Origin: an uncultured Gammaproteobacteria bacterium
GTDB taxonomy: Bacteria > Patescibacteriota > Microgenomatia > UBA1406 > GWC2-37-13
NCBI GenBank assembly: GCA_964530005.1
Contig: CAZGZD010000001.1
Location: 33,541-97,540 of the forward strand
Length of the DNA: 64,000 nucleotides
Reading direction: 5' to 3'
This document shows, piece by piece, positions 1 to 64,000 of this stretch. A model generated the notes under the pieces. That model had not been told where the DNA came from, made no database searches, and saw only the letters and a program-made list of their open reading frames with translations. Positions within the stretch are counted from its first letter, which is position 1; each line of letters begins with the position of its first letter. The position numbers and the translations under genes were made by a program.

Positions 1-744
1 TTCGTACTCTTGCTTTGTCGCGTACCCCCATGCCGTGTGATATTCGTTTTCATGTGATGCTGGATGTGTGATAAGTTCAGCAATTTCGCTTTTTTTTCGT
101 TTTTTCAACTCAGACTCAATGATCCCCTTATCCAGATGTCCTTGATGATCAACTCCATACACTGCGGCAGGATATGTAATCTCAAGTTTTCTGTCTTTTA
201 TTTTCTGAATAAGCCTTTTGCTTAGGACTTTATATATATATCCCTTAAGCTCCGATGCGTTGAGTATTACACGAATATATTTAATATTGTTTTCAACTGC
301 AAGATCAAGAATCACATCCTGAAGCTGAGGTAGAAGATGAATATGGCCATGGGAGTTGAGAAATGTAATTTTTAATCCTGCCCGCTTTGCCCTGTCAATC
401 TGGGCGCTCCACTCAGCTCGTATCTCGATAATACTCAGTGCCCCAAACATCACGCCTGTGGCAACTGCGATATGTCGCCCCCCTATAAATCCGCCTCTTT
501 TGTTTACGAGGCTTCTCACGTTGGAGGCGTGAAGTATTGGCCTCCCATCTGTCAGATTCAGATGCACTCCCACCTCAAGTCTCGGCGTCTTTTTTAAAGC
601 GCTCACTGACTCCTTAAAGTATTCGGTACCGACAATAATAGATACACGATTCACAACGCCCATATTATGCAGCTTCAAAATTCCCTCGTTGATTGCTGGG
701 TGAAGTCCAAAATCGTCAGCTGTGACGTACAGAGTAGATTTCAT
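1..744 (-). CDS. ChbG/HpnK (YdjC) family carbohydrate deacetylase; 3' end cut by the window edge
   Basis: My own minus-strand translation from the ATG at 744-742 gives MKSTLYVTADDFGLHPAINEGI...FLNSHGHIHLLPQ...ELITHPA. The ADDFG, HxH and HPA motifs are typical of the YdjC family. The frame stays open to position 1, so it is absent from the ORF track. Confidence 0.75.
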   Translation of the reverse strand, partial: MKSTLYVTADDFGLHPAINEGILKLHNMGVVNRVSIIVGTEYFKESVSALKKTPRLEVGVHLNLTDGRPILHASNVRSLVNKRGGFIGGRHIAVATGVMFGALSIIEIRAEWSAQIDRAKRAGLKITFLNSHGHIHLLPQLQDVILDLAVENNIKYIRVILNASELKGYIYKVLSKRLIQKIKDRKLEITYPAAVYGVDHQGHLDKGIIESELKKRKKSEIAELITHPASHENEYHTAWGYATKQEYE

Positions 745-769
745 GAGATTTATAAGTGTAGCAAAGATG

Positions 770-1570
770 TCAACGGCTTAGCAAGAGACCGATACGTCGG
801 AGATTGAAAGCCCGAAATATAGCGACTACATAAGGCTTTGGATTTAATTTGATGAGCCGGCTCGTAAGTGGCGCGAAGTAAAATACACCCATCTCACGAA
901 TGATTCCTAGTATGGTATTCATACCCGACAGTGTTGACTGTCCGTACTCACGCGGGTAATAGTCTGTTCCTATCTGATAAATCGGCATGCCTGCACGACT
1001 TGCTTTGATAATTATTTCGGCATCGATAAATGACCCACTGGAATTCAGCTTCAACCTTTTAAGTGCTGACTTTTTTATAAGCTTAAAGGAAAAATTGATA
1101 TCCTTCATCTTGACTCCAAAAAGAAGACGAATCATAAAATTGTAGGCAAAAGAATATATGATTCTTCGTACACCCTCACTTGTTCGATCAAGTCTAAATC
1201 CAGCGATAATATCTGCTTTACGATAGCTCATAACGCGGAGAGCCTTCGCAAGATCATAAAAATCAAAAGGCATATCGGCATCGACATAAAAAATTATGTC
1301 ACATTTTGCCCTTGCAAATCCAGCTCGAAGCGTGGCCCCCAGACCCATATTGCGTCTGTTGTTCACAATTGTGAGATATGGTCTTGATTTTTGGAGCTCT
1401 TGAAGTATTGAGGCTGTAGCATCGGTACTTTTGTCGTTTACGACTATAATCTCAAAGTCAGATACTATATTCGTAAGTACCTTTTCAAGCGACTGTACTG
1501 TGTGCGCTATGTACTCCTCTTCATTGTAAGCCGGTACCACCACAGAGACAGAGGGATTATTATATATCAT
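770..1570 (-). CDS. Glycosyltransferase family 2 (DPM1/GtrB-like polyprenol-phosphate glycosyltransferase)
   Basis: 266-aa ORF. Motifs VSVVVPAYNEEEYI, VVNDKSTDAT and YVDADMPF (DxD) fit the GT-A fold GT2 pattern. Confidence 0.85.
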   Translation of the reverse strand: MIYNNPSVSVVVPAYNEEEYIAHTVQSLEKVLTNIVSDFEIIVVNDKSTDATASILQELQKSRPYLTIVNNRRNMGLGATLRAGFARAKCDIIFYVDADMPFDFYDLAKALRVMSYRKADIIAGFRLDRTSEGVRRIIYSFAYNFMIRLLFGVKMKDINFSFKLIKKSALKRLKLNSSGSFIDAEIIIKASRAGMPIYQIGTDYYPREYGQSTLSGMNTILGIIREMGVFYFAPLTSRLIKLNPKPYVVAIFRAFNLRRIGLLLSR

Positions 1571-1654
1571 ATAGATTTATGCAATATATCCTCACAAAAG
1601 GAAATAATAGATTCTATAGTATACTATAGGGCTCAATATTATTCAAGAGAAGAA

Positions 1655-2200
1655 CTATGTCCTTTGGAGTTGGTCTGTCGCGTAGTAAGAGACGATCGAT
1701 GTCGCAACAATTACATTGAGCGATGTGTTAATGCCATACATCGGAATCTCAGCAATCTGGTCACACAGATCGAGTGTCTCTATTTTGACACCGTAGGTCT
1801 CATTGCCCACTACAAGGGCAAGTGGCGAGCTGTACTGTATCTCCCTATAATCTTTTGCCCGACTATCCTGCTCGACTCCTATAATCTGTATCGTATTTTT
1901 TGTCTTCAATCTCAATTCCGAAATCGCGTCACTTGCCATCTTCCGATATTCCCACGGCACTACCTTGTATGTGCCCACAGATGCTTTCTTGATTTTATGA
2001 TTTGGAGGTACTTCACAATCTCCACATAGGTATATTTCAGAGGCAGCCACAGCATCAGCCAACCGAAAAAGACCACCAATATTATACGTATCATACACAT
2101 CCTCAAGGATGATAAAGATTGGTGCTCGAGATATTGATTTGGACTTTTGTATCGCCACGTCTTTGTCAACATTCCGTAGTTCCTTCGCTGTCAACTTCAT
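1655..2200 (-). CDS. TrmH/SpoU family RNA 2'-O-methyltransferase
   Basis: 181-aa ORF. Motifs NIGGLFRLADAV, ALVVGNETYGV and IPMYGINTSLNVIVATSI match SpoU methylase motifs 1-3. Confidence 0.8.
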   Translation of the reverse strand: MKLTAKELRNVDKDVAIQKSKSISRAPIFIILEDVYDTYNIGGLFRLADAVAASEIYLCGDCEVPPNHKIKKASVGTYKVVPWEYRKMASDAISELRLKTKNTIQIIGVEQDSRAKDYREIQYSSPLALVVGNETYGVKIETLDLCDQIAEIPMYGINTSLNVIVATSIVSYYATDQLQRT

Positions 2201-2247
2201 AATATATTATACCTTATAGGAGAATATTGCACTATTGAGTCCTATAG

Positions 2248-2276
2248 TTGACATTTGATATACCCTGTAGTATAAT
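2248..2276 (+). promoter_or_regulatory. Sigma-70-type promoter: TTGACA, 17-nt spacer, TATAAT
   Basis: Consensus -35 at 2248-2253 and consensus -10 at 2271-2276. The ATG at 2286 lies 9 nt after the -10, so the leader is near zero. Confidence 0.55.
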
Positions 2277-2285
2277 ACCATCTAT

Positions 2286-2945
2286 ATGAGAAATGTCCTT
2301 GTGTATGCGTCGCTTGTCTTCTTGTTTCTTATTGCAGTTGTAAGTACTGCGTACGGATCTTATGGCCAATATGAACCCACTCCATCGAAAGCTATCCTGA
2401 TCGACAAACAGGTCGCCAAGCCATCTGACGAGAAAGGTGGAGGCAACAGCCAGGACTATGCTGATAATCTTAGTCCCTCTGATCCCCGATTTGTACCAGA
2501 TCAGCATGTATTCTTTAAGCTTATTGTCAAAAATACCTCAGATACTGAGCTTACAGACGTTGAAGTGACAGACTCTGTCCCCGACTTTTTGGTACCAGTC
2601 GCTCATCCTGGCAACTTTGACTCAGACAGCCGTGAGATCACTTTCAATGCTGGCGATTTTGCTATTGATGAGGAAAAGACATATATTCTTGAGATGAAGT
2701 TCGTAGGCGATGGCGATCTGCCAGATGACCACAGCATCACCTGTGTCGTAAACGAAGCTCGAGCCAAATCTGATGATGTTGAAGATGAAGATACAGCGCA
2801 GGCGTGCGTCGAAAAACAGGTCGATGAGGAATCAACAATCGAGACAATACCATCGACAGGTCCTGAGCTTATGGGGCTTGTGGTTGCGGCTGAGATGGCT
2901 ACACTTGGTGCCGGTATCTACCTTAATCGCAAAACTCGAAAATAA
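2286..2945 (+). CDS. Cell-surface protein with N-terminal signal/TM, DUF11-like beta domain and LPXTG-like C-terminal sorting signal
   Basis: 219 aa with a hydrophobic N-terminus (LVFLFLIAVVSTAYG). The C-terminus is IPSTGPE, then a hydrophobic stretch, then RKTRK, which is sortase-substrate architecture. Confidence 0.7.
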   Translation: MRNVLVYASLVFLFLIAVVSTAYGSYGQYEPTPSKAILIDKQVAKPSDEKGGGNSQDYADNLSPSDPRFVPDQHVFFKLIVKNTSDTELTDVEVTDSVPDFLVPVAHPGNFDSDSREITFNAGDFAIDEEKTYILEMKFVGDGDLPDDHSITCVVNEARAKSDDVEDEDTAQACVEKQVDEESTIETIPSTGPELMGLVVAAEMATLGAGIYLNRKTRK

Positions 2946-3112
2946 ACTGATTTAAGAGTACATCTCTCTCCTATATTCTCCATTCTTACGTTATTTTATT
3001 ACCCTCTTCCTAAGTCAACCTCAATCAACTTACAATGTGTAGTGTGTGTAAAAGGGCTTTTGTGCACGTCTTGTGTATAAACAAAAATATGTTGTTGCAG
3101 AAGGGACTATCA

Positions 3113-3141
3113 TTGACTTTAGCCTTAAAATATGCTACACT
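3113..3141 (+). promoter_or_regulatory. Promoter-like TTGACT, 17-nt spacer, TACACT with no ORF behind it
   Basis: -35 at 3113-3118 and -10 at 3136-3141. More than 500 nt of hairpin-rich sequence without a convincing ORF follows. Confidence 0.35.
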
Positions 3142-3539
3142 ATGGGTTAATATTGTGGGGGTAAGGGGGCACTATGCGCGCCACCTATTTATGCCTTTTG
3201 CAGTATTAAGTCAGTCGCTGGTATTGACCCCTTGTATTTGCATACAGGGTGGGAGCTGAAGATCTTAGATATTTATTGTCTAAGGTACGAAGCACTGCGA
3301 TATCGGCCGCACCTTTACATTAAGGGTAGAGATAGTATAGGAGTTGGAGCTTAGCATTTGCTTGCTAAGTGTACGGCCAATATATGAGTCTCAAACAGAA
3401 AAATCAAACCTATTTAGATAAAGTTGTATGGTAGTGAGGGTTGATATTGGGGAGATACTCCTTTCGAAGTACGCGGATGTTTCCATTTTGCAGATAAAGC
3501 TAAAAGCATTGTCTGTAGAGTGGAAACATTCGACAACTA

Positions 3540-4450
3540 AGAGAGGAAAGAGAGGTGACAAAGCAGATCAAGAAGACACGCCGTCGTGGAGGAAACCGAA
3601 CCGAGAAAAGGAACGGAAGAGTCCAAGATGGTCGACGAAGCAAGATCCGAAACACAACCAAGAAAGGCTAGGGTCATCATGACCAAGCGCACCCCCAAGA
3701 CCAGGTGGCTGATCGCCATCCTGGCAACCGCCATGCTGCTGCTCTCCGGCTGCAGCCTGATCGGTAACAACGACGACAGCCCGACGACGACGGCGACCAG
3801 CTCGGCGACCGAGGCCACCACGGCCACGGACGACGGCGGCGGGACGACCGACGTCAGCAGCGACGACCTCGCGCACTTCGTGCCGAGAGAACTCGCCGAG
3901 GGTGAGGAGCTGACCGCGATCGCTGGAACCTGTGTGGAGGGAGACGTCACTGTCATCCTCACTGCAGGAGCCCGACCGGTCTTCGACGATCTCAGCGACA
4001 CGGGGCACCTCACGTGCTTCAACTCGCCGACGAACGTCGTCAGCACATACGCCTCGCACATCAGCGCGGCAACCCGGGACGAGCACGTCAGCAACATGCT
4101 CCACCTTGCGGGCCAGTGCGGTATGCCTCACGGCTGCCCACGCTTGCACGTGTTGGTGTGTGAAGATGGCGCGATCGTCGAAGACTACTGGGCCAACCGG
4201 TAGCAAGTTCGCAAGTTCGCGAACTAACAACTAGAGTTTGTGCTCCAGCCTTCCAGTCTTGAGAGGGTACCATAGCACGTTCTCGTGGAGAGTAGGGATG
4301 ATATTCTGACCCTTGGGAGAATTTTTAGCACGCGTCTTCGGACAAATGCTTAGGATTCGGCTTTATGCCATGTATATGTTCGCTTGATCGCCCGGCTTAC
4401 CCCGCCCCGCGACCCCTCGATCCGTGACCCCCGTCACACATATACATTCC
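3540..4450. other. Compositionally foreign GC-rich segment
   Basis: Long ORFs open in several frames on both strands, a GC-rich signature. Nearly every codon of the 3679-4203 frame ends in G or C, unlike all neighbouring genes. Confidence 0.6.
3679..4203 (+). CDS. Lipoprotein of unknown function with high-GC (actinobacterial-style) codon usage
   Basis: The internal ATG at 3679 of ORF 3586..4203 gives MTKRTPKTRWLIAILATAMLLLSGCSLIG: a basic n-region, a hydrophobic core and an LSGC lipobox. A T/S/D-rich linker follows. GC3 is strikingly high. Confidence 0.65.
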   Translation: MTKRTPKTRWLIAILATAMLLLSGCSLIGNNDDSPTTTATSSATEATTATDDGGGTTDVSSDDLAHFVPRELAEGEELTAIAGTCVEGDVTVILTAGARPVFDDLSDTGHLTCFNSPTNVVSTYASHISAATRDEHVSNMLHLAGQCGMPHGCPRLHVLVCEDGAIVEDYWANR

Positions 4451-4493
4451 CCTCTCCTTAAGCAGTGAGTAATTTACTGGTTGTTTGAGGAGG

Positions 4494-4515
4494 CTGCTCA
4501 AAGTACTTTGAGCAG
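4494..4515. repeat. Perfect 22-bp palindrome ctgctcaaagtactttgagcag
   Basis: Read directly from the sequence. It sits at the right edge of the GC-rich segment, upstream of gene 4632. It could be a hairpin or a dimeric operator. Confidence 0.5.
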
Positions 4516-4631
4516 AATTTATAAAAATTAGTTCTCAATTTTCTGATACTAAGAAATTGTGTCAAGAAAAATATGTCGTATATAAAGTCCGTAGATGCTA
4601 CATTGACAAATTAACAATCATATAGTTCATA

Positions 4632-5357
4632 ATGAGAAAAATCACCAAAAGAAGACGTATATTGAATAGTGACGAAAGCATTATTGTCATCTCCCGCTAC
4701 AGGACCGACACAATCCTTGAATCACAAAAAGCCCTCAAAAAGCTTGCCAAAAAACAGCAAATCCTCGTATTTGCCCAGCGCGCCGGACGAAAAAGGCGCC
4801 ACAGTGAGCCGGACAATCTCACAATCTACCGTCTCTGGACGTGGAATAGGCCATTGTCATTATTTTCGATTATCAAACCTCTCATAAAATACAACAAAGT
4901 CAGAAATATCTTGATCCAGTTTGATTTTCGGACGTTTGGACGGAATTTCAACTCCAATCTTATCGTTCCACTTGTATTATTTCTCCTCAAGATGACCAAC
5001 AAGCGTATCTATTTTGAATTCCATAGCTTTGTGCCTACGCAGCGAATTCGCAAGAATACCCCACTTAAGAAAAAAATTCAAAGACGAATATTCAATATTA
5101 CACTTCAAATACTATATACATATATAAATAGTATGAGCACGAATATCATCGTATTCAAACCATCCCTACGCACATCTCTTGCGGCATTTGTGCCTGAAAG
5201 TCGGATTATCCAACTTCCATCTACTCTTGTTCAGATAAGACGAAGTAAAGCAACTCCAGCGTCCCGAAAAAAGCTCCAGAGGACAGTTGATGACTACAGC
5301 GCAATCATCACCACACCCTACGATATAAGCCAAAGATACTCACTTGGAATTAAATAA
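4632..5357 (+). CDS. Basic hypothetical protein, possibly a half-size (N-terminal Rossmann half) GT4-like glycosyltransferase
   Basis: 241-aa ORF in a codon style like its neighbours, immediately upstream of the large GT-C-like membrane protein. I saw no catalytic EX7E half. Confidence 0.45.
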   Translation: MRKITKRRRILNSDESIIVISRYRTDTILESQKALKKLAKKQQILVFAQRAGRKRRHSEPDNLTIYRLWTWNRPLSLFSIIKPLIKYNKVRNILIQFDFRTFGRNFNSNLIVPLVLFLLKMTNKRIYFEFHSFVPTQRIRKNTPLKKKIQRRIFNITLQILYTYINSMSTNIIVFKPSLRTSLAAFVPESRIIQLPSTLVQIRRSKATPASRKKLQRTVDDYSAIITTPYDISQRYSLGIK

Positions 5358-5384
5358 CCCTCCGCAACAAGTACAATAAATCTT

Positions 5385-8300
5385 ATGAGGCGATTTTTGA
5401 AAAATCACTGGCCACCAGTTGTACTGGTGCTTATCACAATACTACTTTCTGCCCTCAACTACACGCCTGGCACGTATTTGACTGGTTGGGATACGCTTCA
5501 CCCTGAGTTTGATTTTGGCATCAATTTCAAAAGACTTATAAATGGCGTCTGGAGACCAGAGCAAGGGCTAGGCGCAATCGCCGGACATAGCCATATGAGT
5601 GATCTGCCACGGATAATTTTTATGTATTTGATGTCAGCAGTCGCCCCACTATCTTTCTTAAGATATTCCTATGTATTCCTGTGTCTTATACTTGGTCCAC
5701 TTGGCATATATTACCTTATTCGCTATCTGCTTACGAGCTCCGCACACCACCCCCAAAATCTAAAAAAAGATCATATCTCGACAATAGTTGGCTTTCTGGC
5801 TGGGCTTTTGTATATCTTTAATCTGTCAACTGTCCAGATATTTGCGGTGCCTTTTGAGATGTTTCCGACACAATATGCAGCGCTACCTTGGATTATGCTT
5901 TTTTCATTAAAGTTCCTACGAGTCGGAGGCCGGAAGAACCTGCTAATTCTGGCATGCGTGACGCTTATATCCACTCCACAAGCATATGCTGCTCATTTGT
6001 GGATTGCATTCTTCCCGCTCTATGTACTTTTTCTGTGTATGTTCTGGGTCATGCAACCGAAAAAAGAAGTTGCCAAAAGAGGAATTCTACTTATCGTTGT
6101 GACGATTCTGGTCAACTCGTACTGGCTCCTTCCAAATCTCTATTATGATGCTTTCGATTATCAGATTCCTATAGACACAAAGCAAAATAGAATTTTTTCC
6201 CAAGAATACCGAATCAAAAATAGAGAATTTGGATATATCGCAGATGTTTCGATAGTGCGTGGATTTCTTTTTAATTGGGAAATACACGATTTTCAAAAAG
6301 ACAAGAGCGTGCAGCTACTTGAGCCATGGAGACAACACCTGGCGAATCCAATCATACTGATTTTTGAGTATATAGTGAGCATTTTTGCACTCGCCGGAAT
6401 CATCTTGGCAGTTTATAAAAAGAAAAAACTTTTCTTGATATTTATTCCATTTGTCATACTTCCGGTCATATTACTCACAAACAGCACACCGCCTTTTTCC
6501 AATTTTTTTGATTTTCTGATACTCAATCCTCTCCTTCGGGAGACTTTGAGATTTGTATTTACGAAGCTCGCTCATCTTTTATTATTTGCATTAGTAATAT
6601 ACTTCTCACTTGCGTTGAGCATAATGCTCCCCTATCTTACACAACTGAATCGGAGACTTCTAATCGGGCTACTTGTCGTTGGGTTTATTGCTTTTGGCTA
6701 TCCTGCCTATCAAGGCAATCTTATCTCACCAAAACTTCGTATAAATATCCCCCAGAAGTATTTTGACTTCTGGCAGTTTATGAAACATCAAGATGATGGT
6801 GTGGTTCTTTCACTACCCCTGCATGAATTTACAGGTTGGACATTTACTGACTGGGAGTATCAGGGATCAGGCTTTTTGTGGTTTGGACTCAAACAACCGC
6901 TTATCGATCGAGACAACGATCGCTGGAGTAAATCAAATGAGCGGGCGTACCGCGAATTCTGGTATGCGCTCTACTCGCAAAATCCCGCACTTTTTGCCTC
7001 AAATCTGGAGAAATTTAATATTCAATATATAGAAATAGACACAAGTGTGATATCCGAATCAAGAAAAAATGAAAACCAGATAATCTTTACTCGCGAGACA
7101 AATATGTTACTTGATCAACTCGTGAAAAATAAGATTCTGACTAAAATCTACGACACAAGTGGAATACGAGTATATAAAACTAGCAAAAAAAAGTTATATA
7201 TAAGCGCGGTGTCGACTCCTCCCAATGTAGGACCTCCCTACATATGGACATTTGAGGACGAAGCATTTAGGCAATATGGCACATATACCACAAGGCGTCA
7301 AGAAAAAGAGAATGAGGATATTATATATCCATTTCGGGCACATACCATAGTCTCTGATCGACTTTCAAGGGAAAATGTGCACATTGATGAGAGCTCAAAC
7401 AGTCTCTTTATTCCAATTGATAATACAAGCGCATTGAAGACGCTGCTTGTGCCAGAATTCAATCAGACTGAAAGCATAATATATGCAGACTTATATTATG
7501 ATACAAACGCAGTACAAAAAGATAGAATAATCCTCAAACTACTTGTGCCTAATTTATACGACAATATTCGCTATATAGCAGTCAATCCGATAGAGTCTGG
7601 ACAAAATAAGATCACGATAAACGGCAAAGATATATCTTATCCCGCTGGGCTGCATACTTCCTCAAAAACACCCATATATCTATCACATATCGCTCTACTT
7701 ACAAAAAAGCCGAATATGATAAATGGTAAAAAATTCAATCTCTCGCTTTCTTTGAAAAAAACACCAGACTCAATTTTGAGAATTCCTTTATCAAGGGAAA
7801 AAATAGACCTGAAAGCACGTGACATCTATAACCAAAATATAAATGACAAAAATATTTATCTATCTGATAATTCCACTCTGACCATATATGCTAAAAACTC
7901 ATCAACAGGAGTCTTAATCGATCTTAAAAACCTTCACCACTCTACAGGATATATTCTGGTGACTCAATCGGCAAATAAAGAAGGAATACCTTTCAGAGTT
8001 TGCCTCAGAAACCTCTATTCCAAAAACTGTGTGCTCTACGACGAGCTTTCAGCATCAAAATCACTATCGCAGGATGCTTTTCTTATCCCTCCGATGGATC
8101 AAAACTTGGGTTATACGCTTTCATTTGATAGTCTATCATATGGCAGTTACGCTTCAATAAACGAATTGTCGGACGTGACCCTCTATCCTATTCCCTATAA
8201 TTTTCTATCCCAACTTCAACTAATAAACACGCAGAGCCCACCAACCCGAGCCCAAAAAGTATCTTCTGAATTCAAAAAAATAAGCTCGTTTAAATATATA

Positions 8301-8633
8301 GCTCAAGTATCTGCCAAAACAAATAGCTATCTCATCTTTAAACAAAGTTCTCATCCCGGCTGGCTCGCTTTTCAACTCCCGATTTCAGAAAACAAACTTA
8401 CAGAATGGATCTCAAATAGCTTCCCATTCATATTGGGCAAAAGATTAGAACACGTTGAAGTAGATAACTGGGCCAATGGGTGGAAGCTGGAACCAAATAG
8501 TCAAAATCAACTCGTTGTGATTATATTCTGGCCACAATACCTTGAGTTTGCTGGCTTCGGCCTTCTTATCTTGGCAGTTCTCTCTACTCTTTATCTATCA
8601 AAAAAAGAGCTTGTCGTAACTCGTGAAAACTAG
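5385..8633 (+). CDS. Large polytopic membrane protein, GT-C-like (DUF3367/AftD-like) putative glycosyltransferase
   Basis: 1082 aa with more than 10 hydrophobic helices in the first ~480 aa. The first-loop motif is GWDTLHPEFDFGINFKRLINGVWRPEQGLG. A large soluble C-terminal part ends in a terminal TM helix. Confidence 0.6.
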   Translation: MRRFLKNHWPPVVLVLITILLSALNYTPGTYLTGWDTLHPEFDFGINFKRLINGVWRPEQGLGAIAGHSHMSDLPRIIFMYLMSAVAPLSFLRYSYVFLCLILGPLGIYYLIRYLLTSSAHHPQNLKKDHISTIVGFLAGLLYIFNLSTVQIFAVPFEMFPTQYAALPWIMLFSLKFLRVGGRKNLLILACVTLISTPQAYAAHLWIAFFPLYVLFLCMFWVMQPKKEVAKRGILLIVVTILVNSYWLLPNLYYDAFDYQIPIDTKQNRIFSQEYRIKNREFGYIADVSIVRGFLFNWEIHDFQKDKSVQLLEPWRQHLANPIILIFEYIVSIFALAGIILAVYKKKKLFLIFIPFVILPVILLTNSTPPFSNFFDFLILNPLLRETLRFVFTKLAHLLLFALVIYFSLALSIMLPYLTQLNRRLLIGLLVVGFIAFGYPAYQGNLISPKLRINIPQKYFDFWQFMKHQDDGVVLSLPLHEFTGWTFTDWEYQGSGFLWFGLKQPLIDRDNDRWSKSNERAYREFWYALYSQNPALFASNLEKFNIQYIEIDTSVISESRKNENQIIFTRETNMLLDQLVKNKILTKIYDTSGIRVYKTSKKKLYISAVSTPPNVGPPYIWTFEDEAFRQYGTYTTRRQEKENEDIIYPFRAHTIVSDRLSRENVHIDESSNSLFIPIDNTSALKTLLVPEFNQTESIIYADLYYDTNAVQKDRIILKLLVPNLYDNIRYIAVNPIESGQNKITINGKDISYPAGLHTSSKTPIYLSHIALLTKKPNMINGKKFNLSLSLKKTPDSILRIPLSREKIDLKARDIYNQNINDKNIYLSDNSTLTIYAKNSSTGVLIDLKNLHHSTGYILVTQSANKEGIPFRVCLRNLYSKNCVLYDELSASKSLSQDAFLIPPMDQNLGYTLSFDSLSYGSYASINELSDVTLYPIPYNFLSQLQLINTQSPPTRAQKVSSEFKKISSFKYIAQVSAKTNSYLIFKQSSHPGWLAFQLPISENKLTEWISNSFPFILGKRLEHVEVDNWANGWKLEPNSQNQLVVIIFWPQYLEFAGFGLLILAVLSTLYLSKKELVVTREN

Positions 8634-10818
8634 TACAAATTGGTATACTGAATTTATGTCTACACTTGTCCACCTTCACGTCAAAAATCCCAAAGATGAT
8701 GAGACGCCGATTGAGTCGGCTGTACAGATTTTTGCGTCCCTTTTGCCACGTGACTACTACCCCATTGCAAAACGCGCAATATTCCCCTACCCGATCTATG
8801 CTTTTGAGATATATCTTTTGCAACAAACTGTATATTTCTATATCACGTGTGAAGCGCGGCAGGAGACATTAGTTAAAAGCCTTGTGACGGCGGCATTTCC
8901 AACAGCAGTCGTGACAAAGACAACAGATCCAATGACACTTGTGACTAGTCAAAAAAATATTGTGCTCGGTGAAGAGGTGCTAAATGCCGCCTACATGTAC
9001 CCCGTAAAGACATATTTGGATTATGAGGATGTTGATCCACTCGCATCCCTTGTCGGTTTCTTGGGTCGACAACCGAGAGACATACAAGCTGCAGTGCAGA
9101 TTGCACTCAAACCAGCATCATTCCCATGGGCAGCGCGCGCGATGTCGAAAGCCAAGGCTATGTTCCATGATGTGCCAGCCGACAAATACACACATAACCC
9201 CGAGTATCGAACCATATCTCGCAAGGCTGCATTTCAGGGTGGTAAAGCATGTATACGCATCGTAGTATCGTCCAACACACACAGCTCACTTGGCTCCACG
9301 CTTCACAATCTTGGTGGTACATTCGGAAGCTTCTCACTTGGTGAAGGAAACCAATTCATATTCAGACGTCGCTACACGACACCTCAAATCCTCCTTTCTA
9401 GAATAAAGACACGCACAATTCGACCTCACGAACGACACAACCAAATTCTGAATGCTCAGGAGCTAGCAACTATTTGGCATCCCCCAGGATTTCTGCTAGC
9501 TGGTGTAAAAAATATCACATGGGGAAAAACTCTAAAGGGAGAGCCACCCGAAAGCCTACCTGTCGTGGACTCTGTCAAAAAGAAAGAAGATGTTAATTTT
9601 TTCGCAAAGTGTGAGTTCAGAAATAAAAATCAGATATTTGGCATAAAGACGGAGGATCGCCGCAAACATATTTATGTGATTGGTAAGACAGGTGCCGGTA
9701 AGTCTACACTTATTGCCAATATGGCAATTGATGATATACGACGCGGACGAGGTATCGGCATCATTGATCCACACGGAGATCTATCAAATATAATCCTTGA
9801 TTACATTCCACGCCGCCGAATGCGCGACGTCGTATACCTTGAGCCCTTTGATACTACGCGTCCCTTTTCACTCAATGTTTTAGAGGTCAAAAATAAGCAG
9901 CACCGCGACCTTGTAGCCTCTGGAATTGTCTCAATATTTAATAAGATTTATGGCGAAAGCTGGGGACCGCGACTTGAGTATATTTTACGAAACTGTATTC
10001 TCACACTCCTTGAAGTGGAGGGGTGCACGTTGCCAGATATCCTTAAGCTTTTGGCGGATAAGAACTTTCGTGACAAGACAGTGGCGAAGCTTACCGACCC
10101 AGTACTATCTGATTTTTGGACCAAAGAATTTGCCAAGATGCCCGACAACTTGCGAGCTGAAGCCATATCGCCAATTCAAAATAAGGTAGGCCAGTTCGTC
10201 TCCTCTCGTATGATCCGCAATATTATAGGTGAGCCAAAATCAAGTATTGACTTACAAAAAATTATGGATGAGGGAAAAATTCTCATTCTCAATCTTTCCC
10301 AAGGCAAGCTCGGCGAGGATAATGCGGCCCTTCTTGGTGCGATGATTATCACCCAAATTCAACTTGCCGCTATGAACCGGGCATATGTAGATGAGGACGC
10401 ACGGCGTGATTTTTTCTTATATGTTGATGAGTTTCAGAATTTTGCAACAACAAGCTTTATAAAGATTTTGTCTGAAGCTCGCAAATATCGCCTCTCACTT
10501 ACTCTTGCGAATCAGTACATCGAGCAGATCGAGGAAGATGTGACTAAAGCTATATTTGGCAATGTTGGAACTCTGATAACGTTTGTGATTGGAGCACGGG
10601 ATGCATATCCTTTGTCTAAAGAATACTCTGAGCTCTATACTGAGGGCGACCTTGTCTCACTTGGCAAGTATGAGATTGTGCTCAAGCTATCAGTTGATGG
10701 ACAGACATCAGCCCCATTCCCAGCTACAACAGTACCTTTGCCATCGCTTCGCAATGAAAACAGCAAAAATATAATCAAGCTCTCAAAAGAAAAATTCGGG
10801 AGAGCTGTAAAAAGTTGA
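8623..10818 (+). CDS. VirD4/TraG/TraD-like (type IV coupling protein-like) P-loop ATPase with a CPR-type N-terminal domain
   Basis: 731 aa with Walker A VIGKTGAGKST and Walker B/DEXX LYVDEFQNF, followed by ARKYRLSLTLANQY. An alternative ATG at 8656 would remove the 11-nt overlap with the upstream gene. Confidence 0.75.
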   Translation: MKTSTNWYTEFMSTLVHLHVKNPKDDETPIESAVQIFASLLPRDYYPIAKRAIFPYPIYAFEIYLLQQTVYFYITCEARQETLVKSLVTAAFPTAVVTKTTDPMTLVTSQKNIVLGEEVLNAAYMYPVKTYLDYEDVDPLASLVGFLGRQPRDIQAAVQIALKPASFPWAARAMSKAKAMFHDVPADKYTHNPEYRTISRKAAFQGGKACIRIVVSSNTHSSLGSTLHNLGGTFGSFSLGEGNQFIFRRRYTTPQILLSRIKTRTIRPHERHNQILNAQELATIWHPPGFLLAGVKNITWGKTLKGEPPESLPVVDSVKKKEDVNFFAKCEFRNKNQIFGIKTEDRRKHIYVIGKTGAGKSTLIANMAIDDIRRGRGIGIIDPHGDLSNIILDYIPRRRMRDVVYLEPFDTTRPFSLNVLEVKNKQHRDLVASGIVSIFNKIYGESWGPRLEYILRNCILTLLEVEGCTLPDILKLLADKNFRDKTVAKLTDPVLSDFWTKEFAKMPDNLRAEAISPIQNKVGQFVSSRMIRNIIGEPKSSIDLQKIMDEGKILILNLSQGKLGEDNAALLGAMIITQIQLAAMNRAYVDEDARRDFFLYVDEFQNFATTSFIKILSEARKYRLSLTLANQYIEQIEEDVTKAIFGNVGTLITFVIGARDAYPLSKEYSELYTEGDLVSLGKYEIVLKLSVDGQTSAPFPATTVPLPSLRNENSKNIIKLSKEKFGRAVKS

Positions 10819-10992
10819 TTCCACTTTTAAAATATCTTACCATCCAAATATTGGGATCTCAATAGCTTGAGCTTACTGGCCTCGGATTAATTCTTCTCCA
10901 TTCAGGGTATTTTCTAGCTACGAAACGTAGTACTTTTAAAAGAAAATAATATTTAGTTGACTTCTTCTTTTTATCTATTGTATATTTACAAT

Positions 10993-11706
10993 ATGTCTTT
11001 ACCACCAAAAGAGGGACCTAAAATACCTCCTATAGCCCCCGGCACTGTTGATCGTCCTATAAGTAAGCCTGCAGCACCACCTGATCTTGAAGCAGTAAGA
11101 CTTGCTGGTGGCATTAATCAAGCTCTTGATAGTCAATCTACAGTTGATCCAGATAGTCTTATTTCTGGTGTAGCAGACTCTACTGCAACGCGGGTAGATA
11201 CAGGAAGTACTAAAAGTCCGACTTCTGGTGACGAAGAATTTCTCAAAAACGGCGATATTCTAAATTACAACCCATTTAATCGATTAGATCGGGGTTTTCA
11301 AGACCTTCAACAGTTCGATAGAAAACACAGACAATTAATAGAGGAAATGACAAGTCGGGGTGAACCAATAGATCCCGCATTTGAGGAAAGACAGAATCTC
11401 ATCAGGGCCCAATTTGTAGCTGCGCTTGAAGTAGCAAGGAAAGAGGCGCCATCACCCCTTATTGAATCAGACCAAATTCCGTCTAGATTTGACTCAATAA
11501 GATTTGATCTTATTGGAGGAAATTGGTTCATAAAAGGAGATATGAGAGAGGTCGCAACCGCAATCTTAAGATATTCAGGAGATCAAATAAGATTTGAGCC
11601 AAACTCTGGTCCAGAAGGTGGAATTAAAGTCGTTGGTCAAAATCCAGGTGATGTAGCTGATATGGCTGGTGACCTTGCAAGACTAACTCTTCTATCTAAA
11701 GAGTAA
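10993..11706 (+). CDS. Hypothetical protein with a proline-rich N-terminus
   Basis: The ATG at 10993 lies inside TTG-initiated ORF 10957..11706. The protein begins MSLPPKEGPKIPPIAPGTVDRP and has no Sec signal. Confidence 0.6.
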   Translation: MSLPPKEGPKIPPIAPGTVDRPISKPAAPPDLEAVRLAGGINQALDSQSTVDPDSLISGVADSTATRVDTGSTKSPTSGDEEFLKNGDILNYNPFNRLDRGFQDLQQFDRKHRQLIEEMTSRGEPIDPAFEERQNLIRAQFVAALEVARKEAPSPLIESDQIPSRFDSIRFDLIGGNWFIKGDMREVATAILRYSGDQIRFEPNSGPEGGIKVVGQNPGDVADMAGDLARLTLLSKE

Positions 11707-11784
11707 GCAGCCTGTAGCTCCAGCAGAAACCCCTTGAGGATATTTATCTAAAAGATGTAGAGCTTTTTCCTTTATCTCACTTCA

Positions 11785-11814
11785 TTGACAACTCTACAAA
11801 ACTACACTTATAAT
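11785..11814 (+). promoter_or_regulatory. Consensus promoter TTGACA, 18-nt spacer, TATAAT, placed for a leaderless mRNA
   Basis: -35 at 11785-11790 and -10 at 11809-11814. ATG codons at 11820 and 11823 lie 6-9 nt after the -10. Confidence 0.6.
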
Positions 11815-11819
11815 GAATA

Positions 11820-12146
11820 ATGATGGCAATAACTGATGAATATATAAAGCAAATAAAGGTTGATTTTCTTCATCAGCTATCCGAACTTTTACGGACTGGG
11901 AATATGCCACTTGAGAATGCACGTGATATCTGCCGACAATTTAAGACATACAATCCATTCACGACATTTGAAGATCTCAAAACCAAAATCAAAGCATTCA
12001 CTCAAAAATATACTGAATTTGGCAAGATGTATACTAAGATTCTACGAGATGAGGAAAAGTATCGCACAAGTACTGTGCTTACTAAGATGCAGAGCCTCAT
12101 CGGCACTGGCAATATAGATCAAGCATTACAAGTAGCCAAAACATAA
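11820..12146 (+). CDS. Small helical hypothetical protein, first gene of a duplicated two-gene module
   Basis: 108 aa. Its stop is 3 nt before the next ATG. In size and position it parallels 44463..44906. Confidence 0.6.
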   Translation: MMAITDEYIKQIKVDFLHQLSELLRTGNMPLENARDICRQFKTYNPFTTFEDLKTKIKAFTQKYTEFGKMYTKILRDEEKYRTSTVLTKMQSLIGTGNIDQALQVAKT

Positions 12147-12149
12147 TTT

Positions 12150-13253
12150 ATGTCATCTATCATTGCGGCTCGACCAGGCATTGACACCCCTCCAGGAGCA
12201 GGTGTACCAAAGGAAGGAGCCCCCCCACCCCCAATTGGAGGTCCAAGGCCGGAGAGTACGCCTCCCACTGCGTCTGATTTTGGTGTTGAGACGACTCGAA
12301 CCCCTGCTGAACGGGCTAAAGACCAAGTAAAAGTAGCAGATGCAATTCTAGATGCTGTAAGAGATGACCCTAGTGGTGTGATTGATGTTTTGGCACATGG
12401 AGGAGCAACACCGATTAGTACTGAAGGTGTCAGTACAAAACCTGATACAAGAAAAGTGGCTGATCTTGAGACAGAACGTGCTGAAATTGCAAAAAGATAC
12501 AAAGATGGAAAACACACAGCTGATGACATATTTAGATTATCAGAAATTGATTCAGAGATTAAAGTTGCAAATAGTGCAGATGAATCTCGACCAGCTGCTA
12601 CAGACGAATCTACTCGATCAACACCTGCAGAAACCACAACGGCAGAACGAACCTCTCCATTATCGGAACTAAATAAAAGAATAGATGAGCTAACCGACAA
12701 AAAAAAGCTCACACCGGATGAAAAAACAGAACTAACTCAACTGGTTGCAGTCAAAGGAGAATATCAAAAAAGCATGTCGAATGAATTTATGGGTGCTTTA
12801 AAAAACTTAGGAGTAAATGGCTTAACCGAGCTCTCTATTGATCTTGTCAGATATTATATAACTCAGTATCCAGCAGGCTCAAAAGAACGCGTCGCTATGG
12901 AGCAAGCTCTCTCTACACTCAATCAAAAAAAAGCCATACAAGAAGCGGCCGGTACATATACCATATCAGATGAGGAAAAAGCCGCCTTACTCAAAGCAAA
13001 GGCTGACTATAACGAACTTGATGATAGCCAACGAGGTTCTTGGGCGGCATTTTTACTTGCTAATCAAGAAAAACAGTATAAAGATGGATCGAATGAACAA
13101 AAAACTCTGCACAGAGCCACCAGTATTCTTGAAAATAAAAAAAGTCACAGGATGGCTAAAGCTCTTGGAGTTTTGGGCCTTGCTGGTATTCTTGTAGCAC
13201 TAATTGCTCGAATGGCAAATAAAGCAAACTCTGGTGGTCAACAACAGGGTTAG
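12150..13253 (+). CDS. Pro-rich-N-terminus, coiled-coil, C-terminally tail-anchored membrane protein
   Basis: 367 aa. The N-terminus is ...TPPGAGVPKEGAPPPPIGGPRPESTPP and an internal motif reads DDPSGVIDVLAHGG. The C-terminus GVLGLAGILVALIARMANKANSGGQQQG is a single terminal TM plus a basic/Q-rich tail. Confidence 0.7.
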   Translation: MSSIIAARPGIDTPPGAGVPKEGAPPPPIGGPRPESTPPTASDFGVETTRTPAERAKDQVKVADAILDAVRDDPSGVIDVLAHGGATPISTEGVSTKPDTRKVADLETERAEIAKRYKDGKHTADDIFRLSEIDSEIKVANSADESRPAATDESTRSTPAETTTAERTSPLSELNKRIDELTDKKKLTPDEKTELTQLVAVKGEYQKSMSNEFMGALKNLGVNGLTELSIDLVRYYITQYPAGSKERVAMEQALSTLNQKKAIQEAAGTYTISDEEKAALLKAKADYNELDDSQRGSWAAFLLANQEKQYKDGSNEQKTLHRATSILENKKSHRMAKALGVLGLAGILVALIARMANKANSGGQQQG

Positions 13254-13271
13254 TGTGAGAAGACTTACACT
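13252..13271. terminator. Hairpin between convergent genes (possible bidirectional terminator)
   Basis: Stem agtgtga / ttacact (7 bp including one G:U pair) with a 6-nt loop. It overlaps both stop codons and has no U-tract. Confidence 0.3.
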
Positions 13272-13537
13272 CAAAGATCTTTCTTCCTCTTCCTATCCTT
13301 GATATTTTTAAGTGCGCTGGCGAGGATCGCGGAGACGAAAGTCACAAGCACTGGCGACTGCTTCCCTACCCACCCACTCGCGCGGGATACCGCGTCGAAT
13401 CCGTCCTTAAAACGATTTACCTGCCGCTTAAATCTTAGATAATACGCAATAAAGACCCACAAGATAGCAAACACAATGATGATTGATATCGTGAAGTAGA
13501 CAATGCCAAGTATGAGAAAGATATTCTGAACATCCAT
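13271..13537 (-). CDS. Small membrane protein
   Basis: 88 aa with a hydrophobic N-terminal helix (IFLILGIVYFTISIIIVFAILWVFIAYY), a second hydrophobic segment and a basic tail. Confidence 0.55.
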   Translation of the reverse strand: MDVQNIFLILGIVYFTISIIIVFAILWVFIAYYLRFKRQVNRFKDGFDAVSRASGWVGKQSPVLVTFVSAILASALKNIKDRKRKKDL

Positions 13538-13555
13538 AACGTATATTTTAGAAGT

Positions 13556-13996
13556 TTACTTCTTCTTTGTGGCTTTCTTCGCTACTGAGACTACTCGCTT
13601 AGCGTCAGATTGAAGTTGCTTTTTAAGTTTGATGAGCGCAGCTTGTGTGTATTTTGCGTCTTTCTTGAACGTGGAGACAACATCTGCCACTATTTTTTCA
13701 TAATTATCTCGTTTTATTGTGCCAGTACCTTTTTTAAACTCTTTGACCCGAGCGTCAACGTCACTTTTAGCCTTTTTATATAAATCTTTAGCATCGCCAG
13801 ATACTTTAGATGTGAGTTTTTTGATGTCGCGCTTTATCTCTCCGCTTTTTACCTTTTTCTCTATCGTTCGAGCCGCATTTTTTATATCCTCACGAGTCTT
13901 TTTGCCTGTTTTGGGAGCAAAAAGTATGCCAGCTATCGCGCCGGCTGCTGCACCCAATGCTACTCCAAGTCCCAATCCTGATTTTTTCTTTGCCAT
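13556..13996 (-). CDS. YtxH domain protein
   Basis: 146 aa. A Gly/Ala-rich N-terminal helix plus FAPKTGKKTREDIK is characteristic of YtxH. The remainder is a Lys-rich helical region. Confidence 0.7.
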   Translation of the reverse strand: MAKKKSGLGLGVALGAAAGAIAGILFAPKTGKKTREDIKNAARTIEKKVKSGEIKRDIKKLTSKVSGDAKDLYKKAKSDVDARVKEFKKGTGTIKRDNYEKIVADVVSTFKKDAKYTQAALIKLKKQLQSDAKRVVSVAKKATKKK

Positions 13997-14113
13997 AAGT
14001 TCTATGTTAACAGTAGCTACTGGGGTAAGTCAAGTTCAATTTAAAGCAACTTACTTTTCAACCAAACCTTTCTATAAACTTATAGACTACTATTACAAGC
14101 CATATACATCAAC

Positions 14114-15334
14114 CTATGCTTGTGTAAGTTGGCGCTCAACAACAGTCATCCCAAACTCTTTCGCTTTACTCCTAACTGTTTGCATTATATTGCCAATTGT
14201 TTCGTCTGATATTCCCAATTCTCGTCCACTTGAATAAGCCTCATTAAGCTGAAAATCTGGTTCTTCCGGATTCTCGTTGAGCGTTCTACGAAGTGCAGCT
14301 GTAAAACGATCTATATTAGCAGTTGCACTCTTCATTTTACCCTCATCTCTACTTTTAAGTGCACTTGACGCCGCCTCTCGCAACGCTTTCTTAAGAGGAT
14401 CCCCACCCAATACCATCGAACTTAAGTGATCATCTTGGATATCATGACCATAATATCCTATTTCGCCAACTGACACAGGATACTGACCCTCGGCAAAAGC
14501 CTGAAGGTAATCTGAATACTCCAACTTTCCTTTTTCCACCTCACCTCGTCGACCTGTAAGTAGCTTTATTTTTACTCCCAATTTTGCCGCAGCTTTTTTA
14601 ATTGTTTCAGGAGTGGGGACACCCACAATACGATATCCGTAATCAAATCCATCAATTACAACATGCTTTATTGCATACCCCAATTTTCCCATGAGAATAT
14701 GAGCATCGCCTGTGTGCAAATTTATAGATGCTCCATAAAATGCATCAATGTTTATTGACATTCCATCCGGTGTAGCGGTTGCGATTATTTTTCTCTCCGA
14801 ATTACTTCCACGATCTTTTATCACAAATTCTCCCTCTGGTATCTTGTCTAATGCTTGAGGGATCAGCATTGCCCGTTGTAAAAATACCTCAGCTTCTAAA
14901 CCCTGCGCATCAGGCGAACCAATCGGATCAATCCCTTCAGGCAAATCAGTTTCATATACCTTGTCGCCGATCATTATCTCTCGATTTATCTTCTCAGTCT
15001 GAGATTCTACTGTCGAAAAATCAGCGGGCTTCCTTGTTGTAGCTTCTTGTAACGCGACTTCTGCGGCCTCAGTATCTGGGGCTTTTGCCATATTAGACGG
15101 CGATGCTTCCAGACCCTCCTCGGGTGTGGGAGTCCGCACCTCAACTGGTTGACCTTCGCCTGCTAATATATCTATTACAGCATCTGGATCATGCTCTCCC
15201 CGCTTAAGTAGCCGATCTGCCAACATTCTCAAACGTCCTCGAATACCTGGAGATTGTTCAGTAGATGGTGGTGCTGGCTCGCGGGTAGGAAGTGGTGCAG
15301 TTTCTGATCGTGGAATTACAGGTACTTCTGGCAT
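14114..15334 (-). CDS. Hypothetical protein with an MPEVP Pro-rich N-terminus and a DPDAVIDILAGEG motif
   Basis: 406-aa ORF beginning MPEVPVIPRSETAPLPTREPAPP. It has no Sec signal and I recognise no catalytic family. Confidence 0.65.
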   Translation of the reverse strand: MPEVPVIPRSETAPLPTREPAPPSTEQSPGIRGRLRMLADRLLKRGEHDPDAVIDILAGEGQPVEVRTPTPEEGLEASPSNMAKAPDTEAAEVALQEATTRKPADFSTVESQTEKINREIMIGDKVYETDLPEGIDPIGSPDAQGLEAEVFLQRAMLIPQALDKIPEGEFVIKDRGSNSERKIIATATPDGMSINIDAFYGASINLHTGDAHILMGKLGYAIKHVVIDGFDYGYRIVGVPTPETIKKAAAKLGVKIKLLTGRRGEVEKGKLEYSDYLQAFAEGQYPVSVGEIGYYGHDIQDDHLSSMVLGGDPLKKALREAASSALKSRDEGKMKSATANIDRFTAALRRTLNENPEEPDFQLNEAYSSGRELGISDETIGNIMQTVRSKAKEFGMTVVERQLTQA

Positions 15335-15417
15335 GGGTTGATTTGGGGTAACTGAGGAACCTAGACTTAATTATGAAGAAGCTGGGAAGGTTAGTCAACC
15401 TGAATTTTATAATCCAG

Positions 15418-16323
15418 CTATACTGGTCCAACCAGTTGCGCTGGAGAATTGCGGTATTTGGTTTTGGTATTCGTCTCGAACATATGCCATGCAGAGTGAC
15501 CAGGCTTATTCTTTGCAGCTGACTTAAATACAAACACATCTCCCACTCCACCTGTTTCTTCATGCCAGGTTGGACTGATAAATCGGGTATCTACCTTTTC
15601 TTCAACAAGACCCTCTAAGATAGCTTTACCTAAATCTGTGTATTTTAGTGTAGTTAGAGATTCATCTTCGCCTGGATTTGCAAAGGTTGCTTTGAACTCA
15701 CCTTCAGTCGTCGTATGAATATTTACCAACCCCTCCCCATCTTGCAACAAAAATGCTAGAGACGAACTATCTCTATGCCAGCCTAAATCATTTTTCGTAC
15801 CCCGAACCCTCACATTTGCAGCCTCTTTATGGCTTTTAATTACCCGACTATCATCCTGAGCCTGTAGGTGCCTGATAATAAACTTTCGAACAGCCTCCAC
15901 CTTCTGCTCTGGAGTCATTGACGCATAATCTTCTCCTTCATCAAGTTGCAGCTTGGAACCATCAATCTTAAAACCAGGTATTTCATCAGCTTTCAATTTT
16001 AGCAATGCCTGATCAAGCTCTTCTCCATTGGTCACCACCTCCATATCTACTCGACGTGCCTCAACCAATCTGAGGTGCTCTGCACTCTTGTCTGATAGAT
16101 GTGACTTGTCAAAAGGCTGCGTGTCTGATGTCTTAGCACCTCCTCCTAGCGCTGAGATAGTAGCATCAGGGTCTTGAGAAGCTCTTAGTCTCAACTTATC
16201 TGCAAACTTTCTCCATATTCCTCTTCTTGCAATAGCTTGTTTACCTTGTGGTGATTGCTGAGTACGATCAACAGTTTTTCTCACAATCTCTTTTGAAGGG
16301 TGCGGATGTGGGGCTTCTGGCAT
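15418..16323 (-). CDS. Hypothetical protein with an MPEAP Pro-rich N-terminus and a DPDATISALGGG motif
   Basis: I prefer the ATG at 16323 to the TTG at 16341 used by the ORF track. That start gives MPEAPHPHPSKE, parallel to the neighbouring gene. Confidence 0.6.
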   Translation of the reverse strand: MPEAPHPHPSKEIVRKTVDRTQQSPQGKQAIARRGIWRKFADKLRLRASQDPDATISALGGGAKTSDTQPFDKSHLSDKSAEHLRLVEARRVDMEVVTNGEELDQALLKLKADEIPGFKIDGSKLQLDEGEDYASMTPEQKVEAVRKFIIRHLQAQDDSRVIKSHKEAANVRVRGTKNDLGWHRDSSSLAFLLQDGEGLVNIHTTTEGEFKATFANPGEDESLTTLKYTDLGKAILEGLVEEKVDTRFISPTWHEETGGVGDVFVFKSAAKNKPGHSAWHMFETNTKTKYRNSPAQLVGPV

Positions 16324-16354
16324 AGACTTAGTATGAAGCAAGCTAAACTAAGAA

Positions 16355-17131
16355 TCAAATCTTTATATCTTTATACTTAAGAACCCAGACCTTCACATAT
16401 ATCACCCAGAAACGGATGGCGGAAAAGAGTGCAAACACAAATCCAGGGAATCCATCCACATACCCCGAGTGGCGAAAATATGCCTTGAGGAACCAATGGA
16501 TAGGCTTAATCACGAAGTAAATGAAGCCATTGGGCTTTATGTCTTTTTTGACGAGAAGTGCGGCCTCACTGGTCGTGTACCGATCCCAACGAAGTAGATA
16601 TCTTGAGAAGTCTGGGTCCGCATAGTGAAGAATATCGCTTGTGAGATGACCGACTTCGCCCTTCACCTCTACATTCTCATGCACATCGCGACATGGGAAG
16701 TGCGCCACTCCGCGCCTGTAGAGCCGGATTGTATAGTCTGGATACTGCCCACCCTTGCTAAGAAATCTATTGAGGAATAAATTCCGTCGTGGAATCCAAT
16801 AGGCTACAGCATCTCCTTCTTTATACCCACCTATTATCTTCTGAATTTCAGCGCTTAGCTCATCGGTCAGCGCCTCGTCGGCATCAAGCTGCAAGATCCA
16901 CTCGCCGCGCGCTGCATCTATGGCTTTTTGCTTGTTAATATGGAACATCGCCGGATTATCTGTGCGGATGACCTTCACCTTTGACCCATAACCTTCAGCA
17001 ACTTTGATCGTATTATCCTCAGATTCCCCGTCAACAATAATTACCTCACTCACAATATCTATGGCCGAGTCAAGCGGATAATGCAAGTTTTTTTCTTCGT
17101 TGTGGACGGCAATACAGAGCGTAAGCTTCAT
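16355..17131 (-). CDS. Glycosyltransferase family 2
   Basis: 258 aa with LTLCIAVHNEEKNL, IIVDGESEDNT and LQLDADE (DxD). Confidence 0.85.
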   Translation of the reverse strand: MKLTLCIAVHNEEKNLHYPLDSAIDIVSEVIIVDGESEDNTIKVAEGYGSKVKVIRTDNPAMFHINKQKAIDAARGEWILQLDADEALTDELSAEIQKIIGGYKEGDAVAYWIPRRNLFLNRFLSKGGQYPDYTIRLYRRGVAHFPCRDVHENVEVKGEVGHLTSDILHYADPDFSRYLLRWDRYTTSEAALLVKKDIKPNGFIYFVIKPIHWFLKAYFRHSGYVDGFPGFVFALFSAIRFWVIYVKVWVLKYKDIKI

Positions 17132-17161
17132 GTGAATAGTATAGCAGCAATCGAGATAGTT

Positions 17162-18175
17162 CTAAAGATGTCCCTGCTGCTGAGTATTAGTACCGGTTGG
17201 AGATATAGAAGGTGTCCCTGTGCCAGCTGCTGGCGTTGCTTCGGAGACAGTGATATCGAGCTTATTTGAGTCAGGAGATGGCTTTGCGCAACTCATACCT
17301 TTGAGCCACACCTTGTAGTTGTGACCAGCTTCAAATCCTGCATATGTCGTTTGCTTCATTCCTGCTACCCCAACTTGCGCTTGAGTAATCCGGCTACCAT
17401 CTACAAGCCTGTTCAAGCCCTTACCATCTGGAACTAAGCACTTGTCACCAGCATTAAGATCATTACAGCTCCCGCTCCATGGATTGGCTTTGTCGTCTAT
17501 AAATATGATTGCTCCGTCCTGCTTTGGAGCCAACTGAAATTTGATTACGCGATTACCAGGGCGTACTACATCATCATCTCCACGAGTGGAACGCCAAGTA
17601 AGATTGGGAGCATGGCTTGCTGCATCATTGCACGCTTGTGCATATCCTGCTGCATCACGCCACTCTTGCTGTTTTTTAAGCTCTACCGCATACGCATATG
17701 CTCTCTGCCACTCTGCTCGAACTCGCGCTTCCTCTGCTGCTCGCGCGGCTGCGGCTGCGGCTGCTGAATTGTTGGAACTGTTGGAGCTGGCAGGTTGTCT
17801 GCCTGCTGCGCAAGCAGCAAAACAATTATTTAGAGCGCTTCCACAGGCTGCTCGCTCGGGAGCGTCTACAGAAGTTCTGTTATGAGTCCTTGCGTATTCA
17901 ATACATGCTTGCCAACCACTTAGACATCTATTTTGGCAGCCAGGCTCAAAAGCCTTCGATTTATTCGTCTGCACTTTCTGTGTGGCGACAAATCCAACAC
18001 CAACCATCAACAAGGCGAATACGGCTAGAAGTATTTTTGATCTTGGACTTTGATAAATGCGCACCAAAACATTCTTTTTCTTTGGTGATGCATCATCTGC
18101 AAGGGGTTGAGGTACAAAATCTGAAGCAATGTCATCTGCTTGTGGAGTTGAGGATTGGGATTGATCGTCACTCAT
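17162..18175 (-). CDS. N-terminally membrane-anchored, Cys-containing surface protein (paralog family A)
   Basis: 337 aa. A TM helix (ILLAVFALLMVGVGFVA) is followed by TQKVQTNKSKAFEPGC. The C-terminal beta domain IIFIDDKANPWSGSCNDLNAGDKCLVPDGKG is shared with 20921..21766. Confidence 0.65.
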   Translation of the reverse strand: MSDDQSQSSTPQADDIASDFVPQPLADDASPKKKNVLVRIYQSPRSKILLAVFALLMVGVGFVATQKVQTNKSKAFEPGCQNRCLSGWQACIEYARTHNRTSVDAPERAACGSALNNCFAACAAGRQPASSNSSNNSAAAAAAARAAEEARVRAEWQRAYAYAVELKKQQEWRDAAGYAQACNDAASHAPNLTWRSTRGDDDVVRPGNRVIKFQLAPKQDGAIIFIDDKANPWSGSCNDLNAGDKCLVPDGKGLNRLVDGSRITQAQVGVAGMKQTTYAGFEAGHNYKVWLKGMSCAKPSPDSNKLDITVSEATPAAGTGTPSISPTGTNTQQQGHL

Positions 18176-18206
18176 ATTTAATTAATGTAAATATACAACG
18201 CGTAAA

Positions 18207-18800
18207 ATGTTAATGTCAAACGCAAATAATATGCCCTTGCCCTCGCAGTTTAGGTATAATATCCCCATGGTCCATACGATGAGTATTATATTCGCAATTC
18301 TTGCGATTCTAAGCTTCGCATTTGTCGCGACGACTATTGCCAGTGCCCTGAGCCAGAGATTCCTCAAATGCAAATGCTATACAAAATTAAAAGCACGCAT
18401 TCAACCATTTGCATACGAATTCGCATTCATAGTCGCGCTTGTCGCCACGCTTGGTAGCCTATTTTACTCGGATATTGCGCATTTCACCCCATGCAAGCTG
18501 TGCTGGTATCAACGAATCCTCATGTACCCACAGTCTCTGCTTCTGTACATAGCACTCATACGCCGCGAGCGATTCCTCAGTCCATACCTAAAGATCATAT
18601 CGGCCATCGGATTTGTGATCGCGAGCTACCACACGATCATCCAGTGGATTCCCCAATCGCCTTTCTTACCATGCTCTAAAGTAGCTGAATGCGGTAAGAT
18701 ATATTCCGCCACATTCGGATTCATCACGATTCCCTTTATGTCGATGTGCGCATTTGCACTCATCTTCACAATACTCACACTTTCGAAAAAAGATAAATAA
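18207..18800 (+). CDS. DsbB/BdbC family disulfide bond formation protein
   Basis: Four TM segments, with CKLCWYQRILMYP (CxxC in the first periplasmic loop) and a second Cys pair (PCSKVAECG). The true start may be an internal Met (MVHTMS). Confidence 0.7.
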   Translation: MLMSNANNMPLPSQFRYNIPMVHTMSIIFAILAILSFAFVATTIASALSQRFLKCKCYTKLKARIQPFAYEFAFIVALVATLGSLFYSDIAHFTPCKLCWYQRILMYPQSLLLYIALIRRERFLSPYLKIISAIGFVIASYHTIIQWIPQSPFLPCSKVAECGKIYSATFGFITIPFMSMCAFALIFTILTLSKKDK

Positions 18801-18828
18801 ACTCTTTTGCAACTTTCATCTTAAAAAA

Positions 18829-18955
18829 TCTCTTTTGCTACTTTTGAAGTAGTCTTGCGACTTGTGAAAGTAATATAGAGTCTGTTGCCGATAATATTGA
18901 AGGGTGTCCCGCGAGCTTCTTTGGGCAATGCGGGAGGGTGGCCCTCAAAATTGAG
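18829..18955 (+). repeat. Divergent copy A of a 4-copy structured intergenic element
   Basis: It shares the 5' arm ctcttttgctacttttg...cttgcgacttg and a 3' gggagggtggccctcaaaa with copies at 20128, 47935 and 54598. Its central insert is larger. Confidence 0.35.
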
Positions 18956-19079
18956 GCATTACAGATTCATATTACGAAACTCGGAGCAAGAACTTTAAAA
19001 GTAGGAAGTAAGCTATTAAAATTAAAATCATAATAATTCAATGATTTATCCCCATCCACCAGTATAATATCTACATATT

Positions 19080-19631
19080 ATGCTCAAAGTCGTACATGTC
19101 CCCAATGCTGTGCTTATAAAAAAAGCGGAGCCCGTGGGAAGAATCACAAAAAAAATACGAAAGATCGTGGCCGACATGGAGGTCGCGCTCGTCAACTATA
19201 GCGATCCGCCTGGTGTAGGCCTTGCTGCGCCCCAAGTGGGAATAGCACTTCGGATATTCTTGGTCAAGCCCACTCCAGATGATCCCACCGAAGTATTCAT
19301 AAATCCAATAATCCTAAAAAGCGAAGGTGACAAAATGCCCCTCAAAAGACCAAAAAAATCAAAAAATAAAAAAAAGCGTGGCGAGCTCGAAGGCTGCCTC
19401 TCGGTACCCCGAGTCTGGTCGCCGCTTAAACGCCCTCAGAAAGTACAAGTCCAATGGACTGACCTTGAAGGTCAAATACACACTGAGTGGTTCACCGGAT
19501 TCCGAGCCGTGATCGTGCAACACGAGACTGATCATATCGACGGGATTCTTTTTACGAGGCGCGCGCTTGAGCAAGGATCACAACTGTATCGGGAGAAAGA
19601 CGGAGAGCTTGAGAAGATTGATACTTTATAG
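19080..19631 (+). CDS. def: Peptide deformylase
   Basis: GVGLAAPQVG, EGCLSVP and HETDHIDG are the three PDF motifs. A Lys-rich insertion (KRPKKSKNKKKRG) sits before motif 2. Confidence 0.9.
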   Translation: MLKVVHVPNAVLIKKAEPVGRITKKIRKIVADMEVALVNYSDPPGVGLAAPQVGIALRIFLVKPTPDDPTEVFINPIILKSEGDKMPLKRPKKSKNKKKRGELEGCLSVPRVWSPLKRPQKVQVQWTDLEGQIHTEWFTGFRAVIVQHETDHIDGILFTRRALEQGSQLYREKDGELEKIDTL

Positions 19632-19639
19632 AATAGGAG

Positions 19640-19993
19640 TTAGTTTATTACTTTTGTGGGCGCAGCTTCTTCACTTAGCTGATCAATAATCTCTTCTGCA
19701 TTTTCCTCATCATTTTCAAGATCTGCAGGCTTGAAATGATAGTGGATGACATGCAAAAATGGCTTTTTGCCCTTGTCCATATCGTATTTGACACGCTTTA
19801 GGCACTTGGAGCAGACTTTGACTCGGAGCTCAACACCTGCTTCCATAATAGTTACTTTATGGAGATTGGGCTTGAAGACGCGCTTGGTCTTCTGAGCTCT
19901 TTTTTTCCAGCGACCTCCCGCTACTCCTCGATGATGAGTATGTGAAGTACCGTACATCGCGGTCTTGCCGCAGTGATAACATGCTACTGCCAT
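19640..19993 (-). CDS. rpmB: Ribosomal protein bL28 with an acidic C-terminal extension
   Basis: The ATG at 19993 gives MAVACYHCGKTAMYGTSHTH...FKPNLHKVTI...VCSKCLKR, an L28 pattern. The ORF-track start at 20017 is a TTG. Confidence 0.7.
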   Translation of the reverse strand: MAVACYHCGKTAMYGTSHTHHRGVAGGRWKKRAQKTKRVFKPNLHKVTIMEAGVELRVKVCSKCLKRVKYDMDKGKKPFLHVIHYHFKPADLENDEENAEEIIDQLSEEAAPTKVIN

Positions 19994-20127
19994 ATGATTT
20001 GATTGAGAATAAACCAAATCAGATTAATAGTTCTGACTCGATTAAGGTATAATAATATCAGAAGATTGCCTCAAAAACAATTCTAAATAGCTGGATTTAA
20101 GAAATTAGATTTACGATTTAAGAAAAA

Positions 20128-20236
20128 AACTCTTTTGTTATTTTTGTTTGTTTTTGCGACTTGGGAGGCCCGTCCTGAGCTAAGTCGAAGGATTGGAGGG
20201 AACCCACTGGAGTCAAAAATAAACAAAAGTAAAATC
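20128..20236 (+). repeat. Copy B of the structured intergenic element
   Basis: Sequence ctcttttgttatttttg...ttgcgacttgggaggcccg[tcctgagctaa]gtcgaaggattggagggaacccactggagtcaaaaataaacaaaagtaaaa. The T-rich 5' arm pairs with the A-rich 3' arm. Confidence 0.5.
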
Positions 20237-20263
20237 AGTATTTAAATACTATCTAAAATAAAT

Positions 20264-20911
20264 ATGCTTATTTTCCTCATCCTTCTCATCTTTTCAGTTA
20301 TATTGCATGAGATTGCTCACGGATTCGTGGCAGACCGCATGGGCGACCCGACAGCTCGCTTAGCCGGCCGCCTCACACTCAACCCAATCCCCCACATCGA
20401 TCCCATAGGTACTATCCTCCTTCCCCTTTTCCTCATTCTCACTAATGCTGGAATCCTTTTTGGCTGGGCAAAACCTGTGCCATTTGACCCTTTCAATCTG
20501 AAAAATCCCCGCCGCGACGCAGCGATCATATCACTTGCCGGACCTGCAACAAATCTAATAATTGCTATTATATCCTCGCTAATCATAAGGCTTATTCTGG
20601 GTACTCACGCGTCCGGAATCTCATTTTTAGTACCTATTTTGGCTGGACTACTTCAGATCAATATCGTACTCGGCATCTTCAACCTCCTCCCAGTATCCCC
20701 ACTAGATGGATTCAAAGTCGTAGGTGGCCTCTTATCTGATGAACAGGCTCGCAACTGGTATGGGCTCGAGCGATACGGGATGATATTTTTGCTTGCGCTT
20801 ATCTTCCCACTCCTGCCCGGTGGTGGCAGTATGCTGAGTGCGATCTTGGGACCAGCTGTAAACTTCATCTCTGGCCTTCTTCTCCCCAGCGGAATGATTG
20901 GTACAATCTAA
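20264..20911 (+). CDS. Site-2 protease family (peptidase M50) membrane metalloprotease
   Basis: HEIAHGFVA (HExxH) in TM1 and FNLLPVSPLDG (NxxPxxxLDG); polytopic. Confidence 0.85.
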   Translation: MLIFLILLIFSVILHEIAHGFVADRMGDPTARLAGRLTLNPIPHIDPIGTILLPLFLILTNAGILFGWAKPVPFDPFNLKNPRRDAAIISLAGPATNLIIAIISSLIIRLILGTHASGISFLVPILAGLLQINIVLGIFNLLPVSPLDGFKVVGGLLSDEQARNWYGLERYGMIFLLALIFPLLPGGGSMLSAILGPAVNFISGLLLPSGMIGTI

Positions 20912-20920
20912 TTGCTTCGC

Positions 20921-21766
20921 TTATGGAGTAGGTGTCGGACTTGCAGTTGCCTGCTGCCCGACTACTATCTTCAATCTACTGCTTAGATTCGACACCACGC
21001 CACAATTGACTGTGGCGACACGAATATTGTACTTCCTGCCTCGCTTGAAGTTGTAGCTCACTGTATTCGTACGCCCCTTTGATTCAGGCACACGACAGGC
21101 ATCACCGGTATTTAGCTGATTGCAATTTTTAAATGGATTGGAGACATCATCAATCACCGCCACACCTCCCTTTTGTCCAGCGGCAACTCGCCACTTTATG
21201 GAATGTGTACCAGGCGTCATATTGATCGTGCCTGATGAATTCGGACCTGCTGGGCTTGTAATTACCGGGGCTGTGCGAATAGGAGTGCAGTGGCCGGTAG
21301 GCCGTGGGATGGTGGTTGATGGGCCGACAGCATCGCCTCCAATGGGCAAATTAGTATTGGTTCTAGTAGGTGCAACCTGCGCATTTGTGGGGAAAAAACT
21401 TTGTGTAGGGCGAGGACGAGATATATCTACCAAATTAGTGTTGGCCCCAGATGAACAAATACGATTCACCTGATTTTTCAACTGCTCACAATATCCCTCA
21501 ACGTTTATGTGAGCTATATTGGCGCCATACCCTATACAGTCGTCATAAGCCCTTGCGGCCTGCTCAGCACATGTGCCTGTCGCCTCTGACTTAAATATCT
21601 GAGCTTTTTGTACTGCGATTACTGCTACTACGACGAGTATTGTAAGTATTGCGATAAATCCAAGACTTATTTGTCGCCGAGCTGAATAAGCAGTAGATGC
21701 TTGGCTCGTCTTTCTGGCCTTTCTATACCCTCTTGCCTTTTTTAAGCTTTTTTTTATACTTGCCAT
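20921..21766 (-). CDS. N-terminally membrane-anchored, Cys-containing surface protein (paralog family A)
   Basis: 281 aa. A basic N-terminus and TM helix are followed by QKAQIFKSEATGTC. The C-terminal domain VAVIDDVSNPFKNCNQLNTGDACRVPESKG is homologous to 17162..18175. Confidence 0.65.
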   Translation of the reverse strand: MASIKKSLKKARGYRKARKTSQASTAYSARRQISLGFIAILTILVVVAVIAVQKAQIFKSEATGTCAEQAARAYDDCIGYGANIAHINVEGYCEQLKNQVNRICSSGANTNLVDISRPRPTQSFFPTNAQVAPTRTNTNLPIGGDAVGPSTTIPRPTGHCTPIRTAPVITSPAGPNSSGTINMTPGTHSIKWRVAAGQKGGVAVIDDVSNPFKNCNQLNTGDACRVPESKGRTNTVSYNFKRGRKYNIRVATVNCGVVSNLSSRLKIVVGQQATASPTPTP

Positions 21767-21798
21767 TTAATAAAAAAATTGAATATAGAATCTATTCC

Positions 21799-22401
21799 TT
21801 ACGGAGTCGGGGTTACTTTATGCAAGCAGCGGCTGTAATCGGCTGTGGTACAACCTTTGCCAATAAGTGGCTTGATCGCTGTACAGTCGCTCTCCGTACA
21901 TACGGCTGGCTTCTCGCGAGTCACAGTCGATGTGGGGCTTGGCGAAGCAGAAGCTGAAGCTGGTGTGGCTGATGGAATCGGGAGAGTAGGATTGGTTGAT
22001 GTGGGCGAATCCACGCTTGTACTCTTTGTCGTAAACTGCCAGGGCACTCCGCCATTGTCATACTTGGTGTCTCCGATATACAGGTTGAAGTAGTAGGTCG
22101 TAGCCGATGACAAGAGAGTAAGGCTCACTGTGTGATCGCGCGTTGCTGACACCTCGGGCACTGTAAGACCAGTTGAAGTAGGAGACGTGCCATACTCGAT
22201 CCTGCCTTGAGAAGCTTCTTCTGTCGTCCACTTTATTGTCGCTGAATTCTGAGTCGTATCAGTCACGGTCACATCTGATGGATTAGTCGAAGCATGAGTA
22301 AGGTACTTTTGCACCAGCCCGAATCCAACAATGAGTACAAGGACTGACAATATGATCCCGACGACGATGGAGACTACTTTGAGGCTTTTTTGTTTGTCCA
22401 T
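21799..22401 (-). CDS. Membrane-anchored fibronectin type III domain protein with a Cys-rich C-terminus
   Basis: 200 aa with an N-terminal TM helix. The FN3-like stretch is DVTVTDTTQNSATIKWTTEEASQGRIEYGTS...YYFNLY, and the C-terminus is CTESDCTAIKPLIGKGCTTADYSRC. Confidence 0.6.
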   Translation of the reverse strand: MDKQKSLKVVSIVVGIILSVLVLIVGFGLVQKYLTHASTNPSDVTVTDTTQNSATIKWTTEEASQGRIEYGTSPTSTGLTVPEVSATRDHTVSLTLLSSATTYYFNLYIGDTKYDNGGVPWQFTTKSTSVDSPTSTNPTLPIPSATPASASASPSPTSTVTREKPAVCTESDCTAIKPLIGKGCTTADYSRCLHKVTPTP

Positions 22402-22417
22402 ATATGTGATGGTTACT

Positions 22418-23170
22418 TTACAATACGAATAATTTTAATGCAACTCCGATTCCAATGAATAATATTCCTGGCAGAGCAAACTTGGCTATATTATCAAGCG
22501 CCCCAGTACGAGGAAGTGCTGAGACTGTAGATTCTGGTCCACCAAGACCGCCCGATGCTGTACTATCTGTGATTCCATCCCCATTTGCATCAGTGTCTGT
22601 GGTGTCTGGAATTCCATCTCCATCGGTATCTGTCGTGTCGTCGTCTGTCGCGGCACCAATCGTGACACTGGCTGTGCCATTCTGGCCGCAGCTTATGATG
22701 TTGGTGGCATCGATATCATCTTTCTCGATTGTAGATGTATCTGACGAATTGCTTGAGTCACAGATAAATTCAAGCTTGGATGTGCCTTCTTTGACCCCTT
22801 TAAAGGTGATTGTAGCGACTGTGCCTTTTCCTGACTTGGCTGCTTCAGGGTCGTTGTTGAATCCAAAAAAGCTCACCCGACCAGACGTATCCTCATCGTC
22901 TGTGCTATCAGCGAAAAACGTACCATTCGCCGCGGATACGGGCTCAATAACCTCGCTATCGTAGCTTACGATCACAGTCGAGCTTGGCGATTTCTCGCTT
23001 CCTGTGTCAATCGTCACCTTTACGCTAAATGTCCCATCTACATTGGCGGTGACAGAGGTGGGATCAAAGTCTAAAAAAGCAGCATGCGCAGACTGCGCCA
23101 AAGCCCCAAATGCAAAAATAGCAAAGAAGATGAATAGTACGTGTATGTATACTTTCTGCATTGCTCTCAT
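22418..23170 (-). CDS. Cohesin-domain surface protein with TSP3-like Ca-binding repeats and an LPXTG sorting signal
   Basis: A signal peptide ends AQSAHA. A cohesin-like beta sandwich follows (FSVKVTIDTG...VSYDSEVIEPVS...ATITFKGVKEGTSKLEF). Then come DTDGDGIPDTTDTDANGDGITD and LPRTG plus a hydrophobic tail. Confidence 0.65.
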   Translation of the reverse strand: MRAMQKVYIHVLFIFFAIFAFGALAQSAHAAFLDFDPTSVTANVDGTFSVKVTIDTGSEKSPSSTVIVSYDSEVIEPVSAANGTFFADSTDDEDTSGRVSFFGFNNDPEAAKSGKGTVATITFKGVKEGTSKLEFICDSSNSSDTSTIEKDDIDATNIISCGQNGTASVTIGAATDDDTTDTDGDGIPDTTDTDANGDGITDSTASGGLGGPESTVSALPRTGALDNIAKFALPGILFIGIGVALKLFVL

Positions 23171-23183
23171 TCTCTATTATTTA

Positions 23184-23822
23184 TCAATAAATTTCAACTT
23201 CAATACTTGCAGATTTAGGTCGGACTACTGATTTATTGATATCTATCAACTTGGTTGTCTCGAGCCCCTGCTTGGGTAAGATACGCACCTTATATTTACC
23301 TTTTTTACGGGCTGCAAATGTAATGGCAAAGAGCTGATCTCCACCAAATATAGATTGTGTCTTGCTACTAATTTCTTTATAGCCTGTCACCGTGGCATAT
23401 CCCTTTGCATCACGAGGCAGAATTCTAAAATCCGCAATTGACGATGTCGCACCCACATAGGATAGCCCAGTCCCATCATAGCCAAATAGCACATCATACG
23501 CCACGATATCAAACTCAGCCGAATTCACACTCACCAAAAAGCTCACCTGGCGACCTACTGGGACCCGACTTGCACCACTTCCAAATACGATAGTAAATGC
23601 GCCTTTGTCGATCTTTTTAATAGCTGCCGCGACTTTTTTAAGAGGTGGAGGGGTCGAGGCTGTATCAGTCGGTACTGGTTTGTATGCAGATTTCTCCGTG
23701 GCGAGCTTAGCGCGATATACATATACCCCAAATCCCAGTATCACGATAAGCACAGATATGAAGGCGTAGAGCCCTATACGGCTACCTGTCTGTCGCGATA
23801 TGTGTGTGTCTGAATTATTCAT
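23184..23822 (-). CDS. Membrane-anchored cohesin-like domain protein
   Basis: 212 aa with an N-terminal TM helix. The pattern VSFLVSVNSAEFDIVAYDVLFGYDGTGLSYVG...LFAITFAARKKGKYKVRI is cohesin-like. Confidence 0.5.
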   Translation of the reverse strand: MNNSDTHISRQTGSRIGLYAFISVLIVILGFGVYVYRAKLATEKSAYKPVPTDTASTPPPLKKVAAAIKKIDKGAFTIVFGSGASRVPVGRQVSFLVSVNSAEFDIVAYDVLFGYDGTGLSYVGATSSIADFRILPRDAKGYATVTGYKEISSKTQSIFGGDQLFAITFAARKKGKYKVRILPKQGLETTKLIDINKSVVRPKSASIEVEIY

Positions 23823-23838
23823 ATTGAAATTTGAATTA

Positions 23839-25857
23839 TCACTCTTCTTCTAATTGTACTCCAGTGTAATTCTCATCCGCACGATACCTCTCAAGCCCTT
23901 GTATGACGAGGGAGAAATCCGCTGTATTCACCACTCCATCGAGGTTCAGATCAGCTACTTCAAGAGCATCAGACTCAGTCGAGCCAAGCGACTGGCGGAC
24001 ATTGGCCAGATCAAGCGAGTCTATCACGCCATCCTGGTCAGGTAGATCACCAGCGAACTGAGTAATTCCGTCAAAATCAAGTATATTTGCACCTCGCCCA
24101 AGCGTGATCCCACCAATTTGATGATCATCTTCGTCACGCTCACATATATAGAGATCATTTGTCGACGAACCCAGCGAATCAGCAGGCTGAGCATCACAGA
24201 TAAGCCGCTGCACGTGTTGTGGGCCTTTGATCGCGACTAAGTAGCCGCTACCTGATGCGACGCCTGCGAAGCGGGCTTCTCCCTCCCACCGCAGTGCATT
24301 CACTATACGAAAATCGACAGTCTTTGGCTCAAATACAGTATTTGATGGCGTATGAACAAGGGTGACTCGTGTCTTCTCGCTTAAGAACTTTTTGGAAGAT
24401 GTGGAATTGAGACCTTGGAACCTGAGGCTGATCTTGAGCGATGCTTCAATTGATGCGATGGGCTCTTCTGTGGGCTCTTCTGTAGGAGTACCTACTGCCG
24501 CGCACTTATTATCAATACACACCTTGGAACAGCACTGAGAGCCTGGATTTGACCCGCCATGCAGTCCACATTGTGTACCTTCTGCTTTACAGGCTCCACC
24601 AGTCGGCGTACCGCCTTTGTTCACGTCGCCTTTTATGGTGGCGGTCTTCGCATTCCCTTCCTTGCCACAGATATAGGCCTGTACTTTGATATTGTATGTC
24701 TTTTTATCTTTTACAGTAAGGGGCATTGATGTACCGGTGACATCGCGGGCTGTGCTATTTACTGTCACCTTGTACTTGGTCACCTTAGATACAGCGCTCC
24801 ATCTGAGCGTCTTCTCGCCTGGCTTGACAGTGCCTGATGGAGTGATTGAGCTTGGCTTCTGAGATACTGAGCAGTTGGCTGAAGATTTACCAGCAGGTGA
24901 TCCACTGGATCCGCCACCGTTATTCGCAGTCACACCAGTCCCCATCTGATTGTTGCCACCAAGCCCACCATCGTCAAATTGTGAAGGTGTGCTCGGGTCT
25001 GTACTTGCACCCCCACCTCCAGAACTCTTGCCTTTTGGAAAACCAGCAGCTACAGCTGCTTTACTGCAGCACTTCTTGCCATTCTTGCATGTTTTGGTTG
25101 AATTTCTTTGACCTGGATCACTTGCAGGTCCACATCTTTGCTCGGCAGGATTATAGCACTTTCCACCAGCTGGAGTGCATGTGTCAGTTCCACCTCCACC
25201 ACTACTTACGCAGTGACCGAGACTGGTATTACTAAAGCCACTACAACTTTGCCCTTGTGGGCAATCAGCTGACCTTCTACATTCAGCTCCCCCGCTCGGT
25301 CCGTTACTACTTGATCCACTTCCACTTGATTTTCGCACTACTTGAGCATGACCACTACCTGATCCATGCAAATAACAGCATTTTGAGGGTTCATTAGAGC
25401 TAGTTCTAGGACACCCCGCAGGGCCACTTGACAAAATTCTCCCAGGAGAAACACATCTATATGTATCTGGGTTAAAGCAGTTTCCTCTGAGTTCTTTATA
25501 GCAAGTGGAATTATGTGCGAGTGAAGTATAAGTCGGAGGGTTATTATTAGAACTACTACCTCCTCCGCCACCGCCTCCTCCGCCACTTGTAAGGCAGTCT
25601 GCAATACACCCTGCGACAGTACATGACGTCAGTGGAAGACCACACCTGGCGCAAAGCGCAGCACAAGCCGCTCTAGATGGAGCGCTTGCCTCAGACTTAT
25701 ATACCTGCCTCTGTTGAGTTGCAAAAATACCAATCCCTGTAAGCAGAATGAATAAAACTACAAAAAGCCCTTTGACACGATTATCAGATGCGAGACGGCG
25801 GAGAATAGACTGCCTCTTGGGTTTGGATTTGGCCTTATGCTTATGTGGATGTGCCAT
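23839..25857 (-). CDS. Large membrane-anchored Cys/Gly-rich surface protein with an FN3-like domain and a C-terminal dockerin
   Basis: 672 aa. A TM helix is followed by QQRQVYKSEASAPSRAAC. Poly-G tracts and many Cys residues are present. The C-terminal duplicated Ca-loop repeats GDLPDQDGVIDSLDLANV and ADLNLDGVVNTADFSLVIQGL are of dockerin type. Confidence 0.7.
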   Translation of the reverse strand: MAHPHKHKAKSKPKRQSILRRLASDNRVKGLFVVLFILLTGIGIFATQQRQVYKSEASAPSRAACAALCARCGLPLTSCTVAGCIADCLTSGGGGGGGGGSSSNNNPPTYTSLAHNSTCYKELRGNCFNPDTYRCVSPGRILSSGPAGCPRTSSNEPSKCCYLHGSGSGHAQVVRKSSGSGSSSNGPSGGAECRRSADCPQGQSCSGFSNTSLGHCVSSGGGGTDTCTPAGGKCYNPAEQRCGPASDPGQRNSTKTCKNGKKCCSKAAVAAGFPKGKSSGGGGASTDPSTPSQFDDGGLGGNNQMGTGVTANNGGGSSGSPAGKSSANCSVSQKPSSITPSGTVKPGEKTLRWSAVSKVTKYKVTVNSTARDVTGTSMPLTVKDKKTYNIKVQAYICGKEGNAKTATIKGDVNKGGTPTGGACKAEGTQCGLHGGSNPGSQCCSKVCIDNKCAAVGTPTEEPTEEPIASIEASLKISLRFQGLNSTSSKKFLSEKTRVTLVHTPSNTVFEPKTVDFRIVNALRWEGEARFAGVASGSGYLVAIKGPQHVQRLICDAQPADSLGSSTNDLYICERDEDDHQIGGITLGRGANILDFDGITQFAGDLPDQDGVIDSLDLANVRQSLGSTESDALEVADLNLDGVVNTADFSLVIQGLERYRADENYTGVQLEEE

Positions 25858-26077
25858 GGGATTATTTTGGATTTACACTCAGATTAGCACAGGCTTTTTA
25901 TACAGTCAACTCTAATATATACATATAGTATAAATGTAAAAATTAAAGATCAAAAATCAAAATGACAGATTAAAAATTAAAATATCAAAGCGTATTTCAT
26001 TTTTTTATATTGTTATGTTATTTAACATTTTGCAGTTTGCATTTTGATATACCATAAATTAGCTTGTTGTATTCTGC

Positions 26078-26106
26078 TTGACACATAGAAAGTAGTGGTA
26101 TATACT
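26078..26106 (+). promoter_or_regulatory. Promoter TTGACA, 17-nt spacer, TATACT, placed for a leaderless HTH gene
   Basis: -35 at 26078-26083 and -10 at 26101-26106. The ATG at 26114 lies 7 nt after the -10. Confidence 0.6.
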
Positions 26107-26113
26107 TCAGACC

Positions 26114-26332
26114 ATGTCGGACTCACTCAAAAGAAGCGCAAAAGTATCACTCTCCGATCTTCCAGATCTGATGACGATTCGAGAGGTAGCAGATCTCCTG
26201 CGTGTATCCCCACTTACCATAAAGCGCTGGGGCAAGCGCGGCAAGCTTCCGGCAATTCGTATCAACTCCCGTGGCGACCGTCGCTACAAAAAAGAGGTCG
26301 TCGAACGACTCCTAGGTGTAGAGCAAGAATAA
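26114..26332 (+). CDS. Excisionase/MerR-like helix-turn-helix DNA-binding protein
   Basis: 72 aa. MTIREVADLLRVSPLTIKRWGKRGKLPAIRI fits the HTH_17/excisionase-type motif. Confidence 0.8.
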   Translation: MSDSLKRSAKVSLSDLPDLMTIREVADLLRVSPLTIKRWGKRGKLPAIRINSRGDRRYKKEVVERLLGVEQE

Positions 26333-26373
26333 AGCCTCCATACTCAATTCTGCTTTAAATTAATCCTATAATA

Positions 26374-26382
26374 TGCTATAAT
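26374..26382 (+). promoter_or_regulatory. Extended -10 promoter TGcTATAAT
   Basis: TG at 26374-26375 and TATAAT at 26377-26382. The ATG at 26388 lies 5 nt after the -10, so the mRNA is probably leaderless. Confidence 0.5.
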
Positions 26383-26387
26383 TCCGC

Positions 26388-27872
26388 ATGGCAGAAAGAA
26401 TATTGCGAGAAGTGCGATTTGCAGCTGAGCCTCTCGCCTATCAACAACCTTCCCATGGATTCCAGGCTAGACTACTTCTGGGCAAACGCACGCTTGATCC
26501 ACAGCATCAGGTTGAGGGTGAGATGAAATCTGAGCATTTTGCGACCATTGCGCAGCATGATTACTCACCATTTGAGCGCACATCTCAGGCTGAGCGCAGC
26601 GAATACTGGAACAGTCAGCGCGTTGAGTCAAATGCGCAGGTTGATGCGTGGACTAGCCAACTTGTAAATATTTTTGCGCATCATCAGGATTTTTTCACGA
26701 CCACTGAGGAAGGCCAACGAAGGACACAGTTTCTTGCACAAATAGGAATTGACGCGGCAAACTTCGATTCAGATACTGCACAAAGTATCTACCAAACCTT
26801 TTTTGGAGAAGGCGTTGATGATTCTCTCAAACTATATACCAACATAGTGCTCAGTCTTCATATAGATGAAGGGTCTGGGATGATAGATCAAGCAAGACTC
26901 ACAGATAGCCTTCCAGAAATACTGTGGTTTGCTAGTATATTCGGTGAGAACTCATCCCATATAGTGACTCAGCTCATTGAAGCCGAAACAGCGCTTCAGA
27001 CTGATCGAGATATTTTTATAGAAAGAGGTAACGCTGAAATAAATAATCTCTCAGATTACGAAACGAGTCTGCTTAATTTTGTTATGCAACATGGGTATCG
27101 AGAAGAAGAAGCAAGTCAGGATGATAATCCAAATAGTGTCGCACGTGCAGAAGATTTAGAGCCACAGGAGGTTGCTGAAAGACTTATAGACTACACAACG
27201 GGCAGGCCAACCGGTGAGAAGGTAGATATGTCACAGTCTTTTCCCCAGTTTGTCGAGCTTATTGAAGAACTGGCAGAGCACGAACCTTTGGTCCAGGAAA
27301 AAGCACTCTTGCTTATTACTGACGATACAGCTGCAATGATAGACCGTATAGCACAAGAGGCCAATGATCGCGATCGAGAACTCGGATTTGTTATACGAGG
27401 AGTACATCTTATGCAGGACCCTGGTGATAAAAGATATCTCATCGGAGGATATGTTGCCCCTGCTATGGACTTTGCCACAGCCAAACGAGGTACTACTACC
27501 ACCGATCCTGAATTTGAGCTCGCAAACGCTACTGCTCTCACGCAGAATACGCAACTAACAGAATACCTTGAGGGCAAAGCTGGAATAGATGTGGGCAAAC
27601 TTGTCCTTGTCGGACACATACACCAGGAGGGACTGGGCAAGCACTGGCACACAGAACCGTCTCAGCAAGACTACGAGCAAGTAGAACAGACATTACGCGA
27701 GCGTGGTGGGTCATACCCCTGGGCTGTAGTGACCAAAGCGGATGGCCAGCTTGGAATGCGTGTTTTCTATAGCTATCTGAGAGATGGTGAAGTTCAACAT
27801 GACGAGATTCCATTCACCACCGAATCGGGTATATATCAGATGCTCCAACAAGGCCAGAGAGATGCTGCGTAA
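26388..27872 (+). CDS. Hypothetical protein with a C-terminal JAB/MPN (JAMM)-like metalloprotease domain
   Basis: 494 aa. The C-terminal region reads ELGFVIRG...LVLVGHIHQEGLGKHWHTEPSQQD, which fits E...HxH...SxxD. I do not recognise the N-terminal ~330 aa. Confidence 0.55.
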   Translation: MAERILREVRFAAEPLAYQQPSHGFQARLLLGKRTLDPQHQVEGEMKSEHFATIAQHDYSPFERTSQAERSEYWNSQRVESNAQVDAWTSQLVNIFAHHQDFFTTTEEGQRRTQFLAQIGIDAANFDSDTAQSIYQTFFGEGVDDSLKLYTNIVLSLHIDEGSGMIDQARLTDSLPEILWFASIFGENSSHIVTQLIEAETALQTDRDIFIERGNAEINNLSDYETSLLNFVMQHGYREEEASQDDNPNSVARAEDLEPQEVAERLIDYTTGRPTGEKVDMSQSFPQFVELIEELAEHEPLVQEKALLLITDDTAAMIDRIAQEANDRDRELGFVIRGVHLMQDPGDKRYLIGGYVAPAMDFATAKRGTTTTDPEFELANATALTQNTQLTEYLEGKAGIDVGKLVLVGHIHQEGLGKHWHTEPSQQDYEQVEQTLRERGGSYPWAVVTKADGQLGMRVFYSYLRDGEVQHDEIPFTTESGIYQMLQQGQRDAA

Positions 27873-27944
27873 AAATGACCTTCGTTGACATTACTTCTAC
27901 TCTCGTGCTATCTTTAGACTAAAGTATAGATTTTTATTGTTAAA

Positions 27945-29387
27945 ATGGCAGGACCCACAATACCAGATATCCCCACCTATCGCCCGCCAGAGGCTGCTCC
28001 ACCAACCGAAAATCCATTTCTTGAGGGTATAGCGCGAGTAGGATATAAGGCTAGTCGACATATTCAGGAAGGATTTGGTCAGACTTCAACAAACGATAGA
28101 AAGACAGATAGACAGATAGTGACTGAGGTTGATACAAAAGTCGAGGCAGAGTTGAAAGAAGAACTCGGTAGAATCAGCCCACAAGTGAAATTTTTCGGTG
28201 AAGAAGGAGGGGGTGCGGTGGAGCGAGCTGGAGATCAATGGGTAGTAGATCCGCTGGACGGCACAGAGAATATGCGTGGCTGGCCACACGAGGTCGCAGT
28301 CTCAATCGGACTGCTTCGCAATGGCGAACCTATAGCTGGAGTAATTGTCGATCCTTTGCACAAAAAGGCATATGTTGCCGAAAAAGGGAAAGGAGCATAT
28401 GAGATTACCCTGAACGACGATGGCACTGTAAAAGAAAGAAAAGCGATTAAAGTAAGCGACTGCCCCCAGATTGAAAATACGGCGATGGTCGGGGTGGATA
28501 TATCATCCAATGAAGTGAGTCGAACCAGAGCACTTAAACAACAAAAACTTATCCTAGATGCGAAGGCTCAAAGTGTGAAAATCACGGGCTCACCTGTCGC
28601 TGCACTTGCGGCTGTTGCGGAAGGCTCACTTGATGTCTATATTCGAGAGGCGACAAAAGCTCCAGATCTGATTGCCGGAGTCGCTATTGTTCGCGAAGCA
28701 GGTGGCAAAGTCCTCAACTATGAAGGACGGGAATGGACAGTAGATGATCTGGGAGTCGGGAAAGGAATTATAGCCGGTGGCGAAAAAATTGCCTCAGAGC
28801 TCGCCGTGCTTTTGCAAAAACCAGAAGTCGCTGTAAAAATGGACGAAAAACCAATCGCAGAACAAATCGCAGATGAACATGCTTTTGATCTTGACAAACT
28901 TATACCTGAACTTCAGGTCGCCAAAGCACAAGGCAAAACACTCGTAATTACCAATGGGCATTTCGTACTCCTACACCCAGGTCATGTCGAGAGCTTCCAA
29001 CTAGCACAAGAGGTTCCTGGCGGTAATCCAGAAGACGTTGCTCTTTTAGTTATTGTGAATAATGATAAACAAACAGCTGCAAAAGACCCAGAAAAAGCTA
29101 AATTGCAAGCTGCACAAGATAGAGCAGCTATGGTAGCCAATCAACGCCAAGTGAGCTTTGTGGCAATATCAGGATCCGAAGATGCTTCTGTTGTAGCCGA
29201 CATCCAAACTCTTATTGATAATGGATTGGTTGACGGAGATACAATGTATGTAAAGGGCGGAGACTATAATATGGGTGACAATATTCCTCCTGAGGCCGAA
29301 CTTATACAAAAAGCCGGGGGGAGATTTTTGCTTCAAAGCAGAAGTGGGAAGTGGTCAACAACAGAACTTATGCACAAGTTGGGATAG
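27945..29387 (+). CDS. Fusion of an inositol-monophosphatase-family phosphatase with an HldC/RfaE-domain-II-like (HIGH-motif) nucleotidyltransferase
   Basis: The N-terminal half has FFGEEGGG, WVVDPLDGTENM and DLIAGVAIVREAGG (IMPase motifs). The C-terminal half has LVITNGHFVLLHPGHV (HxGH) and ends VKGGDYNMGDNIPPEAELIQKAGGRFLLQSRSGKWSTTELMHKL, very like heptose-1-P adenylyltransferase. Confidence 0.75.
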   Translation: MAGPTIPDIPTYRPPEAAPPTENPFLEGIARVGYKASRHIQEGFGQTSTNDRKTDRQIVTEVDTKVEAELKEELGRISPQVKFFGEEGGGAVERAGDQWVVDPLDGTENMRGWPHEVAVSIGLLRNGEPIAGVIVDPLHKKAYVAEKGKGAYEITLNDDGTVKERKAIKVSDCPQIENTAMVGVDISSNEVSRTRALKQQKLILDAKAQSVKITGSPVAALAAVAEGSLDVYIREATKAPDLIAGVAIVREAGGKVLNYEGREWTVDDLGVGKGIIAGGEKIASELAVLLQKPEVAVKMDEKPIAEQIADEHAFDLDKLIPELQVAKAQGKTLVITNGHFVLLHPGHVESFQLAQEVPGGNPEDVALLVIVNNDKQTAAKDPEKAKLQAAQDRAAMVANQRQVSFVAISGSEDASVVADIQTLIDNGLVDGDTMYVKGGDYNMGDNIPPEAELIQKAGGRFLLQSRSGKWSTTELMHKLG

Positions 29388-29391
29388 TTCC

Positions 29392-31083
29392 TTAGGAAAA
29401 TTCTCGAGTAAAATATCTCACAATGCTATCCCGTCGAGAAATAAGGGTTTGTGCTACAAAATCACTCAGTGAATCAACCTCTCCATCTTGAAGTTTTTGC
29501 TGCAAAGCCTCAAACTGTCGCTGAGCACCGCTCGTCCACTCCACGTCCCGTGCATATTTTGCATTACCCTTAGCTGTAGGATCATCGGCTACTTTTGTTG
29601 CAAGTTTTTGTTGTTGAGCCTTAATCATCTCCAGGTATAGCTGAACCTGTGCGATTGATCCGTCCTTATCCTGTGGATATTCGGCAGCCGCGACAGCCTC
29701 TCTAATCTCGCCATCTCCCACCCGCCTCAAGCGCTCAACTTGCTGCGATATAAGACCCTTATCTTTTACCACTATTTGCCCAGAGTCGCGACCACCTTCA
29801 ACGGTCAATACTTGTGCGTATGCTTCATTTACCGGCACATCTCCATTGGGATCTGCATCTGGTATAGTGCGCACAATATCCCACAGATTCTGTGTTGTTA
29901 ATTCAGCAGGGAACTCTTTTACTCCCCCAGTTGCACGGGCATATAAAGCACCACCATGGTCGATAAAAGCAACCTTATCACCCTTCATCATTACATTGTG
30001 CGGGCGCCTATTGTACTGATTGTGCCAGATATCAACCAAAAGTCCTTCCTTAAGGATCGGGCTATCATGATACGCCTCAGATAATACAAAAGGATCAACC
30101 TCCTCAGTGTATGCTTCCAGAAAACCAACAACAAGGACTTTCTCTCCATCTACTTCCTGAATTGTCGTCTCTGGTACTGGTATGCCCATAGAGCGCATAA
30201 GTCTGTTCTCCACTACCTCAGCCTGAAGGGTATGGATCGGTGCTCGTTTGACTATAAATCGCCTACCTTCTGCAGTCTTCCATATCTCAACGCCGTGAGA
30301 TGCCTGCTGCATGTCCTTACCCTCAACTAATCGTCTGTCAAGTTTTGCGTGAGCAATATCAATAAAATCAGGATTAAGCTGTGCTCTGTCTTTTATGATT
30401 CCGCGACTTACAGCCTGCTGCAGTACCCATTCTCGAAGTTTTGTATTGTCGGCTAGAAGTTTATCGGCAAAAACACCAGAATTTGCTGCCCCTTGAGGAT
30501 CTACACTTTGAAGTAGAAGATTGAGCTTTTGTTGTAAAGCTTCGGTCGACAGTCCTGTATTTATGGTCTGAATTTTGACCTGGCCATTTATCACACGAAT
30601 TCTATTTTTGACAGGATTCTGATCGGCGCTCTTGGCTCCTTCTGTATGAGTCCATTCCAACTTTGGCGACTGCCCCCATTGATCAGCACGCACAGCATAT
30701 GCCAGGACGCTCAATTCTGGTGAGACAGTCAGATCTGTCGCAATACCAAGTTTTTTAAGCTCAATCAACACCTCTTCCAGCTGCGGCACTACCTGTCTGT
30801 CAACTTTTTGATAAAGCAATTTTGCCTCAAGTGTCTGGTGCATTTGATCAATCGCATCTTCATCTATAGCTCCTTCTTGTTGACCTCTTACTCTTTTACC
30901 TAAAAGGTCTTCAAAAGGCTTGATGTATCGAGTCTCTCCTTGACGGGCTATATGCATAGTAATTTTGTCTGCAGACGTAGGAAGGCGCATATTCTCCCCC
31001 TCAGGAGCTTGAGCAACTGCTTTGGGCGGAGGCCGATTATCTGGTCTTGGAGGCATTGAAATTTCTGTTCTAATATCTGTCAT
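29392..31083 (-). CDS. Atypical kinase-like protein (PI3/PI4-kinase-type or AFK-type catalytic loop)
   Basis: 563 aa. Candidate motifs are RFIVKRAP (beta3 Lys), LQAEVVENRL (alphaC Glu), LLVDIWHNQYNRRPHNVMM (catalytic D...N) and VAFIDHGGAL (DFG-equivalent). An alternative ATG at 31056 gives MPPRPDNRPPP. Confidence 0.5.
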   Translation of the reverse strand: MTDIRTEISMPPRPDNRPPPKAVAQAPEGENMRLPTSADKITMHIARQGETRYIKPFEDLLGKRVRGQQEGAIDEDAIDQMHQTLEAKLLYQKVDRQVVPQLEEVLIELKKLGIATDLTVSPELSVLAYAVRADQWGQSPKLEWTHTEGAKSADQNPVKNRIRVINGQVKIQTINTGLSTEALQQKLNLLLQSVDPQGAANSGVFADKLLADNTKLREWVLQQAVSRGIIKDRAQLNPDFIDIAHAKLDRRLVEGKDMQQASHGVEIWKTAEGRRFIVKRAPIHTLQAEVVENRLMRSMGIPVPETTIQEVDGEKVLVVGFLEAYTEEVDPFVLSEAYHDSPILKEGLLVDIWHNQYNRRPHNVMMKGDKVAFIDHGGALYARATGGVKEFPAELTTQNLWDIVRTIPDADPNGDVPVNEAYAQVLTVEGGRDSGQIVVKDKGLISQQVERLRRVGDGEIREAVAAAEYPQDKDGSIAQVQLYLEMIKAQQQKLATKVADDPTAKGNAKYARDVEWTSGAQRQFEALQQKLQDGEVDSLSDFVAQTLISRRDSIVRYFTREFS

Positions 31084-31103
31084 GTGAATTAGAGATGCTT
31101 AAT

Positions 31104-34100
31104 TTATATTTGTGGCTCAAATCGTTCACCTGTCCCATACGGCCCGTGCTGGTAGTCATAATGTTCCAGACCGGCGAAGAATTCCCGAATCTTAGCATCT
31201 CGATCATCTAGATCCTTCCATGTATATCGAGGAGCTTCTGTTCCCTCGGGAATAATGTAGAATCCGCGTGCTGGAGTACGCCTCATTCCCATGCGCTCAC
31301 CTGGTTTATAATCAAGCGTGGGGAATGCTGCTTGATAAAGCTCCTCAAGTGCATCCGGATTCTCCCGCACCGCCCCCAGCAGCTTATTCAGCTCTACCTC
31401 CGACATCTCATACTCCACATAAGCCGGAGTGAAAGTCCCCTCAGCACGACTATCAGGGGCTTTATCATCCTGGAAAAACTCCATCCTCAGGATCTTATTA
31501 CCCTCAACCGTTGAGGGCATAATTCGCACATACTGTTGATCAACCAACTCAGACAAACGTTTTCTTGCTTTATATACATCATTCAGAACTTCATTTACCG
31601 TATCAACTCGTCCATCTCGTACATAATTCAGCCAGTCTGGCCCATGATCAGAAAAATGACCTTCACTTCGAGCGGTTACTTCTTTTGGTACCTTACCTCC
31701 ACTTGTCTCACCTACATACGTGCCAGCCGGGAGCTTACCGTGGACGTTTTTCCCCGGTATCTTGATCTCTACCTCTTCACCCAGGTCGACTGTAGCTTCG
31801 GCGGCTGTGGGCGCACCTTCGGCAGATGCTGGCTGAGGCGTGACGATTTCTTTCTTGTCAGCCTTTGGTAAATTCAGGGACTTAAAATGCTCTCTTAGTC
31901 CATAAGATCTTTCTAAGACTGATTCAGAAATTGTTTGGATATTCGGATATTCCGGATCGATTTGTAAAGGTCGATTTACGTGACCATCTCTTCTTCTCTC
32001 GCTTCTATCATATTCAGGATATTTCGCTTTAAAAACATCCAATAGAATAGATGGATCTTTTGCCAAAATTGGGTTAAGCCGACTAGAATCTTCAGCTGGC
32101 AAAACTATGGCATAATCTGTATGTGAATGACCTCGAGAATCACCCTGTCTATCGTTAAAAGTAACTACAAATACAGACTCACCTTTTTTAGTACTGAGAC
32201 CAATTATCCGGGCATTAAATTCAGGTCCATTTTTCTCCTCATCAACAAAAGCTATTGACCATACTTGTTCACCCGTCAATGCACTCTCAATTATGCCCGC
32301 AGCTTGGCCATCTGTAAAAACTACCCCATGCCCCATAGGTCCTCCAGCAAATCTACCAAGAATGCCATGGGAATATTTGTGATCTGGATCCGTGACTAAC
32401 TCATTGACAGTGGCTGTGCGATCCTCAACAGTAAGAGGACTTTCTGGAATTGAGATAGTAGACTCAGCGGGTACGACTGGTTCGGCTACAAGTGGAGATA
32501 CTGGCATTTCTTCATCTGGACTTGCTGGCATGTGTGTAGCGACAGGTGCTGTGGCCTCAACAGCTATTGTATCCTCAGTGCGAGGAGCTATATATTTGGC
32601 TGCAACAGCCGACATATTTGCTATTCCCTCCTTGGAAAGAACGCTATATCCGATCAGTCGACTCACGACATCTCGGGGAGCAATATCTCGAGTGACAAGT
32701 TCTTGTATTACCTCATGGTAGGGCTTCTCAATTCCATCCCACAGTCCATCGGTCGTCAATACAATCTGCTCAATGTCATCGAGCTTGCCATTGAAAAATT
32801 CGGGGTTGGTGTCTGGCGACTTGAAGCCAAGGCACTTGCTTAGAAGAGCCACACCATCAACATCCACCTCGTGTGCGTCAGTCGTGAGCTGCTCGGCAGA
32901 TCCAGCGGATACCTTATATGCACGCGAATCGCCTAGATTGGCTCCTATATAACTACCATCATCGTTGAGCACGACGACGACGAGAGTGCTGGCTCCATCT
33001 ATGCCTTCATCACGATTGGCTAATTCAATGTGCTTTTGTGTTGTCCGAACTGCCTCGCGAAGAGCCTCTTCTGAACTCAGCCCCGCATCTTTTGCTGCGC
33101 TATAGTGCTCACTTATTGTATCCACAGTGATCTGACTGGCACGCTCACCTCCACTGTGACGACCTACGCCATCAGCTGCAATAAGCACTGTCTGACCATA
33201 AGTATCAAGTCGCAGGACTTTCACCCTATCTTGATTAGCTTGCTGCTCACCTTGCTCAGTACCGCTTACTACAATATATGGTCCTTGCCATCCCCAATCG
33301 ATTTCTTCTGCATTAGGCCGATCATTCAACTTAAAGGCTTTTATTCTGTCTGTCAAAATAAATTCATCTACCGTCGATGCGGCTTCTGTTGGCCTGTGAA
33401 TTACATCATCCCCTACCCGACCAAGGTTGCGCACGCTACGAGTTACTTTTCCTGCTACCCCCTTTGCCATACTTACTCCAGTCCTGAGTCGCGATTTTTT
33501 ACCTTTTTTTTCTAACTTTCTCAGAATTTTTTTTAATTCTTTGTCACTTGTTCGTCTATCACTTACTTCAGCCGTATCTTGGTCGAAAAACGTAGCTCCG
33601 TCGCCAGCTGGCTCTCGATCTGTTCGTATGGTAGCTGGCGTTTCGGTGACGGATGCCGGGGTAACACCGGGTTCTGTATGAAATCTGTTTATATCAGCAT
33701 CAGCCTCGGCGGATGAGGTATCGGCTGGCGTACCGGTAGTGCCTGTATCTCCCTCAATAAGATCATCTCCTCCTAGATCTTCTACATTAAACTCAGTCGA
33801 GCGACGAGATGCGGCTTCGCTGGTTTGATCCACCGTTGCGGCGCTTGACTCGCGCGGATTTTCGGTACGCACTATTACTGCCTCCTCAAGATCGGGATCT
33901 AAGACAACATCTGCCTCCAGATTCACGCCTTGTCCACGAAAACTCTCAAGCGATTCCTGACTATCTTTAATAAATTGATTTACCGCATTGATTTCATCTG
34001 CGAATTCTTTGGGATTCTTGGGCACCTCCAACTCGCCTCTATAGTCGGCTACTGTACCGGCGACCTCGGCTATAATCTGCTCCCATCGATACAACTCGTA

Positions 34101-37100
34101 TACTCTCTCTGGCACCATCACTGCGGCTTTGCTGCTTCCTGCTGTGATTTTGCGAATCTCGTTGGATTTGGGATCACTGTTTGGGTATATATATACTTCT
34201 GAAGAATTTACATTTGTCATATTTATACCTTCTGCCTCCTCAACCACAGATTGAAATACAGACCATAGCGGTTCATTGGCCGCAAACACCATATGAAGAT
34301 TGCGTGCCTGTGCTACAAATCGGTCGAGCTGTGCGAGTTCGGCATCTGTAAGATGTACTGTATCTTTGAATCGCGCTACACTATCCCCCTCGGGCTTGTG
34401 AATAGACTTTTGCCATATCTGTGTCAACAGATCTGAATCCCAGTCTTGTGTAAGTACTCGATCGACCGGAAGCACACGCTCTTTGGCTAGTTCTGGTGAC
34501 TGCTCAGACCCCGTATGGGAGGATTCGGGTTGAGTACCATCGGATGCTATGCGCATCGTGGCAACAGCCAGATCATCATCTGGGGCAGATCGCAGTGCGT
34601 TTTTGCCAGCTACTTCCCTGGCTTCACGAATAATCATATCCGCCAGATATGCCGGATCATCCCCATATCCTTCACCAACTCCTGCGCCGCTGAGACGTTT
34701 GACTGTATCTTGAGTGAGATTAAGTTTTATACCACGAGACATTATCAAAATCTCACTATCTTGAGGAGTAAGGTCAACATTGTGTATGCTGGGACTAAGC
34801 TCTGCACCAAAGAACATACCCAATAGTCTTCGCTGAGTAAAGTAATCACGAGCATTCTCTGTTCTACTTGGTAGGTAGGATCGAAGCTGGCCTTGTCGTG
34901 TATTTGTATCCAACTGCTTACGATAATACTCGTATTGCTTGCGCGTGATCTTGCCTTGCATAAGATCCAAGCGCAGCTGATCATCGTCCTGTGTAATCTG
35001 TCGAAGCTCGCCTTGACCTGTACGAGCATATGCCGCACCGGTGCCAAGGTGCATGATCACGGCAGAGGGAACCTCTTCACCATTTACGACTCGTGTATAA
35101 AGCTGTACTACAGTCCCACCTATGGACATGCGTGGCTCTTGATCTGCACCTATTATATTGGGTATAAGCGCAAGCTCGCGACCGATTTCTGCTTGAATCT
35201 GCAGATATGCCCGTTCAATCTGTGCTTCCGAGGGATTCGCTGGAAGCTGGGTAAGGATCCGGGTGGTGACATCAGCTGCTTTGGTAGCAATCTCTTGTTG
35301 ACGCGGTAGGTCTGGATTGCGCTCCCCAGAATCAAACATTGCGGTGAATCCTCGAACGGAATCTTGTGCCACAACTACTTCTTGTCTGTCTGGATGATTC
35401 TTGGCAGACTCTATTTTGTACACAGAAGCATGACCTTCATGACTCTTTTCTGATGTAACACGCAAAGCTCGAGCATCCTCAGGCTGGCCTTTTAGTTCAG
35501 GAAATCCATCATTCAACGTGACTGTCTCATGACCTGGCGACGTCTCCCCATACGAGCCAACTCGAGATCTTTCTATCTCCACGAGTACTTCCTTGGCATC
35601 GGGAGTAAGTGTGGGCGCTGCAAGCTCGCCTCGAGGCAGAACGTGAACAATGGCCTTTGACGCTTCAGGAGATGGTTGCGCCTCGGGTTCGAGCTCGACA
35701 ACAGTCGCCCCATCCGCACCTGAAACTGTTGATTCAGCAGGTGCAACTGATCCTGCTTCATCTGTTGATGGTGTTGCGCCTGTGCGGATTGTTACTGGGG
35801 TTTCGACTATGGGGGCTGCGACTGCTGGAGGAGGAGGCACTACTATGGCATCGGCATCCCCGGCTGTCGTGGACGGAGTGACGGGAACTACTGGTGGTAC
35901 AGTTGACTCAGGGATTGCAGTTTCAGTTTGTTCAACCGGCTCACTTAGTGGAGTTGCTGGTACTGTATCTCTGGGAGTTTCTCCAGTTGTTGCTGTTGCT
36001 TCGTGTGATGTTTGCGAAGGCGGTGTTGTTATCGTAGGAGTCGATGACAACTTCTTGACAATCACGATCGTCGTGTTGTCTGCGCCACCTGCCTCATTGG
36101 CTGCCATAATCGCGCTACGAACCATATCTTTTGGAGTATCCGACATCACGGCAAATCTCCAGATTTCTGTTGTGGGATCATGCCTTGTACTAGCCCACAG
36201 TCCATCTGAGGTAAGAAGTAAGTGCGCTTCGTCATTAAGCTTTCCTGGGAATATATCCACATCTACAGTCGGCTTATGCCCTATTGCTCTTGTGAGGGTG
36301 CTGCTTCGCTCATGAGTATATGCTTCCTCTTGAGTAATGCGACCCATATCTGCAAGCTCTTGAGCAACAGAATGGTCTTTGGTGATCTGAGATACTGCAG
36401 TCATCTCACCGATGGTATATCCACGGGAGTCACCAACGTTGGCAAGTAAATAGGATCCATCGTCTTTTAGAACCGCAGCAACTACTGTGGTACCCATTCC
36501 GCGAAGGTCTGGATTGCTTTGTCCCTCTTGGTAGACTGCTTCATTTGCTCGCTCGATCGCCACACGCAAAGCCTCCTCTTCGGCCATGCCGCTTATTCGA
36601 AGAGCCGTATATTCCTCCCGCACCTTTTTTGTGGCAATTCCACTCGCTTCAGCTCCTCCTCTGTGGCCACCCATACCGTCGGCAAGGATAAAAAGGCTCT
36701 CACCTAAATCATTTAGTCTGGTTTGAGTGAATTGGTCCTGATTATTTTTTCTCACTCGCCCCTTATCTGTTCCGGCAGCCCATAGATAAGGTCCCATCTC
36801 ACCCGACTCAACTCTGTCTCTTGCGTCTTTTGCCCCTTCAGTCGTCTCAACTGTAGCAGGTGCTTCCGTTGAAGACGATGGCGCTTCTTCTCGAGCCCCT
36901 GGTTTTCTTCTGGCTTTCTCCTCTCTCCTCACCCTTATTCTCTCTCTTCGAGTAGTAGGCGTGATGTCTGTCACTGAAGCATCTCCCGTATCTATCACTG
37001 ACGGCTCACTGGGTGGAGTTGATGGTTCTGTTGGAGCTGTGGGCTCGGGCACTACAGTTTCAGTTGGTTCAGGTGGCGGAGGAGGCGCTACTGTGACATC

Positions 37101-40100
37101 GGCATCAGCGGCTGCCGGTGTAGGAGTTGGTTCAGGCGCCGCGGGAGGCTCTACGGGAGTAGGAACCAGGGGCTCAGCTGGTGTTGGTTCTGCCGGTGGA
37201 GCTGGTGGCTCCGAAGGGGCTGGTGTGGGCGGTTCAGGGGTTGGCGGTACGGCTGGCTCCGGTGCAGGAGAAGATTCAGATGCTGCTGGTTCAGGTGGCG
37301 CAGCTGGCTCGGGGGCTGCAGTTTCAGTTGGTTCAGGAATTGGCGGAGGAGGTGTAGTCGGCGCAGGAGTTGGTGTGGGAGGGATTGGTGTGGGAGGGAT
37401 TGTTGAATTTCTAAACATAACACTTGCACGACCATCTTTGACGATAAACCCCTCGACAACCCACCCTCCGGATATTTTGCCATTAATATATGTAGCTAGT
37501 CCACTATGAACACTATCTAGTTGGGCACTGATCTGATCTTTGACTAAAGAATGCCTTCCTTTAAAAGTTAGCTCTTTTTTAGTCGGTACAAGCATATTAT
37601 GATCATCTGTCTTATACTGCACATCAACCAAAGTCGTCTTGCCGCCCCTTATCAATCCATGGCCTTCTATACTACCTTCGATAATCAATCTGTCTCCATC
37701 GATTCTAACCTTGCCGTCTTTCATCTCATCTAGACCTTTTTCTTTCAGTTTTTCATCTATGGGCTTTTTGGCAAATTCATTTAGATTTTCTTCAGTAAAT
37801 TCGATCCTAGCCTCAGCTCCTACAACATCGGCAAGCGTTTTTTCGATACTTACAAAAATGTCTCTCCCCGGCTCTGTCTCAAGTGGAATCGATGCTGGAG
37901 CTTCTGTTGGTGTGCCAGGAGTGGGTTCTGGAGGGGTTCTGGTTAGAGGGGTTGAGGGAGTTGTAGGTCGAACTGGGGCTGGGGGAATCTCACCTGTGTC
38001 GATTCGCCTCAAGATATCAAGAGCTGCTTGAGATACCACTTCTGACCGGATCTTATTTATCCATTTTTTAGCCTCATCTTTTTCATCATAATCAAATTTG
38101 CCCGTTGTGTCTTTGGGATCTGGCAATAATCCCTGATGGCGGCTGGCGCTGGATATCCAGACATTTGGAGTAAATTCTGGTATGTGCAAACTTATGACCT
38201 GTGGGCCACCCTCGACAACAGCCGCAATATGCGCAAATCCTGTGTCATTGCTAAGCACCAGATCTTGATGCTTAAGCAGCACACTGTTTTGCGCCATATC
38301 TCCTGTTATAAATCTAGCATTCTCAATACCCCCAAACACTCGCTCCAATTCCTCCTTCGAATAACTACCCTTGGTATTGATGAATATGTTTACTTCAGTA
38401 TCCGGCTGATCTGCCCGTATTTTCTCAATTACCTGCTTCCATTGATCTAGTGAATATCTTTTTGCAGTCAAGCTTGCCTCAATGACTATACCAACTTGTT
38501 TTTTGGACGAATCGATCTTATATTTATCGACAAGCTCTTGATACATCTCATCTGCATTAGCTGGAAGATCTATTCGTGGACGTGCGTGTACCAGACTCGG
38601 CGGAGATATGCTCAACAACTCTGCCAGGTATTGACTGAATCGATCATCCCCTGCTCTATCATAATCATACAGACCAACTGATGATGAGAATAAGTCTGAG
38701 GCTATAATAGTGTTATTGTCAGATCGTGCAACTCTGGGCTGCGCCGAATGATGGTCGAACTCAAAAACTACAGCATTTTGGATACCCTTGCTGCGAATGA
38801 GTTCCATCGACCTTTCCACTCCTTCGTATCGTTTCGTCGTTTCTAATTGAATATCTAAGTTCTGTACAAAAGGTTCAAGTAGCTTGTGGACATTGGATGG
38901 AGCAACTATGGTAACGTTTTTATCGGCGCCGCGGCTTCTTAAAAGTTTGGTAATACCATCTACATATGCTGTTGATAAGACTGTATCGCCTATTGCTCCT
39001 GATAATACGATATATACATCATCAGTCGCCATAAATGCGGAGTGCAGCTCTGCCAGAAGTCTTTCGCCGTCTGCAGATTCAAGAGCACCTCCGCCCTCCA
39101 CAAAATCAGCTATTCTTTTGGGTTTGCCTTCGGGACCGCGATATCTATCTACACTAAAGTCTCCATAGTTAAAGTATGTAATTTGCTCTTGTGCCTCCTG
39201 AAGTGGTTCAAGCGCAAACCGTGGGTAAAATGGCACAGGAATGATTGGGATATATGGTATGCCAGCCGGTGCTTCAGCCCCAGGTGGAATAAGCTCCATC
39301 GGAGGAGTCGGACGAAGGTTCAGGATAGTCTCATGACGAGGTTCGTGAAAGTGGATAGAGTTGTCCCCCCAATGGTAGTGAGGATCCTGGATCTGAAACG
39401 CAGACCCACCCAGCGATCTATGATCCCATTGAGTGATTACCCCGTCCTTAATCCGTATATCTCTAAGGATGACGCGGTCATGGTCTGAGGCATTGACCCA
39501 ATCCCATTTGTCACCATGTTGCACAAGTTCTGTCCCCTTGAGCATATGTACCTTGTGACCATCTATCAGTTGGGTCACCATGTGTCCTCGCTCTATACCA
39601 TTTCCAAAATACTCAGGTATAAGTTGGTCACCGTGGCGTATTGTCCAGCCTTCTCGCAACAGCTCGTCTCTCACTTCACGACCAAGTTGGGTATTTTCAT
39701 GAAATCCACGTCCAGCCAGCAAGTGTCCGTTGTGCATCAGCTTAAAATACGGCACCTCCTCATGTGCTGGCATACCGGGTAGCCCTGTGTTGGGACCGAG
39801 CTTCTCACCTGTTATACGATTATAGAATCCGATCTCGTTGGATGCCCAGTTATGCCTACCTTCGATATTTGAGGTGAGCCTCACAGTATTGTTTTCTCCT
39901 TTATGCCCCATAAAAAGCTCGTTTAGTCGCTGTTGTAGCAGTGTGTCTCTTGGGGGTCCCGCTTGATGTAAAGCCTCCACCACATGTTGTGCTGCCTGCT
40001 GCATACCGACTCCTACACCAAGTCCCGCTATTCCACCCACAGCACCGGCAAGGGCCACACTACCGCGGCGATAGCGACGAAACGCTCTATCTGCCTGAGT

Positions 40101-42308
40101 TCTCTCTTGCGTGTATTGCTCATTAAATTGATTTACCCTGTCGGTGAAAACCCTCGTCTGATCTGGTGTCAAGGAACCTCGCACTTGATCTACAAACTGT
40201 TCAAGCCGCAGTTGCTCTTGCTCAAGTACCGTAGATCCACCATATTGAATAAGCCCAATACCTTGTTCGTGTCCGAAATTGAGTCGGGATTCAATCTCAG
40301 CCGCCCGATCAAGTATCTGTTCTGCCGTAAGACCATCGAGTGTCAAAAGATCCTCTACTGAGCGCAGAGGAATCTGAAATCTCTCCATACGCTCTCGACG
40401 ATGAGAATTGGGTGCTACTTCGCCTCCCATCTGTCGCTGTGCTCCGTGCATCCATCTATCTCCTGATACTTCGCGGCCGCGACGAACAGCCGCAATAAGT
40501 GCACCAGATATTGTCCCCACGCCTGGAGCTGCCATACTTGCTGCACGAAGTGCCGTGCCGGGTAGCCGAAGTACACCCGCTGTCACAATTGCAAGCCCTG
40601 CGCCAACAAGCGCGGGATTGGCGGCATTCTGCCCACCTCGTGTGCGACGAATACGAATCACTTGTCGATCTACCCAACTCAATCTGGCTTGAGAATCATA
40701 TGCCCAATCGGCATTGGCAAGATTTATCGTGATCTGGTCTCGCCTATGATCAAGATAATCAAGGGCTGCTTGATGCTCTGATGCTGTAGCACGTATCTGT
40801 TGTCCCATCTCATATATATCAGTTGCAAAAAGGCTCGCCATACTTGCAAACTCATTGGCATCTCTACCAAAAAGAGCAGCAATATCTGCATTATCCTGAT
40901 TGTTGGCAACAAAATCGCGAATACGTTCCTGTACTTGGGCTGGCTCGGTGATCGTCCCATCTACAATAGGTCGTAGAATTTGCTCAATGAGCGCATCTTT
41001 TAGCGGGCCTTGGGCTTGTCTGAGGTCTTCACCTGTTCGAAGCCTTCCTCCTGTAAGATGCCCTATCTTAGCTGCGCTGGCTGCCTCAAAGTCTCCTCGC
41101 TGCGCGTCGACCTCTGCAACCTCTAAATTACTTCTTACTCCCCGATTGACCATCTGCATGGTGAGATACGAGGTATTGTTCTCAATCATAGCTCCACGTA
41201 CCTGAAAGTAAAATTTATTTTCATAGTAATCTTCGCCCAGGCGGAATTTGATACGACGGAAAAATCGTCGAGTGCGACCACGACTGCCTAGTATAGGGGT
41301 GGTGAGTTCATCCTGTACGGCTTCCTTTGCCATGAGACGAGATCTTTTTTCAACATCGATCTCGCGACTTGCAAGCGTACCCTCAACTCGAAGGTCTTCA
41401 ATAGAAGGAGGCACTGGTTCCAGATCAATGGGCTCAATGGGTGGCGATCCAGGCTCATGCGGGGGAGGAATCCCAGGACTTGGGGTTGGAGTAGGAGCTG
41501 GAGGAGCTGGTGGAATTTCCGGGGGCTCAATTGGCATTGGAACTCCCGGACTCCCGGGTGGAAGTGGTGCAACAGGCGGGGCTCCGGGCACATCAGGCGG
41601 CGGCGGTCCAGCTGGTGGTGGAACTGGAACCCCAGGCCCACCAGGAACTACTGGTCGGACAGGAGGTGCGGGCGGTGGTGGAACATCGGGTGGGGGCGGG
41701 GGCGCTATTTTTTTCTCTGGAGGAAGAAAAAGCTCTTTTCTTTTATTTATCATACCAGCCGCGATAACCTGGAGTTCATCATCTGTAAGTGGATGGCCAT
41801 ATTCTTCTTCAAGTCGGGCCATAACCGCATCATTTGCACGGATATCAGCCATCTCAACATAGATACGGGAAGTGTACTTATTGGGATCTTTTAGACGTCT
41901 GCGCTCATACTCTTTTCTATTTTGAATAAGTACATCTTTATAGTGCTCATACTTATCAAGCTCTAAAGCGTCCAATTCTTCAGAATTAATCCTCTCGTCA
42001 AGATACGTCACAATATCATCAACAGGCGCTCTCTCATCTATGCTGTAGACCAAATCACTGTCTTCTCGATGATCGACAAATCGGCGTCTTGTACGTCCTC
42101 TATTCTTGTCGATGGTTTTCTCTTTGAGTCTTTTGAGTGTCTCCTGACCATGAAGTTCACGAGCACTTAATGTGGCAGGATCTGCTGCCAAAAATATTTG
42201 AGCTCCCTCGTTAAATGCGCGAAGGACTTCTGCCCGCTCATAAGCAGGTGCGGCTTCTGGCCGGCGTAATGGTGGAGTTCCTTCAACTGGTGAGGGCCCG
42301 TCTGGCAT
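31104..42308 (-). CDS. Giant multidomain protein (3734 aa). It has a Pro-rich N-terminus, a polyproline tract, possible membrane hairpins, a GT9 heptosyltransferase-like domain, three PP2C-type modules (the middle one degenerate) and a duplicated C-terminal domain.
   Basis: A single uninterrupted 11.2-kb ORF with recognisable domain motifs along its whole length (see the sub-features below). Opposite-strand ORFs are low-complexity shadows. Confidence 0.9.
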   Translation of the reverse strand: MPDGPSPVEGTPPLRRPEAAPAYERAEVLRAFNEGAQIFLAADPATLSARELHGQETLKRLKEKTIDKNRGRTRRRFVDHREDSDLVYSIDERAPVDDIVTYLDERINSEELDALELDKYEHYKDVLIQNRKEYERRRLKDPNKYTSRIYVEMADIRANDAVMARLEEEYGHPLTDDELQVIAAGMINKRKELFLPPEKKIAPPPPPDVPPPPAPPVRPVVPGGPGVPVPPPAGPPPPDVPGAPPVAPLPPGSPGVPMPIEPPEIPPAPPAPTPTPSPGIPPPHEPGSPPIEPIDLEPVPPSIEDLRVEGTLASREIDVEKRSRLMAKEAVQDELTTPILGSRGRTRRFFRRIKFRLGEDYYENKFYFQVRGAMIENNTSYLTMQMVNRGVRSNLEVAEVDAQRGDFEAASAAKIGHLTGGRLRTGEDLRQAQGPLKDALIEQILRPIVDGTITEPAQVQERIRDFVANNQDNADIAALFGRDANEFASMASLFATDIYEMGQQIRATASEHQAALDYLDHRRDQITINLANADWAYDSQARLSWVDRQVIRIRRTRGGQNAANPALVGAGLAIVTAGVLRLPGTALRAASMAAPGVGTISGALIAAVRRGREVSGDRWMHGAQRQMGGEVAPNSHRRERMERFQIPLRSVEDLLTLDGLTAEQILDRAAEIESRLNFGHEQGIGLIQYGGSTVLEQEQLRLEQFVDQVRGSLTPDQTRVFTDRVNQFNEQYTQERTQADRAFRRYRRGSVALAGAVGGIAGLGVGVGMQQAAQHVVEALHQAGPPRDTLLQQRLNELFMGHKGENNTVRLTSNIEGRHNWASNEIGFYNRITGEKLGPNTGLPGMPAHEEVPYFKLMHNGHLLAGRGFHENTQLGREVRDELLREGWTIRHGDQLIPEYFGNGIERGHMVTQLIDGHKVHMLKGTELVQHGDKWDWVNASDHDRVILRDIRIKDGVITQWDHRSLGGSAFQIQDPHYHWGDNSIHFHEPRHETILNLRPTPPMELIPPGAEAPAGIPYIPIIPVPFYPRFALEPLQEAQEQITYFNYGDFSVDRYRGPEGKPKRIADFVEGGGALESADGERLLAELHSAFMATDDVYIVLSGAIGDTVLSTAYVDGITKLLRSRGADKNVTIVAPSNVHKLLEPFVQNLDIQLETTKRYEGVERSMELIRSKGIQNAVVFEFDHHSAQPRVARSDNNTIIASDLFSSSVGLYDYDRAGDDRFSQYLAELLSISPPSLVHARPRIDLPANADEMYQELVDKYKIDSSKKQVGIVIEASLTAKRYSLDQWKQVIEKIRADQPDTEVNIFINTKGSYSKEELERVFGGIENARFITGDMAQNSVLLKHQDLVLSNDTGFAHIAAVVEGGPQVISLHIPEFTPNVWISSASRHQGLLPDPKDTTGKFDYDEKDEAKKWINKIRSEVVSQAALDILRRIDTGEIPPAPVRPTTPSTPLTRTPPEPTPGTPTEAPASIPLETEPGRDIFVSIEKTLADVVGAEARIEFTEENLNEFAKKPIDEKLKEKGLDEMKDGKVRIDGDRLIIEGSIEGHGLIRGGKTTLVDVQYKTDDHNMLVPTKKELTFKGRHSLVKDQISAQLDSVHSGLATYINGKISGGWVVEGFIVKDGRASVMFRNSTIPPTPIPPTPTPAPTTPPPPIPEPTETAAPEPAAPPEPAASESSPAPEPAVPPTPEPPTPAPSEPPAPPAEPTPAEPLVPTPVEPPAAPEPTPTPAAADADVTVAPPPPPEPTETVVPEPTAPTEPSTPPSEPSVIDTGDASVTDITPTTRRERIRVRREEKARRKPGAREEAPSSSTEAPATVETTEGAKDARDRVESGEMGPYLWAAGTDKGRVRKNNQDQFTQTRLNDLGESLFILADGMGGHRGGAEASGIATKKVREEYTALRISGMAEEEALRVAIERANEAVYQEGQSNPDLRGMGTTVVAAVLKDDGSYLLANVGDSRGYTIGEMTAVSQITKDHSVAQELADMGRITQEEAYTHERSSTLTRAIGHKPTVDVDIFPGKLNDEAHLLLTSDGLWASTRHDPTTEIWRFAVMSDTPKDMVRSAIMAANEAGGADNTTIVIVKKLSSTPTITTPPSQTSHEATATTGETPRDTVPATPLSEPVEQTETAIPESTVPPVVPVTPSTTAGDADAIVVPPPPAVAAPIVETPVTIRTGATPSTDEAGSVAPAESTVSGADGATVVELEPEAQPSPEASKAIVHVLPRGELAAPTLTPDAKEVLVEIERSRVGSYGETSPGHETVTLNDGFPELKGQPEDARALRVTSEKSHEGHASVYKIESAKNHPDRQEVVVAQDSVRGFTAMFDSGERNPDLPRQQEIATKAADVTTRILTQLPANPSEAQIERAYLQIQAEIGRELALIPNIIGADQEPRMSIGGTVVQLYTRVVNGEEVPSAVIMHLGTGAAYARTGQGELRQITQDDDQLRLDLMQGKITRKQYEYYRKQLDTNTRQGQLRSYLPSRTENARDYFTQRRLLGMFFGAELSPSIHNVDLTPQDSEILIMSRGIKLNLTQDTVKRLSGAGVGEGYGDDPAYLADMIIREAREVAGKNALRSAPDDDLAVATMRIASDGTQPESSHTGSEQSPELAKERVLPVDRVLTQDWDSDLLTQIWQKSIHKPEGDSVARFKDTVHLTDAELAQLDRFVAQARNLHMVFAANEPLWSVFQSVVEEAEGINMTNVNSSEVYIYPNSDPKSNEIRKITAGSSKAAVMVPERVYELYRWEQIIAEVAGTVADYRGELEVPKNPKEFADEINAVNQFIKDSQESLESFRGQGVNLEADVVLDPDLEEAVIVRTENPRESSAATVDQTSEAASRRSTEFNVEDLGGDDLIEGDTGTTGTPADTSSAEADADINRFHTEPGVTPASVTETPATIRTDREPAGDGATFFDQDTAEVSDRRTSDKELKKILRKLEKKGKKSRLRTGVSMAKGVAGKVTRSVRNLGRVGDDVIHRPTEAASTVDEFILTDRIKAFKLNDRPNAEEIDWGWQGPYIVVSGTEQGEQQANQDRVKVLRLDTYGQTVLIAADGVGRHSGGERASQITVDTISEHYSAAKDAGLSSEEALREAVRTTQKHIELANRDEGIDGASTLVVVVLNDDGSYIGANLGDSRAYKVSAGSAEQLTTDAHEVDVDGVALLSKCLGFKSPDTNPEFFNGKLDDIEQIVLTTDGLWDGIEKPYHEVIQELVTRDIAPRDVVSRLIGYSVLSKEGIANMSAVAAKYIAPRTEDTIAVEATAPVATHMPASPDEEMPVSPLVAEPVVPAESTISIPESPLTVEDRTATVNELVTDPDHKYSHGILGRFAGGPMGHGVVFTDGQAAGIIESALTGEQVWSIAFVDEEKNGPEFNARIIGLSTKKGESVFVVTFNDRQGDSRGHSHTDYAIVLPAEDSSRLNPILAKDPSILLDVFKAKYPEYDRSERRRDGHVNRPLQIDPEYPNIQTISESVLERSYGLREHFKSLNLPKADKKEIVTPQPASAEGAPTAAEATVDLGEEVEIKIPGKNVHGKLPAGTYVGETSGGKVPKEVTARSEGHFSDHGPDWLNYVRDGRVDTVNEVLNDVYKARKRLSELVDQQYVRIMPSTVEGNKILRMEFFQDDKAPDSRAEGTFTPAYVEYEMSEVELNKLLGAVRENPDALEELYQAAFPTLDYKPGERMGMRRTPARGFYIIPEGTEAPRYTWKDLDDRDAKIREFFAGLEHYDYQHGPYGTGERFEPQI
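32590..33285 (-). other. PP2C-type module 3
   Basis: QQANQDRV, LIAADGVGRHSGGERAS, GASTLVVVVL, NLGDSRAY and IVLTTDGLWD. The final DN motif reads GIANMSAV (Asp to Ala). Confidence 0.7.
34545..35385 (-). other. PP2C-like module 2 with degenerate catalytic motifs (probable pseudophosphatase)
   Basis: It is colinear with PP2C but reads AMFDSGERN, GGTVVQLY, HLGTGAAYA (in place of GDSR), ILIMSRGI (in place of SDG) and DDDLAVATMRI. Confidence 0.5.
36050..36797 (-). other. PP2C-type Ser/Thr phosphatase module 1 (motifs intact)
   Basis: RKNNQDQF, ILADGMGGHRGGAEAS, GMGTTVVAAVL, NVGDSRGY, ITKDHS, LLLTSDGLW and GGADNTTIVIV. Confidence 0.85.
36985..37410 (-). repeat. P/T/E/A-rich linker containing a ~45-nt imperfect direct repeat
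   Basis: The DNA gtttcagttggttcagg...ggcggaggagg occurs at about 37041-37088 and again at 37306-37352. These encode APPPPPEPTETVVPEP and TPPPPIPEPTETAAPEP. Confidence 0.7.
38125..39025 (-). other. Glycosyltransferase family 9 (ADP-heptose-type heptosyltransferase-like) domain of the giant protein
   Basis: VYIVLSGAIGDTVLSTAYVDGITKLL...VGIVIEASLTAKRYSLDQWKQVIEKI...LVLSNDTGFAHIAAVVEGGPQVISL. The N-terminal xGD motif, the central K/R-x-W motif and the DTGxxH motif fit GT9. Confidence 0.7.
41410..41725 (-). other. Polyproline (FH1-like) tract of the giant protein
   Basis: IAPPPPPDVPPPPAPPVRPVVPGGPGVPVPPPAGPPPPDVPGAPPVAPLPPGSPGVP...PPIEP. Coordinates were located through the reverse complement around 41701-41740. 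Confidence 0.8.
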
Positions 42309-42323
42309 TTTAAATAATTTTTT

Positions 42324-42755
42324 TTAATTTACAATCTTCTGATTCTTCGCAATATATTTATCCACAGTCATTCCGGTATTACTTGGCTTATTTCTTTCTA
42401 ATACTACACCGCGAAGATATGTATCGCGAAAATCTCCGAAAAGATCTGTAAAGACTTGCTGAGCGTCAGGCAATTTATCCTGAAGAAACTTCTCAACTTC
42501 AGCCTGCGGCTTACCATCTTCATTCATCTTTACGAACTCTTCGACATATTCATCTGGTAATCTATCTACAATAACGGAAATGATATAGCTATCAAGGCGC
42601 ACAAATAGCTCCTTTATCATCTCCTCATGACTCGCCTCATCAAGAGTCACCGCACCGGCGTCGACGAGGATGCTCTCAAGATACGCACGAACATCTGGGG
42701 TAATCTCCAGAGGTTTTTTCTCTGCAGCTTGGGCTGCTTGTTGTACATCTGCCAT
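42324..42755 (-). CDS. DUF5663-like small helical protein
   Basis: 143 aa. The pattern EEMIKELFVRLDSYIISVIVDRLPDEYVEEFVKMNEDGKPQAEVEKFLQDKLPDAQQVF resembles the Patescibacteria DUF5663 family. This is recalled, not searched. Confidence 0.5.
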   Translation of the reverse strand: MADVQQAAQAAEKKPLEITPDVRAYLESILVDAGAVTLDEASHEEMIKELFVRLDSYIISVIVDRLPDEYVEEFVKMNEDGKPQAEVEKFLQDKLPDAQQVFTDLFGDFRDTYLRGVVLERNKPSNTGMTVDKYIAKNQKIVN

Positions 42756-42783
42756 AGACTTTTAAATAATTAATAATAAATAA

Positions 42784-44460
42784 TTACTGTCCTGTGCCTT
42801 GCTGACCTTTATTCCTTTTCCCTGCTGAGCGTGCCAGCATAATAAGACCAACAGATCCCATACTAAAAATGATAAGTAGCATCTTTCCTATTTTTTTGCC
42901 CTTCTCAAAATATGCAGCTCGCTTAAGTTGGCGTTTGATTAATTTGACTAAGTCAGGATGCATCAGCTCCTTCTCATCCACTTGCTTGAAAAAAGATTTT
43001 CGAGCTTTCTTATCATTTGCAAGCTCTGTAAACGAGTCTATTAGGTTGCCAAGCGAATTTTTTCCACCGCTGACTCCAAAAATTGCAGCAAGTGCATCTA
43101 GGTCATTATCCGTAATATGTGGCATTCCCTCAATATTTTGAGGTTCTGCCTTGTCATCCATCTTTACCTTACCAGTCTTTCTTTGCTCGACAAGATTTTC
43201 CTCTTCACTAGATAGATCTTCAAGCTTTTTCTGTTTATTCTTAAACTGGTCTATCTCTTGCTGGATTCTCTTATTCTCTGCTATATTGGCAGCAGAATCT
43301 GCAGGAAGCAATTCTGGTTCGCTATGCGGCGCTTGCTTACCAATTTGGGTAATATTCCACCTTATATATCCAATCTCAAGCTCCAAAGCACTAGCAATAA
43401 GACGCGGGTTATTCTCAGCAATCCCTCTTTTCTTCATTTCCCTCGCTTGCTCTTTGATAAAGGTTGCAGGTTTTCTCTCCGCTGCAACTTTGGCAATAAT
43501 CATAAGCTCATCTCGAGCAAAGTCCGGCTTATATCCCTCCTCAAGTATTTTTTTCTTAAACTCTATCCCTAACCTTTTCAAATCATCTTCTTCTTGCCGC
43601 TCACGATCCGCCACTTCTTTGGACTTGTAAGACAGTGGAGTTGCGCGGCTTATTGCATGATTCAAGTCGTCAAGATCTTGCTGCTCTACGTCACTAAGCT
43701 TCTCACCCGCATCCCACTTATTCATAAGAGTATTCCATAGCGCACGATCTTCATCGGATAGGCCTGATACGATCAGCTTTGCGAAGCCTTCGGCGTCATT
43801 GATATCAGTCGGCTGAGTCTCCTGCTTATATTCTCCCTCAACTACTTCAAATAATTTTGGATCCTCACGATCTATAAATTCTTCGCGCGGATTGACATTT
43901 TCGATACCGCTTTTGTGTAATTTGGCCAAATGCTCTCGATATACTTGAGTACCCATGTATTTCCCGAGAGCTTGATCTTTGCGTCTGCTTCTCAACTCTG
44001 CGGCATATTCGCGCTCTTCTTGATCTGATTTGAACTGCCCCGTCTGTTTTCGCCTCAACTGGCTTCTAAGATCCTCGCGTATCTGTTGACTATATGCATT
44101 CTTAAACTCGCTTGAGAACTCAATATTTACAATCACATCACCTGTGTTGACTACATCTGGGATTGCGTGTGGAGGTGGTGCTGGGGAGTCGGGAGAGTCA
44201 TACCAAAGCCCTCCATCCACAGGCACAATATTTGGAGCATCACCATGGTCTGTGGCATCTTTGGTTTTAGTTCTCCTGAGTACTTCGTCAAGCTCCGGGA
44301 ATTTTTCCCTACTTGGATCGATTCCTAATTCATGCACAGGCTGCTCCACGATACCAACAGTTATCTGATCATCCACTGCGAGTTGACTTGGTTCCTGAGG
44401 AGTAATATCCGCTGGCTTTGGGCGTGGTCTGTCGACTTCTAAGGTATCCATATTTTTCAT
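42784..44460 (-). CDS. Pro-rich-N-terminus, coiled-coil, C-terminally tail-anchored membrane protein (paralog of 12150..13253)
   Basis: I prefer the ATG at 44460 (MKNMDTLEVDRPRPKPADITPQEP) to the TTG at 44466. The C-terminus is MLLIIFSMGSVGLIMLARSAGKRNKGQQGTGQ. Confidence 0.7.
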   Translation of the reverse strand: MKNMDTLEVDRPRPKPADITPQEPSQLAVDDQITVGIVEQPVHELGIDPSREKFPELDEVLRRTKTKDATDHGDAPNIVPVDGGLWYDSPDSPAPPPHAIPDVVNTGDVIVNIEFSSEFKNAYSQQIREDLRSQLRRKQTGQFKSDQEEREYAAELRSRRKDQALGKYMGTQVYREHLAKLHKSGIENVNPREEFIDREDPKLFEVVEGEYKQETQPTDINDAEGFAKLIVSGLSDEDRALWNTLMNKWDAGEKLSDVEQQDLDDLNHAISRATPLSYKSKEVADRERQEEDDLKRLGIEFKKKILEEGYKPDFARDELMIIAKVAAERKPATFIKEQAREMKKRGIAENNPRLIASALELEIGYIRWNITQIGKQAPHSEPELLPADSAANIAENKRIQQEIDQFKNKQKKLEDLSSEEENLVEQRKTGKVKMDDKAEPQNIEGMPHITDNDLDALAAIFGVSGGKNSLGNLIDSFTELANDKKARKSFFKQVDEKELMHPDLVKLIKRQLKRAAYFEKGKKIGKMLLIIFSMGSVGLIMLARSAGKRNKGQQGTGQ

Positions 44461-44462
44461 AC

Positions 44463-44906
44463 TCAATTTTTTCTTGATTTGGCTTTTAGAATATGTTTGA
44501 TTACTTCCTCTGCCTTACCATACTCTCCTTTTTTAACTAGTTGAGAGGCATGTGCCACAGTCGGTTCGCCAAACACTTTTTCATATATCTCCCGCACTTT
44601 TTCGACTGCTGGAGCAATTTCGGCAAAATCATCTTTGAGTTTTTGTGCTTTGAGATACAGCTCATCCACACTTGCGCCTAATTTTATGTCCTCAAGAGTC
44701 TGTGTGGCAATATCGCCTGCTTTCTCCGGATCAAGAGAATTATCTTCCAAAAGCCTGTCAATCTGCTGAAGAATCTCAGTCTCAATAAGCATTCGAAACA
44801 TGTCCTCGATTGAGTGAGATTGTGTGGAGCTTTTCGAAGGGTCAGAAAGTGGCATTTTTATAGAATCCAGTTTTGTATAGGTGGGAAGCGTAGTGTGTGT
44901 TTGCAT
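44463..44906 (-). CDS. Small helical hypothetical protein (module partner; counterpart of 11820..12146)
   Basis: 147 aa. Its stop lies 2 nt before the next ATG, and it is the first gene of the long minus-strand operon. Confidence 0.6.
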   Translation of the reverse strand: MQTHTTLPTYTKLDSIKMPLSDPSKSSTQSHSIEDMFRMLIETEILQQIDRLLEDNSLDPEKAGDIATQTLEDIKLGASVDELYLKAQKLKDDFAEIAPAVEKVREIYEKVFGEPTVAHASQLVKKGEYGKAEEVIKHILKAKSRKN

Positions 44907-44916
44907 CTATATATAC

Positions 44917-44946
44917 AATATAGCTATCTTTTTACGATAAAATCAA
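44917..44946 (-). promoter_or_regulatory. Candidate promoter of the giant-gene operon: TTGATT, 18-nt spacer, TATATT
   Basis: On the minus strand the -35 is at 44946-44941 and the -10 at 44922-44917. The ATG at 44906 lies 10 nt downstream. Confidence 0.4.
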
Positions 44947-44960
44947 GTGCAATTTGCACT
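44946..44960. promoter_or_regulatory. 15-bp palindrome agtgca-att-tgcact abutting the -35 (candidate operator)
   Basis: Two 6-bp perfect inverted arms, located in the divergent intergenic region between 44906 and 45048. Confidence 0.3.
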
Positions 44961-45047
44961 ATTTTTATCCGCTAAAAAGAATGCTGTCGTGACAATCTAT
45001 CCAGAAGCTGAAAAACATATTTTTGGCCGTGCTATACTTGACATCAT

Positions 45048-45797
45048 ATGCTCTGCCCCAACTGCCGACAACCATTGCAACAGACTACCCTTGATAAGCA
45101 GTCTGTCTTGCATTGTACCAACTGCGGCTGCAGCTTCTTTGAAGAGAATGGAATAAATAGAATTCGAAGTGCGACGGCTACTCTACTTGCTGCCAACAAG
45201 CGAGTTGATGAGGCATCAGGCAGTGAAAAGCTCTGCCCCAAGGATAATATCGTGCTTGAGGCTATAACCAATGATAAAGCAATCCCAGATGGAGTCACCC
45301 TTCTTCGTTGTCCTCGCTGTTTTGGAATTCTCGCTTTTCCTGAAGATCTGGCGATGTTCAAAAATGCACAGGACACTAAGCTTCGATCATTTAAAAAAGC
45401 CCACAGACCACTTCCTGCACTCTCGGCCATCATTGTCCTTGCCTTTTTGGCAGCGGCTTCTTTCTCAGTCGTCACTTCACTGGATAAGAAGCAAGCAAGC
45501 CAGGTAAAGGCAACAAGTATTGTAAAGCGAGTAGATGTCCTACAAAGCGGCTCAACGACAATAATTACATTTACCACGTCTCAACCAGTTCAATCTATGG
45601 TGCAGGTCACTGATTCTGAACTCAATAAAAAGCTTACAAGATCCGTATCGTCGGGCCTAGCTACGACTCACATCTTCACAACTGGCCTTATAAATACCGA
45701 CCACACCATACGATTTAAGATTATGTTTTTTGACAGATTTGGTAAAAAAATAAGCGAGACAGAGATGTATAGTCTCAACTCTTTTATTAAAAAATAA
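45048..45797 (+). CDS. Double zinc-ribbon membrane protein
   Basis: CPNCRQPL...CTNCGCSF and CPKDN...RCPRCFGIL are two CxxC pairs each. A TM helix ALSAIIVLAFLAAASFSVV and a beta-rich C-terminal domain follow. Confidence 0.6.
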   Translation: MLCPNCRQPLQQTTLDKQSVLHCTNCGCSFFEENGINRIRSATATLLAANKRVDEASGSEKLCPKDNIVLEAITNDKAIPDGVTLLRCPRCFGILAFPEDLAMFKNAQDTKLRSFKKAHRPLPALSAIIVLAFLAAASFSVVTSLDKKQASQVKATSIVKRVDVLQSGSTTIITFTTSQPVQSMVQVTDSELNKKLTRSVSSGLATTHIFTTGLINTDHTIRFKIMFFDRFGKKISETEMYSLNSFIKK

Positions 45798-45802
45798 TTT
45801 TT

Positions 45803-46327
45803 ATGAAGCATCTTCTTGTGGGTCTTGGCAATCCTGGCGATAAATACCGCAACAACCGGCACAACGCTGGGTTTATGTTCATCGATTATCTAGTAAAGAG
45901 ATCAGATAGCGAAGAACTAAAAAATGAGAAAAAATTTGAAGCAGAGATTGGTGAGATCTCACTTAAGGGACGTAAATCTCTTGTTGCTAAGCCCCAAAGC
46001 TTTATGAATAGATCAGGAGACGTAGTACGCCAGATTGCGGATTTTTATAAAATAAATGTCGAAAATATCATCATCATCCACGACGATCTAGATATCCCCA
46101 TTGGCAAATATAAAGTCCAATCTGGTACAAGCCCCCAGCTTCACAATGGCATCACGTCCATTGACAAAAGCCTTGGTACGCGTGAATACACGCGAGTGAG
46201 GATTGGTATTGAGAATCGGGGTACGGAAAATCGCCCATCTGGCGAGGATTATGTCCTCAGCGACTTCACACTCGAGGAGAGACAAGTAATCGAAGATCTT
46301 TTCCCTCAAATATTTGACAAAATCTGA
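45803..46327 (+). CDS. pth: Peptidyl-tRNA hydrolase
   Basis: LLVGLGNPGDKYRNNRHNAGF and IIIHDDLDIP are Pth signatures. Confidence 0.9.
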   Translation: MKHLLVGLGNPGDKYRNNRHNAGFMFIDYLVKRSDSEELKNEKKFEAEIGEISLKGRKSLVAKPQSFMNRSGDVVRQIADFYKINVENIIIIHDDLDIPIGKYKVQSGTSPQLHNGITSIDKSLGTREYTRVRIGIENRGTENRPSGEDYVLSDFTLEERQVIEDLFPQIFDKI

Positions 46328-46420
46328 TTTAAATCTCCCAACACAATCTGCCGTACTTTGGCTCAAAATGAAAAATAAATAGAGATTTTTGAGAATTAAA
46401 CTATAATAACCGTAAGTAAT

Positions 46421-46723
46421 ATGAAATCGCTATCTGATATTTTAGATAATTTTGACCCGCTTGAGGATCGCTATATCAGCCGCGAGTATCAATCGTATGG
46501 AGTATATCTGGCGACCAAGCTTGAAGATGACAAACACAAATCCCTCTATATCAAGTTCGCACGCACCATGCCACGGCCAATGCTTGCCGAAGCTCTACGA
46601 TTTGTGGTGGACTCAAGCGCGAGGCGCAAATCAGCACTTTTTATGTGGAAGCTGAAGGAGATGGGGGCATTCAAAACTAAGGAAAAAGTAAAAGTGAAAA
46701 AAGCAAAAGAGAAGGCTGAATAA
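46421..46723 (+). CDS. Small hypothetical protein with a Lys-rich tail
   Basis: 100-aa ORF with codon usage like its neighbours. I recognise no family. Confidence 0.5.
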   Translation: MKSLSDILDNFDPLEDRYISREYQSYGVYLATKLEDDKHKSLYIKFARTMPRPMLAEALRFVVDSSARRKSALFMWKLKEMGAFKTKEKVKVKKAKEKAE

Positions 46724-46754
46724 CTCAATTCTTTTTACCTTTTCGTTTTCAGCT

Positions 46755-47855
46755 CTAAAAGTAGCCGTACGCCCAGTAGCCAATCTTGTCTATCCCTGCT
46801 TTTTCAAGCAAGCTTTTCTTCGCGGCGACCGACTGTTCATCCTCAAACCACACGATATGTAGTACGTACGCTGCGCTTTCGACGTAATTCACTTCAGTCT
46901 CAGTCGACTGCTGATCACGACGCACAAGGCAATTTTTGAACGTGCAATTATCCAAGAATTTGCTACGTACGTCATTGAGACTCAGTGATTTCGCTGCCGT
47001 ATATGGCCTTTTATGCTCATCCACCTCCCAGTCATAGCCATACATCCCAAATATCACTCGAAGCTTGTTGGCTGGCACAAATTTTTTGAAGTCTTTAGTC
47101 ATCTGGGTAAAATCATAGCCATAGGTCGCATTCCCCGTGAGTGGGAAATTCGGACCTGGCTCGCCCCTTGACTTGTGGTAATCATATGCCATCACCATAA
47201 TCTCATCTGCATTTGCCGCAATACGCGCAACATCATATGGACGACTACGATATATAGTATCTCCATAAAGCAGTACTGTGAAGTGCAGATTTTGACCTTT
47301 AGTCTTTGAGTAAAAATATTGAACAAAGTCTAATACCTGAGCTTTCAGATCAGAGAAAGCTAATGCGGATATTTCGAGATCAAGCACTACTCCATCAAAC
47401 TTATATTTATTTGCTATAGATATGGATTCATCAGCAATAGAGTCCCAATTCTGTCTATTTTTGAGAATAGAAAAATTCTGCTCAGTGTCCACCATGCGGA
47501 GAGTAAGCTGTGTCTTTTTTCCATCTGGTACAGCACTCACAAACTTTTCAATATTAGCGTATCCTGGCTCTGAAGTATTGATTCCTGGGTAAGATGGGGT
47601 GATGCCAAAGTAAATGACTGAATCGTATTTGGATACATCAAATGTATCGTCAAATGTGGCCCAATAGGGTACAAATATTGATGTAGACTGTACAGTGACT
47701 TGATTACTTTTATTTTGCTTTGGGGCTCTGGGGCTTTCTTTTTTTACTATTTTTTTATTACTAATAAGGCCAGCTTTAAAGTATGAAATCAGCCCCCCAA
47801 TAAATACCCCGACCGAAAAAAGCAGGATAAAAAAAAATACAATCTTCTTGCTCAT
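46755..47855 (-). CDS. Membrane-anchored glycoside hydrolase family 18-like protein
   Basis: An N-terminal TM helix, and FDGVVLDLE, which resembles the GH18 DGxxxDxE catalytic strand (YaaH-like). Confidence 0.6.
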   Translation of the reverse strand: MSKKIVFFFILLFSVGVFIGGLISYFKAGLISNKKIVKKESPRAPKQNKSNQVTVQSTSIFVPYWATFDDTFDVSKYDSVIYFGITPSYPGINTSEPGYANIEKFVSAVPDGKKTQLTLRMVDTEQNFSILKNRQNWDSIADESISIANKYKFDGVVLDLEISALAFSDLKAQVLDFVQYFYSKTKGQNLHFTVLLYGDTIYRSRPYDVARIAANADEIMVMAYDYHKSRGEPGPNFPLTGNATYGYDFTQMTKDFKKFVPANKLRVIFGMYGYDWEVDEHKRPYTAAKSLSLNDVRSKFLDNCTFKNCLVRRDQQSTETEVNYVESAAYVLHIVWFEDEQSVAAKKSLLEKAGIDKIGYWAYGYF

Positions 47856-47934
47856 CCTTTTATTATAAATAAATACTTTTTCCTCAGTGGTTGAGTTGTC
47901 TATTTAACTTAGTTTTTGTATTGCAAAATTCTCA

Positions 47935-48008
47935 TTTTTCTTTTACTTTCTTCTGCGACACTTGGGAGAGAACCCACTGGAGTCAAAACAAGGAAAAGTA
48001 AAGTGAGT
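47935..48008 (+). repeat. Copy C (minimal form) of the structured intergenic element
   Basis: cttttactttcttctgcgacacttgggagagaacccactggagtcaaaacaaggaaaagtaaag. The arms cttttac and gtaaaag are complementary. Confidence 0.5.
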
Positions 48009-48021
48009 TTACTTCCTTTAA

Positions 48022-48030
48022 TGTTATACT
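48022..48030 (+). promoter_or_regulatory. Extended -10 promoter TGtTATACT
   Basis: It lies 11 nt upstream of the transaldolase ATG at 48042. Confidence 0.45.
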
Positions 48031-48041
48031 ATAAATAACGT

Positions 48042-48956
48042 ATGTCATCCTCAATTAAATTGCCGAAGATATTCCTCGATGCGGGAGATCCAGATGAGAC
48101 CAAAAAGGCCAAAGGACTTGTCGGCCACATAGATGGCCAGACTACTAATCCGACACTCGTCGCACGCCATCCAGAGGCACAGAAATACATTGATTCTGGT
48201 AAAAAATTCACACATAGTGAGCTTTTGAAATTTTACAAAGAAGTAATTGTGGAGATAGAACGTGAAATTGCAGGTCCAATATCAATCGAGGTCGAGGCCA
48301 ATTGGGATACAAAGGCCGCAGACATGCTCAAACAGGCAACTGAGATGGCAACGTGGGCAAGAAATGCGTATATCAAGTTCCCCACAATCCCAGAAGGTAT
48401 AAAGGCGGCACACGAATTCGTAGCAACAGGCGGACGAGTGAATATGACGCTTGTCTTTGATCAAGTCCAGTCAGCTGCTGTATATGTAGCACTTCGCGCG
48501 GCAAATGCCAAACGAGAAGACAAAGAGAATCTACCGCCACACTTCCTCTCCCCCTTTTTAGGTCGCTATGATGATCGTGGAGTCATGGGGCTGGATATTA
48601 TCAAAAATATTATCAAGATGTACAAGGGATTCAATGGCACGCTACACACCAATGATCACCCTGTACAAATCCTAGCATCCTCAATCCGCACACTTGACCA
48701 TTTTTATGGTGCGATATTTTTGGGGGCGGATGCGATCACGACCCCGCTCTCTGTCATCCGCGCATGGGTACAGGATGAAAGCTGGATCCCCGACGGCACA
48801 TATCGAATAGAAAATAACGGGCTCAAATCTATCGTATACGACGAGGTAAAACTTAGGAATAATTTTGAAGATTACCCGATTGAGCGAGTTGAAGGCTCAC
48901 TTCTTGACGACGGAGTCACACGATTTGCAAAGGACTGGCAATCGCTTCTTAAATAA
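48042..48956 (+). CDS. tal: Transaldolase family protein
   Basis: FLDAGDPDETKKA...GQTTNPTLV and IKFPTIPEGIKA (Schiff-base Lys region). Confidence 0.8.
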   Translation: MSSSIKLPKIFLDAGDPDETKKAKGLVGHIDGQTTNPTLVARHPEAQKYIDSGKKFTHSELLKFYKEVIVEIEREIAGPISIEVEANWDTKAADMLKQATEMATWARNAYIKFPTIPEGIKAAHEFVATGGRVNMTLVFDQVQSAAVYVALRAANAKREDKENLPPHFLSPFLGRYDDRGVMGLDIIKNIIKMYKGFNGTLHTNDHPVQILASSIRTLDHFYGAIFLGADAITTPLSVIRAWVQDESWIPDGTYRIENNGLKSIVYDEVKLRNNFEDYPIERVEGSLLDDGVTRFAKDWQSLLK

Positions 48957-49019
48957 TTTGTTTTATAGCTTTATAAAAGGCTAAATAGAACTATTTATTA
49001 GACCCCTAATAATTCGGTG

Positions 49020-49048
49020 TTGACAAATATCTCGCCATTCTCCATAAT
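49020..49048 (+). promoter_or_regulatory. Promoter TTGACA, 17-nt spacer, CATAAT
   Basis: -35 at 49020-49025 and -10 at 49043-49048. The ATG at 49058 lies 9 nt downstream. Confidence 0.55.
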
Positions 49049-49057
49049 GTTTATATC

Positions 49058-49936
49058 ATGAAAGTCACCATCTACACGACAGCCGAATGCCCCTTCAGCA
49101 AACAAGAAAAAGAATACCTCCAAGGCCACAATATCGCCTTTGAGGAGCGCAATGTCGAGACAAATCGAGAATATCTCACTGAGATGCTTGCAGTCTCCAA
49201 TAATTTCGCAGGTACACCAGTCACTAAGATCGAAAAAGACGATGGCGCAATCAGTGTGCTCAAAGGATTTACCCAAGCAGAGTTTGATACAGCCCTTGGA
49301 ATTGTGCAAACTGCTGCACCGCAATCTGCAGATGGAGCTGTCGCATCCGCTCCCACTACACCTCAGCCTGATTCCACCGCTATCCCCGCACCACTCGATG
49401 TACCAGCAGCGCCATCTGAACCAATAAGTCCGACTGCCGAACCAGCAGCTCCGACTGAATCGGAAGCAGCCGAATCAACTATTGATACAGGATCCCCTAC
49501 CGCGCCTACCGAACCAATTGCCACACAAGCAGCAGATGATCAACAAATAAGCGATTCGAGTTCTACGCCTCCAGCACCAGCACAGGTTGATACAACTTTA
49601 CCTCCAGCACCAGTTGTTGAGACACCAACGCCTTTTGAATCTACTCCAGTTGGAGAAGCCGCACAGCCAACGAACGAACAGAAACCAGAAGATGCACAAG
49701 CTTCTGAAGCTACAAATGTGAACACCCAACCTCCTGTAGATGAAGTAAATTCTACGGCAAGCAACCCACAAGACAGCCTCAATGCGATCCTTGAAAATTT
49801 GGAGAACAAAAGCACAGCGCAATCCCTGGCAGATCCAGCGGGTACTCAGCCTGTAGCACCTTCTGCACCATCCGATACACAAACTCAAGTAGTTTCACCA
49901 ACTGAGCCGCCCGCAATCCCCGATCCTAAATTCTAA
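49058..49936 (+). CDS. Glutaredoxin/NrdH-like domain fused to a ~210-aa P/T/A/E/Q-rich disordered tail
   Basis: MKVTIYTTAECPFSKQEKEYL...GTPVTKI has a CPFS active site and a cis-Pro region. The remainder is low complexity. Confidence 0.65.
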   Translation: MKVTIYTTAECPFSKQEKEYLQGHNIAFEERNVETNREYLTEMLAVSNNFAGTPVTKIEKDDGAISVLKGFTQAEFDTALGIVQTAAPQSADGAVASAPTTPQPDSTAIPAPLDVPAAPSEPISPTAEPAAPTESEAAESTIDTGSPTAPTEPIATQAADDQQISDSSSTPPAPAQVDTTLPPAPVVETPTPFESTPVGEAAQPTNEQKPEDAQASEATNVNTQPPVDEVNSTASNPQDSLNAILENLENKSTAQSLADPAGTQPVAPSAPSDTQTQVVSPTEPPAIPDPKF

Positions 49937-49943
49937 ATCAGAA

Positions 49944-50645
49944 TCACTTCTCGATTATTTTTTTGATTTCATCCGCTACCTCATCTTGTCGATTTATCAA
50001 TGTGTGACCCTCACCTTTTATCACAATCGACTTGAAGTCTTTTAAAAGAGATAAATCCACATATGGATCATATTGACCCGTGATAAATACGATTTTGTCG
50101 CGAATACTCGCCATAGTTCGCCAATCATCTCGGAGTATCACGCCAACAAATGCCTCATGCACAGTATCAGCTCGATGTCTGAACCAGTCGCGATATGTAG
50201 GGTAATCTCTATATCGAAAGATTATCGCATACAGTAGAATCGGAATCATGATAAGCCAGTGTAGGCGAACTAAAAGTAATCCAAGAAAAGTAGGTCGAAC
50301 ATAAAGCCGTCCTAATGGTCGCAAACTCAACATATATCGCATCATCTTCGCGTCGCGCTGCATCGGATATCCAATAAGTATGAGTTTTTCGATCAGCTCG
50401 GGGTGAGCCAGTGCAAACTCCTTGGCAAGTATCGCTCCCATTGAGTGTCCGACGAGAATACATTTCTGCCTTATCTTACTCTCCAAAAATGCTACGTATC
50501 GCTCTGTCGTAAAAGGCCCCAGCTCGTGCTCAAGCTCGCCATAACCTGGAAGATCAAATGCATCAGTATCTGGAAAATGTTTGCGGATATTGCGGAAGTT
50601 GTTCTTGGACCCACATAGACCGTGGATAAAAACAATTTTAGTCAT
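49944..50645 (-). CDS. Alpha/beta hydrolase
   Basis: KIVFIHGL and the nucleophile elbow GHSMGA. Confidence 0.75.
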   Translation of the reverse strand: MTKIVFIHGLCGSKNNFRNIRKHFPDTDAFDLPGYGELEHELGPFTTERYVAFLESKIRQKCILVGHSMGAILAKEFALAHPELIEKLILIGYPMQRDAKMMRYMLSLRPLGRLYVRPTFLGLLLVRLHWLIMIPILLYAIIFRYRDYPTYRDWFRHRADTVHEAFVGVILRDDWRTMASIRDKIVFITGQYDPYVDLSLLKDFKSIVIKGEGHTLINRQDEVADEIKKIIEK

Positions 50646-50689
50646 GTTTATAATTGTATATTACAACCCGTATGTAATGCCGCCTTAGG

Positions 50690-50703
50690 TTTTGTATAAT
50701 TAG
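50690..50703 (+). promoter_or_regulatory. -10 TATAAT within the 14-mer ttttgtataattag, shared with 53258-53271
   Basis: TATAAT at 50695-50700. The ATG at 50707 lies 6 nt downstream, so the mRNA is probably leaderless. Confidence 0.45.
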
Positions 50704-50706
50704 ATT

Positions 50707-51408
50707 ATGCCAGAAGGCCAACCACCATCATTAGTAGAACACCGGATCCAGCCACGACAAGTTCTGCTTGATTTTGGCCAGGAATTAGTTAGGGAGATTT
50801 CAGCTTTTTATCACACAGAAATGGGTCATGTGCCATTATCGGTGGGACTTGAAGATAAACCTCAGCTCGTAGAACTCCTTTTCGCCGCAAATCTTCCTCA
50901 TATTGTTTCGCACAGCGATGTTCCTATGCCCCCTTCAGATGCTAGCGCAAAAGCAATAGTCCAACATCATCTGCAATCTCATGATGGTTATCGTCTTGAC
51001 TCATTAGTTAGTGATTTTTCAGGAATTAGCGGAGCGCAATTGCTGCTGCAGCGACCAGGTAGAGGTACCATATATGAAAGTGTTCAGGTCCAAGTAGCTG
51101 CACTTCAAGGGCAAGTTACTTTCCGTCGAGCAATTCCAAAAATAGGAGTTGAGACAGTAATCTTATCAGAAGTGGATGATTTGATAGAAATGAGAAGAGA
51201 AAAAAGAAAAGTTGATGAACGTGTAAGAGAAACTGCAAGATGGGGTGAAGCTCAGTCTGGCTCCTTCCCATTACATATTCAGTATCTTCTCGAGGGTAAG
51301 GGCTTGCAAGTTGAGTCTTTTCCCCCTTTAACGGTAGATCCCCACGACAAGGAATTTTATCGTAAGATCTTTGAATATCTTGATCATGCAACAAAAATCA
51401 AATCTTAA
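50707..51408 (+). CDS. Hypothetical protein beginning MPEGQPPS
   Basis: 233-aa ORF. I recognise no family, but the N-terminus matches the MP[ED]xP pattern seen in the accessory loci. Confidence 0.55.
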   Translation: MPEGQPPSLVEHRIQPRQVLLDFGQELVREISAFYHTEMGHVPLSVGLEDKPQLVELLFAANLPHIVSHSDVPMPPSDASAKAIVQHHLQSHDGYRLDSLVSDFSGISGAQLLLQRPGRGTIYESVQVQVAALQGQVTFRRAIPKIGVETVILSEVDDLIEMRREKRKVDERVRETARWGEAQSGSFPLHIQYLLEGKGLQVESFPPLTVDPHDKEFYRKIFEYLDHATKIKS

Positions 51409-51422
51409 AAATAACCCTCATT

Positions 51423-51806
51423 ATGGATCTCCTCTATCAAATTAAAGGTATTGTCAAAAAATTCAGAGGTAATGGACGGCGCCTTGGATATCCAACAGCT
51501 AATATTGAGATTGATAAGGATGCGCCTGAGGGTCTATACTTCGGCTACACTCATCTTGAAGAGAATAAGCTTGCATCAATCATATTCATCGGAGCGCCGA
51601 TTACACTCGGCGTCACGAGTAAGCGGGCCGAAAGCTATATTCTAGACTTTGAGGATCGCGACCTATATGGCCAAGAAATCAAGATAGAAATCATCAAAAA
51701 ATTGCGAGATAATCACAAGTTTGAATCAGTTGAGAAGCTCATTGAACAGATGAAGGTAGATGTGCAAGACGCAAAGGATTTTTTTAAAAAACATTACAAG
51801 CGCTGA
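51423..51806 (+). CDS. Stand-alone riboflavin kinase domain
   Basis: GNGRRLGYPTANI and DLYGQEIKIEIIKKLRDNHKFESVEKLIEQMKVD match the RibF C-terminal domain pattern. Confidence 0.75.
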   Translation: MDLLYQIKGIVKKFRGNGRRLGYPTANIEIDKDAPEGLYFGYTHLEENKLASIIFIGAPITLGVTSKRAESYILDFEDRDLYGQEIKIEIIKKLRDNHKFESVEKLIEQMKVDVQDAKDFFKKHYKR

Positions 51807-53122
51807 GCCTGAATAAGTCGCTCGATACCTATCTCAAATGAGGCTTGCTTGAGGGTGATTTTCTTCTCTTCGGATCTGGCCCAGATATTCTCAAATGCAG
51901 CCACCATAAACTCATCCAGTCGGCGGTTGACCTTCTCCTCAGACCACCAATCACCGCGCCTCGACTGTACCCACTCAAGGTATGAGACCACGACTCCTCC
52001 AGCATTGGCAAGCACATCGGGAAGGATAATCACCCCTTTGTCGGTCAAATATTCATATGCTTCCTCGGTAATTGGCCCATTCGCAAGCTCAATGATGATC
52101 TTGGCCTTGATCTTATGCATATTATCAGCATTAACCACATTCTCAAGTGCAGCAAGTACCAGTACATCGACTTGAAGCTCAATAAGATCATCATTGGTAA
52201 AAGTCTTGCCCCCAGGTTGAACAACACAGGTACCATTTGTGCAGTAACACTCAGTTATCTGCTTGCCCGTGACTTTGCACTCCCAGATCTTGGGTAGATT
52301 GAACTGATCTATCTCATCGTATTTTTTACCCTTACCTTGATACGGCTTGATTATTGCCCCACGAGAGTCAGAAAGTGCAATGATATTGAACTTCTCCTTC
52401 TCCAGAAGGTGGCCAAAATAGTATCCCACATTCCCAAATCCCTGAATAGCCACTGTACGTGGACGGGAGAAGTCAATCTTATTATCGGGGTGATTCTTGA
52501 GCTTCTCAACAAGTGCATCCAGGACTATCACACCTCCTCTGCCCGTTGCCTCCTGTCTCCCCAAACTACCACCAAGCCATACTGGCTTGCCAGTGAATGT
52601 CGCCGGACTTTTGCGCCTCGTAATCCTCTCATACTCATTGATCATCCACGCCATAATCTGTGAGTTGGTATTCACATCGGGCGCCGGTATATCTACATCC
52701 TCTCCGATAAATGGAGCGATTTTGGCAGCATACGCGCGAGAGAGCTTTTCAAGATCATCTCGATTGAGCTTCTTAGGGTCCACGATGATTCCACCCTTTG
52801 CCCCACCATATGGCAAGCCAGCCACTGCACACTTTATACTCATAAGAGTCGCCAAAGCTTGCACTTCCTCCTCAGTCACATCCGTATGAAAACGTGTGCC
52901 ACCTTTGTAGGGGCCAAGAAGATTATTGTGCTGTACTCGATATCCTTTGAATACTTCAAGTCGGCTATTTGAGAGCTTGACTGGGATTGAGAAGCTGTAG
53001 ATCATATCAGGCTCAATAAGCCGCTTGATAAGATCATCTTTGAGGCCTAAGCCTTGGGCTGTCTTGATGATAATTTGCTGGGCAGTCTTCAGCATTACCT
53101 TACCAGATCCAGTGCTTGACAT
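51794..53122 (-). CDS. gdhA: Glutamate dehydrogenase (Glu/Leu/Phe/Val dehydrogenase family)
   Basis: GPYKGGTRFH, KCAVAGLPYGGAKGG and GFGNVG (Rossmann). Confidence 0.9.
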   Translation of the reverse strand: MSSTGSGKVMLKTAQQIIIKTAQGLGLKDDLIKRLIEPDMIYSFSIPVKLSNSRLEVFKGYRVQHNNLLGPYKGGTRFHTDVTEEEVQALATLMSIKCAVAGLPYGGAKGGIIVDPKKLNRDDLEKLSRAYAAKIAPFIGEDVDIPAPDVNTNSQIMAWMINEYERITRRKSPATFTGKPVWLGGSLGRQEATGRGGVIVLDALVEKLKNHPDNKIDFSRPRTVAIQGFGNVGYYFGHLLEKEKFNIIALSDSRGAIIKPYQGKGKKYDEIDQFNLPKIWECKVTGKQITECYCTNGTCVVQPGGKTFTNDDLIELQVDVLVLAALENVVNADNMHKIKAKIIIELANGPITEEAYEYLTDKGVIILPDVLANAGGVVVSYLEWVQSRRGDWWSEEKVNRRLDEFMVAAFENIWARSEEKKITLKQASFEIGIERLIQAQRL

Positions 53123-53257
53123 AGTAATTTAAGGCTAATTTGTGTGAAACACTATAAGTGTAGACCTCTTTTTTTTGGAGTGCAACCCCTATTTTCAATA
53201 ATCAGACTGAAATTATTGGCAAATAGTAATTATTCTGCCTATGGACTTCATATCTTA

Positions 53258-53271
53258 TTTTGTATAATTAG
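53258..53271 (+). promoter_or_regulatory. Second copy of ttttgtataattag (-10 TATAAT)
   Basis: TATAAT at 53263-53268. The ATG at 53283 lies 14 nt downstream. Confidence 0.4.
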
Positions 53272-53282
53272 GCTCTAAACCC

Positions 53283-53810
53283 ATGACATTTGTTGAGCTC
53301 CGACCCAAACTACCCCCGACGGATATTACTGTTGAGGTAATACACAATATTCAAAGAAATCTTATGGAATTTCAATTCAAAAGATTCGAATTATTTGATC
53401 CAGTAGGTGAGGGAAGCTTTCAAGGTCATGATCATATCGTAGTTTTTCCAAGCGTAGCTCCTGATGCTCTTCATCGACAATATGATACCCAGACAATAAG
53501 TGGAGTTTCCTTTGACCAAAGGATAGATCAGCGGTTAAAAGCAAGTCTAAGTCTTCTTGATATGCTTCACATTCCCTCAGATATCGCCAGAAATATTCCC
53601 AACGATCAGGAACAAGAGCTTGATGTTCTTGATCAAATTGCGCAAGTAGGTGGTATTCCAGCTGCATTTGTAGCTTTTGAAGACGTATTAAAAGAGAATG
53701 GAAGAATACACTTGTGGGTTGCAGATGGCTGGCATCCTACCCAAGCTCTTGGAATAATGAAAGCTCAACTACTTAACCCCAATCACCCGCCAACAAACCT
53801 GTATCAATAA
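53283..53810 (+). CDS. Hypothetical protein
   Basis: 175-aa ORF beginning MTFVELRPKLPPTD. I recognise no family. Confidence 0.5.
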   Translation: MTFVELRPKLPPTDITVEVIHNIQRNLMEFQFKRFELFDPVGEGSFQGHDHIVVFPSVAPDALHRQYDTQTISGVSFDQRIDQRLKASLSLLDMLHIPSDIARNIPNDQEQELDVLDQIAQVGGIPAAFVAFEDVLKENGRIHLWVADGWHPTQALGIMKAQLLNPNHPPTNLYQ

Positions 53811-53811
53811 C

Positions 53812-54594
53812 TTATTTTCTGAATAGATCTTTTATGATAAACCGTGTGAGTGTGCGGGGAAATAGCTTCACCACTATCGCCCCTATCTTATTGCTAATAC
53901 CAGGTACAACTGTAGCATCTCCTCTTTTTAATCCATAAAGCGCTGCACGTGCAACGTATTCAGGAGTCATTGCATTGCGGAATCGAGAAGGTTTGGCGTG
54001 AGCGCGCTTAGCAAATCCAGTCGCCACAGGCCCAGGACAAAGAGTTGTCACAATAATACCTTGGTCTTTATATTCTGAGCGAATTCCTTCCGAAAAATTC
54101 AAGACAAAAGATTTGGTCGCCGAATATACACTCATCCATGGCACTGGCTGAAAAGCTGCAGTCGATGCAACATTGAGAATCGCACCACTTCCCTGCTTTA
54201 CCATATCAGCAATAAAAAGATGAGTAAGCTCAACAAGCGAGGCAATATTCAATTGGATCATCTTGATCTGCTCATCTTTTGAAATTTCAGAAAATCGACC
54301 GGATAACCCATACCCTGCATTATTTATCAAAATATTGACCGTGAGCTTTGTTTTTTTGATCTCTCTATAGAGTTTTTCAGCTGAATCTGAACTACTAAGA
54401 TCAGTCGCCAATACAGTTACTTTTACATAATTATTTTTTAATTCTTGTGCGATCTTTTTAAGCTTGCCTTCTGACCTCGCAACAAGAATGAGATTGCAGT
54501 TTTGGGCCGCCAAGTGCTTTGCAATCTCGTAGCCGATCCCGCCTGAGGCGCCAGTCACAAGCGCTGTTTTGCCTTGAAAGTAGTAGTTTTTCAT
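53812..54594 (-). CDS. Short-chain dehydrogenase/reductase (SDR)
   Basis: ALVTGASGGIGYEIA (TGxxxGxG), NNAG, and the catalytic tetrad YSATK. Confidence 0.85.
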   Translation of the reverse strand: MKNYYFQGKTALVTGASGGIGYEIAKHLAAQNCNLILVARSEGKLKKIAQELKNNYVKVTVLATDLSSSDSAEKLYREIKKTKLTVNILINNAGYGLSGRFSEISKDEQIKMIQLNIASLVELTHLFIADMVKQGSGAILNVASTAAFQPVPWMSVYSATKSFVLNFSEGIRSEYKDQGIIVTTLCPGPVATGFAKRAHAKPSRFRNAMTPEYVARAALYGLKRGDATVVPGISNKIGAIVVKLFPRTLTRFIIKDLFRK

Positions 54595-54597
54595 ACA

Positions 54598-54690
54598 TTT
54601 TGTTACTTTTGCTTATTTTTGCGACTTGGGAGGCCCGGTCGAAAGACTGGGAGGGAACCCACTGGAGTCAAAAAGAAGTAAAAGTAAAGC
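54598..54690 (+). repeat. Copy D of the structured intergenic element, with a GAAA-capped inner hairpin
   Basis: ttacttttgctt...gcgacttgggagg cccggtc gaaa gactggg agggaacccactggagtcaaaaagaagtaaaagtaa. G:U pairs are compatible only with plus-strand RNA. Confidence 0.5.
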
Positions 54691-54695
54691 TATTT

Positions 54696-55382
54696 CTATA
54701 AATCAATTTTTCTCTCCCCGTACTTCTCAAAATATTCCTCAATCAATTTTTTAAGCTCAGAATCTGCGTTTTGTTTTTCCACAACTTCAGGCAAGAGATC
54801 AAGAAGATTGCTCATTGCGAAGTACGCAATTCCCTTATTTCGACAATACTCCCCCACTGTCTGCCCGTCATCACGTCGCTCATTTCGATCGGTCAGGATC
54901 ACAACAGTGATTTCTCTGATGCCAACTTCTTTTAGTTTATCTATGCCAGAAAAAAGTGATCCCCCGGTTGTCACGATGTCCTCAACTATTACAGTCTTTC
55001 CACGAGGTACACCCAAAAAGTATCGGTCAGCCGGATCCCCATGTTCTTTCGGCTCTTTTCTACCTTGGGCCAGTGCATACTTGCCTTTTGCCAAATCTGG
55101 CCTCGATTTGGCCCATTTGTACTGCATGATTGTTGCGAGCTTTGTCCCACCATCTGGTATGCCATAAATACTTTCGTGCTCGATATTATTATCTGCAAGA
55201 TATGCGAGTACGAAGTCTGATAATTTGTCGGTCAGATATACATCATCTGCGATACGCCTCCAATTCACATATGTCGGCGATTTGCGGCCGTGCTTGAAGG
55301 TAATAAGATCGCGCGTTAAACCTACAATATTATTTTCAATAATGAGATTATTAAAAGCTTGCTGATCGAAGTTTTTTGCCAT
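54696..55382 (-). CDS. pyrE: Type I phosphoribosyltransferase, probably orotate phosphoribosyltransferase
   Basis: VIVEDIVTTGGS is a PRPP-binding loop. Length and layout are OPRT-like. Confidence 0.6.
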   Translation of the reverse strand: MAKNFDQQAFNNLIIENNIVGLTRDLITFKHGRKSPTYVNWRRIADDVYLTDKLSDFVLAYLADNNIEHESIYGIPDGGTKLATIMQYKWAKSRPDLAKGKYALAQGRKEPKEHGDPADRYFLGVPRGKTVIVEDIVTTGGSLFSGIDKLKEVGIREITVVILTDRNERRDDGQTVGEYCRNKGIAYFAMSNLLDLLPEVVEKQNADSELKKLIEEYFEKYGERKIDL

Positions 55383-55408
55383 AGACGTACCTGAAGTGTA
55401 GCAAAAAA

Positions 55409-55417
55409 TGGTAGAAT
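55409..55417 (+). promoter_or_regulatory. Extended -10 promoter TGgTAGAAT for the tRNA
   Basis: It lies 21 nt upstream of the tRNA 5' end. Confidence 0.4.
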
Positions 55418-55437
55418 ATGAAACTGAGAATTTAATT

Positions 55438-55510
55438 GTCCTCGTAGCTTAATGGATAGAGCATCGGATTGCGGATCCGAAGGTTGGGCGTTCGAGTCGC
55501 CCCGAGGACG
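55438..55510 (+). tRNA. tRNA-Arg (anticodon GCG), CCA not encoded
   Basis: Hand-folded 73-nt cloverleaf. The acceptor stem is GTCCTCG/CGAGGAC and the D stem GCTT/GAGC, with A20. The anticodon stem is TCGGA/TCCGA with loop TTGCGGA. The T arm is GGGCG-TTCGAGT-CGCCC. The discriminator is G, followed by CA, not CCA. Confidence 0.85.
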
Positions 55511-55527
55511 CACATTTTTTGTTTAAG

Positions 55528-56886
55528 CTATATAAAAATAAGTCCTACGAAACTTGAGGTAATTATAAACAGAATAGAGATGAAAAATTTATTAGCAAAT
55601 TCACGCTTCCCCTGCACAAAACTATAAAATGCCTTGCTGAGTAGATTCACAGCATTTATCACAATTAAAGCAAGTACCGCAGTCTCAATCGTGACAACCC
55701 GCCCTACAAGGTCAGATACATTGATTATTGCGGCATCTATACCCGCAAATCCCGCGAGCGCGGATGATAATACAAATCCCCGACTGCCAAACGCTACAAG
55801 TGATACTTTGGTCAGAATGCGCACAATCAGAAATAGTGCAGCAAACTTTAGGGCAAGATCAATTGAGAGTATCTTATCCTGTGGATATTCCCCATCTGTC
55901 TTTTTTACTTGGGAACCCAAGCCATTTTTTGTTTCATGATGTATCAGAAAATATACACCGATAAGTCCTGAGCTTATCATTAACGCTATGAGTGTAGGAG
56001 TGCTTTTTACCAGAAAGTCCCAGTTCACAAATCCAATAATTGCGGCAATCTGTATAAAGCTTACGAAATTTGCAAGCAGTGCCGCAGCAACTAGTCCATC
56101 TACTCTGTCTGAGTTTTTGCTTTCATGAGCAAGCGCAACCGTCGTTGCTGTTGATGATACAAATCCCCCCATCACACTTGATATAAGTCGACCACGTCGC
56201 CTACCCACAAAGCGCTCAAGCACATACCCCAAAAGATCAATTCCTGTTATGATCACGACGATCGTCCAAAGCTTAAATGGATTGACAAATTCCGCACCGC
56301 CCAGACTTGACCACATACTCCCTGTTTGCTCAATTATTTGTTTGACAAACGGAATTTGATCAAATGTATACGATACATTGGGCAAAAATGGAAATATCAC
56401 AAGGGCAATAAGTGCATATCCGACAAATGCATTGATTTCACGACGAGCAATCCCTCCCACAAAATTCTGTATATCTCGCTTTCTGGAAAGAATTAGAATT
56501 ACAACCACAGTAAGCGCGACAGTAACCTGAAGAGGTAACGCTTCCATAGCGACAATCACCCCAAAAAGATACGAGTACAAAAGTGCGCTCTCTGTCGTAA
56601 TCCCAATATCTTTCGTCTGCACTGAATGAAGAATATAATAAAGAATCAATAGGGCAAATACAGAAGCACTAATGAATATAAAGAGAGGGAAAAAGCTTCC
56701 AGCAAGCAGTCCTGCAATTCCCCCAATTAGTGAGAGGAGAGAAAATGTACGGACACCGACACCATGAGTGGATTCATCTTTTCCTTTGGCCTCAATATCA
56801 GTATCATACGACTCACGTTCTAGACCAATAATTGATCCAATTATTAAGGCCAACCCAAGCTTTATAAGAATGTTGAGGCTTTCCAT
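55528..56886 (-). CDS. MgtC/SapB plus DUF4010 family membrane protein
   Basis: The ATG at 56886 gives MESLNILIKLGLALIIGSIIGLERE, the MgtC signature. The protein is polytopic throughout. The ORF-track start at 56967 would overlap the upstream gene. Confidence 0.7.
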   Translation of the reverse strand: MESLNILIKLGLALIIGSIIGLERESYDTDIEAKGKDESTHGVGVRTFSLLSLIGGIAGLLAGSFFPLFIFISASVFALLILYYILHSVQTKDIGITTESALLYSYLFGVIVAMEALPLQVTVALTVVVILILSRKRDIQNFVGGIARREINAFVGYALIALVIFPFLPNVSYTFDQIPFVKQIIEQTGSMWSSLGGAEFVNPFKLWTIVVIITGIDLLGYVLERFVGRRRGRLISSVMGGFVSSTATTVALAHESKNSDRVDGLVAAALLANFVSFIQIAAIIGFVNWDFLVKSTPTLIALMISSGLIGVYFLIHHETKNGLGSQVKKTDGEYPQDKILSIDLALKFAALFLIVRILTKVSLVAFGSRGFVLSSALAGFAGIDAAIINVSDLVGRVVTIETAVLALIVINAVNLLSKAFYSFVQGKREFANKFFISILFIITSSFVGLIFI

Positions 56887-56893
56887 TTTATTA

Positions 56894-57643
56894 TTAAATG
56901 CGGAAGAATGTGCCCACCACGTAGGCAATGCTAGCCGCAATTCCGCCGACAAGTACAGTCTCGCCAATTGAACGAAGCACAGATTCGCGCGTTACTTTCC
57001 ATCTCAAGAATCCAACCACAATAAGCGCGATAGCAACAAGCGCTGATGACGAAAGAAAGATCTTGTCTGGCGAGACATTAAAGACATAGGGAATGAGAGG
57101 AATAAATCCAAATGTAACAAATGCGATAAGAGTAGCACCTGCCGTAAGCCATGGATTCTCTCCCTCGGGATTAGGGAGCTCAAGCTCATATCGCATCATA
57201 AAATCCAGCCAATAAGGTTCATTCTTCATATAGATTTTTGTAAGTGAATTAGCGTCTTCTTCAGAAAATCCTTTTTGTTGTAAAAGATGCATTGTCTCTT
57301 CTTTCTCCATGCTTGTCGAGTTTTTAATTTCATACATCTCTTTTCGTTTCTCCTGCGCATATGCATCCTTAGCTGATCGCGCAGATACAAAGTTGCCAAG
57401 CCCCATCGATGCCGCATCGGCAAATAGATTCGCAAATCCAAAAAGTAGTACGAGAAAGTACGGCTTACCTGCCATGGGAGATGCAATCTGTGCGCCAGTA
57501 AATCCAGCAACGACTGCAAATGTCGTAACAATTCCATCATTTGCACCATATACGATCTCACGAAGATATGTCGAAAGTGGCGATTGCTTATGCTCCTCTT
57601 CTAAATGCTTTTTGAATGTTTCCTCTGTGTACTTCTCACTCAT
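56894..57643 (-). CDS. VIT1/CCC1 family iron/manganese transporter
   Basis: YGANDGIVTTFAVVAGF, with an acidic cytoplasmic helical insert and C-terminal TM helices. Confidence 0.8.
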   Translation of the reverse strand: MSEKYTEETFKKHLEEEHKQSPLSTYLREIVYGANDGIVTTFAVVAGFTGAQIASPMAGKPYFLVLLFGFANLFADAASMGLGNFVSARSAKDAYAQEKRKEMYEIKNSTSMEKEETMHLLQQKGFSEEDANSLTKIYMKNEPYWLDFMMRYELELPNPEGENPWLTAGATLIAFVTFGFIPLIPYVFNVSPDKIFLSSSALVAIALIVVGFLRWKVTRESVLRSIGETVLVGGIAASIAYVVGTFFRI

Positions 57644-57663
57644 ATAATTATTATACTCGCACC

Positions 57664-57882
57664 TTATGATTTGACGACAGCTTTATAGCCAGTTGCCTTT
57701 ACCTGCTGGATGATCTTGTCTATCTCGATTTTCTCTACATCGTACTCGATCTCTACCTCTTGCTTAGCATAGCTTGTCTGTACTTTTTTTACTCCATCAA
57801 GATCCTCAAGGTCAAAATCAATATTCATCGCACACGAGGTGCAGTGCATTCCTTCAATTTGTAGCTTTACTTTTTTTACCAT
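57664..57882 (-). CDS. copZ: Copper chaperone CopZ (HMA domain)
   Basis: The ATG at 57882 gives MVKKVKLQIEGMHCTSCAMNI. It overlaps the upstream TGA by 1 nt (TGATG). Confidence 0.85.
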   Translation of the reverse strand: MVKKVKLQIEGMHCTSCAMNIDFDLEDLDGVKKVQTSYAKQEVEIEYDVEKIEIDKIIQQVKATGYKAVVKS

Positions 57883-58907
57883 CACATTACATCAATCACA
57901 CCTCTGTACATGCCCATCGAGCAGTTGAAGGCTATCTGGCCTGTATTTGTCGGTGTAAACTGCACTGACTCAGATCCATTCGGCTGGAGATTGCGCTCTA
58001 TACCAAGTGCAGGTATGCGAAATGCAGATGCGCACGAATATACCCCAGTTGACTTGAGATTTAGTTTAACTGGCATATCTTTTTTCACCTTTATATTTGT
58101 TGGGCTGTAGCCACTTGAGGTAACTGTAATATCTACATTTTGCACTCCATTCACTACTTTAGCCGCGGCTCCACTGCTATTTGATGATTGGCTTATCTGC
58201 ACTATATTTTGTGCCAAAGACTGCAGAGTAAAATCAGACCCTGTAGCCACGAGTGCTGAATTGACCGACACAATCCCAAGGTACAGTACTGCAAATGCAG
58301 CGATTTTGAGAAACCTTTGCTTGAAGTTGTCACCCAGTAGCGTCGTGACAAATCCAACACCAAAAAATAATGGTGTCGTACCAAGTACAAAGATACCCAG
58401 GATCAAAGCTCCAGTCAGTCCACTTGCACTGCTTATTGCGAGAGCCTCCATAGCAAGCGTCGTGCCACATGGAATAAAAATAGTCATGGCTCCCAATATG
58501 GCTGGCGCAAAAATATCGCGGCTTTTGGATTGATTTCTGATTTTACGCGTCAAAAATCGAGGTGGCTGAATCACCACGTAGCGAAAGATTGGATGGACAT
58601 TGAGCAAGTTGAGAGAGATTGCGATCATATACAAACCCGCAATAAACTGCACAACAATCTGAGTCGTTTGATTTATCCCAATCGCTCCCCCAAATGCCCC
58701 AAGCACAAATCCCAAAGCAGTATAAGCAATCAGTTTACTGATCAGAAAAGATACTGTCGGAAATATTGTGTGCTTCGGATTCTTACTACTTTCGAGATCT
58801 GCGTCTTCACGAGCCGCGATAATTGAAGCAAGAAGTCCTCCTTGAACTGCAAGACAGGTAAGCCCGCCAACTGTCAGCCCTGTAATAAATACAACCCAGA
58901 GATTCAT
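57882..58907 (-). CDS. DsbD_2/TauE-like membrane protein fused to a C-terminal cupredoxin-like domain
   Basis: N-terminus GLTVGGLTCLAVQGGLL, polytopic. The C-terminus VDITVTSSGYSPTNIKVKKDMPVKLNL...FNCSMGMYRGVIDV is similar to 61138..61518. Confidence 0.6.
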   Translation of the reverse strand: MNLWVVFITGLTVGGLTCLAVQGGLLASIIAAREDADLESSKNPKHTIFPTVSFLISKLIAYTALGFVLGAFGGAIGINQTTQIVVQFIAGLYMIAISLNLLNVHPIFRYVVIQPPRFLTRKIRNQSKSRDIFAPAILGAMTIFIPCGTTLAMEALAISSASGLTGALILGIFVLGTTPLFFGVGFVTTLLGDNFKQRFLKIAAFAVLYLGIVSVNSALVATGSDFTLQSLAQNIVQISQSSNSSGAAAKVVNGVQNVDITVTSSGYSPTNIKVKKDMPVKLNLKSTGVYSCASAFRIPALGIERNLQPNGSESVQFTPTNTGQIAFNCSMGMYRGVIDVM

Positions 58908-58912
58908 AAGTC

Positions 58913-61135
58913 TTATATTTTAACTCTTTTTAAAAGTAATGAATTGGTCACGACTGATATCGAGCTTGTTGCCATAGCTACAGATGCAAATATAGGATTT
59001 AATAATATATGAAAAAATGGATACAATAGGCCCATCGCAACAGGAATCAAGATAATATTGTACCCAAATGCCCACACAAGATTCATCCTTATTGTCCGCA
59101 TGGTCTTTTTGGAAAGATCGATAGCCACAACTACAGACTTAAGATCTTTATTTATAAGTGTAATATCTGCGGCTTCTATTGCCACATCAGTGCCTGAGCC
59201 AATCGCAATACCGATGTCGGCTGCAGCAAGTGCAGGCGCATCGTTTATCCCGTCCCCTACCATTGCCACACGAATACCTTTTTCTTGGATTTTTCTTATT
59301 TCAGCCTCTTTTTTATCAGGCAATACCTCAGACAATACATTTTTTATTCCGAGTTTGCTCGCGATTGCATCTGCTGCACGCTTATTGTCGCCTGTCATCA
59401 TGATCACATCAATTCCTCGCTTCTGAAGAGCGGAAACTGTTGAAATTGCAGATTCCTTGACCGTATCAGCAACTGCAATGAGCCCGACTAAGTGCCCATC
59501 AACAGCCAAAAGTATCACTGTCTTTCCCGCACGCTCAAGAGTGCTAATCTGTCCCTCCGCATGCTCATATTCAATCTTTTCTTTTTCCATAAGTCGACGA
59601 TTTCCTAAGAAAGTTTTGTTTTTTCCGATTATCCCTTCAACTCCGTGTCCTGCAATTGCTTGAAACTTCGAAACAGTCCCAAGTTTTATTTTTCTTTTCT
59701 CAGAATAATTTACAATAGATTCGGCCAGTGAGTGCTCAGACCCTTTTTCAACAGATGCAGCAAGACGCAATACTTCATCCTCTGACGTCTTACTTATAGA
59801 GACCACATCTGTCACCTCAGGTCGTCCATTTGTGAGCGTTCCTGTCTTGTCAAATACCACCGCTCTAATCTTATTCGCAATCTCCAGGCTCTCAGCATCT
59901 CGAATCAATATTCCACGCTGCGCCCCAATGCCAGTCCCGACCATGATCGCTGTCGGTGTAGCAAGCCCCATGGCACAGGGACAGGCAATGATAAGAACAG
60001 CGACCGTATTGAGCATTGCCAGAAGAAAAGCAGGGCTTGGACCAAATACATACCATACGCCAAAAGTCAGCCACGCAAGCATAATCACAATTGGCACGAA
60101 ATAGGATGAAACTGTATCAGCCAGTCTCTGAATTGGCGCTTTGCTCCCCTGCGCTTCTTCAACGAGAGTAATAATCTGGGAAAGCATAGTATCTGCACCG
60201 ACTTTTGTTGCGCGATACGTAAAAGAACCCGATTTATTCATCGTTGCCCCAACGACTGTGTCTCCCGACGCCTTATCGACCGGAATACTCTCACCCGTAA
60301 TCATAGACTCATCCACGCTTGATTCGCCCTCAATAACTTCGCCGTCAACTGGTATTTTCTCACCAGATCTGACTCGAATAATATCACCGATCTGCACATC
60401 CTCAATCGGAATATCTATGTCGTGTCCATCTCTTACGACCCGCGCAGTCTTGGCCTGAAGCCCGATAAGTTTGCGGATTGCGCTGGACGTCCCTATCTTT
60501 GCTTTTGCTTCAAAATACCGACCTAGGAGTATGAGTGCAATCACAATTGTTGCCACATCAAAGTACGGCATCGGCTCCATACCGAGATTCATCAAAATAC
60601 GTGGAAAAAGTATTATAAAAACAGAATAAAGGTAAGCAACAGTGGTGCCGAGGGCAACCAAAGTATCCATGTTGGCTGTTCGATGTCGAAGCGCTGGAAT
60701 TGTGGCAAGATAAAATTCACGTCCAGCCCAAAACTGAATTGGCGTCGCAAGTAAAAGCTGGACATAAAAGTTTTTAAGAAGCTCCGGCGCAGTATTCATC
60801 AGGCCTGGAAAGCTACCCCACAAGATAAGTCCACCCGCTATAAGACTCGCGACTACTTTGTTTTTTAAGACCTTAAGCTCTTTTCTCTTTTCAGCCGCTT
60901 GGACATCATCACTTTTCTCCGTGAGCTCAAGCTTGTATCCTATTTTTTCTATTGAATCCGCAAGCTGTGCAGGTGTGCAAATAGTATCATCGTACGTAAC
61001 CGTTGCTTTCTCAGTTGCAAGATTCACTACGGCATCATGCACGCCCTGAGTCTTCTTAAGAGCCCGCTCCGTTAGCCGTATGCATGATGCGCAGTGCATG
61101 CCCTTCACTGAAAATGTTTTTCTTATCTTACTCAT
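58913..61135 (-). CDS. copA: Copper-translocating P1B-type ATPase
   Basis: HMA GMHCASC, the CPC TM motif, DKTGTLT, and GDGINDAP. I prefer the ATG at 61135 (MSKIRKTF). Confidence 0.9.
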
Positions 61136-61137
61136 AT

Positions 61138-61518
61138 CTACTTTACAATTATTTTCCCGTGAAACATATTCATGCCGCAAGCATAGTCATACTCGCCACT
61201 TTTTTGTGGAGTGAGGATAATGGGCACCATTTTATTTAATGGCAGATATTTTCTTATTCGAAAATCAGGGAGTACCACTTCTTCCAGACATGATGATGGA
61301 TCACGTCGCGTGAAGTTAATGGTTGTTAGACGACCTTTGGGAATTGAGATTACTTGTGGGGAATACCCACCCTCAACTGTAATATCTACACTACCAGTAT
61401 CCACAACTACCGACACTCCCTCTTTTTTCATAAGGAAGAACCAATAGGTTAAGGCAATACCGCAAATACTCGCAACTACGACTAATATTTTGTCCATACT
61501 CATACTCAGTACCCCCAA
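61138..61518 (-). CDS. Membrane-anchored cupredoxin-like domain protein
   Basis: An N-terminal TM helix, then [26 protein letters not shown]...[14 protein letters not shown]. Confidence 0.6.
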
Positions 61519-62156
61519 TTTTTATACCACTGCCTCATCTCATTTATCTCTTTGGTCTGAGCATCAATAATGTTTTGAGCAAGCTGCCTCATCTCTTCTC
61601 TATTTGTTCCCCGCTTAAGCATCGTGGCCATCATGACCGCCATCTGGTGATGCGGGATCATCTCTTCAATAAATGCCTTGTCGAAATTATCAGCATTTTT
61701 CAGTGTCGCAATATCAGACTCATCTCCCATCATTCCGCCATGCATGCGCCCACCCATCATACCTGCTCCAGAATTAGCATCATCACTCGTGTCTTCTGGT
61801 ACATCTTGCCCATACCAACTTTTGTACCAATTCTTCATTTGGGTAATCTCCTCAGATTGTGTTTTTTTGATATTTTCAGATAGCTTTTTAATTTCAGAAT
61901 GTTGAGCTTTTGTCTGTGCAATATCTGCCATGGTTATTGCATCTTCATGATGAGGTATCATCTGCTCTATAAAATGCTCATCAATATTCTCCATCATGCT
62001 TCCTCGATAGTTTTGAGTGCCTATACCCATCATGCGCATCATTCCGATATTTTGAGTATTTACCGAACTTGAAGCTATTATCACAGTAATTAAGCTTCCG
62101 GCTAGTAGACCAATGATTCCATATAATATTGCTTTATTATTTTCCATACGTATCAC
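61506..62156 (-). CDS. DUF305 family (copper-resistance-associated) protein
   Basis: Duplicated MIPHHEDAITMA and MIPHHQMAVMMA motifs, with an N-terminal TM/signal. Confidence 0.75.
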   Translation of the reverse strand: MIRMENNKAILYGIIGLLAGSLITVIIASSSVNTQNIGMMRMMGIGTQNYRGSMMENIDEHFIEQMIPHHEDAITMADIAQTKAQHSEIKKLSENIKKTQSEEITQMKNWYKSWYGQDVPEDTSDDANSGAGMMGGRMHGGMMGDESDIATLKNADNFDKAFIEEMIPHHQMAVMMATMLKRGTNREEMRQLAQNIIDAQTKEINEMRQWYKNWGY

Positions 62157-62194
62157 CTTCTTTCTGTTATTTGTTAAAAATAAATTTATTCATG

Positions 62195-62599
62195 CTATTT
62201 ACCTCTATTTTCGACTACAGCAAAGGCGAAAATAGCAATCATAATTAATTGGCAGGCTATACAAATTGGGCAGATTACTTTCAGTTGAATAAGCTCTATG
62301 TATCCAATTGACAGGCAGAACAGCAGCCCAAATGTTGCCATCGAAAGAAGCAATTTTTTCCTGTGCCATAGTGCCGAAAAAAATATAACAATATAGCCTA
62401 TTAGCCCATACAGCGGGGTCGGTATGCCAAATGTCTTAGCTACAGGTCCTGATATGACAGCATTGCAGTTTACTATGCTGTTTACGTAGCATGGCTGAAA
62501 AGCGGGGCGATAAAATTGCTGCCACAGTAGATAAAGCGCCAATAAGATGCCAATACTTGATAAGACTTTAATGAGTGAATATATCTGTGCTCGTTTCAT
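62195..62599 (-). CDS. Vitamin K epoxide reductase (VKOR) family membrane protein
   Basis: 134 aa with four hydrophobic helices, loop cysteines CYVNSIVNC, and CPICIAC in the last helix. Confidence 0.55.
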   Translation of the reverse strand: MKRAQIYSLIKVLSSIGILLALYLLWQQFYRPAFQPCYVNSIVNCNAVISGPVAKTFGIPTPLYGLIGYIVIFFSALWHRKKLLLSMATFGLLFCLSIGYIELIQLKVICPICIACQLIMIAIFAFAVVENRGK

Positions 62600-62659
62600 T
62601 TTTTTAAAATTTAAACTCTTCTCTCATGAGCTAGAAAATTACAATTAATTTCAAATTCA

Positions 62660-62929
62660 TCATCCTCTTTTCTTAAAAACAGTCATAACTTCAGAAATCG
62701 CTTCTTCTCCTCGGCCCTCTCGGACAGCGTTAATTGCGCATGTTTTGAGATGCTTCTCAAGAATCAGTGAGTCGACCTCTTTTAGAGCTTGTTGCACGGC
62801 CTGTGATTGGTGTAAAACATCAATGCAATACTCGTCATTCTCCACCATCTCAAGCACTTTCTTAAGGTGACCGGCCGCAATCTTGAGTCTGTGATGAATT
62901 CTCTCTTTTGTGCTTTTAGGCTTAAACAT
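62660..62929 (-). CDS. csoR: CsoR/RcnR family metal-sensing repressor
   Basis: RLKIAAGHLKKVLEMVENDEYCIDVLHQSQAV, with the conserved C-H-C ligand layout. Confidence 0.85.
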   Translation of the reverse strand: MFKPKSTKERIHHRLKIAAGHLKKVLEMVENDEYCIDVLHQSQAVQQALKEVDSLILEKHLKTCAINAVREGRGEEAISEVMTVFKKRG

Positions 62930-62952
62930 ACTTGTCCTGAGTAAATCGAAGG

Positions 62953-62974
62953 ATATCCCCCCCTATGGGGATAT
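62953..62974. promoter_or_regulatory. CsoR-type operator atatcccc-N6-ggggatat
   Basis: A G/C-tract inverted repeat 24 nt upstream of the csoR start. It resembles known CsoR operators (TACCCC...GGGGTA type). Confidence 0.6.
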
Positions 62975-63021
62975 AGTACTCTACTATATGAGACGTTGTC
63001 AAGGGTTAAGAACACACTACC

Positions 63022-63030
63022 TGATATACT
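63022..63030 (+). promoter_or_regulatory. Extended -10 promoter TGaTATACT
   Basis: The ATG at 63038 lies 7 nt downstream, so the mRNA is probably leaderless. Confidence 0.45.
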
Positions 63031-63037
63031 GAGAACA

Positions 63038-63604
63038 ATGAAGCTCACTATAGCGATAGTCGCAGCATGCCTTGCAGTTGTCGGCAATGTGCCATACCTT
63101 CGAGATATTGTCCAAGGTCGGGTCAAGCCGCATGCTTATTCTTGGCTTGTATGGACAGTAGTCTCAGGTATCACTTTTTTTGGGCAACTCGCCAAAGGCG
63201 CAGGTGTTGGGGCGATATCAACTGCAGCATCGGAGATATTTACCGTCATCATTTTCTTATTCTCACTGCGGTACGGATTCAAGCCTGTCAAAAAAATAGA
63301 TACTCTTTTCCTACTCATCGCTCTTCTCGGAATCATTCCTTGGATCATAACACGCGATCCCACAGTATCTGTCATAATCGCTGTCTCGATTGATCTTATT
63401 GCCTTCACACCCACTATTCGAAAGACGTGGAAGCACCCAACAACCGAGACCCCGATGCTTTATAGCATGAATGTACTTCGACATATCCTCGCGCTTTTTT
63501 CCCTACAGGCATACAATATCGCAACCACACTCCACTCTATCGCTATGATTACTGTGAATTCGTGTATGACTCTGCTTCTGACTGTAAAAAGGAAGAATAG
63601 ATAG
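63038..63604 (+). CDS. Polytopic membrane protein (possibly PQ-loop-like)
   Basis: The ATG at 63038 gives MKLTIAIVAACLAVVGNVPYL. About six hydrophobic helices. The ORF-track start at 62996 is a TTG. Confidence 0.5.
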   Translation: MKLTIAIVAACLAVVGNVPYLRDIVQGRVKPHAYSWLVWTVVSGITFFGQLAKGAGVGAISTAASEIFTVIIFLFSLRYGFKPVKKIDTLFLLIALLGIIPWIITRDPTVSVIIAVSIDLIAFTPTIRKTWKHPTTETPMLYSMNVLRHILALFSLQAYNIATTLHSIAMITVNSCMTLLLTVKRKNR

Positions 63605-63645
63605 GGGATTTTTTTGCTTTACAATATAGCACTTGTTATTGAGGG

Positions 63646-64000
63646 CTAGAAATACTGTTCATACTGCACATTATTATTCCACTTATTAAAATCAATCCAT
63701 CGTATTGAAGTTGGCGTAATCTTGAAAAAAGCAAAAGCGCCTCTTTTAATCTTGGTTATCGGAAGAGCCTCCCATGATCTGCTGCTTTTTTCAGATATCT
63801 CAATCAGCTTCTCTGAGATTGCAATAATCTCATCGGCATGATCTACCTCTTTCGCCGCGCCTTCTACTTGGACTGTCTGAAGAGAAGTCTGATCCGACAC
63901 CACCAGTGCGACTCTATTATTTTTTTGAATATTTTTATACTTCATAGTTGAGTCTTTTGTCATAAAGTAAAAATTAAGACTTTCATCTGTGAAGTAAAAT
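63646..64000 (-). CDS. Pyridoxamine 5'-phosphate oxidase-like FMN-binding protein; 5' end beyond the window
   Basis: The frame stays open upstream of the ATG at 63963 (...FYFTDESLNFYFMTKDSTMKYKNIQKNNRVALVV), matching the split-barrel family pattern. The gene probably starts outside the window. Confidence 0.55.
   Translation of the reverse strand, partial: FYFTDESLNFYFMTKDSTMKYKNIQKNNRVALVVSDQTSLQTVQVEGAAKEVDHADEIIAISEKLIEISEKSSRSWEALPITKIKRGAFAFFKITPTSIRWIDFNKWNNNVQYEQYF

What the first reader, a model, noticed from the sequence alone, without database searches (positions are those of the whole stretch)
27945..29387. HldC-like nucleotidyltransferase fused to an IMPase-family phosphatase, beside a GT9 domain, in an apparently LPS-less cell
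The window shows sortase-type LPXTG-like signals (IPSTG at 2286..2945 and LPRTG at 22418..23170). That argues for a monoderm envelope without an LPS core, which is the normal destination of ADP-heptose and GT9 enzymes. The fusion could combine the GmhB-like dephosphorylation step (here IMPase fold instead of HAD) with the adenylyltransfer step. The GT9 domain at 38125-39025 would then heptosylate a protein or a non-LPS glycan, as in the TibC/AAH-type autotransporter heptosyltransferases. Transaldolase at 48042 can supply sedoheptulose-7-P. No GmhA or HldA homolog is visible in the window.
Basis: partly seen in the sequence, partly recalled or inferred. Interest (0 to 1): 0.7.

Follow-up and report, generated by a model that had tools for sequence, protein, structure and literature searches.

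The report
Phosphatase–adenylyltransferase fusion for ADP-heptose-like sugar
A tiny-genome bacterium that makes no lipopolysaccharide encodes a fused phosphatase and HldC-like sugar-phosphate adenylyltransferase, which always sits beside an odd kinase-like protein and heptosyltransferase-type domains, so it looks like a rebuilt ADP-heptose pathway used for something other than LPS.

Summary
ORF 27945-29387(+) encodes 480 aa: an IMPase domain with intact metal-binding motifs, then a cytidylyltransferase-fold domain. That domain's only specific matches are HldC/RfaE domain II, not TagD or ECT.

The fusion is rare: 6 clusters among 5.8 billion. It is recurrent, though, and lies in a conserved Patescibacteria cassette:
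- a DUF5663-like gene;
- a giant GT9 protein;
- often a second GT9 protein;
- an HldC-like protein;
- a kinase-like protein 'Y' (window 29392-31083, minus strand).

The HldC-like protein comes in three forms: fused to IMPase, standalone, or fused to a probable permuted HAD domain. Elsewhere Y is fused to each form, for example Y-IMPase-HldC in 1029 aa. That domain order mirrors HldA, GmhB, HldC.

The closest standalone relatives of the IMPase domain (43-63% identity) lie inside a gmhA-gmhB-hldE-GT9 cluster in Nitrosomonadaceae.

Best reading (confidence 0.55): the fusion removes a distal phosphate and then adenylylates a sugar 1-phosphate, supplying an ADP-heptose-type donor to non-LPS GT9 enzymes.

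Weak points:
- No GmhA or HldA was found in about 74 kb.
- Y has Asn where kinases have the catalytic Asp.
- The HldC-like domain scores far below the curated cut-off.
- GmhB coexists with the IMPase in Nitrosomonadaceae.

This is a new variant of a known pathway. Interest 0.7.

The parts
27945..29387 (+). Fusion ORF, 480 aa: IMPase-family phosphatase followed by an HldC-like adenylyltransferase
28035..28778 (+). IMPase domain (aa 31-278). Metal-binding motifs are intact: GEEGG, WVVDPLDGTEN, PDLIAGVAIVREAGG. The subfamily signature is shared with the Nitrosomonadaceae proteins of the heptose cluster.
28917..29381 (+). HldC-like nucleotidyltransferase domain (aa 325-479). Motifs present: TNGHF, LHPGH, VNND, YVKGGDY, WSTT.
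   Evidence: motif list from PMC7993394
29392..31083 (-). Y, 563 aa, convergent with the fusion (4-bp gap). Atypical kinase-like protein of the protein-kinase / PI3-PI4-kinase / HipA / APH superfamily. Its catalytic loop reads QYNRRPHN. In other organisms it is fused to the HldC-like protein.
31104..42308 (-). Giant protein, 3734 aa. The first ~1435 aa are orthologous to 1612-1870 aa Patescibacteria proteins that end with the GT9 domain.
38010..39041 (-). GT9 (heptosyltransferase-family) domain of the giant protein, aa ~1090-1433. Conserved motifs: GAIGD, EASxxxKRYS, SNDTGxAH.
36180..36662 (-). First PP2C phosphatase domain of the giant protein (aa 1883-2043), in the lineage-specific extension
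32709..33248 (-). Second PP2C phosphatase domain of the giant protein (aa 3021-3200)
42324..42755 (-). DUF5663-like small protein, 143 aa, directly upstream of the giant gene. The same small gene holds this position in L009, L011, L014 and L021.
26388..27872 (+). X, 494 aa, no family match, directly upstream of the fusion. Its N-terminal ~250 aa are conserved in L001 and weakly in L021.
26114..26332 (+). HTH_17/MerR-like ORF, 72 aa, upstream of X. The same HTH-X pair occurs in L001, L003 and L021.

Best explanation
The ORF encodes a bifunctional enzyme of an ADP-heptose-type nucleotide-sugar pathway that has been rebuilt from non-orthologous parts in Patescibacteria.

Proposed sequence of steps:
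1. The neighbouring kinase-like protein Y puts the anomeric (C1) phosphate on a sugar phosphate. This step is inferred.
2. The IMPase domain removes the distal phosphate. This is the step GmhB performs in the canonical pathway. It is also inferred.
3. The HldC-like domain condenses the sugar 1-phosphate with ATP to give the ADP-sugar. The family assignment is shown; the substrate is inferred.
4. The GT9 domains use that donor on a non-LPS acceptor at the cytoplasmic face. These domains lie in the adjacent giant protein and, in relatives, in TPR-GT9 proteins. The acceptor is most likely a protein or a lipid-linked glycan connected with the neighbouring type IV secretion / pilus genes. The GT9 family assignment is shown; the acceptor is unknown.
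For: (1) Domain identity.
- IMPase: 158 bits with intact metal ligands.
- C-terminal domain: its only specific matches are rfaE_dom_II/HldE and PDB HldC 5x9q. TagD/ECT are not hit.
- HldC motifs TNG, HxGH, N-x-D, KGGDY and STT are present.

(2) Conserved cassette.
- Nine independent loci were compared: the window, L001, L007, L008, L009, L011, L012, L014 and L021.
- The HldC-like gene lies within 10 kb of Y in 8 of them. L008 is a truncated contig.
- It lies within 10 kb of GT9 genes in 8 of them. L001 has an IS next to Y.
- Protein identities between loci are only 27-50%.

(3) Fusion proteins elsewhere that tie Y to the HldC-like protein:
- P0135 = Y + IMPase + HldC-like, 1029 aa
- P0136 and P0141 = Y + HldC-like
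- P0145 = Y + L011-type N-domain + HldC
- P0137 = Y + L011-type N-domain
The domain order is collinear with kinase, then phosphatase, then adenylyltransferase. It parallels HldE, which is kinase plus adenylyltransferase.

(4) Domain swap in the same slot.
- The N-terminal partner of HldC is IMPase, nothing, or a domain with invariant HAD-type motifs (WTxGD, DD, DxDGVxxD).
- The weak PDB hits of that domain are all HAD enzymes.
- The HldC domain of that form is 44-47% identical to true HldE and matches PDB HldC at E 4e-9.

(5) The IMPase subfamily is tied to heptose genes in another phylum.
- Its closest standalone relatives are 43% identical to the window protein and 63% to the L007 fusion. 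The next tier of IMPases lies about 30 orders of magnitude in E-value further away.
- Those relatives lie in a Nitrosomonadaceae cluster: GT4-GmhA, SDR, GmhB, HldE, GT9, GT2, IMPase, GT9, GT4, GT9.

(6) GT9 domains.
- Pfam PF01075 scores above its gathering threshold.
- The profile hits only WaaC, WaaF and 3tov in the PDB.
- The catalytic-base GD, the Lys motif and DTGxxH are conserved.

(7) Y belongs to the kinase superfamily that includes small-molecule kinases.
- The Foldseek top hits are all kinases.
- The sub-threshold Pfam hits are only PI3_PI4_kinase, HipA, APH, Fam20C and LepB.

(8) Precedent for an IMPase-fold enzyme doing the job of a GmhB-like HAD enzyme: histidinol-phosphate phosphatases come from three different superfamilies (PMC9798254, seen). 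HisN is the best NCBIfam match of this IMPase domain.
Against: - No GmhA (SIS) and no HldA, HldE or HddA kinase occur in the 64-kb window, in 10 kb to its left, or in any of the related loci. The source of glycero-manno-heptose 7-phosphate is therefore unknown.
- In the Y clade of this cassette the catalytic-loop Asp is invariably Asn (QYNRR[PA]HN). Paralogues keep YDRxxxN. Y might be a pseudokinase or use different chemistry.
- The fold matches of Y are weak (E 2e-3, model pLDDT 70). A sequence profile of its kinase-like domain finds nothing in the PDB.
- The HldC-like domain scores 65 bits against a curated cut-off of 181.5. It forms its own subfamily with two insertions, and the predicted heptose-binding motifs KG and ExTP are altered.
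- In Nitrosomonadaceae the IMPase coexists with a GmhB gene, so there it is not the GmhB substitute.
- Two lineages (L009, L014) have no phosphatase domain in the cassette.
Confidence: 0.55

Rival explanations
1. The module has the same architecture, but the sugar is not glycero-manno-heptose. Without GmhA the cassette would activate a hexose: for example mannose 6-phosphate to mannose 1,6-bisphosphate, to mannose 1-phosphate, to ADP-mannose. The divergent GT9 domains would transfer that sugar.
For: - No GmhA was found in any locus examined.
- The window-type HldC-like clade has altered KG and ExTP motifs and two insertions relative to HldE domain II.
- B. pseudomallei HldC was assayed with beta-glucose 1-phosphate as substrate (PMC7993394).
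- From general knowledge, not tested here: ADP-mannose is an accepted surrogate donor of heptosyltransferase I.
Against: - The relatives of both the HldC-like domain and the IMPase subfamily are tied to true heptose clusters.
- GT9 is overwhelmingly a heptosyltransferase family.
- A transaldolase, a source of sedoheptulose 7-phosphate, is present.
- GmhA could be encoded elsewhere in the genome.
Confidence: 0.2
2. The pathway is an ADP-heptose pathway, but the IMPase domain is not the GmhB-like step. It would remove the phosphate later. One option is ADP-heptose 7-phosphate. Another is a glycosylated heptose 7-phosphate, by the synthase/phosphatase logic of sucrose phosphate or of MshA.
For: - In Nitrosovibrio the IMPase sits with a full GmhA, GmhB and HldE set. 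It also sits with a GT4 whose best match is MshA (an inositol-phosphate glycosyltransferase) and which is fused to GmhA.
- Cassettes in L009 and L014 work without any phosphatase domain.
Against: - In P0135 the domain order is Y, IMPase, HldC, collinear with kinase, phosphatase, adenylyltransferase.
- A second, unrelated and probably HAD-type domain occupies the same position directly in front of HldC.
Confidence: 0.15
3. The cassette is a protein-modification or signalling module, not a sugar-supply pathway. Y would be a protein (pseudo)kinase working with the PP2C domains of the giant protein. The HldC-like domain would adenylylate a protein or a non-sugar metabolite. The GT9 domains would use a donor obtained elsewhere, possibly from a host cell.
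For: - The best fold matches of Y are protein kinases: GRK, MRCK, CtkA, Rio, CDK.
- Y-type domains occur inside giant multidomain proteins.
- The giant protein carries two PP2C domains.
- The cassette lies beside type IV secretion genes in several loci.
Against: - The PP2C domains are specific to this window's lineage. The orthologous giant proteins end at the GT9 domain.
- The HldC-like domain keeps the sugar-phosphate motifs TNG and KGGDY.
- The repeated fusion of Y to HldC-like with a phosphatase in between is hard to explain by signalling.
Confidence: 0.08
4. The C-terminal domain is a TagD/ECT-type cytidylyltransferase that makes a CDP-alcohol (CDP-glycerol, CDP-ribitol or CDP-inositol) for a teichoic-acid-like polymer. 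The IMPase domain would supply or trim the polyol phosphate.
For: - The fold is shared with TagD and CCT (for the related L011-type protein).
- IMPases act on polyol phosphates.
- The cell is a monoderm.
Against: - TagD (TIGR01518) is not matched by the window protein at E<=0.05, whereas rfaE_dom_II scores E 3e-18.
- The only PDB sequence hit is HldC.
- The conserved partner is a GT9 glycosyltransferase, not a CDP-alcohol or teichoic-acid polymerase.
Confidence: 0.02

Closest known systems
[quoted passage not shown]
   Same: - The C-terminal domain is a relative of HldC / RfaE domain II.
- The inferred logic is the same: kinase, phosphatase, adenylyltransferase, with physical fusion of steps as in HldE.
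- The product is consumed by GT9 enzymes.
   Different: - The kinase partner is a protein-kinase-like / PI3-PI4-kinase-like protein (Y), not PfkB.
- The phosphatase is IMPase fold, not HAD.
- The fusion joins phosphatase and adenylyltransferase rather than kinase and adenylyltransferase.
- No GmhA or HldD is seen, and there is no LPS.
- The HldC-like domain is a divergent subfamily that scores below the curated threshold.
GmhB (D,D-heptose 1,7-bisphosphate 7-phosphatase, HAD-IIIA)
   Same: The proposed reaction, and its position immediately before the adenylyltransferase step.
   Different: - The fold is unrelated (IMPase against HAD), so this can only be an analogue, not a member.
- In Nitrosomonadaceae both genes occur in one cluster.
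HisN versus HisB-N histidinol-phosphate phosphatases
   Same: This is a precedent for one phosphatase step being carried out by an IMPase-fold enzyme (HisN) in some lineages and by a HAD enzyme in others (the HisB-N/GmhB kinship is general knowledge). HisN is the best-scoring NCBIfam model for this domain (121 bits).
   Different: The score is far below the HisN cut-off of 275. The gene context is heptose/GT9, not histidine biosynthesis.
BAHT protein heptosyltransferases (TibC, AAH; PMC4358343)
   Same: GT9-related enzymes that use ADP-heptose on proteins instead of LPS. The TPR-GT9 paralogues in related loci suggest protein acceptors.
   Different: - No specific sequence affinity: the GT9 profile hits WaaC, WaaF and 3tov, not TibC.
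- The hosts are Proteobacteria with a normal heptose pathway.
- Here the GT9 domain sits in 1600-3700 aa proteins.
AmgK-MurU and NahK-type salvage routes (recalled from general knowledge, not tested here)
   Same: A kinase of the APH / protein-kinase-like fold makes a sugar 1-phosphate, which a nucleotidyltransferase then activates.
   Different: - The sugars differ (MurNAc, GlcNAc).
- The nucleotidyltransferases are of the GlmU fold.
- Those kinases keep the catalytic Asp, which Y lacks.
Bifunctional NADP phosphatase/NAD kinase (MJ0917 type)
   Same: An IMPase-fold phosphatase fused to a nucleotide-handling enzyme. The NCBIfam model NF010678 is weakly matched at 46 bits.
   Different: The partner domain is an NAD kinase, not a HIGH-motif nucleotidyltransferase, and there is no GT9 context.

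Membership tests
IMPase superfamily (Pfam PF00459 Inositol_P) | Profile score above the gathering threshold over most of the domain | tested here: met
   157.9 bits against 27; aa 31-278 cover model positions 11-254 of 271. 34 IMPase-family PDB sequences match at E<=1e-3.
IMPase superfamily (Pfam PF00459 Inositol_P) | Metal-binding carboxylates: the GEE Glu, the two Asp of DPxDGT, and the Asp of the (W)DxxAG motif | tested here: met
   FFGEEGG, WVVDPLDGTEN and PDLIAGVAIVREAGG are conserved in all fusions and in the Nitrosomonadaceae relatives. The Trp of 'WD' is replaced by Pro/Thr across the subfamily.
HldC / RfaE domain II (TIGR02199, heptose 1-phosphate adenylyltransferase) | Score at or above NCBI's curated equivalog cut-off | tested here: not met
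   65-66 bits against 181.5. It is still by far the best-scoring specific family.
HldC / RfaE domain II (TIGR02199, heptose 1-phosphate adenylyltransferase) | Closer to HldC than to TagD, ECT/CCT, RibL or PPAT | tested here: met
   rfaE_dom_II scores E 3e-18. The generic cyt_tran_rel model scores E 1e-4. TagD is absent at E<=0.05. HldC 5x9q is the only PDB sequence hit at E<=1.
HldC / RfaE domain II (TIGR02199, heptose 1-phosphate adenylyltransferase) | HxGH nucleotide motif plus the predicted heptose 1-phosphate motifs TNG, NSD, KG, ExTP, KGG and the C-terminal (R)STT (PMC7993394) | tested here: inconclusive
   Present: TNG, LHPGH, NND (for NSD), VKGGDY, WSTT. Altered: KG becomes K-DPEKAK; ExTP becomes SEDAS with an insertion; the stacking Phe of FEHDRSTT is not conserved.
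HldC / RfaE domain II (TIGR02199, heptose 1-phosphate adenylyltransferase) | ATP + beta-D-glycero-D-manno-heptose 1-phosphate gives ADP-heptose | not testable with these tools
   Needs an enzyme assay.
GmhB (HAD-IIIA heptose 1,7-bisphosphate phosphatase) | HAD fold with the DxDx(T/V) nucleophile motif | tested here: not met
   The N-terminal domain is IMPase fold, and no HAD model is matched. It can only be a functional analogue.
GT9 (Pfam PF01075 Glyco_transf_9), for the domain in the giant protein | Profile score above the gathering threshold | tested here: met
   35.5 bits against 22, E 8.9e-9, aa 1264-1366. Orthologues and TPR-GT9 paralogues also hit PF01075.
GT9 (Pfam PF01075 Glyco_transf_9), for the domain in the giant protein | Two-lobed GT-B domain with the N-lobe Gly-Asp catalytic base, the Lys motif and the C-lobe DTGxxH donor-binding motif | tested here: met
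   In a 10-sequence alignment G68-D69, D316-T317-G318 and H321 are invariant, and K244 is nearly so. The profile aligns to the GT9 structure 3tov over positions 23-368 against 10-344, and hits WaaC and WaaF. No structure model of this domain was made.
BAHT (TibC/AAH autotransporter heptosyltransferases) | Specific sequence affinity to TibC/AAH rather than to the LPS heptosyltransferases | tested here: not met
   The GT9 profile finds WaaC (E 9e-4), WaaF and 3tov in the PDB, but not TibC at E<=1.
Protein-kinase-like superfamily (for Y) | Conserved beta3 Lys, catalytic-loop Asn and the Mg-binding Asp of the DFG-like motif | tested here: met
   K279, N363 and D375 (IDHG) are invariant. Fold matches are kinases only. 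Sub-threshold Pfam hits are only kinase families.
Protein-kinase-like superfamily (for Y) | Catalytic-loop Asp (HRD / DRH type base) | tested here: not met
   Asn358 is invariant in the cassette clade (QYNRR[PA]HN). Paralogues have YDRxxxN.
HldA / HldE domain I (PfkB heptose 7-phosphate kinase) and GmhA (SIS isomerase) | Presence of such genes near the fusion | tested here: not met
   None among the 43 window ORFs scanned with Pfam, in the 10 kb to the left, or in the related loci. The whole genome could not be searched.

The most novel reading that the evidence does not exclude
The cassette is a complete, non-orthologous ADP-heptose pathway specific to Patescibacteria. A PI3/PI4-kinase-like enzyme with an Asn/His catalytic loop (Y) would act as the anomeric heptose-phosphate kinase. 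An IMPase or a permuted HAD would act as the 7-phosphatase, and a divergent HldC as the adenylyltransferase. The pathway would feed membrane-associated giant GT9 proteins and TPR-GT9 proteins, which would heptosylate proteins of the adjacent type IV secretion / pilus apparatus or of a host cell. That would be the first protein-heptosylation system outside Proteobacteria and the first kinase-fold replacement of HldA.
Probability: 0.3. Interest if true: 0.85.

Novelty: new variant of a known kind. Interest (0 to 1): 0.7.

Why it matters
ADP-heptose is regarded as an LPS precursor of Gram-negative bacteria and as an innate-immune signal.

If the reading is right:
- Ultra-small, LPS-free Patescibacteria would have a dedicated supply-and-use module for ADP-heptose or a close analogue.
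- The module would be assembled from unrelated enzyme folds and tied to giant proteins and type IV secretion genes.
- A nucleotide-sugar pathway would have been re-invented by non-orthologous displacement at two steps.
- It would point to a new class of sugar-phosphate kinases.
- It would give a concrete, testable handle on surface or effector glycosylation in episymbiotic bacteria.

It would also assign a function to three orphan families: Y, the heptose-cluster IMPase subfamily, and the L011-type N-domain.

Tried and rejected
- Single-sequence PDB searches of Y, X and the GT9 region gave nothing. The GT9 region needed a 10-sequence profile.
- A sequence profile of the Y kinase-like domain found no significant PDB match. 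Its classification rests on Foldseek, motifs and sub-threshold Pfam hits.
- The 1050-aa protein next to the Nitrosovibrio IMPase was tested as a possible Y homologue. It is not one.
- The HAD idea for the L011-type N-domain could not be settled. PDB profile hits are HAD enzymes only, but E is 0.04-0.6. The Foldseek list for the good AF2 model (pLDDT 88) was filled by matches to the HldC domain.
- Naming the window's organism failed. None of the exact-match clusters carries a source name. The genome is not among the GTDB species representatives found by the Y scan.
- Walking out of the window gave only about 10 kb to the left and nothing useful to the right. No GmhA or HldA was found there.
- The Grx-like small gene of the cassette has no adjacent counterpart in the window. 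There is only a weak match (E 5e-8) to the N-terminus of the 292-aa protein at 49058-49936.
- The promoter and terminator scan was no better than shuffled sequence.
- Literature searches found no description of an IMPase-HldC fusion or of GT9/heptose systems in Patescibacteria. The one exception is a KEGG-level note that Paceibacteria encode ADP-heptose synthesis (PMC9166423).
- The TagD/ECT reading was rejected on family scores.
Full report
OBSERVATION

The window has a single uninterrupted ORF at 27945..29387 on the plus strand, 480 aa.

- Pfam places an inositol-monophosphatase-family domain at aa 31-278, with E 4.6e-46 and 158 bits against a gathering score of 27.
[quoted passage not shown] E is 4.6e-18 and the score 65 bits.
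- The full HldE model comes next. The generic cytidylyltransferase model reaches only 20 bits, and the TagD model is not matched.
- The C-terminal 180 aa hit exactly one PDB sequence at E<=1: HldC of Burkholderia pseudomallei (5x9q, E 7e-6).
- The N-terminal 300 aa hit 34 IMPase-family structures.

The fusion is not an assembly artefact. The identical protein is on at least 15 contigs from different samples, and full-length orthologues of 81, 55, 42, 41 and 42% identity exist. It is rare: six clusters in a 5.8-billion-protein collection.

- A GT9 match lies in the 3734-aa protein 31104..42308(-), at aa 1264-1366, E 8.9e-9.
- There is a transaldolase at 48042-48956.
- Two proteins have an N-terminal signal sequence and a sortase-type C-terminal signal: IPSTG + TM + RKTRK, and LPRTG + TM.
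- Forty-three window ORFs were scanned with Pfam, all but one of the non-shadow ORFs of at least 150 aa (62996..63604 was not scanned). None is a SIS isomerase, PfkB kinase or GHMP kinase.

WHAT KIND OF ORGANISM

No source names the window's proteins. The only named relatives of the neighbouring gene Y come from a 'Patescibacteria group bacterium' MAG and a 'Candidatus Roizmanbacteria' MAG.

Gene content fits a Patescibacteria (CPR) cell with a monoderm-type envelope:
- a cohesin/dockerin trio;
- a VirD4-like coupling protein;
- DsbB;
- sortase-type signals;
- compact gene spacing.

No LPS gene is present in the window. The exact class was not determined.

THE CONSERVED CASSETTE

I fetched the surroundings of every full-length relative I could find.

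- In the window the minus strand reads: DUF5663-like gene (42324-42755), giant GT9 protein (31104-42308), Y (29392-31083).
- The plus strand reads: HTH (26114-26332), X (26388-27872), fusion. The fusion ends 4 bp from the end of Y.
- The same set recurs at 27-50% protein identity in L001, L007, L008, L009, L011, L012, L014 and L021.
- Across the nine independent loci, Y lies within 10 kb of the HldC-like gene in eight. The ninth, L008, is a 5.8-kb contig.
- At least one GT9 gene lies within 10 kb in eight. The exception, L001, has an IS1595 transposase where the giant gene would be.
- Many loci add a second GT9 protein. It carries TPR repeats in L007, L008 and L011 and no TPR repeats in L014 and L021.
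- Many also add a small glutaredoxin-like gene.
- Several lie beside type IV secretion genes (T4SS pilins, PrgI, TraC-like, VirB4) and close to dnaN (dnaA too in L009).
- Only the first ~1435 aa of the window's giant protein are conserved. The orthologues are 1612-1870 aa and end with the GT9 domain. The two PP2C domains and the Pro/Thr-rich linkers are therefore a lineage-specific extension.

THREE ARCHITECTURES IN ONE SLOT

The HldC-like gene of the cassette comes in three forms:
- IMPase-HldC, in the window, L001, L007 and L008;
- a standalone protein of 208 or 226 aa, in L009 and L014;
- a 425-533 aa protein whose N-terminal domain has no family match, in L011, L012 and L021, 17 clusters in all.

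The adenylyltransferase domain of the third form is close to canonical HldE:
- 120-122 bits on TIGR02199;
- 44-47% identity to Azospirillum HldE;
- best Foldseek match HldC 5xf2 at E 4e-9, on an AF2 model of pLDDT 88.

Its N-domain has invariant WTxGD, DD and DxDG(V)xxD motifs, which are the four HAD motifs in permuted order. Its only PDB profile hits are HAD enzymes: class C acid phosphatase at E 0.044 and beta-phosphoglucomutase at E 0.6. That is suggestive, not significant.

If it is a HAD enzyme, two unrelated phosphatase folds were independently fused in front of HldC in the same genomic slot.

FUSIONS THAT TIE Y TO THE HldC-LIKE PROTEIN

A profile of Y was searched against 1.84 billion representative proteins and found only 98 relatives. 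Among the closest:
- P0135 (1029 aa) = Y + IMPase + HldC-like, 41% identical to the whole window fusion;
- P0136 (779 aa) and the fragment P0141 = Y + HldC-like;
- P0145 (1077 aa) = Y + L011-type N-domain + HldC;
- P0137 (970 aa) = Y + L011-type N-domain.

So Y is fused to all three architectures. The domain order in P0135 is the order of the canonical reactions HldA, GmhB, HldC. This is the strongest evidence that Y, the phosphatase domain and the HldC-like domain act on one substrate in sequence, as the two halves of HldE do.

WHAT Y IS

- Y has no Pfam, NCBIfam or PDB sequence match.
- An AF2 model from five sequences has pLDDT 70. Its top 50 Foldseek matches are all protein kinases, including GRK1, MRCK, H. 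pylori CtkA, RioK1 and CDKs. Probabilities are mostly 0.9-1.0 (lowest 0.66), but E is only about 2e-3 and TM scores are low.
- Fifteen kinase-domain segments of the family give sub-threshold Pfam hits. With two chance-level exceptions (EF-hand_8, Ssol_1539-like_2nd; E 0.07-0.26) these are kinase families: PI3_PI4_kinase (4 members, best E 1.2e-5), HipA, APH (6.9e-5), Fam20C and LepB.
- The beta3 Lys, the catalytic-loop Asn and the Mg-binding Asp of an IDxG motif are invariant.
- The cassette clade always reads QYNRR[PA]HN where paralogues read QYDRTPWN. The usual catalytic Asp is therefore an Asn, flanked by two Arg and a His.

That could reflect a switch to an anionic sugar-phosphate substrate, or a loss of kinase activity. 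The data cannot tell which.

The paralogous YDR-type domains sit at the C-terminus of ~1000-aa proteins and inside giant proteins of up to 6637 aa.

THE IMPase SUBFAMILY AND HEPTOSE GENES IN ANOTHER PHYLUM

After the six fusions, the best relatives of the window protein are 264-297 aa standalone IMPases of Nitrosomonadaceae.
- Their E-values are about 1e-46 to 1e-56, with 40-46% identity. The next tier of IMPases sits at about 1e-25.
- The Nitrosovibrio protein is 63% identical to the IMPase domain of the Patescibacteria L007 fusion. That implies transfer between phyla.
- An alignment shows shared subfamily signatures, DGTEN-x-GYPP and R-P-[AS]-T-K-x-[PT]-D-x-x-AG, with all metal ligands intact.

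In Nitrosovibrio sp. Nv4, and in a related metagenomic contig, the gene lies in this cluster:
- a GT4-GmhA fusion (gmhA model 186 bits);
- an SDR;
- GmhB (147 bits);
- HldE (393 bits);
- GT9;
- GT2;
- the IMPase;
- then GT9, GT4 and GT9.

So this IMPase subfamily keeps company with heptose-phosphate enzymes and GT9 in two very distant lineages. The same cluster contains a GmhB gene, however, so in that organism the IMPase is not the GmhB substitute. It may act on another heptose 7-phosphate species. The GT4 partner of GmhA resembles MshA and sucrose-phosphate synthase, enzymes whose phosphorylated product is trimmed by a separate phosphatase.

THE HldC-LIKE DOMAIN IN DETAIL

[quoted passage not shown] In an alignment with HldE domain II, the window clade compares as follows.
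- It keeps TNG(H)F, HxGH, N-[NA]-D, YVKGGDY and [YFW]-S-T-[TS].
- It has two insertions.
- It replaces KG..RP by K-DP..KA.
- It alters ExTP.

The domain is therefore a distinct subfamily of HldC-like enzymes and scores below NCBI's equivalog cut-off. Membership of the HldC branch is supported. Identity of substrate is not.

THE GT9 DOMAIN

A profile of ten GT9-like regions (giant proteins and second GT9 proteins) hits only GT9 enzymes in the PDB:
- WaaC (2h1f, 2gt1, 6dfe; E 9e-4);
- WaaF (1psw);
- full-length 3tov, positions 23-368 against 10-344.

The Gly-Asp corresponding to the catalytic base of heptosyltransferase I, the Lys motif and DTGxxH are invariant or nearly so. TibC is not hit, so there is no specific link to the BAHT clade (PMC4358343).

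The giant protein has no signal peptide and only weak hydrophobic segments, at aa 562-608 and 749-769. The GT9 domain therefore probably works in the cytoplasm.

MOST LIKELY MECHANISM

The fusion is the middle and last part of an ADP-heptose-type pathway.
1. Y provides the anomeric phosphate.
2. The IMPase domain removes the distal phosphate.
3. The HldC-like domain makes the ADP-sugar.
4. The GT9 domains use it on a non-LPS acceptor.

What is shown: the domain families, the conserved linkage, the fusions, and the heptose context of the IMPase subfamily. What is inferred: every substrate and the direction of flow. I put this at 0.55.

The main uncertainties are these.
- GmhA is missing in everything I could see. 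That covers about 74 kb around the fusion and nine related loci, and it leaves room for a hexose donor (0.2).
- The exact step of the IMPase is open (0.15).
- Y has an odd active site, which leaves room for a signalling reading (0.08).

COMPARISON WITH WHAT IS KNOWN

- The closest known system is HldE/HldA-GmhB-HldC with WaaC/WaaF.
- A KEGG-level survey reports ADP-heptose synthesis genes in Paceibacteria only among freshwater CPR (PMC9166423). Heptose in CPR is therefore not unheard of.
- I found no description of an IMPase-HldC fusion, of Y, or of this cassette.
- A HAD-to-IMPase swap has a precedent in histidinol-phosphate phosphatases (PMC9798254).

I rate the finding as a new variant of a known kind, with interest 0.7.

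Noticed in passing
window 31104-42308 (-): The 3734-aa protein carries a GT9 domain, two PP2C phosphatase domains (aa 1883-2043 and 3021-3200) and long Pro/Thr/Glu-rich linkers. Only the first ~1435 aa are conserved with 1612-1870 aa orthologues that end at the GT9 domain. The function of the conserved ~1000-aa N-terminal part is unknown.
   Followed up: partly
window 29392-31083 (-); proteins P0146-P0206: The Y-type kinase-like domain defines a rare family: 98 proteins among 1.84 billion representatives. Paralogues with the YDRxxxN loop sit at the C-terminus of ~1000-aa proteins and inside giant proteins of up to 6637 aa. Some members also carry adenylate kinase, epimerase/dehydratase or NTP_transferase domains.
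   Followed up: partly
L011 8406-9917 (-), L012 8382-9659 (-), L021 10001-11578 (+): A second kind of HldC fusion, 17 clusters. Its ~300-aa N-domain has no family match but carries invariant HAD-type motifs in permuted order (WTxGD ... DD ... DxDGVxxD). This may be a circularly permuted HAD phosphatase or mutase. The AF2 model has pLDDT 88.
   Followed up: partly
L015 841-2778 (+) (Nitrosovibrio sp. Nv4): A 645-aa fusion of a GT4 glycosyltransferase (best match MshA, 270 bits) with a GmhA sedoheptulose 7-phosphate isomerase domain, at the head of a gmhB-hldE-GT9-GT2-IMPase cluster. It suggests a glycosyltransferase that uses heptose 7-phosphate as acceptor.
   Followed up: no
L007 6130-7632 against L015 8001-8828: The IMPase domain of a Patescibacteria fusion is 63% identical to a standalone betaproteobacterial IMPase. 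That is far above the level expected between phyla and indicates horizontal transfer.
   Followed up: no
window 26388-27872 (+) and 26114-26332 (+): An orphan 494-aa protein X is preceded by a 72-aa HTH_17/MerR-like gene. The same pair recurs next to the cassette in L001 and L021. The C-terminus of X contains an H-x-H ... S-x-x-D pattern that recalls a JAMM motif, but with the wrong spacing. This was not verified.
   Followed up: no
window 21799-25857 (-): A run of four genes on the minus strand, in transcription order: a dockerin protein (672 aa), two cohesin-domain proteins (212 and 250 aa, the latter with an LPRTG sorting signal) and a fn3 / purple-acid-phosphatase-N-like protein (200 aa). 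The run is syntenic in L001 and L003. It may be a small cell-surface scaffold.
   Followed up: no
window 4632-13253 (+): A VirD4/TrwB-like coupling protein (8623-10818) lies beside orphan genes of 1082, 249 and 367 aa. In related loci the cassette sits next to T4SS pilin, PrgI, TraC-like and VirB4 genes and close to dnaN (dnaA too in L009).
   Followed up: partly
window 55528-62156 (-): A metal-handling cluster: MgtC/DUF4010, VIT1, DsbD_2-cupredoxin, a P-type Cu ATPase with an HMA domain, and DUF305.
   Followed up: no
window 49058-49936 (+): A 292-aa protein whose N-terminal glutaredoxin domain is the only window match (E 5e-8) to the small glutaredoxin-like gene of the cassette. That gene follows the HldC-like gene in seven related loci but is missing next to the fusion here and in L001.
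   Followed up: partly

Follow-up and report, generated by a model that had tools for sequence, protein, structure and literature searches.

A 3,734-residue Patescibacteria protein with glycosyltransferase and PP2C-derived modules behind a conserved chassis

The open reading frame described here, located in a 64,000-nt stretch of DNA (the window), is a real and intact gene on the chromosome of a Patescibacteria (CPR) bacterium. Its product belongs to an uncharacterised protein family restricted to that phylum, of which no larger member was seen here. As judged from sequence comparison, residues 1–770 form the conserved chassis of this family and the enzymes are its variable, swappable part. 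The initial annotation, which named no enzyme in the N-terminal third of the protein, missed the organising principle, the chassis being found in 342 representative proteins; the ortholog search that it had proposed as a check showed the chassis to be constant and the enzymes variable. A DUF5663 gene was always present as the obligate partner gene. The function favoured here, with a probability a little short of even, is that of a membrane-tethered hub in which Ser/Thr dephosphorylation is coupled to a glycosylation step, with the payload at the cytoplasmic face of the membrane. The features of the locus are collected in Table 1.

Table 1. Features of the giant gene, its product and the adjoining genes in window coordinates.
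Feature	Residues	Coordinates	Strand	Basis or property
Giant ORF		31104..42308	minus	3,734 codons, ATG start
N1 domain, alpha/beta, N-terminal in chassis	1–200	41709..42308	minus	phmmer, AF2
Pro-rich spacer, 50 Pro (50%)	201–300	41409..41708	minus	composition
N2 helical domain	300–560	40629..41411	minus	phmmer, alignments, AF2
Gly/Ala-rich hydrophobic hairpin	562–608	40485..40625	minus	composition, family alignments
'Between' helical domain	609–748	40065..40484	minus	phmmer, AF2
Third Gly/Ala-rich hydrophobic helix	749–768	40005..40064	minus	family alignment, AF2
His/Trp-rich region	790–1030	39219..39941	minus	composition, relatives
GT9 (GT-B) glycosyltransferase domain	1077–1442	37983..39080	minus	PF01075, PDB profile
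Candidate LmeA-like domain	1470–1625	37434..37901	minus	PF11209, sub-threshold
Pro/Thr/Glu/Ala-rich linker	1626–1810	36879..37433	minus	composition
PP2C module 1, Stp1-type	1831–2090	36039..36818	minus	profiles, PDB, motifs
PP2C module 2 (putatively degenerate)	~2292–2589	34542..35435	minus	transitive homology
Region between modules 2 and 3	2600–2880	33669..34511	minus	searches
PP2C module 3	3001–3258	32535..33308	minus	PF13672, PDB, motifs
C-terminal domain copy 1 (C1)	3300–3480	31869..32411	minus	self-alignment
C-terminal domain copy 2 (C2)	3530–3734	31107..31721	minus	self-alignment
DUF5663 gene, 143 aa, net charge −11		42324..42755	minus	PF18908, E 1.6e-4
Two upstream genes: 147-aa helical protein and 560-aa coiled-coil protein with C-terminal hydrophobic tail		42784..44906	minus	sequence
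PI3K/PI4K/HipA-like kinase candidate, 563 aa		29392..31083	minus	sub-threshold profile matches

No internal stop codon was present anywhere in the giant ORF. That the frame is an artefact, composed of separate genes fused in assembly or annotation, was given practically no probability. The identical 3,734-residue protein was read on four contigs, two of them Logan assemblies made independently from separate sequencing runs, and is also recorded in NCBI and ENA, the longest contig being 119 kb; a variant was identical at 3732 of 3734 residues. Contig L001 was colinear with the window over 18.6 kb with one mismatch and L002 over 14.4 kb with none, and GC3 was even along the gene (0.34–0.42). As independent assemblies agreed over 14–18 kb with 0–1 mismatches, the assembly fusion that the initial annotation had named as its refutation was excluded; relatives of 1,500–3,100 residues, furthermore, show the same domain order. 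The orthologue of a closer relative (L020) was, however, called as two ORFs of 337 and at least 1,110 residues, with the frame change falling after the Pro-rich region, as might be expected of fused genes.

The chassis family comprised 342 representative proteins at E ≤ 1e-3, 98 of them at E ≤ 1e-30, all from Patescibacteria, with named members from Daviesbacteria, Levyibacteriota and Patescibacteria-group MAGs; the best chassis relative was 37% identical. Domain occurrence was counted by phmmer in the 150 best of these 342 matches, with segments of the giant protein as queries. The N1 and N2 domains, the NPA hairpin, the 'between' domain and the third hydrophobic helix were all present in the giant protein and in order, marking it as a family member. 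N1, found in 39 of the 150 best relatives, was modelled by AF2 at pLDDT 92.6 and pTM 0.83 and had no fold match in PDB (best E 0.4) and no match in Pfam. N2, which carries the motifs FGRDA..F(A/S)TD and LAN..WA in the family alignments, was present in 117, the hairpin in 90 and the 'between' domain in 74. The AF2 model of residues 300–800 (pLDDT 82.6, pTM 0.80, with pLDDT above 90 in the 'between' domain) had no match in PDB or BFVD. The polyproline tract of about 100 residues reported in the initial annotation was confirmed (Table 1); a tandem repeat was looked for in its DNA and none was found.

The Gly/Ala-rich hydrophobic segments recorded earlier were likewise present, three in number (residues 562–580, 590–608 and 749–767), with the positions of all three conserved in relatives. 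The third sits inside a 68-residue helix of the AF2 model and follows the first hydrophobic segment by about 190–200 residues, a spacing kept across relatives. A near-invariant N-P-A opens the hairpin, behind which the sequence turns basic (RRGRE in the giant protein, RRNYDLKVDRA in most relatives). The earlier suggestion that these segments could insert into a membrane fared less well: crude Hessa-scale ΔG sums were only marginal (+2.6 to +4.8, with the two hairpin segments at +4.5 and +4.8), compared with −3 to +1.8 by the same crude sum for most transporter helices in the window, and membrane insertion of the chassis segments is therefore uncertain. As the flanks and the hairpin loop were all net positive, the positive-inside rule gave no topology. 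The chassis presumably attaches the giant protein to the cell membrane.

A gap of 15 nt separates the end of the DUF5663 gene from the giant ORF, which follows it on the same strand. Of the distinct loci for which upstream sequence was available, all 27 had a DUF5663 homologue immediately upstream of the chassis gene, separated by 0–15 nt or overlapping in most, and its product was acidic in nearly all of them. The DUF5663 protein would work together with the chassis, with which it is probably co-translated, and is likely to be a chaperone or adaptor. The two genes further upstream are both kept, along with DUF5663 and the giant gene, in the closer relative (L020), at 57% and 65–74% identity. 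A divergently encoded, 230-residue polytopic membrane protein adjoins DUF5663 in 15 of the 27 loci and lies elsewhere within 10 kb in two more; it has an invariant HExxH and NTMFSS-KDxEG and weak matches to Peptidase_M50 (E 0.08–0.14). This neighbour suits a membrane-tethered precursor subject to intramembrane proteolysis, and so does the N-P-A with which the first hydrophobic segment opens, an Asn-Pro in the membrane segment of SREBP being needed for S2P cleavage. An S2P-like metalloprotease would then cut a helix-destabilised hydrophobic segment, either the NPA hairpin or the third helix, and free the N-terminal domains or the payload, in analogy to SREBP/S2P or anti-sigma RIP. Such a role was nevertheless judged decidedly improbable: the protease call is sub-threshold, divergent adjacency is weak functional evidence, the cleavage site is not predictable, and no orthologue of the 230-residue protein adjoins the giant gene in the window, where the only canonical M50 gene is 22 kb away.

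Behind the chassis, a payload of about 2,950 residues appears to be made up of modules strung on disordered Pro/Thr/Glu/Ala linkers, among them a GT9 GT-B enzyme with intact motifs, a possible lipid-binding domain and a duplicated C-terminal domain. The His/Trp-rich region and the P/T/E linker of the initial annotation were borne out by composition (18 His and 6 Trp in residues 801–1000; 58 Pro, 26 Thr, 21 Glu and 25 Ala in residues 1601–1800). The former matched about 5–7 relatives (E 1e-5 to 5e-3), was 38% identical in the L020 orthologue and ends in a conserved P-I-I-P-V-P-F-x-P-R that is also found in the family consensus. The GT9 assignment was upheld by PF01075 (E 8.9e-9; 35.5 bits against a cut-off of 22), by matches of a family profile to PDB entries 3TOV (1.2e-12) and 1PSW (1e-5), and by G-D, K-R-Y and N-D-T-G-x-x-H motifs kept in conserved columns. 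The GT-B fold, G-D, Lys and N-D-(T/S)-G-x-x-H are shared with the GT9 heptosyltransferases (WaaC/WaaF, 1PSW; Veillonella, 3TOV) and the protein-heptosylating BAHT enzymes (TibC/Aah). Unlike WaaC/WaaF, the domain scores only some 35 bits to Pfam GT9 and is fused into a giant protein. The LPS heptosyltransferase I and II equivalogs, which would imply ADP-heptose as donor and Kdo-lipid A as acceptor, were considered and rejected (TIGR02193, 26 bits against 185.3; TIGR02195, 12.7 against 134.6); Patescibacteria are not a phylum known to make LPS. Residues 1470–1625, the putative beta domain of the initial annotation, which have homologous stretches in relatives P0147 (E 1e-7) and P0148, are possibly LmeA-like and lipid-binding, the match to PF11209 (LmeA-like/DUF2993; E 8e-4) scoring 20 bits against a gathering score of 27.3. 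A SLATT 2-TM effector domain was rejected (NF033634, 14–15 bits against 41, over 47 of 132 profile positions).

Profile scores for the whole protein reached 107 bits against 24 for PF13672 (E 1e-30), 58 against 20.3 for PF00481, and 292.6 against 230 for NF033484 (Stp1), with the best stretch of the last at residues 1847–2085. The first of the three PP2C modules listed in the initial annotation was thus confirmed as Stp1-type, aligning end to end with S. aureus Stp1 (PDB 5F1M; E 1.8e-34) and keeping all metal-binding motifs (NNQD, DGMGGH, GDSRGY, TSDG and GGADNTT, for the expected (E/Q)D, DGxGG, GDSR, (S/T)DG and DN). The third was also recovered, with the best PF13672 stretch at residues 3021–3200 and a match to Stp1 in PDB (E 6e-10) over the N-terminal half only; it is about 33% identical to module 1 (residues 1831–2067 against 3001–3219; local-alignment z 40) and keeps NQD, DGVGRH, GDSRAY and TTDG, with an Asp-to-Ala change in the last ligand motif (GIANMS). 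Module 2 gave no match by direct BLAST, Pfam or PDB search. It matched relatives P0024, P0053, P0105 and P0028 (E 1e-11 to 1e-16) in the stretch that is also matched by module 1 (E 1e-7 to 1e-11), and aligned in register with the Stp1 profile below threshold (E 0.037). It has lost the Gly-rich loop and two of the four Asp ligands (RQEVVV, FDSGERN, LGTGAAY, MSRGIK and DDDLAV at the motif positions). By this transitive homology, module 2 is probably, as had been proposed, a degenerate PP2C and a putative pseudophosphatase. Only module 1 has the full catalytic motif set and is predicted to be catalytically competent, whereas modules 2 and 3, with damaged metal sites, may no longer be phosphatases and may instead have a docking or regulatory role as pseudoenzymes.

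The similar short linkers said to precede the PP2C modules were present as a motif, although at E 0.15–0.26 only. Residues 2600–2880 had no match in Pfam, NCBIfam, PDB or any of the 150 relatives, and the last approximately 1,100 residues (this unmatched region together with module 3, C1 and C2) had none in the 150 best relatives. No homologues of C1 were found in any search, including those of Pfam, NCBIfam, PDB and the 150 relatives. A C-terminal duplication, also claimed earlier, is suggested, though not proven, by the alignment of C1 with C2 (22.9% identity over 175 positions; Smith-Waterman z 5.7, a score reached by none of 300 shuffles).

Module 1 resembles Stp1/PrpC phosphatases (S. aureus Stp1, 5F1M; S. 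agalactiae Stp1, 2PK0), which work with Stk1/PrkC kinase partners, in its end-to-end alignment with Stp1 and its complete metal-binding motifs, and the kinase-like gene adjoining the giant gene recalls an stp/stk operon, but is a PI3K/HipA-like candidate rather than Hanks-type. Stp1, moreover, is soluble and consists of a single domain of about 250 residues, whereas the giant protein has three PP2C-derived modules, two of them defective, and is presumably membrane-associated. A membrane-tethered PP2C is also known in PstP of Mycobacterium tuberculosis (1TXO/2CM1; E about 1e-26 to module 1), in which the phosphatase is N-terminal and is followed by one membrane helix and an external domain. The giant protein differs in having its presumed anchor N-terminal, with three marginal hydrophobic segments in an unrelated, conserved chassis.

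By the phmmer census of 150 relatives, GT9 occurred in 53 and PP2C in 8; when 20 long members were searched with Pfam, the only domains found were PP2C/PP2C_2 in 4–5, Pkinase in 3, GT9 in 3, SpoIIE in 2 and FHA in 1. GT9 and a PP2C-type module were located on one chain in P0021, P0024, P0028 and P0132, and P0170 (3,132 aa, identical to P0132) bears the IMG label 'ADP-heptose:LPS heptosyltransferase/serine/threonine protein phosphatase PrpC'. Since relatives exchange GT9, PP2C, Hanks kinase and FHA modules behind the chassis, the GT9 and PP2C combination recurs. The initial annotation was therefore right that the architecture has no characterised precedent, and too strong in treating the combination as unfamiliar. 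MDO8619026.1 (Candidatus Daviesbacteria, 2,186 aa, 'protein phosphatase 2C domain-containing protein') is an uncharacterised member of the same family and, like P0170/P0132, resembles the giant protein in having the chassis, a DUF5663 gene upstream and GT9 followed by PP2C-type modules. The chassis of P0132 was seen only in alignment A2 and not in a single-sequence search; its neighbourhood is syntenic with that of the giant gene (inositol monophosphatase, glutaredoxin and the kinase-like gene). Unlike the giant protein, P0132 has an extra FHA domain and a 900-residue N-terminal extension, and none of these family members has three PP2C modules, the best chassis identity being 37%.

The content of the payload also bears on where it acts. 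The kinase domains of relatives are located in the payload, and in five of six kinase-bearing members no hydrophobic segment separates the kinase from the chassis. As sister proteins have Hanks kinases and FHA in the same position, the payload would be expected to act where ATP and phosphoproteins are, and for the hub this would mean the cytoplasmic side of the bacterium's own membrane. It is on this side that GT-B enzymes, LPS heptosyltransferases among them, normally act on lipid-linked acceptors. The hydrophobic segments are odd in number and the lack of a signal peptide suggests a cytoplasmic N-terminus, which weighs against the hub; if all three segments spanned the membrane, the payload would lie outside the cell and leave GT9, PP2C and kinases without substrates. 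An extracellular surface protein, for example an adhesin, carrying its payload outside on mucin-like Pro/Thr linkers would agree with this odd number, with the long Pro/Thr/Glu/Ala linkers, with a composition of one Cys in 3,734 residues, and with the sub-threshold match to phospholipid-binding LmeA, a mycobacterial cell-envelope protein. It is nonetheless highly improbable, as GT9, Hanks kinases, PP2C and FHA require nucleotide sugars, ATP and phosphoproteins, which are absent outside, and as typical extracellular domains (adhesin, Ig, lectin, dockerin and cell-wall-binding) were absent from the 20 long members in the Pfam census.

In the hub, the opposing kinase would be supplied by the product of the adjacent gene, which follows the giant ORF after a 20-nt gap and looks like a PI3K/HipA-type kinase. 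The 563-residue protein of the window matched HipA_C (PF07804) and HipA_2 (PF20613) at E 0.03–0.04, and its orthologues matched PI3_PI4_kinase (PF00454; 5e-5 and 2e-3) and HipA_2 (1.8e-3), converging across three orthologues with an invariant core (QYNRRPHN..FIDHG); no PDB sequence match was found. In L009 the gene immediately following the chassis gene is an orthologue, and a further one occurs close by in L003. All matches behind the kinase call are sub-threshold, a circumstance that counts against the hub.

The main rival to the hub, considered unlikely, is a host-directed effector platform, in which the protein or its payload would be exported into the host cell of the CPR bacterium. The chassis would then be a trafficking or membrane-insertion module and DUF5663 a secretion chaperone, and the kinase, phosphatase, FHA and GT9 modules would use host ATP and nucleotide sugars in the host cytoplasm. 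An N-terminal part that is kept throughout the family, joined on its C-terminal side to enzymes that vary between members, fits this proposal, as does the small acidic partner encoded immediately upstream, since such partners resemble the chaperones of T3SS, T4SS and T6SS substrates. Marginally hydrophobic, Gly/Ala-rich segments like those of the chassis are reported for secreted membrane effectors, and their odd number together with a cytoplasmic N-terminus predicts an external C-terminus. T4SS genes are also near, with a VirD4-like gene at 8623–10818 in the window and six pilin genes adjoining the pair in L003. The whole block is strain-variable in the lineage of the giant gene, being absent from a genome whose flanks are about 92% identical; this too agrees with an effector and, being more typical of an accessory or host-interaction gene than of a housekeeping regulator, speaks against the hub.

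Several Microgenomatia-type loci, however, are housekeeping in character and have no secretion genes near. In L004–L007 and L015, the DUF5663-chassis pair lies inside a conserved neighbourhood with ATP synthase, an ABC ATPase, a class Ib aminoacyl-tRNA synthetase (PF00579) and RecG, and NusB and RNase III are also found in annotated loci of this type. Searches of Pfam, NCBIfam and PDB revealed neither a known secretion signal nor a known trafficking domain, an immunity-like gene pattern is absent, the payload consists of signalling enzymes rather than classic toxins, and no relatives were found on viral contigs. Export of a protein of about 400 kDa with three hydrophobic helices would be demanding. 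MARTX, large clostridial glucosylating toxins and polymorphic toxins are alike in combining a conserved anchor or delivery region containing Gly/Ala-rich helices with variable enzymes and a small partner gene, but the giant protein shares no sequence or fold similarity with them, carries signalling cargo and has no immunity gene, and its family, unlike theirs, is placed in several loci among housekeeping genes in conserved order. A polymorphic toxin system was rejected, as no known N-terminal trafficking or C-terminal toxin domain was present (Pfam, NCBIfam) and the downstream gene encodes a kinase-like protein of 563 aa.

A broader proposal, held to be rather unlikely, is that DUF5663 and the chassis form an undescribed, Patescibacteria-wide membrane machine with two new folds, which presents or releases swappable cargo (kinases, phosphatases, pseudophosphatases, FHA and GT9), either into a host or after cleavage by the neighbouring S2P-like protease at the NPA segments; the giant protein would be its most heavily loaded known version, with some cargo modules that no other member has. 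A large part of bacterial diversity belongs to the Patescibacteria, and for most conserved genes specific to their lineages no role is known. The present analysis exposes in Microgenomatia-type and other CPR genomes a strictly conserved unit of DUF5663 and a large chassis, the latter with two confidently predicted domains without PDB relatives and a payload mostly of Ser/Thr phospho-signalling enzymes and GT9. The giant protein offers a natural case of one predicted active PP2C and two putative PP2C-derived pseudoenzymes on one chain. A payload acting in the host would make the unit a candidate platform for delivering effectors in episymbiosis; one acting, as favoured here, in the cell's own cytoplasm would probably make it a major hub for the regulation of envelope growth in organisms from which most classical regulators are missing.

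The giant protein is encoded by one uninterrupted ORF of 3,734 codons with an ATG start, and every compositional feature listed in the initial annotation was found in its translation: residues 201-300 contain 50 prolines, residues 801-1000 contain 18 histidines and 6 tryptophans, and residues 1601-1800 are rich in Pro, Thr, Glu and Ala. A single cysteine occurs across the entire chain. An HExxH sequence (HEPRH) in the His-rich region has probably arisen by chance; when the giant was aligned by tblastn with its orthologue on contig L020, the match stopped before it. Fusion of separate genes during assembly, one of the circumstances named beforehand as fatal to the domain chain, was not borne out, as an identical 3,734-aa product was read from four contigs, including two Logan assemblies from separate runs, two contigs carrying the identical giant were colinear with the window over 18.6 kb (1 mismatch) and 14.4 kb (0 mismatches), and GC3 was even along the gene. 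The product is also recorded in NCBI and ENA, the longest contig being 119 kb, and another variant matches it at all but 2 of 3,734 residues. Four short DNA tandem repeats were found in the gene, none within the N-terminal Pro-rich tract. Relative to shuffled sequence, promoter-like sites were not enriched, and terminator-like sites were in modest excess, made up of weak matches. The probability that the ORF is an artefact was considered negligible.

With residues 300-1450 as query, an exhaustive HMMER search of 1.84 billion representatives returned 342 relatives at E ≤ 1e-3, of which 98 reached E ≤ 1e-30; the best shares just 37% identity with the giant. These relatives are mostly 1,000-2,500 aa long, and those that carry a taxon name are from Candidatus Daviesbacteria, Levyibacteriota and 'Patescibacteria group' MAGs. 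Mapping of the giant's segments onto the 150 best of the 342 relatives (see table) revealed a conserved chassis, residues 1-770, made up of the segment N1, a Pro-rich spacer, the segment N2, a hydrophobic hairpin, a 'between' domain and a third hydrophobic helix, the last of which recurs in relatives about 190-200 residues past the first hydrophobic segment. Judged from these alignments, the conserved core of the giant is the part that the initial annotation had called unknown. Its conserved motifs are FGRDATQYG..AEYFATDLLE, LANTxWAAET, NPAxxGA and RRNYDLKVDRA. A scan of genome contigs with the entire protein gave no match; for the design of search patterns a trimmed 10-sequence alignment was used, alignment A1 being too diverse. 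Confident AlphaFold models were obtained for residues 1-205 (38-sequence alignment; pLDDT 92.6, pTM 0.83) and 300-800 (52-sequence alignment; pLDDT 82.6, pTM 0.80). Foldseek comparison of both models with the PDB, and of the residues 300-800 model with BFVD, yielded nothing better than E 0.1 (TM about 0.1-0.2). Viral tape-measure and 'minor tail' proteins were rejected as fold relatives, the top viral matches being generic helical similarity, and no chassis relatives were found on IMG/VR contigs. No Pfam or NCBIfam model matched the chassis region, and no description of the family or of DUF5663 was found in literature on DUF5663, PF18908, CPR plus PP2C, or giant CPR proteins.

Beyond the chassis lies an enzymatic payload, in which the giant carries an intact-looking GT9 domain together with three PP2C modules, of which one is intact and two are defective. 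The GT9 assignment made earlier was confirmed by Pfam and NCBIfam (PF01075, E 8.9e-9). A profile built from this domain together with its stand-alone relatives matched the solved GT9 structures 3TOV (1.2e-12) and 1PSW, the region as a single sequence giving no significant match in a PDB sequence search, and the conserved positions G-D, Lys and N-D-T-G-x-x-H are present. The domain scored far under the NCBIfam cut-offs for both heptosyltransferase I and II. Pfam and NCBIfam likewise supported the proposed PP2C phosphatases. Module 1 aligned over its full length with S. aureus Stp1 (5F1M, E 1.8e-34), and module 3 is ~33% identical to module 1. The middle module 2 was detected neither by Pfam nor in a PDB sequence search, direct pairwise comparison with modules 1 and 3 fell short of significance (z 0.9 and 0.1), and its match to Stp1 was in register at a sub-threshold score. 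Its probable homology to PP2C rests on intermediate sequences: the chassis-family relatives P0024, P0053, P0105 and P0028, one of which is annotated as a PP2C protein, were matched by module 2 at E 1e-11 to 1e-16 and, at the same place, by module 1 at 1e-7 to 1e-11, in support of the suspected degenerate middle copy. In the PPM family, the binuclear metal centre is held by Asp residues of the conserved motifs, and the activity of each module was therefore predicted from a joint alignment. Module 1 keeps all of them (NNQD, DGMGGH, GDSRGY, SDG, GGADNTT) and should be an active enzyme; in module 3 the last is GIANMS, with Asp changed to Ala, and activity is doubtful; module 2 has lost most positions (RQEVVV, FDSGERN, LGTGAAY, MSRGIK) and is a predicted pseudophosphatase. 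The domain between GT9 and module 1 (residues 1470-1625) gave a sub-threshold LmeA-like match. At the C-terminus, the annotated duplication held as a similarity (22.9% identity over 175 positions, local-alignment z 5.7) and is likely but unproven. Residues 2600-3734 were matched in none of the 150 best relatives.

Family members exchange their payload, in which Ser/Thr phospho-signalling modules abound. When 20 long members were surveyed with Pfam, the only domains found were PP2C/PP2C_2, Pkinase, GT9, SpoIIE and FHA, and typical extracellular domains were absent. Six or more members have Hanks kinase domains within the payload; a PknB kinase-domain probe served solely to locate those already reported by Pfam, and regular-expression searches recovered no Hanks kinase motifs. 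Five of the six kinase-bearing members have no hydrophobic segment between chassis and kinase. A GT9 domain and a PP2C-type module also share one chain in the relatives P0021, P0024, P0028 and P0132, the last of which (3,132 aa) has an FHA domain too and is labelled heptosyltransferase/PrpC in IMG. The combination is therefore recurrent in the family though uncharacterised, and the architecture thought unfamiliar at first is unusual but not unique.

ATP, phosphoproteins and nucleotide sugars are required by the payload enzymes, from which we infer a site of action within a cytoplasm. On the simplest view, tentatively favoured, this is the cell's own cytoplasm and the giant is a hub tethered to the membrane. 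A kinase close by, perhaps the adjacent 563-aa protein, would then phosphorylate the substrates on which module 1 acts as phosphatase; the pseudo-PP2C modules would serve for docking or regulation, and GT9 would work at the inner face of the membrane. Topology is the main difficulty for such a hub, as three hydrophobic segments and a cytoplasmic N-terminus would place the payload outside the cell. That the giant is a purely extracellular protein was judged very improbable. The Gly/Ala-rich segments that had been proposed to insert into a membrane are present, but their hydrophobicity is marginal: crude Hessa-scale sums were +2.6 to +4.8 in the giant, with family medians of +3.7 to +5.6, against -3 to +1.8 for most transporter helices in the window. 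The chassis flanks and the hairpin loop are all net positive. Weakly hydrophobic helices are seen in exported membrane effectors, and the segments may be of this kind, or monotopic, or partner-dependent. Their marginal character, odd number and positive flanks therefore keep two further readings alive, an effector platform and a tethered giant subject to regulated proteolysis.

Of relevance to both is the gene neighbourhood, in which the chassis gene has an obligate small partner. A DUF5663 gene lies directly upstream in the window (gap 15 nt) and in 27 of 27 distinct loci with upstream sequence, with gaps of 0-15 nt or gene overlap in most. The DUF5663 proteins examined carry a net charge of -7 to -15 in 14 of 15 cases. 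At locus L003, the DUF5663-like gene upstream of P0132 encodes a basic protein (net +13) of weak similarity (E 2.6e-6). A 230-aa polytopic membrane protein is encoded divergently from the adjoining DUF5663 gene in 15 of the 27 loci, and within 10 kb in two more. Its invariant motifs FLPGxxIHExxH, NTMFSS-KDxEG and GNTMFSSKKDLEG and weak matches to Peptidase_M50 (E 0.08-0.14) make it a candidate S2P-like intramembrane protease; no orthologue was found in the window, where the only such gene is a canonical M50 one. Regulated proteolysis of the tethered giant, to which this S2P-like neighbour and the invariant NPA of the chassis would point, is improbable. Downstream of the giant, the 563-aa protein and its two orthologues, encoded directly downstream of the chassis gene at locus L009 and nearby in L003, gave convergent sub-threshold matches to PI3_PI4_kinase and HipA-like kinases and share the invariant core NRRPHN...IDHG; a PDB sequence search with the family profile gave no significant match. 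An Inositol_P gene also neighbours the giant's relative in L003.

Coordinates of the giant, its segments and neighbouring features (counts refer to the 150 best of 342 relatives)
Feature	Location	Strand	Remarks
Giant ORF	window 31104..42308	-	3,734 aa
N1	residues 1-200		39 of 150
N2	residues 300-560		117 of 150
Hydrophobic hairpin region	residues 555-640		90 of 150
'Between' domain	residues 640-745		74 of 150
Hydrophobic Gly/Ala-rich segments	residues 562-580, 590-608, 749-767
HExxH	window 39333-39347		residues 988-992
GT9	residues 1070-1445		53 of 150
PP2C			8 of 150
PP2C module 1	residues 1831-2090
PP2C module 2	residues ~2292-2589
PP2C module 3	residues 3001-3258
C-terminal copies C1, C2	residues 3300-3480, 3530-3734
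563-aa gene	window 29392-31083		downstream of giant
Inositol monophosphatase family protein	window 27945-29387	+	480 aa; Pfam domain residues 31-278, C-terminal 200 aa outside it
147-aa helical and 560-aa coiled-coil proteins	window 42784-44906	-	upstream of DUF5663; 560-aa protein with C-terminal hydrophobic tail
Canonical M50 site-2 protease	window 20264-20911	+	215 aa; HEIAH ... NLLPVSPLDG
VirD4/TraG-like T4SS coupling protein	window 8623-10818	+	after 1,082-aa orphan; region 5385-10818
672-aa Cys/Gly/Ser-rich protein	window 23839-25857	-	N-terminal membrane anchor, C-terminal type I dockerin
18.7-kb block	window 26330-45047
Corresponding region	L019 16887-20615
230-aa membrane protein, example	L006 6868-7560	-	13 further loci beyond the two examples
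230-aa membrane protein, example	L009 7696-8427	-
DUF5663-like gene	L003 7666-7998		upstream of P0132
T4SS_pilin genes (six) and 1,092-aa protein	L003 1-6728		just upstream of DUF5663-giant pair
Closest orthologue of giant	L020 2543-6902		two ORFs, 337 aa and at least 1,110 aa

The pair of DUF5663 and chassis genes has, at several loci of Microgenomatia type (L004-L007, L015), genes for ATP synthase, an ABC ATPase, a class Ib aminoacyl-tRNA synthetase and RecG as neighbours, joined in the annotated loci by NusB and RNase III. The related genome GCA_964401915.1 (L019), ~92% identical to the window in nucleotide sequence over 46394-57304, lacks the entire 18.7-kb block comprising the 147-aa and 560-aa genes, DUF5663, the giant, the 563-aa gene, inositol monophosphatase and a 494-aa gene. 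The site is occupied there by 3.7 kb of unrelated genes, among them GIY-YIG and MerR genes and genes for tail-anchored coiled-coil proteins, and for Pth and the Zn-ribbon gene on the flanks identity to the window falls to 78% and 70%. Pairs analogous to the window's 147-aa and 560-aa proteins, each a small protein plus a coiled-coil protein with a tail anchor, occur in L019 without resembling them in sequence, and a 700-aa dockerin protein lies at the same flank as the window's 672-aa dockerin protein. In L020, a closer relative, the order 147-aa, 560-aa, DUF5663 and giant is kept, with identities to the giant, up to the contig end, of 60% (N1), 38-48% (chassis) and 40% (GT9). Here the closest orthologue found is split by a frame change just past the Pro-rich spacer, through either a sequencing error or a genuine separation of N1 from the remainder. 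The strain-variable block in the window's lineage, the swapping of payloads among relatives, the acidic, chaperone-like DUF5663 partner and the T4SS genes close to the pair, both in the window and at L003, would all suit an effector platform, a reading that was considered rather unlikely.

In kind, the giant is akin to known membrane-anchored Ser/Thr signalling proteins and GT9 enzymes, and its chassis with the DUF5663 partner is not previously described. Its interest lies mainly in this family-level finding and in the payload's site of action, a question that can be tested.

What the first reader, a model, noticed from the sequence alone, without database searches (positions are those of the whole stretch)
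54598..54690. Four-copy structured intergenic element, all on the plus strand, with a conserved core and a variable inner hairpin
The copies lie at 18829-18955 (divergent), 20128-20236, 47935-48008 and 54598-54690. All share three parts: a T-rich 5' arm (cttttac/ctttt-g), the core gcgac(a)cttgggag(g) ... (g)gaacccactggagtcaaaa, and an A-rich 3' arm (aaaagtaaa) complementary to the 5' arm. Between tggg and ccca the content varies. The minimal copy has a 6-nt loop (agagaa). Copy D has a hairpin, cccggtc-GAAA-gactggg, with a GNRA loop. Copy B has the same hairpin plus an 11-nt insertion. G:U pairs in the outer stem (ttacttttGctt / aagTaaaagtaa) and in the inner hairpin work only for plus-strand RNA. 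The orientation is the same regardless of flanking gene direction. That argues against a simple leader or terminator and for a small RNA gene family or a MITE-like mobile repeat. I do not recognise it as a known Rfam family.
Basis: seen in the sequence. Interest (0 to 1): 0.65.

Follow-up and report, generated by a model that had tools for sequence, protein, structure and literature searches.

The report
Modular hairpin repeat family in a CPR bacterium
The reported element is one copy of a previously undescribed family of about 80-190-base hairpin-forming repeats that come and go between genes in an uncultured Patescibacteria-like bacterium; it most likely behaves as a small selfish repeat, not as a gene-specific regulator.

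Summary
The observation mostly holds. Copies B (20132-20239), C (47931-48008) and D (54597-54694) share an exact 19-mer (0.04 expected by chance), a GCGAC..TTGGGAG box and complementary T-rich and A-rich arms. Copy A is not a diverged copy. It has the same arms around an unrelated interior of about 130 nt and runs to 19016.

Relatives about 92-96% identical added 10 more loci and a third interior class. All units fold into rod-like hairpins, more stable on the plus strand in 13 of 14. No Rfam family matches.

The elements lie between unrelated housekeeping genes in tandem, divergent and convergent arrangements, so they are not leaders, riboswitches or terminators. Of nine loci comparable between two lineages, five differ in presence or absence and one has swapped interior class. 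At another locus a different interior sits inside identical arms.

At all 14 loci the plus strand lies on the C-rich strand, whatever the gene direction.

Best reading: a lineage-specific, non-autonomous modular hairpin repeat, like REP, BOX, MITE or IS200/IS605-derived elements. It probably acts as a single strand, and its parts are shuffled by recombination between copies. The enzyme that moves it and any transcript remain unknown.

The parts
54597..54694 (+). Copy D, class I unit (the reported finding). 5' arm 54598-54621, box GCGAC 54621-54625, TTGGGAGG 54626-54633, inner hairpin CCCGGTC-GAAA-GACTGGG 54634-54651, conserved 3' core AGGGAACCCACTGGAGTC 54652-54669, 3' arm 54670-54689. It lies between the start of an SDR gene (53812-54594, -) and the stop of a phosphoribosyltransferase gene (54696-55382, -).
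   Evidence: (110.6 bits)
20132..20239 (+). Copy B, class I unit with a longer inner hairpin (CCCGTCCT-GAGCTAAGTCGA-AGGATTGG). It lies between divergent rpmB (-) and an M50 peptidase gene (+).
   Evidence: 99 bits
20104..20131 (+). 5' module of copy B: GATTTAAGA-type repeats, then an A-run and CTC. The same module (GATTTAAGAAAAAAGCC) is part of the segment inserted at the Vut_1|RibD_C locus of a sister contig.
47931..48008 (+). Copy C, class I unit that has lost the inner hairpin by deletion between TGGGAG direct repeats. Its outer stem is degenerate. It lies between divergent GH18 (-) and transaldolase (+) genes.
   Evidence: (60.9 bits)
18829..19016 (+). Copy A, class II unit. It has the same arms and GCGAC box but an unrelated interior of about 130 nt that forms a long rod (-75 kcal/mol on the plus strand, -55 on the minus). 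It lies between DsbB (+) and peptide deformylase (+).
18803..18822 (+). Remnant of an older 5' arm (ACTCTTTTGCAACTTTCATC) just upstream of copy A. The related MAG carries a comparable remnant in front of its own element at this locus.

Best explanation
The finding is one member of a lineage-specific family of modular, hairpin-forming intergenic repeats. The host is an uncultured bacterium whose nearest named relatives are Microgenomates (Patescibacteria/CPR).

A unit consists of:
- a short A/T-rich 5' module (GATTTAAGA-type motifs, an A-run, CTC);
- a T/G-rich 5' arm (TTTTGYTACTTTTG plus about 10 variable bases);
- the box GCGAC;
- one of at least three unrelated interior modules (class I is the reported core);
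- the box (T)GGAG(T)C;
- an A-rich 3' arm complementary to the 5' arm.

On one strand the whole unit folds into a rod-like hairpin held together partly by G:U (G:T) pairs.

Shown here:
- It is a dispersed repeat, roughly one per 10-20 kb.
- It has a strand-specific structure.
- It is gained, lost and swapped between genomes that are 92-96% identical.
- It sits in every kind of intergenic context.
- In every case its plus strand is on the C-rich strand.

Inferred mechanism:
- It is a non-autonomous selfish element whose active form is a single strand. This may be DNA exposed at the replication fork, as for IS200/IS605-derived elements and REPs. Less likely, it is RNA.
- The uniform orientation arises in one of two ways. 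Insertion may be tied to one replication strand. Alternatively, only copies whose weaker-folding strand lies on the lagging-strand template survive.
- Recombination or template switching between copies, anchored on the shared arms and boxes, shuffles interiors and inner hairpins.
- The mobilising enzyme is unknown.
For: Repeat family:
- The exact 19-mer occurs 3 times in the window.
- A covariance-model search found 11 class I units in the window and the related MAG, and more on sister contigs.
- Class II has 3 members and class III has 2, all with the same arms.

Structure:
- 94.7% of arm and box cells pair, and the pairing is register-specific.
- Class II has 16 pairs with compensatory changes among only 3 sequences.
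- The outer arm covaries: TTAC pairs with GTAA, and CTAC with GTAG.
- The plus strand is more stable in 13 of 14 units, by up to 20 kcal/mol, and also in the 3 units folded with DNA parameters.

Not gene-specific:
- Neighbouring genes include DsbB, def, rpmB, M50 peptidase, GH18, transaldolase, SDR, PRTase, hisD/hisC, OTCase, DprA, Rpe, carA and SufBCDS.
- Tandem, divergent and convergent gene arrangements are all seen.

Turnover between lineages W (window) and M (MAG), about 95% identical near the window:
- OTCase|X, Rpe|X and SufC|SufB are filled in M and empty in W.
- Vut_1|RibD_C is filled in W and empty in M.
- DprA|RibD_C holds an element in M and a 327-aa gene in W.
- The DsbB|def locus holds class II in W and class I in M.
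- SufD|SufS has the same arms but a different inner hairpin.
- hisD|hisC has identical locus-specific arms but class I in M and class III in a third lineage.
- Logan contigs end inside the elements.

Orientation:
- At all 14 loci, in 5 separate contig regions, the plus strand is on the C-rich strand. Skew on the element strand is -0.05 to -0.09 over the 64-kb window and the 15-21-kb sister contigs.
- Third-codon-position skew is -0.04 to -0.17 even where most genes share the element's strand.
- About 61% of coding bases lie on the opposite strand.
Against: - No mobilising gene was seen. Pfam scans and precomputed Pfam tables covering well over 200 kb of these genomes show no transposase, RAYT or Y1 enzyme. 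They show only a serine recombinase in a prophage-like island.
- Filled and empty sites do not differ by a clean insertion with a target duplication. Flanking bases are also rewritten.
- Under the IS200/IS605 precedent the active strand should be on the lagging-strand template, which has the G-rich, leading-strand sequence. Here the better-folding strand is on the other strand.
- The class I core is perfectly conserved while the arms drift. Each class also has conserved unpaired blocks. Both hint at a sequence-specific function, such as a protein or RNA partner, that a purely selfish model does not explain.
- The orientation test rests on GC skew from contigs of 8-64 kb, not on a mapped origin and terminus.
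Confidence: 0.6

Rival explanations
1. It is a multi-copy small-RNA gene family. Each unit would carry its own promoter and produce a structured plus-strand RNA, in three classes, that acts in trans or binds a protein.
For: - The G:U pairing is specific to the plus strand.
- The 5' arm contains TGnTACTTT, which fits an extended -10 consensus. It is preceded by a conserved A-rich module that travels with the element.
- The class I 3' core is invariant in all but one of the complete copies, while the arms and inner hairpin vary.
- Classes II and III have conserved unpaired blocks as well as covarying stems.
Against: - The putative -10 lies inside the paired, covarying outer arm, so a transcript starting after it could not form the full rod.
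- No consistent -35 is present.
- No terminator-like site follows the elements.
- All 14 loci lie on the presumed lagging strand, so transcription would run head-on into replication.
- Loci are gained and lost between genomes 92-96% identical.
- No Rfam family matches.
- No expression data were available.
Confidence: 0.2
2. It is a classical MITE: a cut-down insertion sequence moved as double-stranded DNA by a DDE transposase that recognises the terminal inverted repeats (the arms).
For: - The arms are inverted repeats shared by three classes with unrelated interiors, as in MITE families built on one transposase.
- Loci differ in presence or absence.
- The elements are small and intergenic.
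Against: - No target-site duplication appears at four comparisons of filled and empty sites.
- The interior core is better conserved than the termini.
- The units show strong strand asymmetry and a uniform orientation relative to GC skew. Neither is expected for double-strand cut-and-paste.
- The conserved 5' module has no 3' counterpart.
- No transposase was seen in the sequence examined.
Confidence: 0.1
3. It is a cis-regulatory RNA (leader, riboswitch, attenuator or terminator) of the adjacent gene.
For: Several copies lie 24-63 nt upstream of a same-strand gene: def, M50 peptidase, transaldolase, hisC.
Against: - The neighbouring genes are functionally unrelated.
- Four copies are antisense to both neighbours or lie between convergent genes.
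- Downstream genes have a TATAAT-like box between the element and the ATG, which would place the element upstream of the promoter rather than in the 5' UTR (read from sequence).
- No terminator consensus is present.
- Orthologous genes in a sister lineage lack the element.
Confidence: 0.03
4. It is a host-recruited DNA site that works in a replication-oriented way, for example by binding a nucleoid, segregation or fork-associated protein. It would be kept for the host's benefit.
For: - Orientation relative to GC skew is uniform at 14 of 14 loci.
- The core sequence is invariant.
Against: - Known polar chromosome motifs are short (8-12 bases), far more numerous, and fixed in position. These units are 80-190 bases, occur about once per 10-20 kb, and are polymorphic between close relatives.
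- Three unrelated interiors share the same arms.
Confidence: 0.07

Closest known systems
IS200/IS605-derived palindrome-associated elements (PATEs), and the single-strand 'peel and paste' transposition of IS608/ISDra2
   Same: They are strand-specific, rely on hairpins, and have no clean terminal duplication. Their orientation is tied to the direction of replication. Small non-autonomous copies are scattered between genes.
   Different: No Y1 (HUH) transposase or TnpB was seen. No conserved 4-5-base target lies on the left flank. The whole unit is one long rod, not two subterminal hairpins. The better-folding strand lies on the presumed leading-strand template, opposite to the IS608 precedent (my own knowledge of that system, not tested here).
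REP / REPIN elements mobilised by RAYT transposases (enterobacteria, Pseudomonas)
   Same: They are intergenic hairpin repeats, numerous, variable between strains, and presumed to act as single strands.
   Different: REPs are 20-40-base palindromes with a conserved 5' tetranucleotide. REPINs are two inverted copies of the same REP. Here the centre is asymmetric and modular, the arms are A/T-rich and drift, and no RAYT gene was seen.
BOX elements of Streptococcus pneumoniae (boxA-boxB(n)-boxC)
   Same: They are modular, with conserved end modules around a variable middle. They are intergenic, have a predicted stable single-strand structure, and have no coding capacity or known mobilising enzyme.
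   Different: There is no sequence relationship and the host phylum differs. The middle here is one of three unrelated modules, not a variable number of one module. I know of no reported replication-strand orientation bias for BOX (my own knowledge).
MITEs such as Correia (Neisseria) or ERIC (enterobacteria)
   Same: They are of similar size, with inverted-repeat ends, intergenic location and differences between strains in presence or absence.
   Different: These units lack a target duplication and are strand-asymmetric. The core is more conserved than the ends, and orientation is uniform relative to GC skew.
Integron attC sites
   Same: They are imperfect, strand-specific hairpins of variable length whose single-stranded form is the active one. 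Their chromosomal orientation relative to replication matters.
   Different: attC sites lie in arrays next to an integrase, each following a cassette gene. These units are dispersed among housekeeping genes, with no integrase and no R/L box pattern.

Membership tests
Any Rfam 15 RNA family (including hammerhead, twister and other small ribozymes, riboswitches, leaders) | A covariance-model match at or near the family's gathering score | tested here: not met
   The only gathering-score hit in the window is tRNA-Arg. With E <= 10 on copies A, B, D and class III, only generic hairpin hits appear at 11-22 bits, against cut-offs of 34-160.
Classical MITE (DDE transposase) | Terminal inverted repeats | tested here: inconclusive
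   The arms are inverted repeats shared by all classes. However, a conserved 5' module has no 3' partner, and the ends are less conserved than the core.
Classical MITE (DDE transposase) | Target-site duplication flanking the insertion | tested here: not met
   Filled and empty sites were compared at OTCase|X, Rpe|X, SufC|SufB and Vut_1|RibD_C. None shows a clean duplication, and the flanks are rewritten.
Classical MITE (DDE transposase) | A parent insertion sequence with the same ends in the genome | not testable with these tools
   Only part of the genome could be fetched, and no transposase was seen in it.
IS200/IS605-derived PATE | Orientation bias relative to replication | tested here: met
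   At 14 of 14 loci the same strand is on the C-rich strand. Which strand is active, and the true fork direction, are inferred from skew only.
IS200/IS605-derived PATE | A conserved 4-5-base target immediately 5' of the left end, and a Y1 transposase in the genome | tested here: inconclusive
   The left flank reads (A)nCTC in about half of the copies but is not constant. No Y1_Tnp or OrfB family appears in the Pfam tables of the fetched contigs.
REP/REPIN-RAYT | A short palindrome (20-40 bases) with a conserved 5' tetranucleotide, in inverted pairs; a RAYT gene | tested here: not met
   The units are 78-188 bases with an asymmetric centre. No RAYT-like gene was seen in the sequence examined.
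Riboswitch / leader | A constant position in the 5' UTR of functionally related genes | tested here: not met
   The neighbours are unrelated and all gene arrangements occur. Orthologous genes in a sister lineage lack the element.
Intrinsic terminator | A G+C-rich stem directly followed by a U-run, downstream of a gene on the same strand | tested here: not met
   The consensus scan finds none on the elements. On the plus strand the base of the stem is followed by an A-run. On the minus strand 7 of 12 units have a U-run, but after an A/U-rich stem base.
Integron attC | An array of cassettes next to an integrase gene | tested here: not met
   The copies are 1-30 kb apart among housekeeping genes, and no integrase was seen next to the copies checked.

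The most novel reading that the evidence does not exclude
The arms and boxes would form a generic single-strand 'carrier' hairpin. It would insert in a replication-strand-specific way by a mechanism not yet described in Patescibacteria. The three interiors would be distinct, previously undescribed functional RNAs or single-stranded DNA modules, for example protein-binding or catalytic ones. They would be exchanged like cassettes between carriers at the conserved GCGAC and GGAG(T)C boxes.
Probability: 0.15. Interest if true: 0.75.

Novelty: new variant of a known kind. Interest (0 to 1): 0.5.

Why it matters
Patescibacteria (CPR) have very small, tightly packed genomes, and I found no description of dispersed structured repeats in them. 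Two full-text literature searches returned nothing relevant.

- **Turnover.** A family that occupies intergenic spacers of 7-20 bases turns over faster than the surrounding genes. It also breaks metagenome assemblies, so it is a practical marker of strain-level change and a cause of fragmented MAGs.
- **Mechanism.** The uniform orientation relative to GC skew, together with strand-specific folding, makes one question testable. Do hairpin repeats in such genomes spread or survive through single-stranded DNA at the replication fork?
- **Interiors.** The cassette-like exchange of three interiors inside the same arms is unusual. If the interiors prove functional, that would add new RNA or DNA modules.

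Tried and rejected
- **Rfam.** I searched at gathering score on the whole window, and at E <= 10 on copies A, B, D and class III. Nothing matched.
- **Small ribozymes.** I considered a hammerhead. Class III has CAGAUGAG and class II has CGCGAAAC, but neither class has both core halves and no hammerhead model scores. I recalled a loose resemblance to twister from memory, but no twister model scored either.
- **Bacteroidetes-type promoter (TTTG / TAnnTTTG) in the 5' arm.** Dropped. The host is Patescibacteria-like and the match is not kept across copies.
- **Sigma-70 promoter and terminator scans.** None falls on the elements.
- **Metagenome scan with an arm pattern** (TTTTGYTACTTTTG N4-12 TTGCGA). 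The listed stretches showed no class I core or matching rod architecture and look like chance matches; part of the listing was cut off.
- **Viral-contig scan with the core 17-mer.** It gave 3 chance matches.
- **Genome-collection scan with the 18-mer.** It gave 7 true copies, all in one MAG, and 7 apparent chance hits.
- **Extra copies in the window.** Other arm-like matches (46684, 57109, 23126, 7188, 19643) lack the rest of the unit; two of them were read and lie in coding sequence.
- **Mutation bias as the source of the G:T asymmetry.** Rejected by reasoning. The G/T-rich version of the hairpin sits on the C-rich strand, the opposite of what strand-biased mutation would produce.
- **Simple inversion between UGGG and CCCA to explain the rearranged copy L013.** The sequence does not fit. 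Only the loop region is inverted relative to the L019 type.
- **Target-site duplications.** I looked at four filled/empty site pairs and found none convincing.

Full report
**1. What is in the window**

The four stretches were read directly.
- B, C and D share the exact 19-mer GAACCCACTGGAGTCAAAA. It occurs three times, all on the + strand, where shuffles give 0.04 matches.
- All three have the 5' box GCGAC(A)CTTGGGAG.
- Around this core lie a T/G-rich 5' arm and an A-rich 3' arm that pair with each other.
- D folds at -35.6 kcal/mol (z = -5.3) and B at -33.4 (z = -2.7). C is no better than shuffled sequence (z = -0.16).

Copy A shares only the arm and TGCGACTTG. Its interior is unrelated, and its 3' arm (AAAAGTAGGAAGTAAG) lies near 19000-19014. 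The unit is therefore 18829-19016, not 18829-18955.

Rfam 15 gives nothing but a tRNA-Arg at gathering score. At E <= 10 on the elements it gives only sub-threshold generic hairpin hits.

**2. The host**

The window's proteins are found on a 119,307-base contig in NCBI/ENA and on many short Logan contigs. The nearest named homologues of its glutamate dehydrogenase are 57% identical. Those of a neighbouring histidinol dehydrogenase are 54-56% identical. They come from Roizmanbacteria, Daviesbacteria, Gottesmanbacteria, Levybacteria and 'Microgenomates/Patescibacteria group'.

The host is therefore a divergent Patescibacteria (CPR)-like bacterium, although the related MAG is labelled 'uncultured Gammaproteobacteria'.

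Three lineages appear:
- W, the window;
- M, the MAG CAYOAI01;
- T, a Logan contig from SRR32910803.

W-T are 96% identical, W-M about 95% and T-M 92% in one shared region.

**3. The family**

A genome-collection scan with the 18-mer found seven true copies, all in MAG M, plus seven apparent chance hits, several of them within plausible coding sequence. A covariance model built from ten copies then found further units in M and on sister contigs of W and T.

Three interior classes share the same arms and boxes.
- **Class I** is the reported core: window B, C and D, eight more copies at loci in M, and further copies on W and T sister contigs.
- **Class II** comprises window A, L016:4857-5022 and L019:263-428. 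Its conserved blocks are TTTAGAG, GAAGGGTG, AAGCCGYATGGCTT, TACAGAYTC and CGCGAAAC.
- **Class III** comprises L123:9323-9450 and L126:12752-12879. Its conserved blocks are TTTGCAGATGAG, GTAGGCGA, GAGCCGTAC and CGATTCCGGAAGTGGAG.

All classes begin with GCGAC and most end with (T)GGAG(T)C next to the 3' arm. Several units also carry a 5' module: GATTTAAGA-type motifs, an A-run and CTC. This module has no 3' counterpart, and it is part of the inserted segment at a polymorphic locus.

The family was not found in the JGI metagenome collection, where 90 arm-pattern hits looked like chance matches. It was not found in viral contigs either. Within the W lineage the density is roughly one unit per 10-20 kb.

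**4. Structure**

- On the class I alignment, 94.7% of arm and box cells form standard pairs, against 46-62% when the partner is slid. Three pairs have changes on both sides.
- Class II is a single long rod, with 16 of 60 pairs showing compensatory double changes among only three sequences.
- The outermost arm positions covary: TTAC with GTAA, CTAC with GTAG.
- The inner hairpin of class I comes in at least five sequence types, all closed by CCC...GGG and most carrying a G:U at the fourth pair.
- With RNA parameters the plus strand is more stable than the minus strand in 13 of 14 units, by up to 20 kcal/mol. The three units folded with DNA parameters also favour the plus strand, by a smaller margin.

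The functional form therefore looks like a single strand of plus polarity, but these data cannot say whether it is RNA or DNA.

Copy C has lost the inner hairpin by deletion between the TGGGAG direct repeats that flank it. A sister strain reads TTGGGAGGGAACCC. One M copy (L013) has the loop of its inner hairpin inverted. Both are typical DNA-level accidents at hairpins.

**5. Context**

The neighbouring genes have nothing in common. They include DsbB, def, rpmB, M50 peptidase, GH18, transaldolase, a short-chain dehydrogenase, a phosphoribosyltransferase, hisD/hisC, OTCase, DprA, Rpe, carA, SufBCDS and Sua5/TsaD.

Units lie between tandem genes in either orientation, between divergent genes, and between convergent genes. 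Where a same-strand gene follows, a TATAAT-like box sits between the element and the ATG. That would place the element upstream of the promoter, not in a leader (read). No promoter or terminator consensus falls on the elements. This excludes a leader, riboswitch or terminator.

**6. Turnover**

Nine loci can be compared between W and M.

| Locus | W | M |
|---|---|---|
| rpmB\|M50 (B) | class I | class I, 1 base different |
| GH18\|transaldolase (C) | class I, hairpin deleted | same core and flanks, 5' arm rewritten |
| SufD\|SufS | class I | same arms, different inner hairpin |
| DsbB\|def (A) | class II | class I, plus a remnant of an older 5' arm |
| OTCase\|X | empty | filled |
| Rpe\|X | empty | filled |
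| SufC\|SufB | empty | filled |
| Vut_1\|RibD_C | filled | empty |
| DprA\|RibD_C | 327-aa gene | element |

At hisD|hisC the same locus-specific arms enclose class I in M and class III in T.

Filled and empty sites do not differ by a clean insertion with a target duplication, because neighbouring bases are also rewritten. Short-read contigs end inside the units. The elements therefore change much faster than the genes around them, by insertion or loss and by exchange of parts between copies.

**7. Orientation**

The pattern is wider than that.
- Wherever several units lie on one contig they are co-oriented.
- At all 14 loci, in five separate contig regions, the plus strand of the element is on the C-rich strand.
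- On the element strand, total GC skew is -0.05 to -0.09 over the 64-kb window and the 15-21-kb sister contigs. Third-codon-position skew is -0.04 to -0.17, including loci where most genes share the element's strand.
- About 61% of coding bases are on the other strand. That fits the usual picture in which the G-rich strand is the leading strand; this step is inference from general knowledge.
- If orientations were random, 14 of 14 would have a probability of about 6 in 100,000.
- The elements themselves are G-rich on the plus strand, so they do not create the skew. Strand-biased mutation would produce the opposite asymmetry.

**8. Interpretation**

The best-supported reading is a lineage-specific, non-autonomous, modular hairpin repeat. 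In behaviour it is closest to REP/REPIN, BOX and IS200/IS605-derived elements.

The single-strand-specific fold and the replication-linked orientation point to a single-stranded intermediate or to selection acting on hairpin formation at the fork. One simple version fits the polarity seen. The more stable (plus) hairpin lies on the leading-strand template, which is rarely single-stranded. The weaker (minus) hairpin lies on the lagging-strand template. Copies in the other orientation would be deleted or cleaved. This is inference, not shown.

Exchange of interiors and inner hairpins inside unchanged arms suggests recombination or template switching anchored on the shared arms and boxes.

I saw no mobilising enzyme in well over 200 kb of these genomes, but most of the genome could not be examined.

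A small-RNA gene family remains possible (about 0.2). The arm contains an extended -10-like TGnTACTTT behind a conserved A-rich module, and each class has conserved unpaired blocks. Against it, that -10 lies inside the covarying stem, no terminator follows, and every copy would be transcribed head-on to replication.

**9. Novelty and verdict**

No Rfam family, no hit outside two close lineages, and no paper in the searchable library on dispersed repeats in CPR bacteria. The kind of thing, an intergenic structured repeat, is well known.

The particular combination is new as far as I can tell: shared carrier arms with three unrelated interiors, cassette-like swaps between near-identical genomes, uniform orientation relative to GC skew, and a CPR host. 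I rate it a new variant of a known kind, of moderate interest.

Noticed in passing
window 31104-42308 (-): A single open reading frame of 3734 amino acids. A sister contig carries the same giant gene running off its end (>2872 aa). Its function was not examined.
   Followed up: no
window 13997-16383: About 2.4 kb present in the window but absent from the related MAG at the syntenic place. It holds two open reading frames (14114-15334 and 15418-16341, both -) with no Pfam match.
   Followed up: partly
window 19040-19079, 20240-20263, 48009-48041: These genes seem to lack a Shine-Dalgarno sequence and have a TATAAT-like box only 5-12 bases before the ATG (for example CCAGTATAATATCTACATATTATG before def). 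This suggests leaderless or near-leaderless mRNAs in this organism.
   Followed up: no
window 55438-55511 (+): tRNA-Arg (anticodon GCG), the only Rfam or ARAGORN hit in 64 kb. It lies between a minus-strand phosphoribosyltransferase gene and a minus-strand MgtC/DUF4010 gene.
   Followed up: yes
window 5385-10818 (+): A 1082-aa protein with no Pfam match, followed by a 731-aa VirD4/TraG/TrwB-like coupling ATPase (DUF87, TrwB_AAD_bind). This may be part of a DNA-transfer or DNA-uptake apparatus.
   Followed up: no
window 22418-25857 (-): Adjacent genes with a cohesin domain (22418-23170) and a dockerin domain (23839-25857). This hints at a cell-surface protein assembly.
   Followed up: no
window 57882-62599 (-): A metal (copper-type) resistance cluster: P-type ATPase with an HMA domain, cupredoxin-domain proteins, DsbD_2, DUF305, VKOR, and a CsoR-like repressor just beyond.
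   Followed up: no
L125/L126 955-3844 (sister contig of the window genome): A small island with a phage replication protein O homologue and a large serine recombinase (Resolvase + Recombinase + Zn_ribbon_recom) next to a PBP gene. It is probably an integrated mobile element. It was the only recombinase seen, and nothing links it to the hairpin repeats.
   Followed up: no
L016:7201-7305 versus L126:11128-12111: Between DprA and the RibD_C/DHFR gene, lineage M has a class I hairpin unit where lineage W has a 327-aa gene of unknown function. This is a gene-sized indel at an element locus.
   Followed up: partly
MAG CAYOAI01 (loci L013-L020): The public record calls this MAG 'uncultured Gammaproteobacteria bacterium'. 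The nearest named homologues of two of its conserved enzymes are all from Microgenomates/Patescibacteria. The label is probably wrong.
   Followed up: partly
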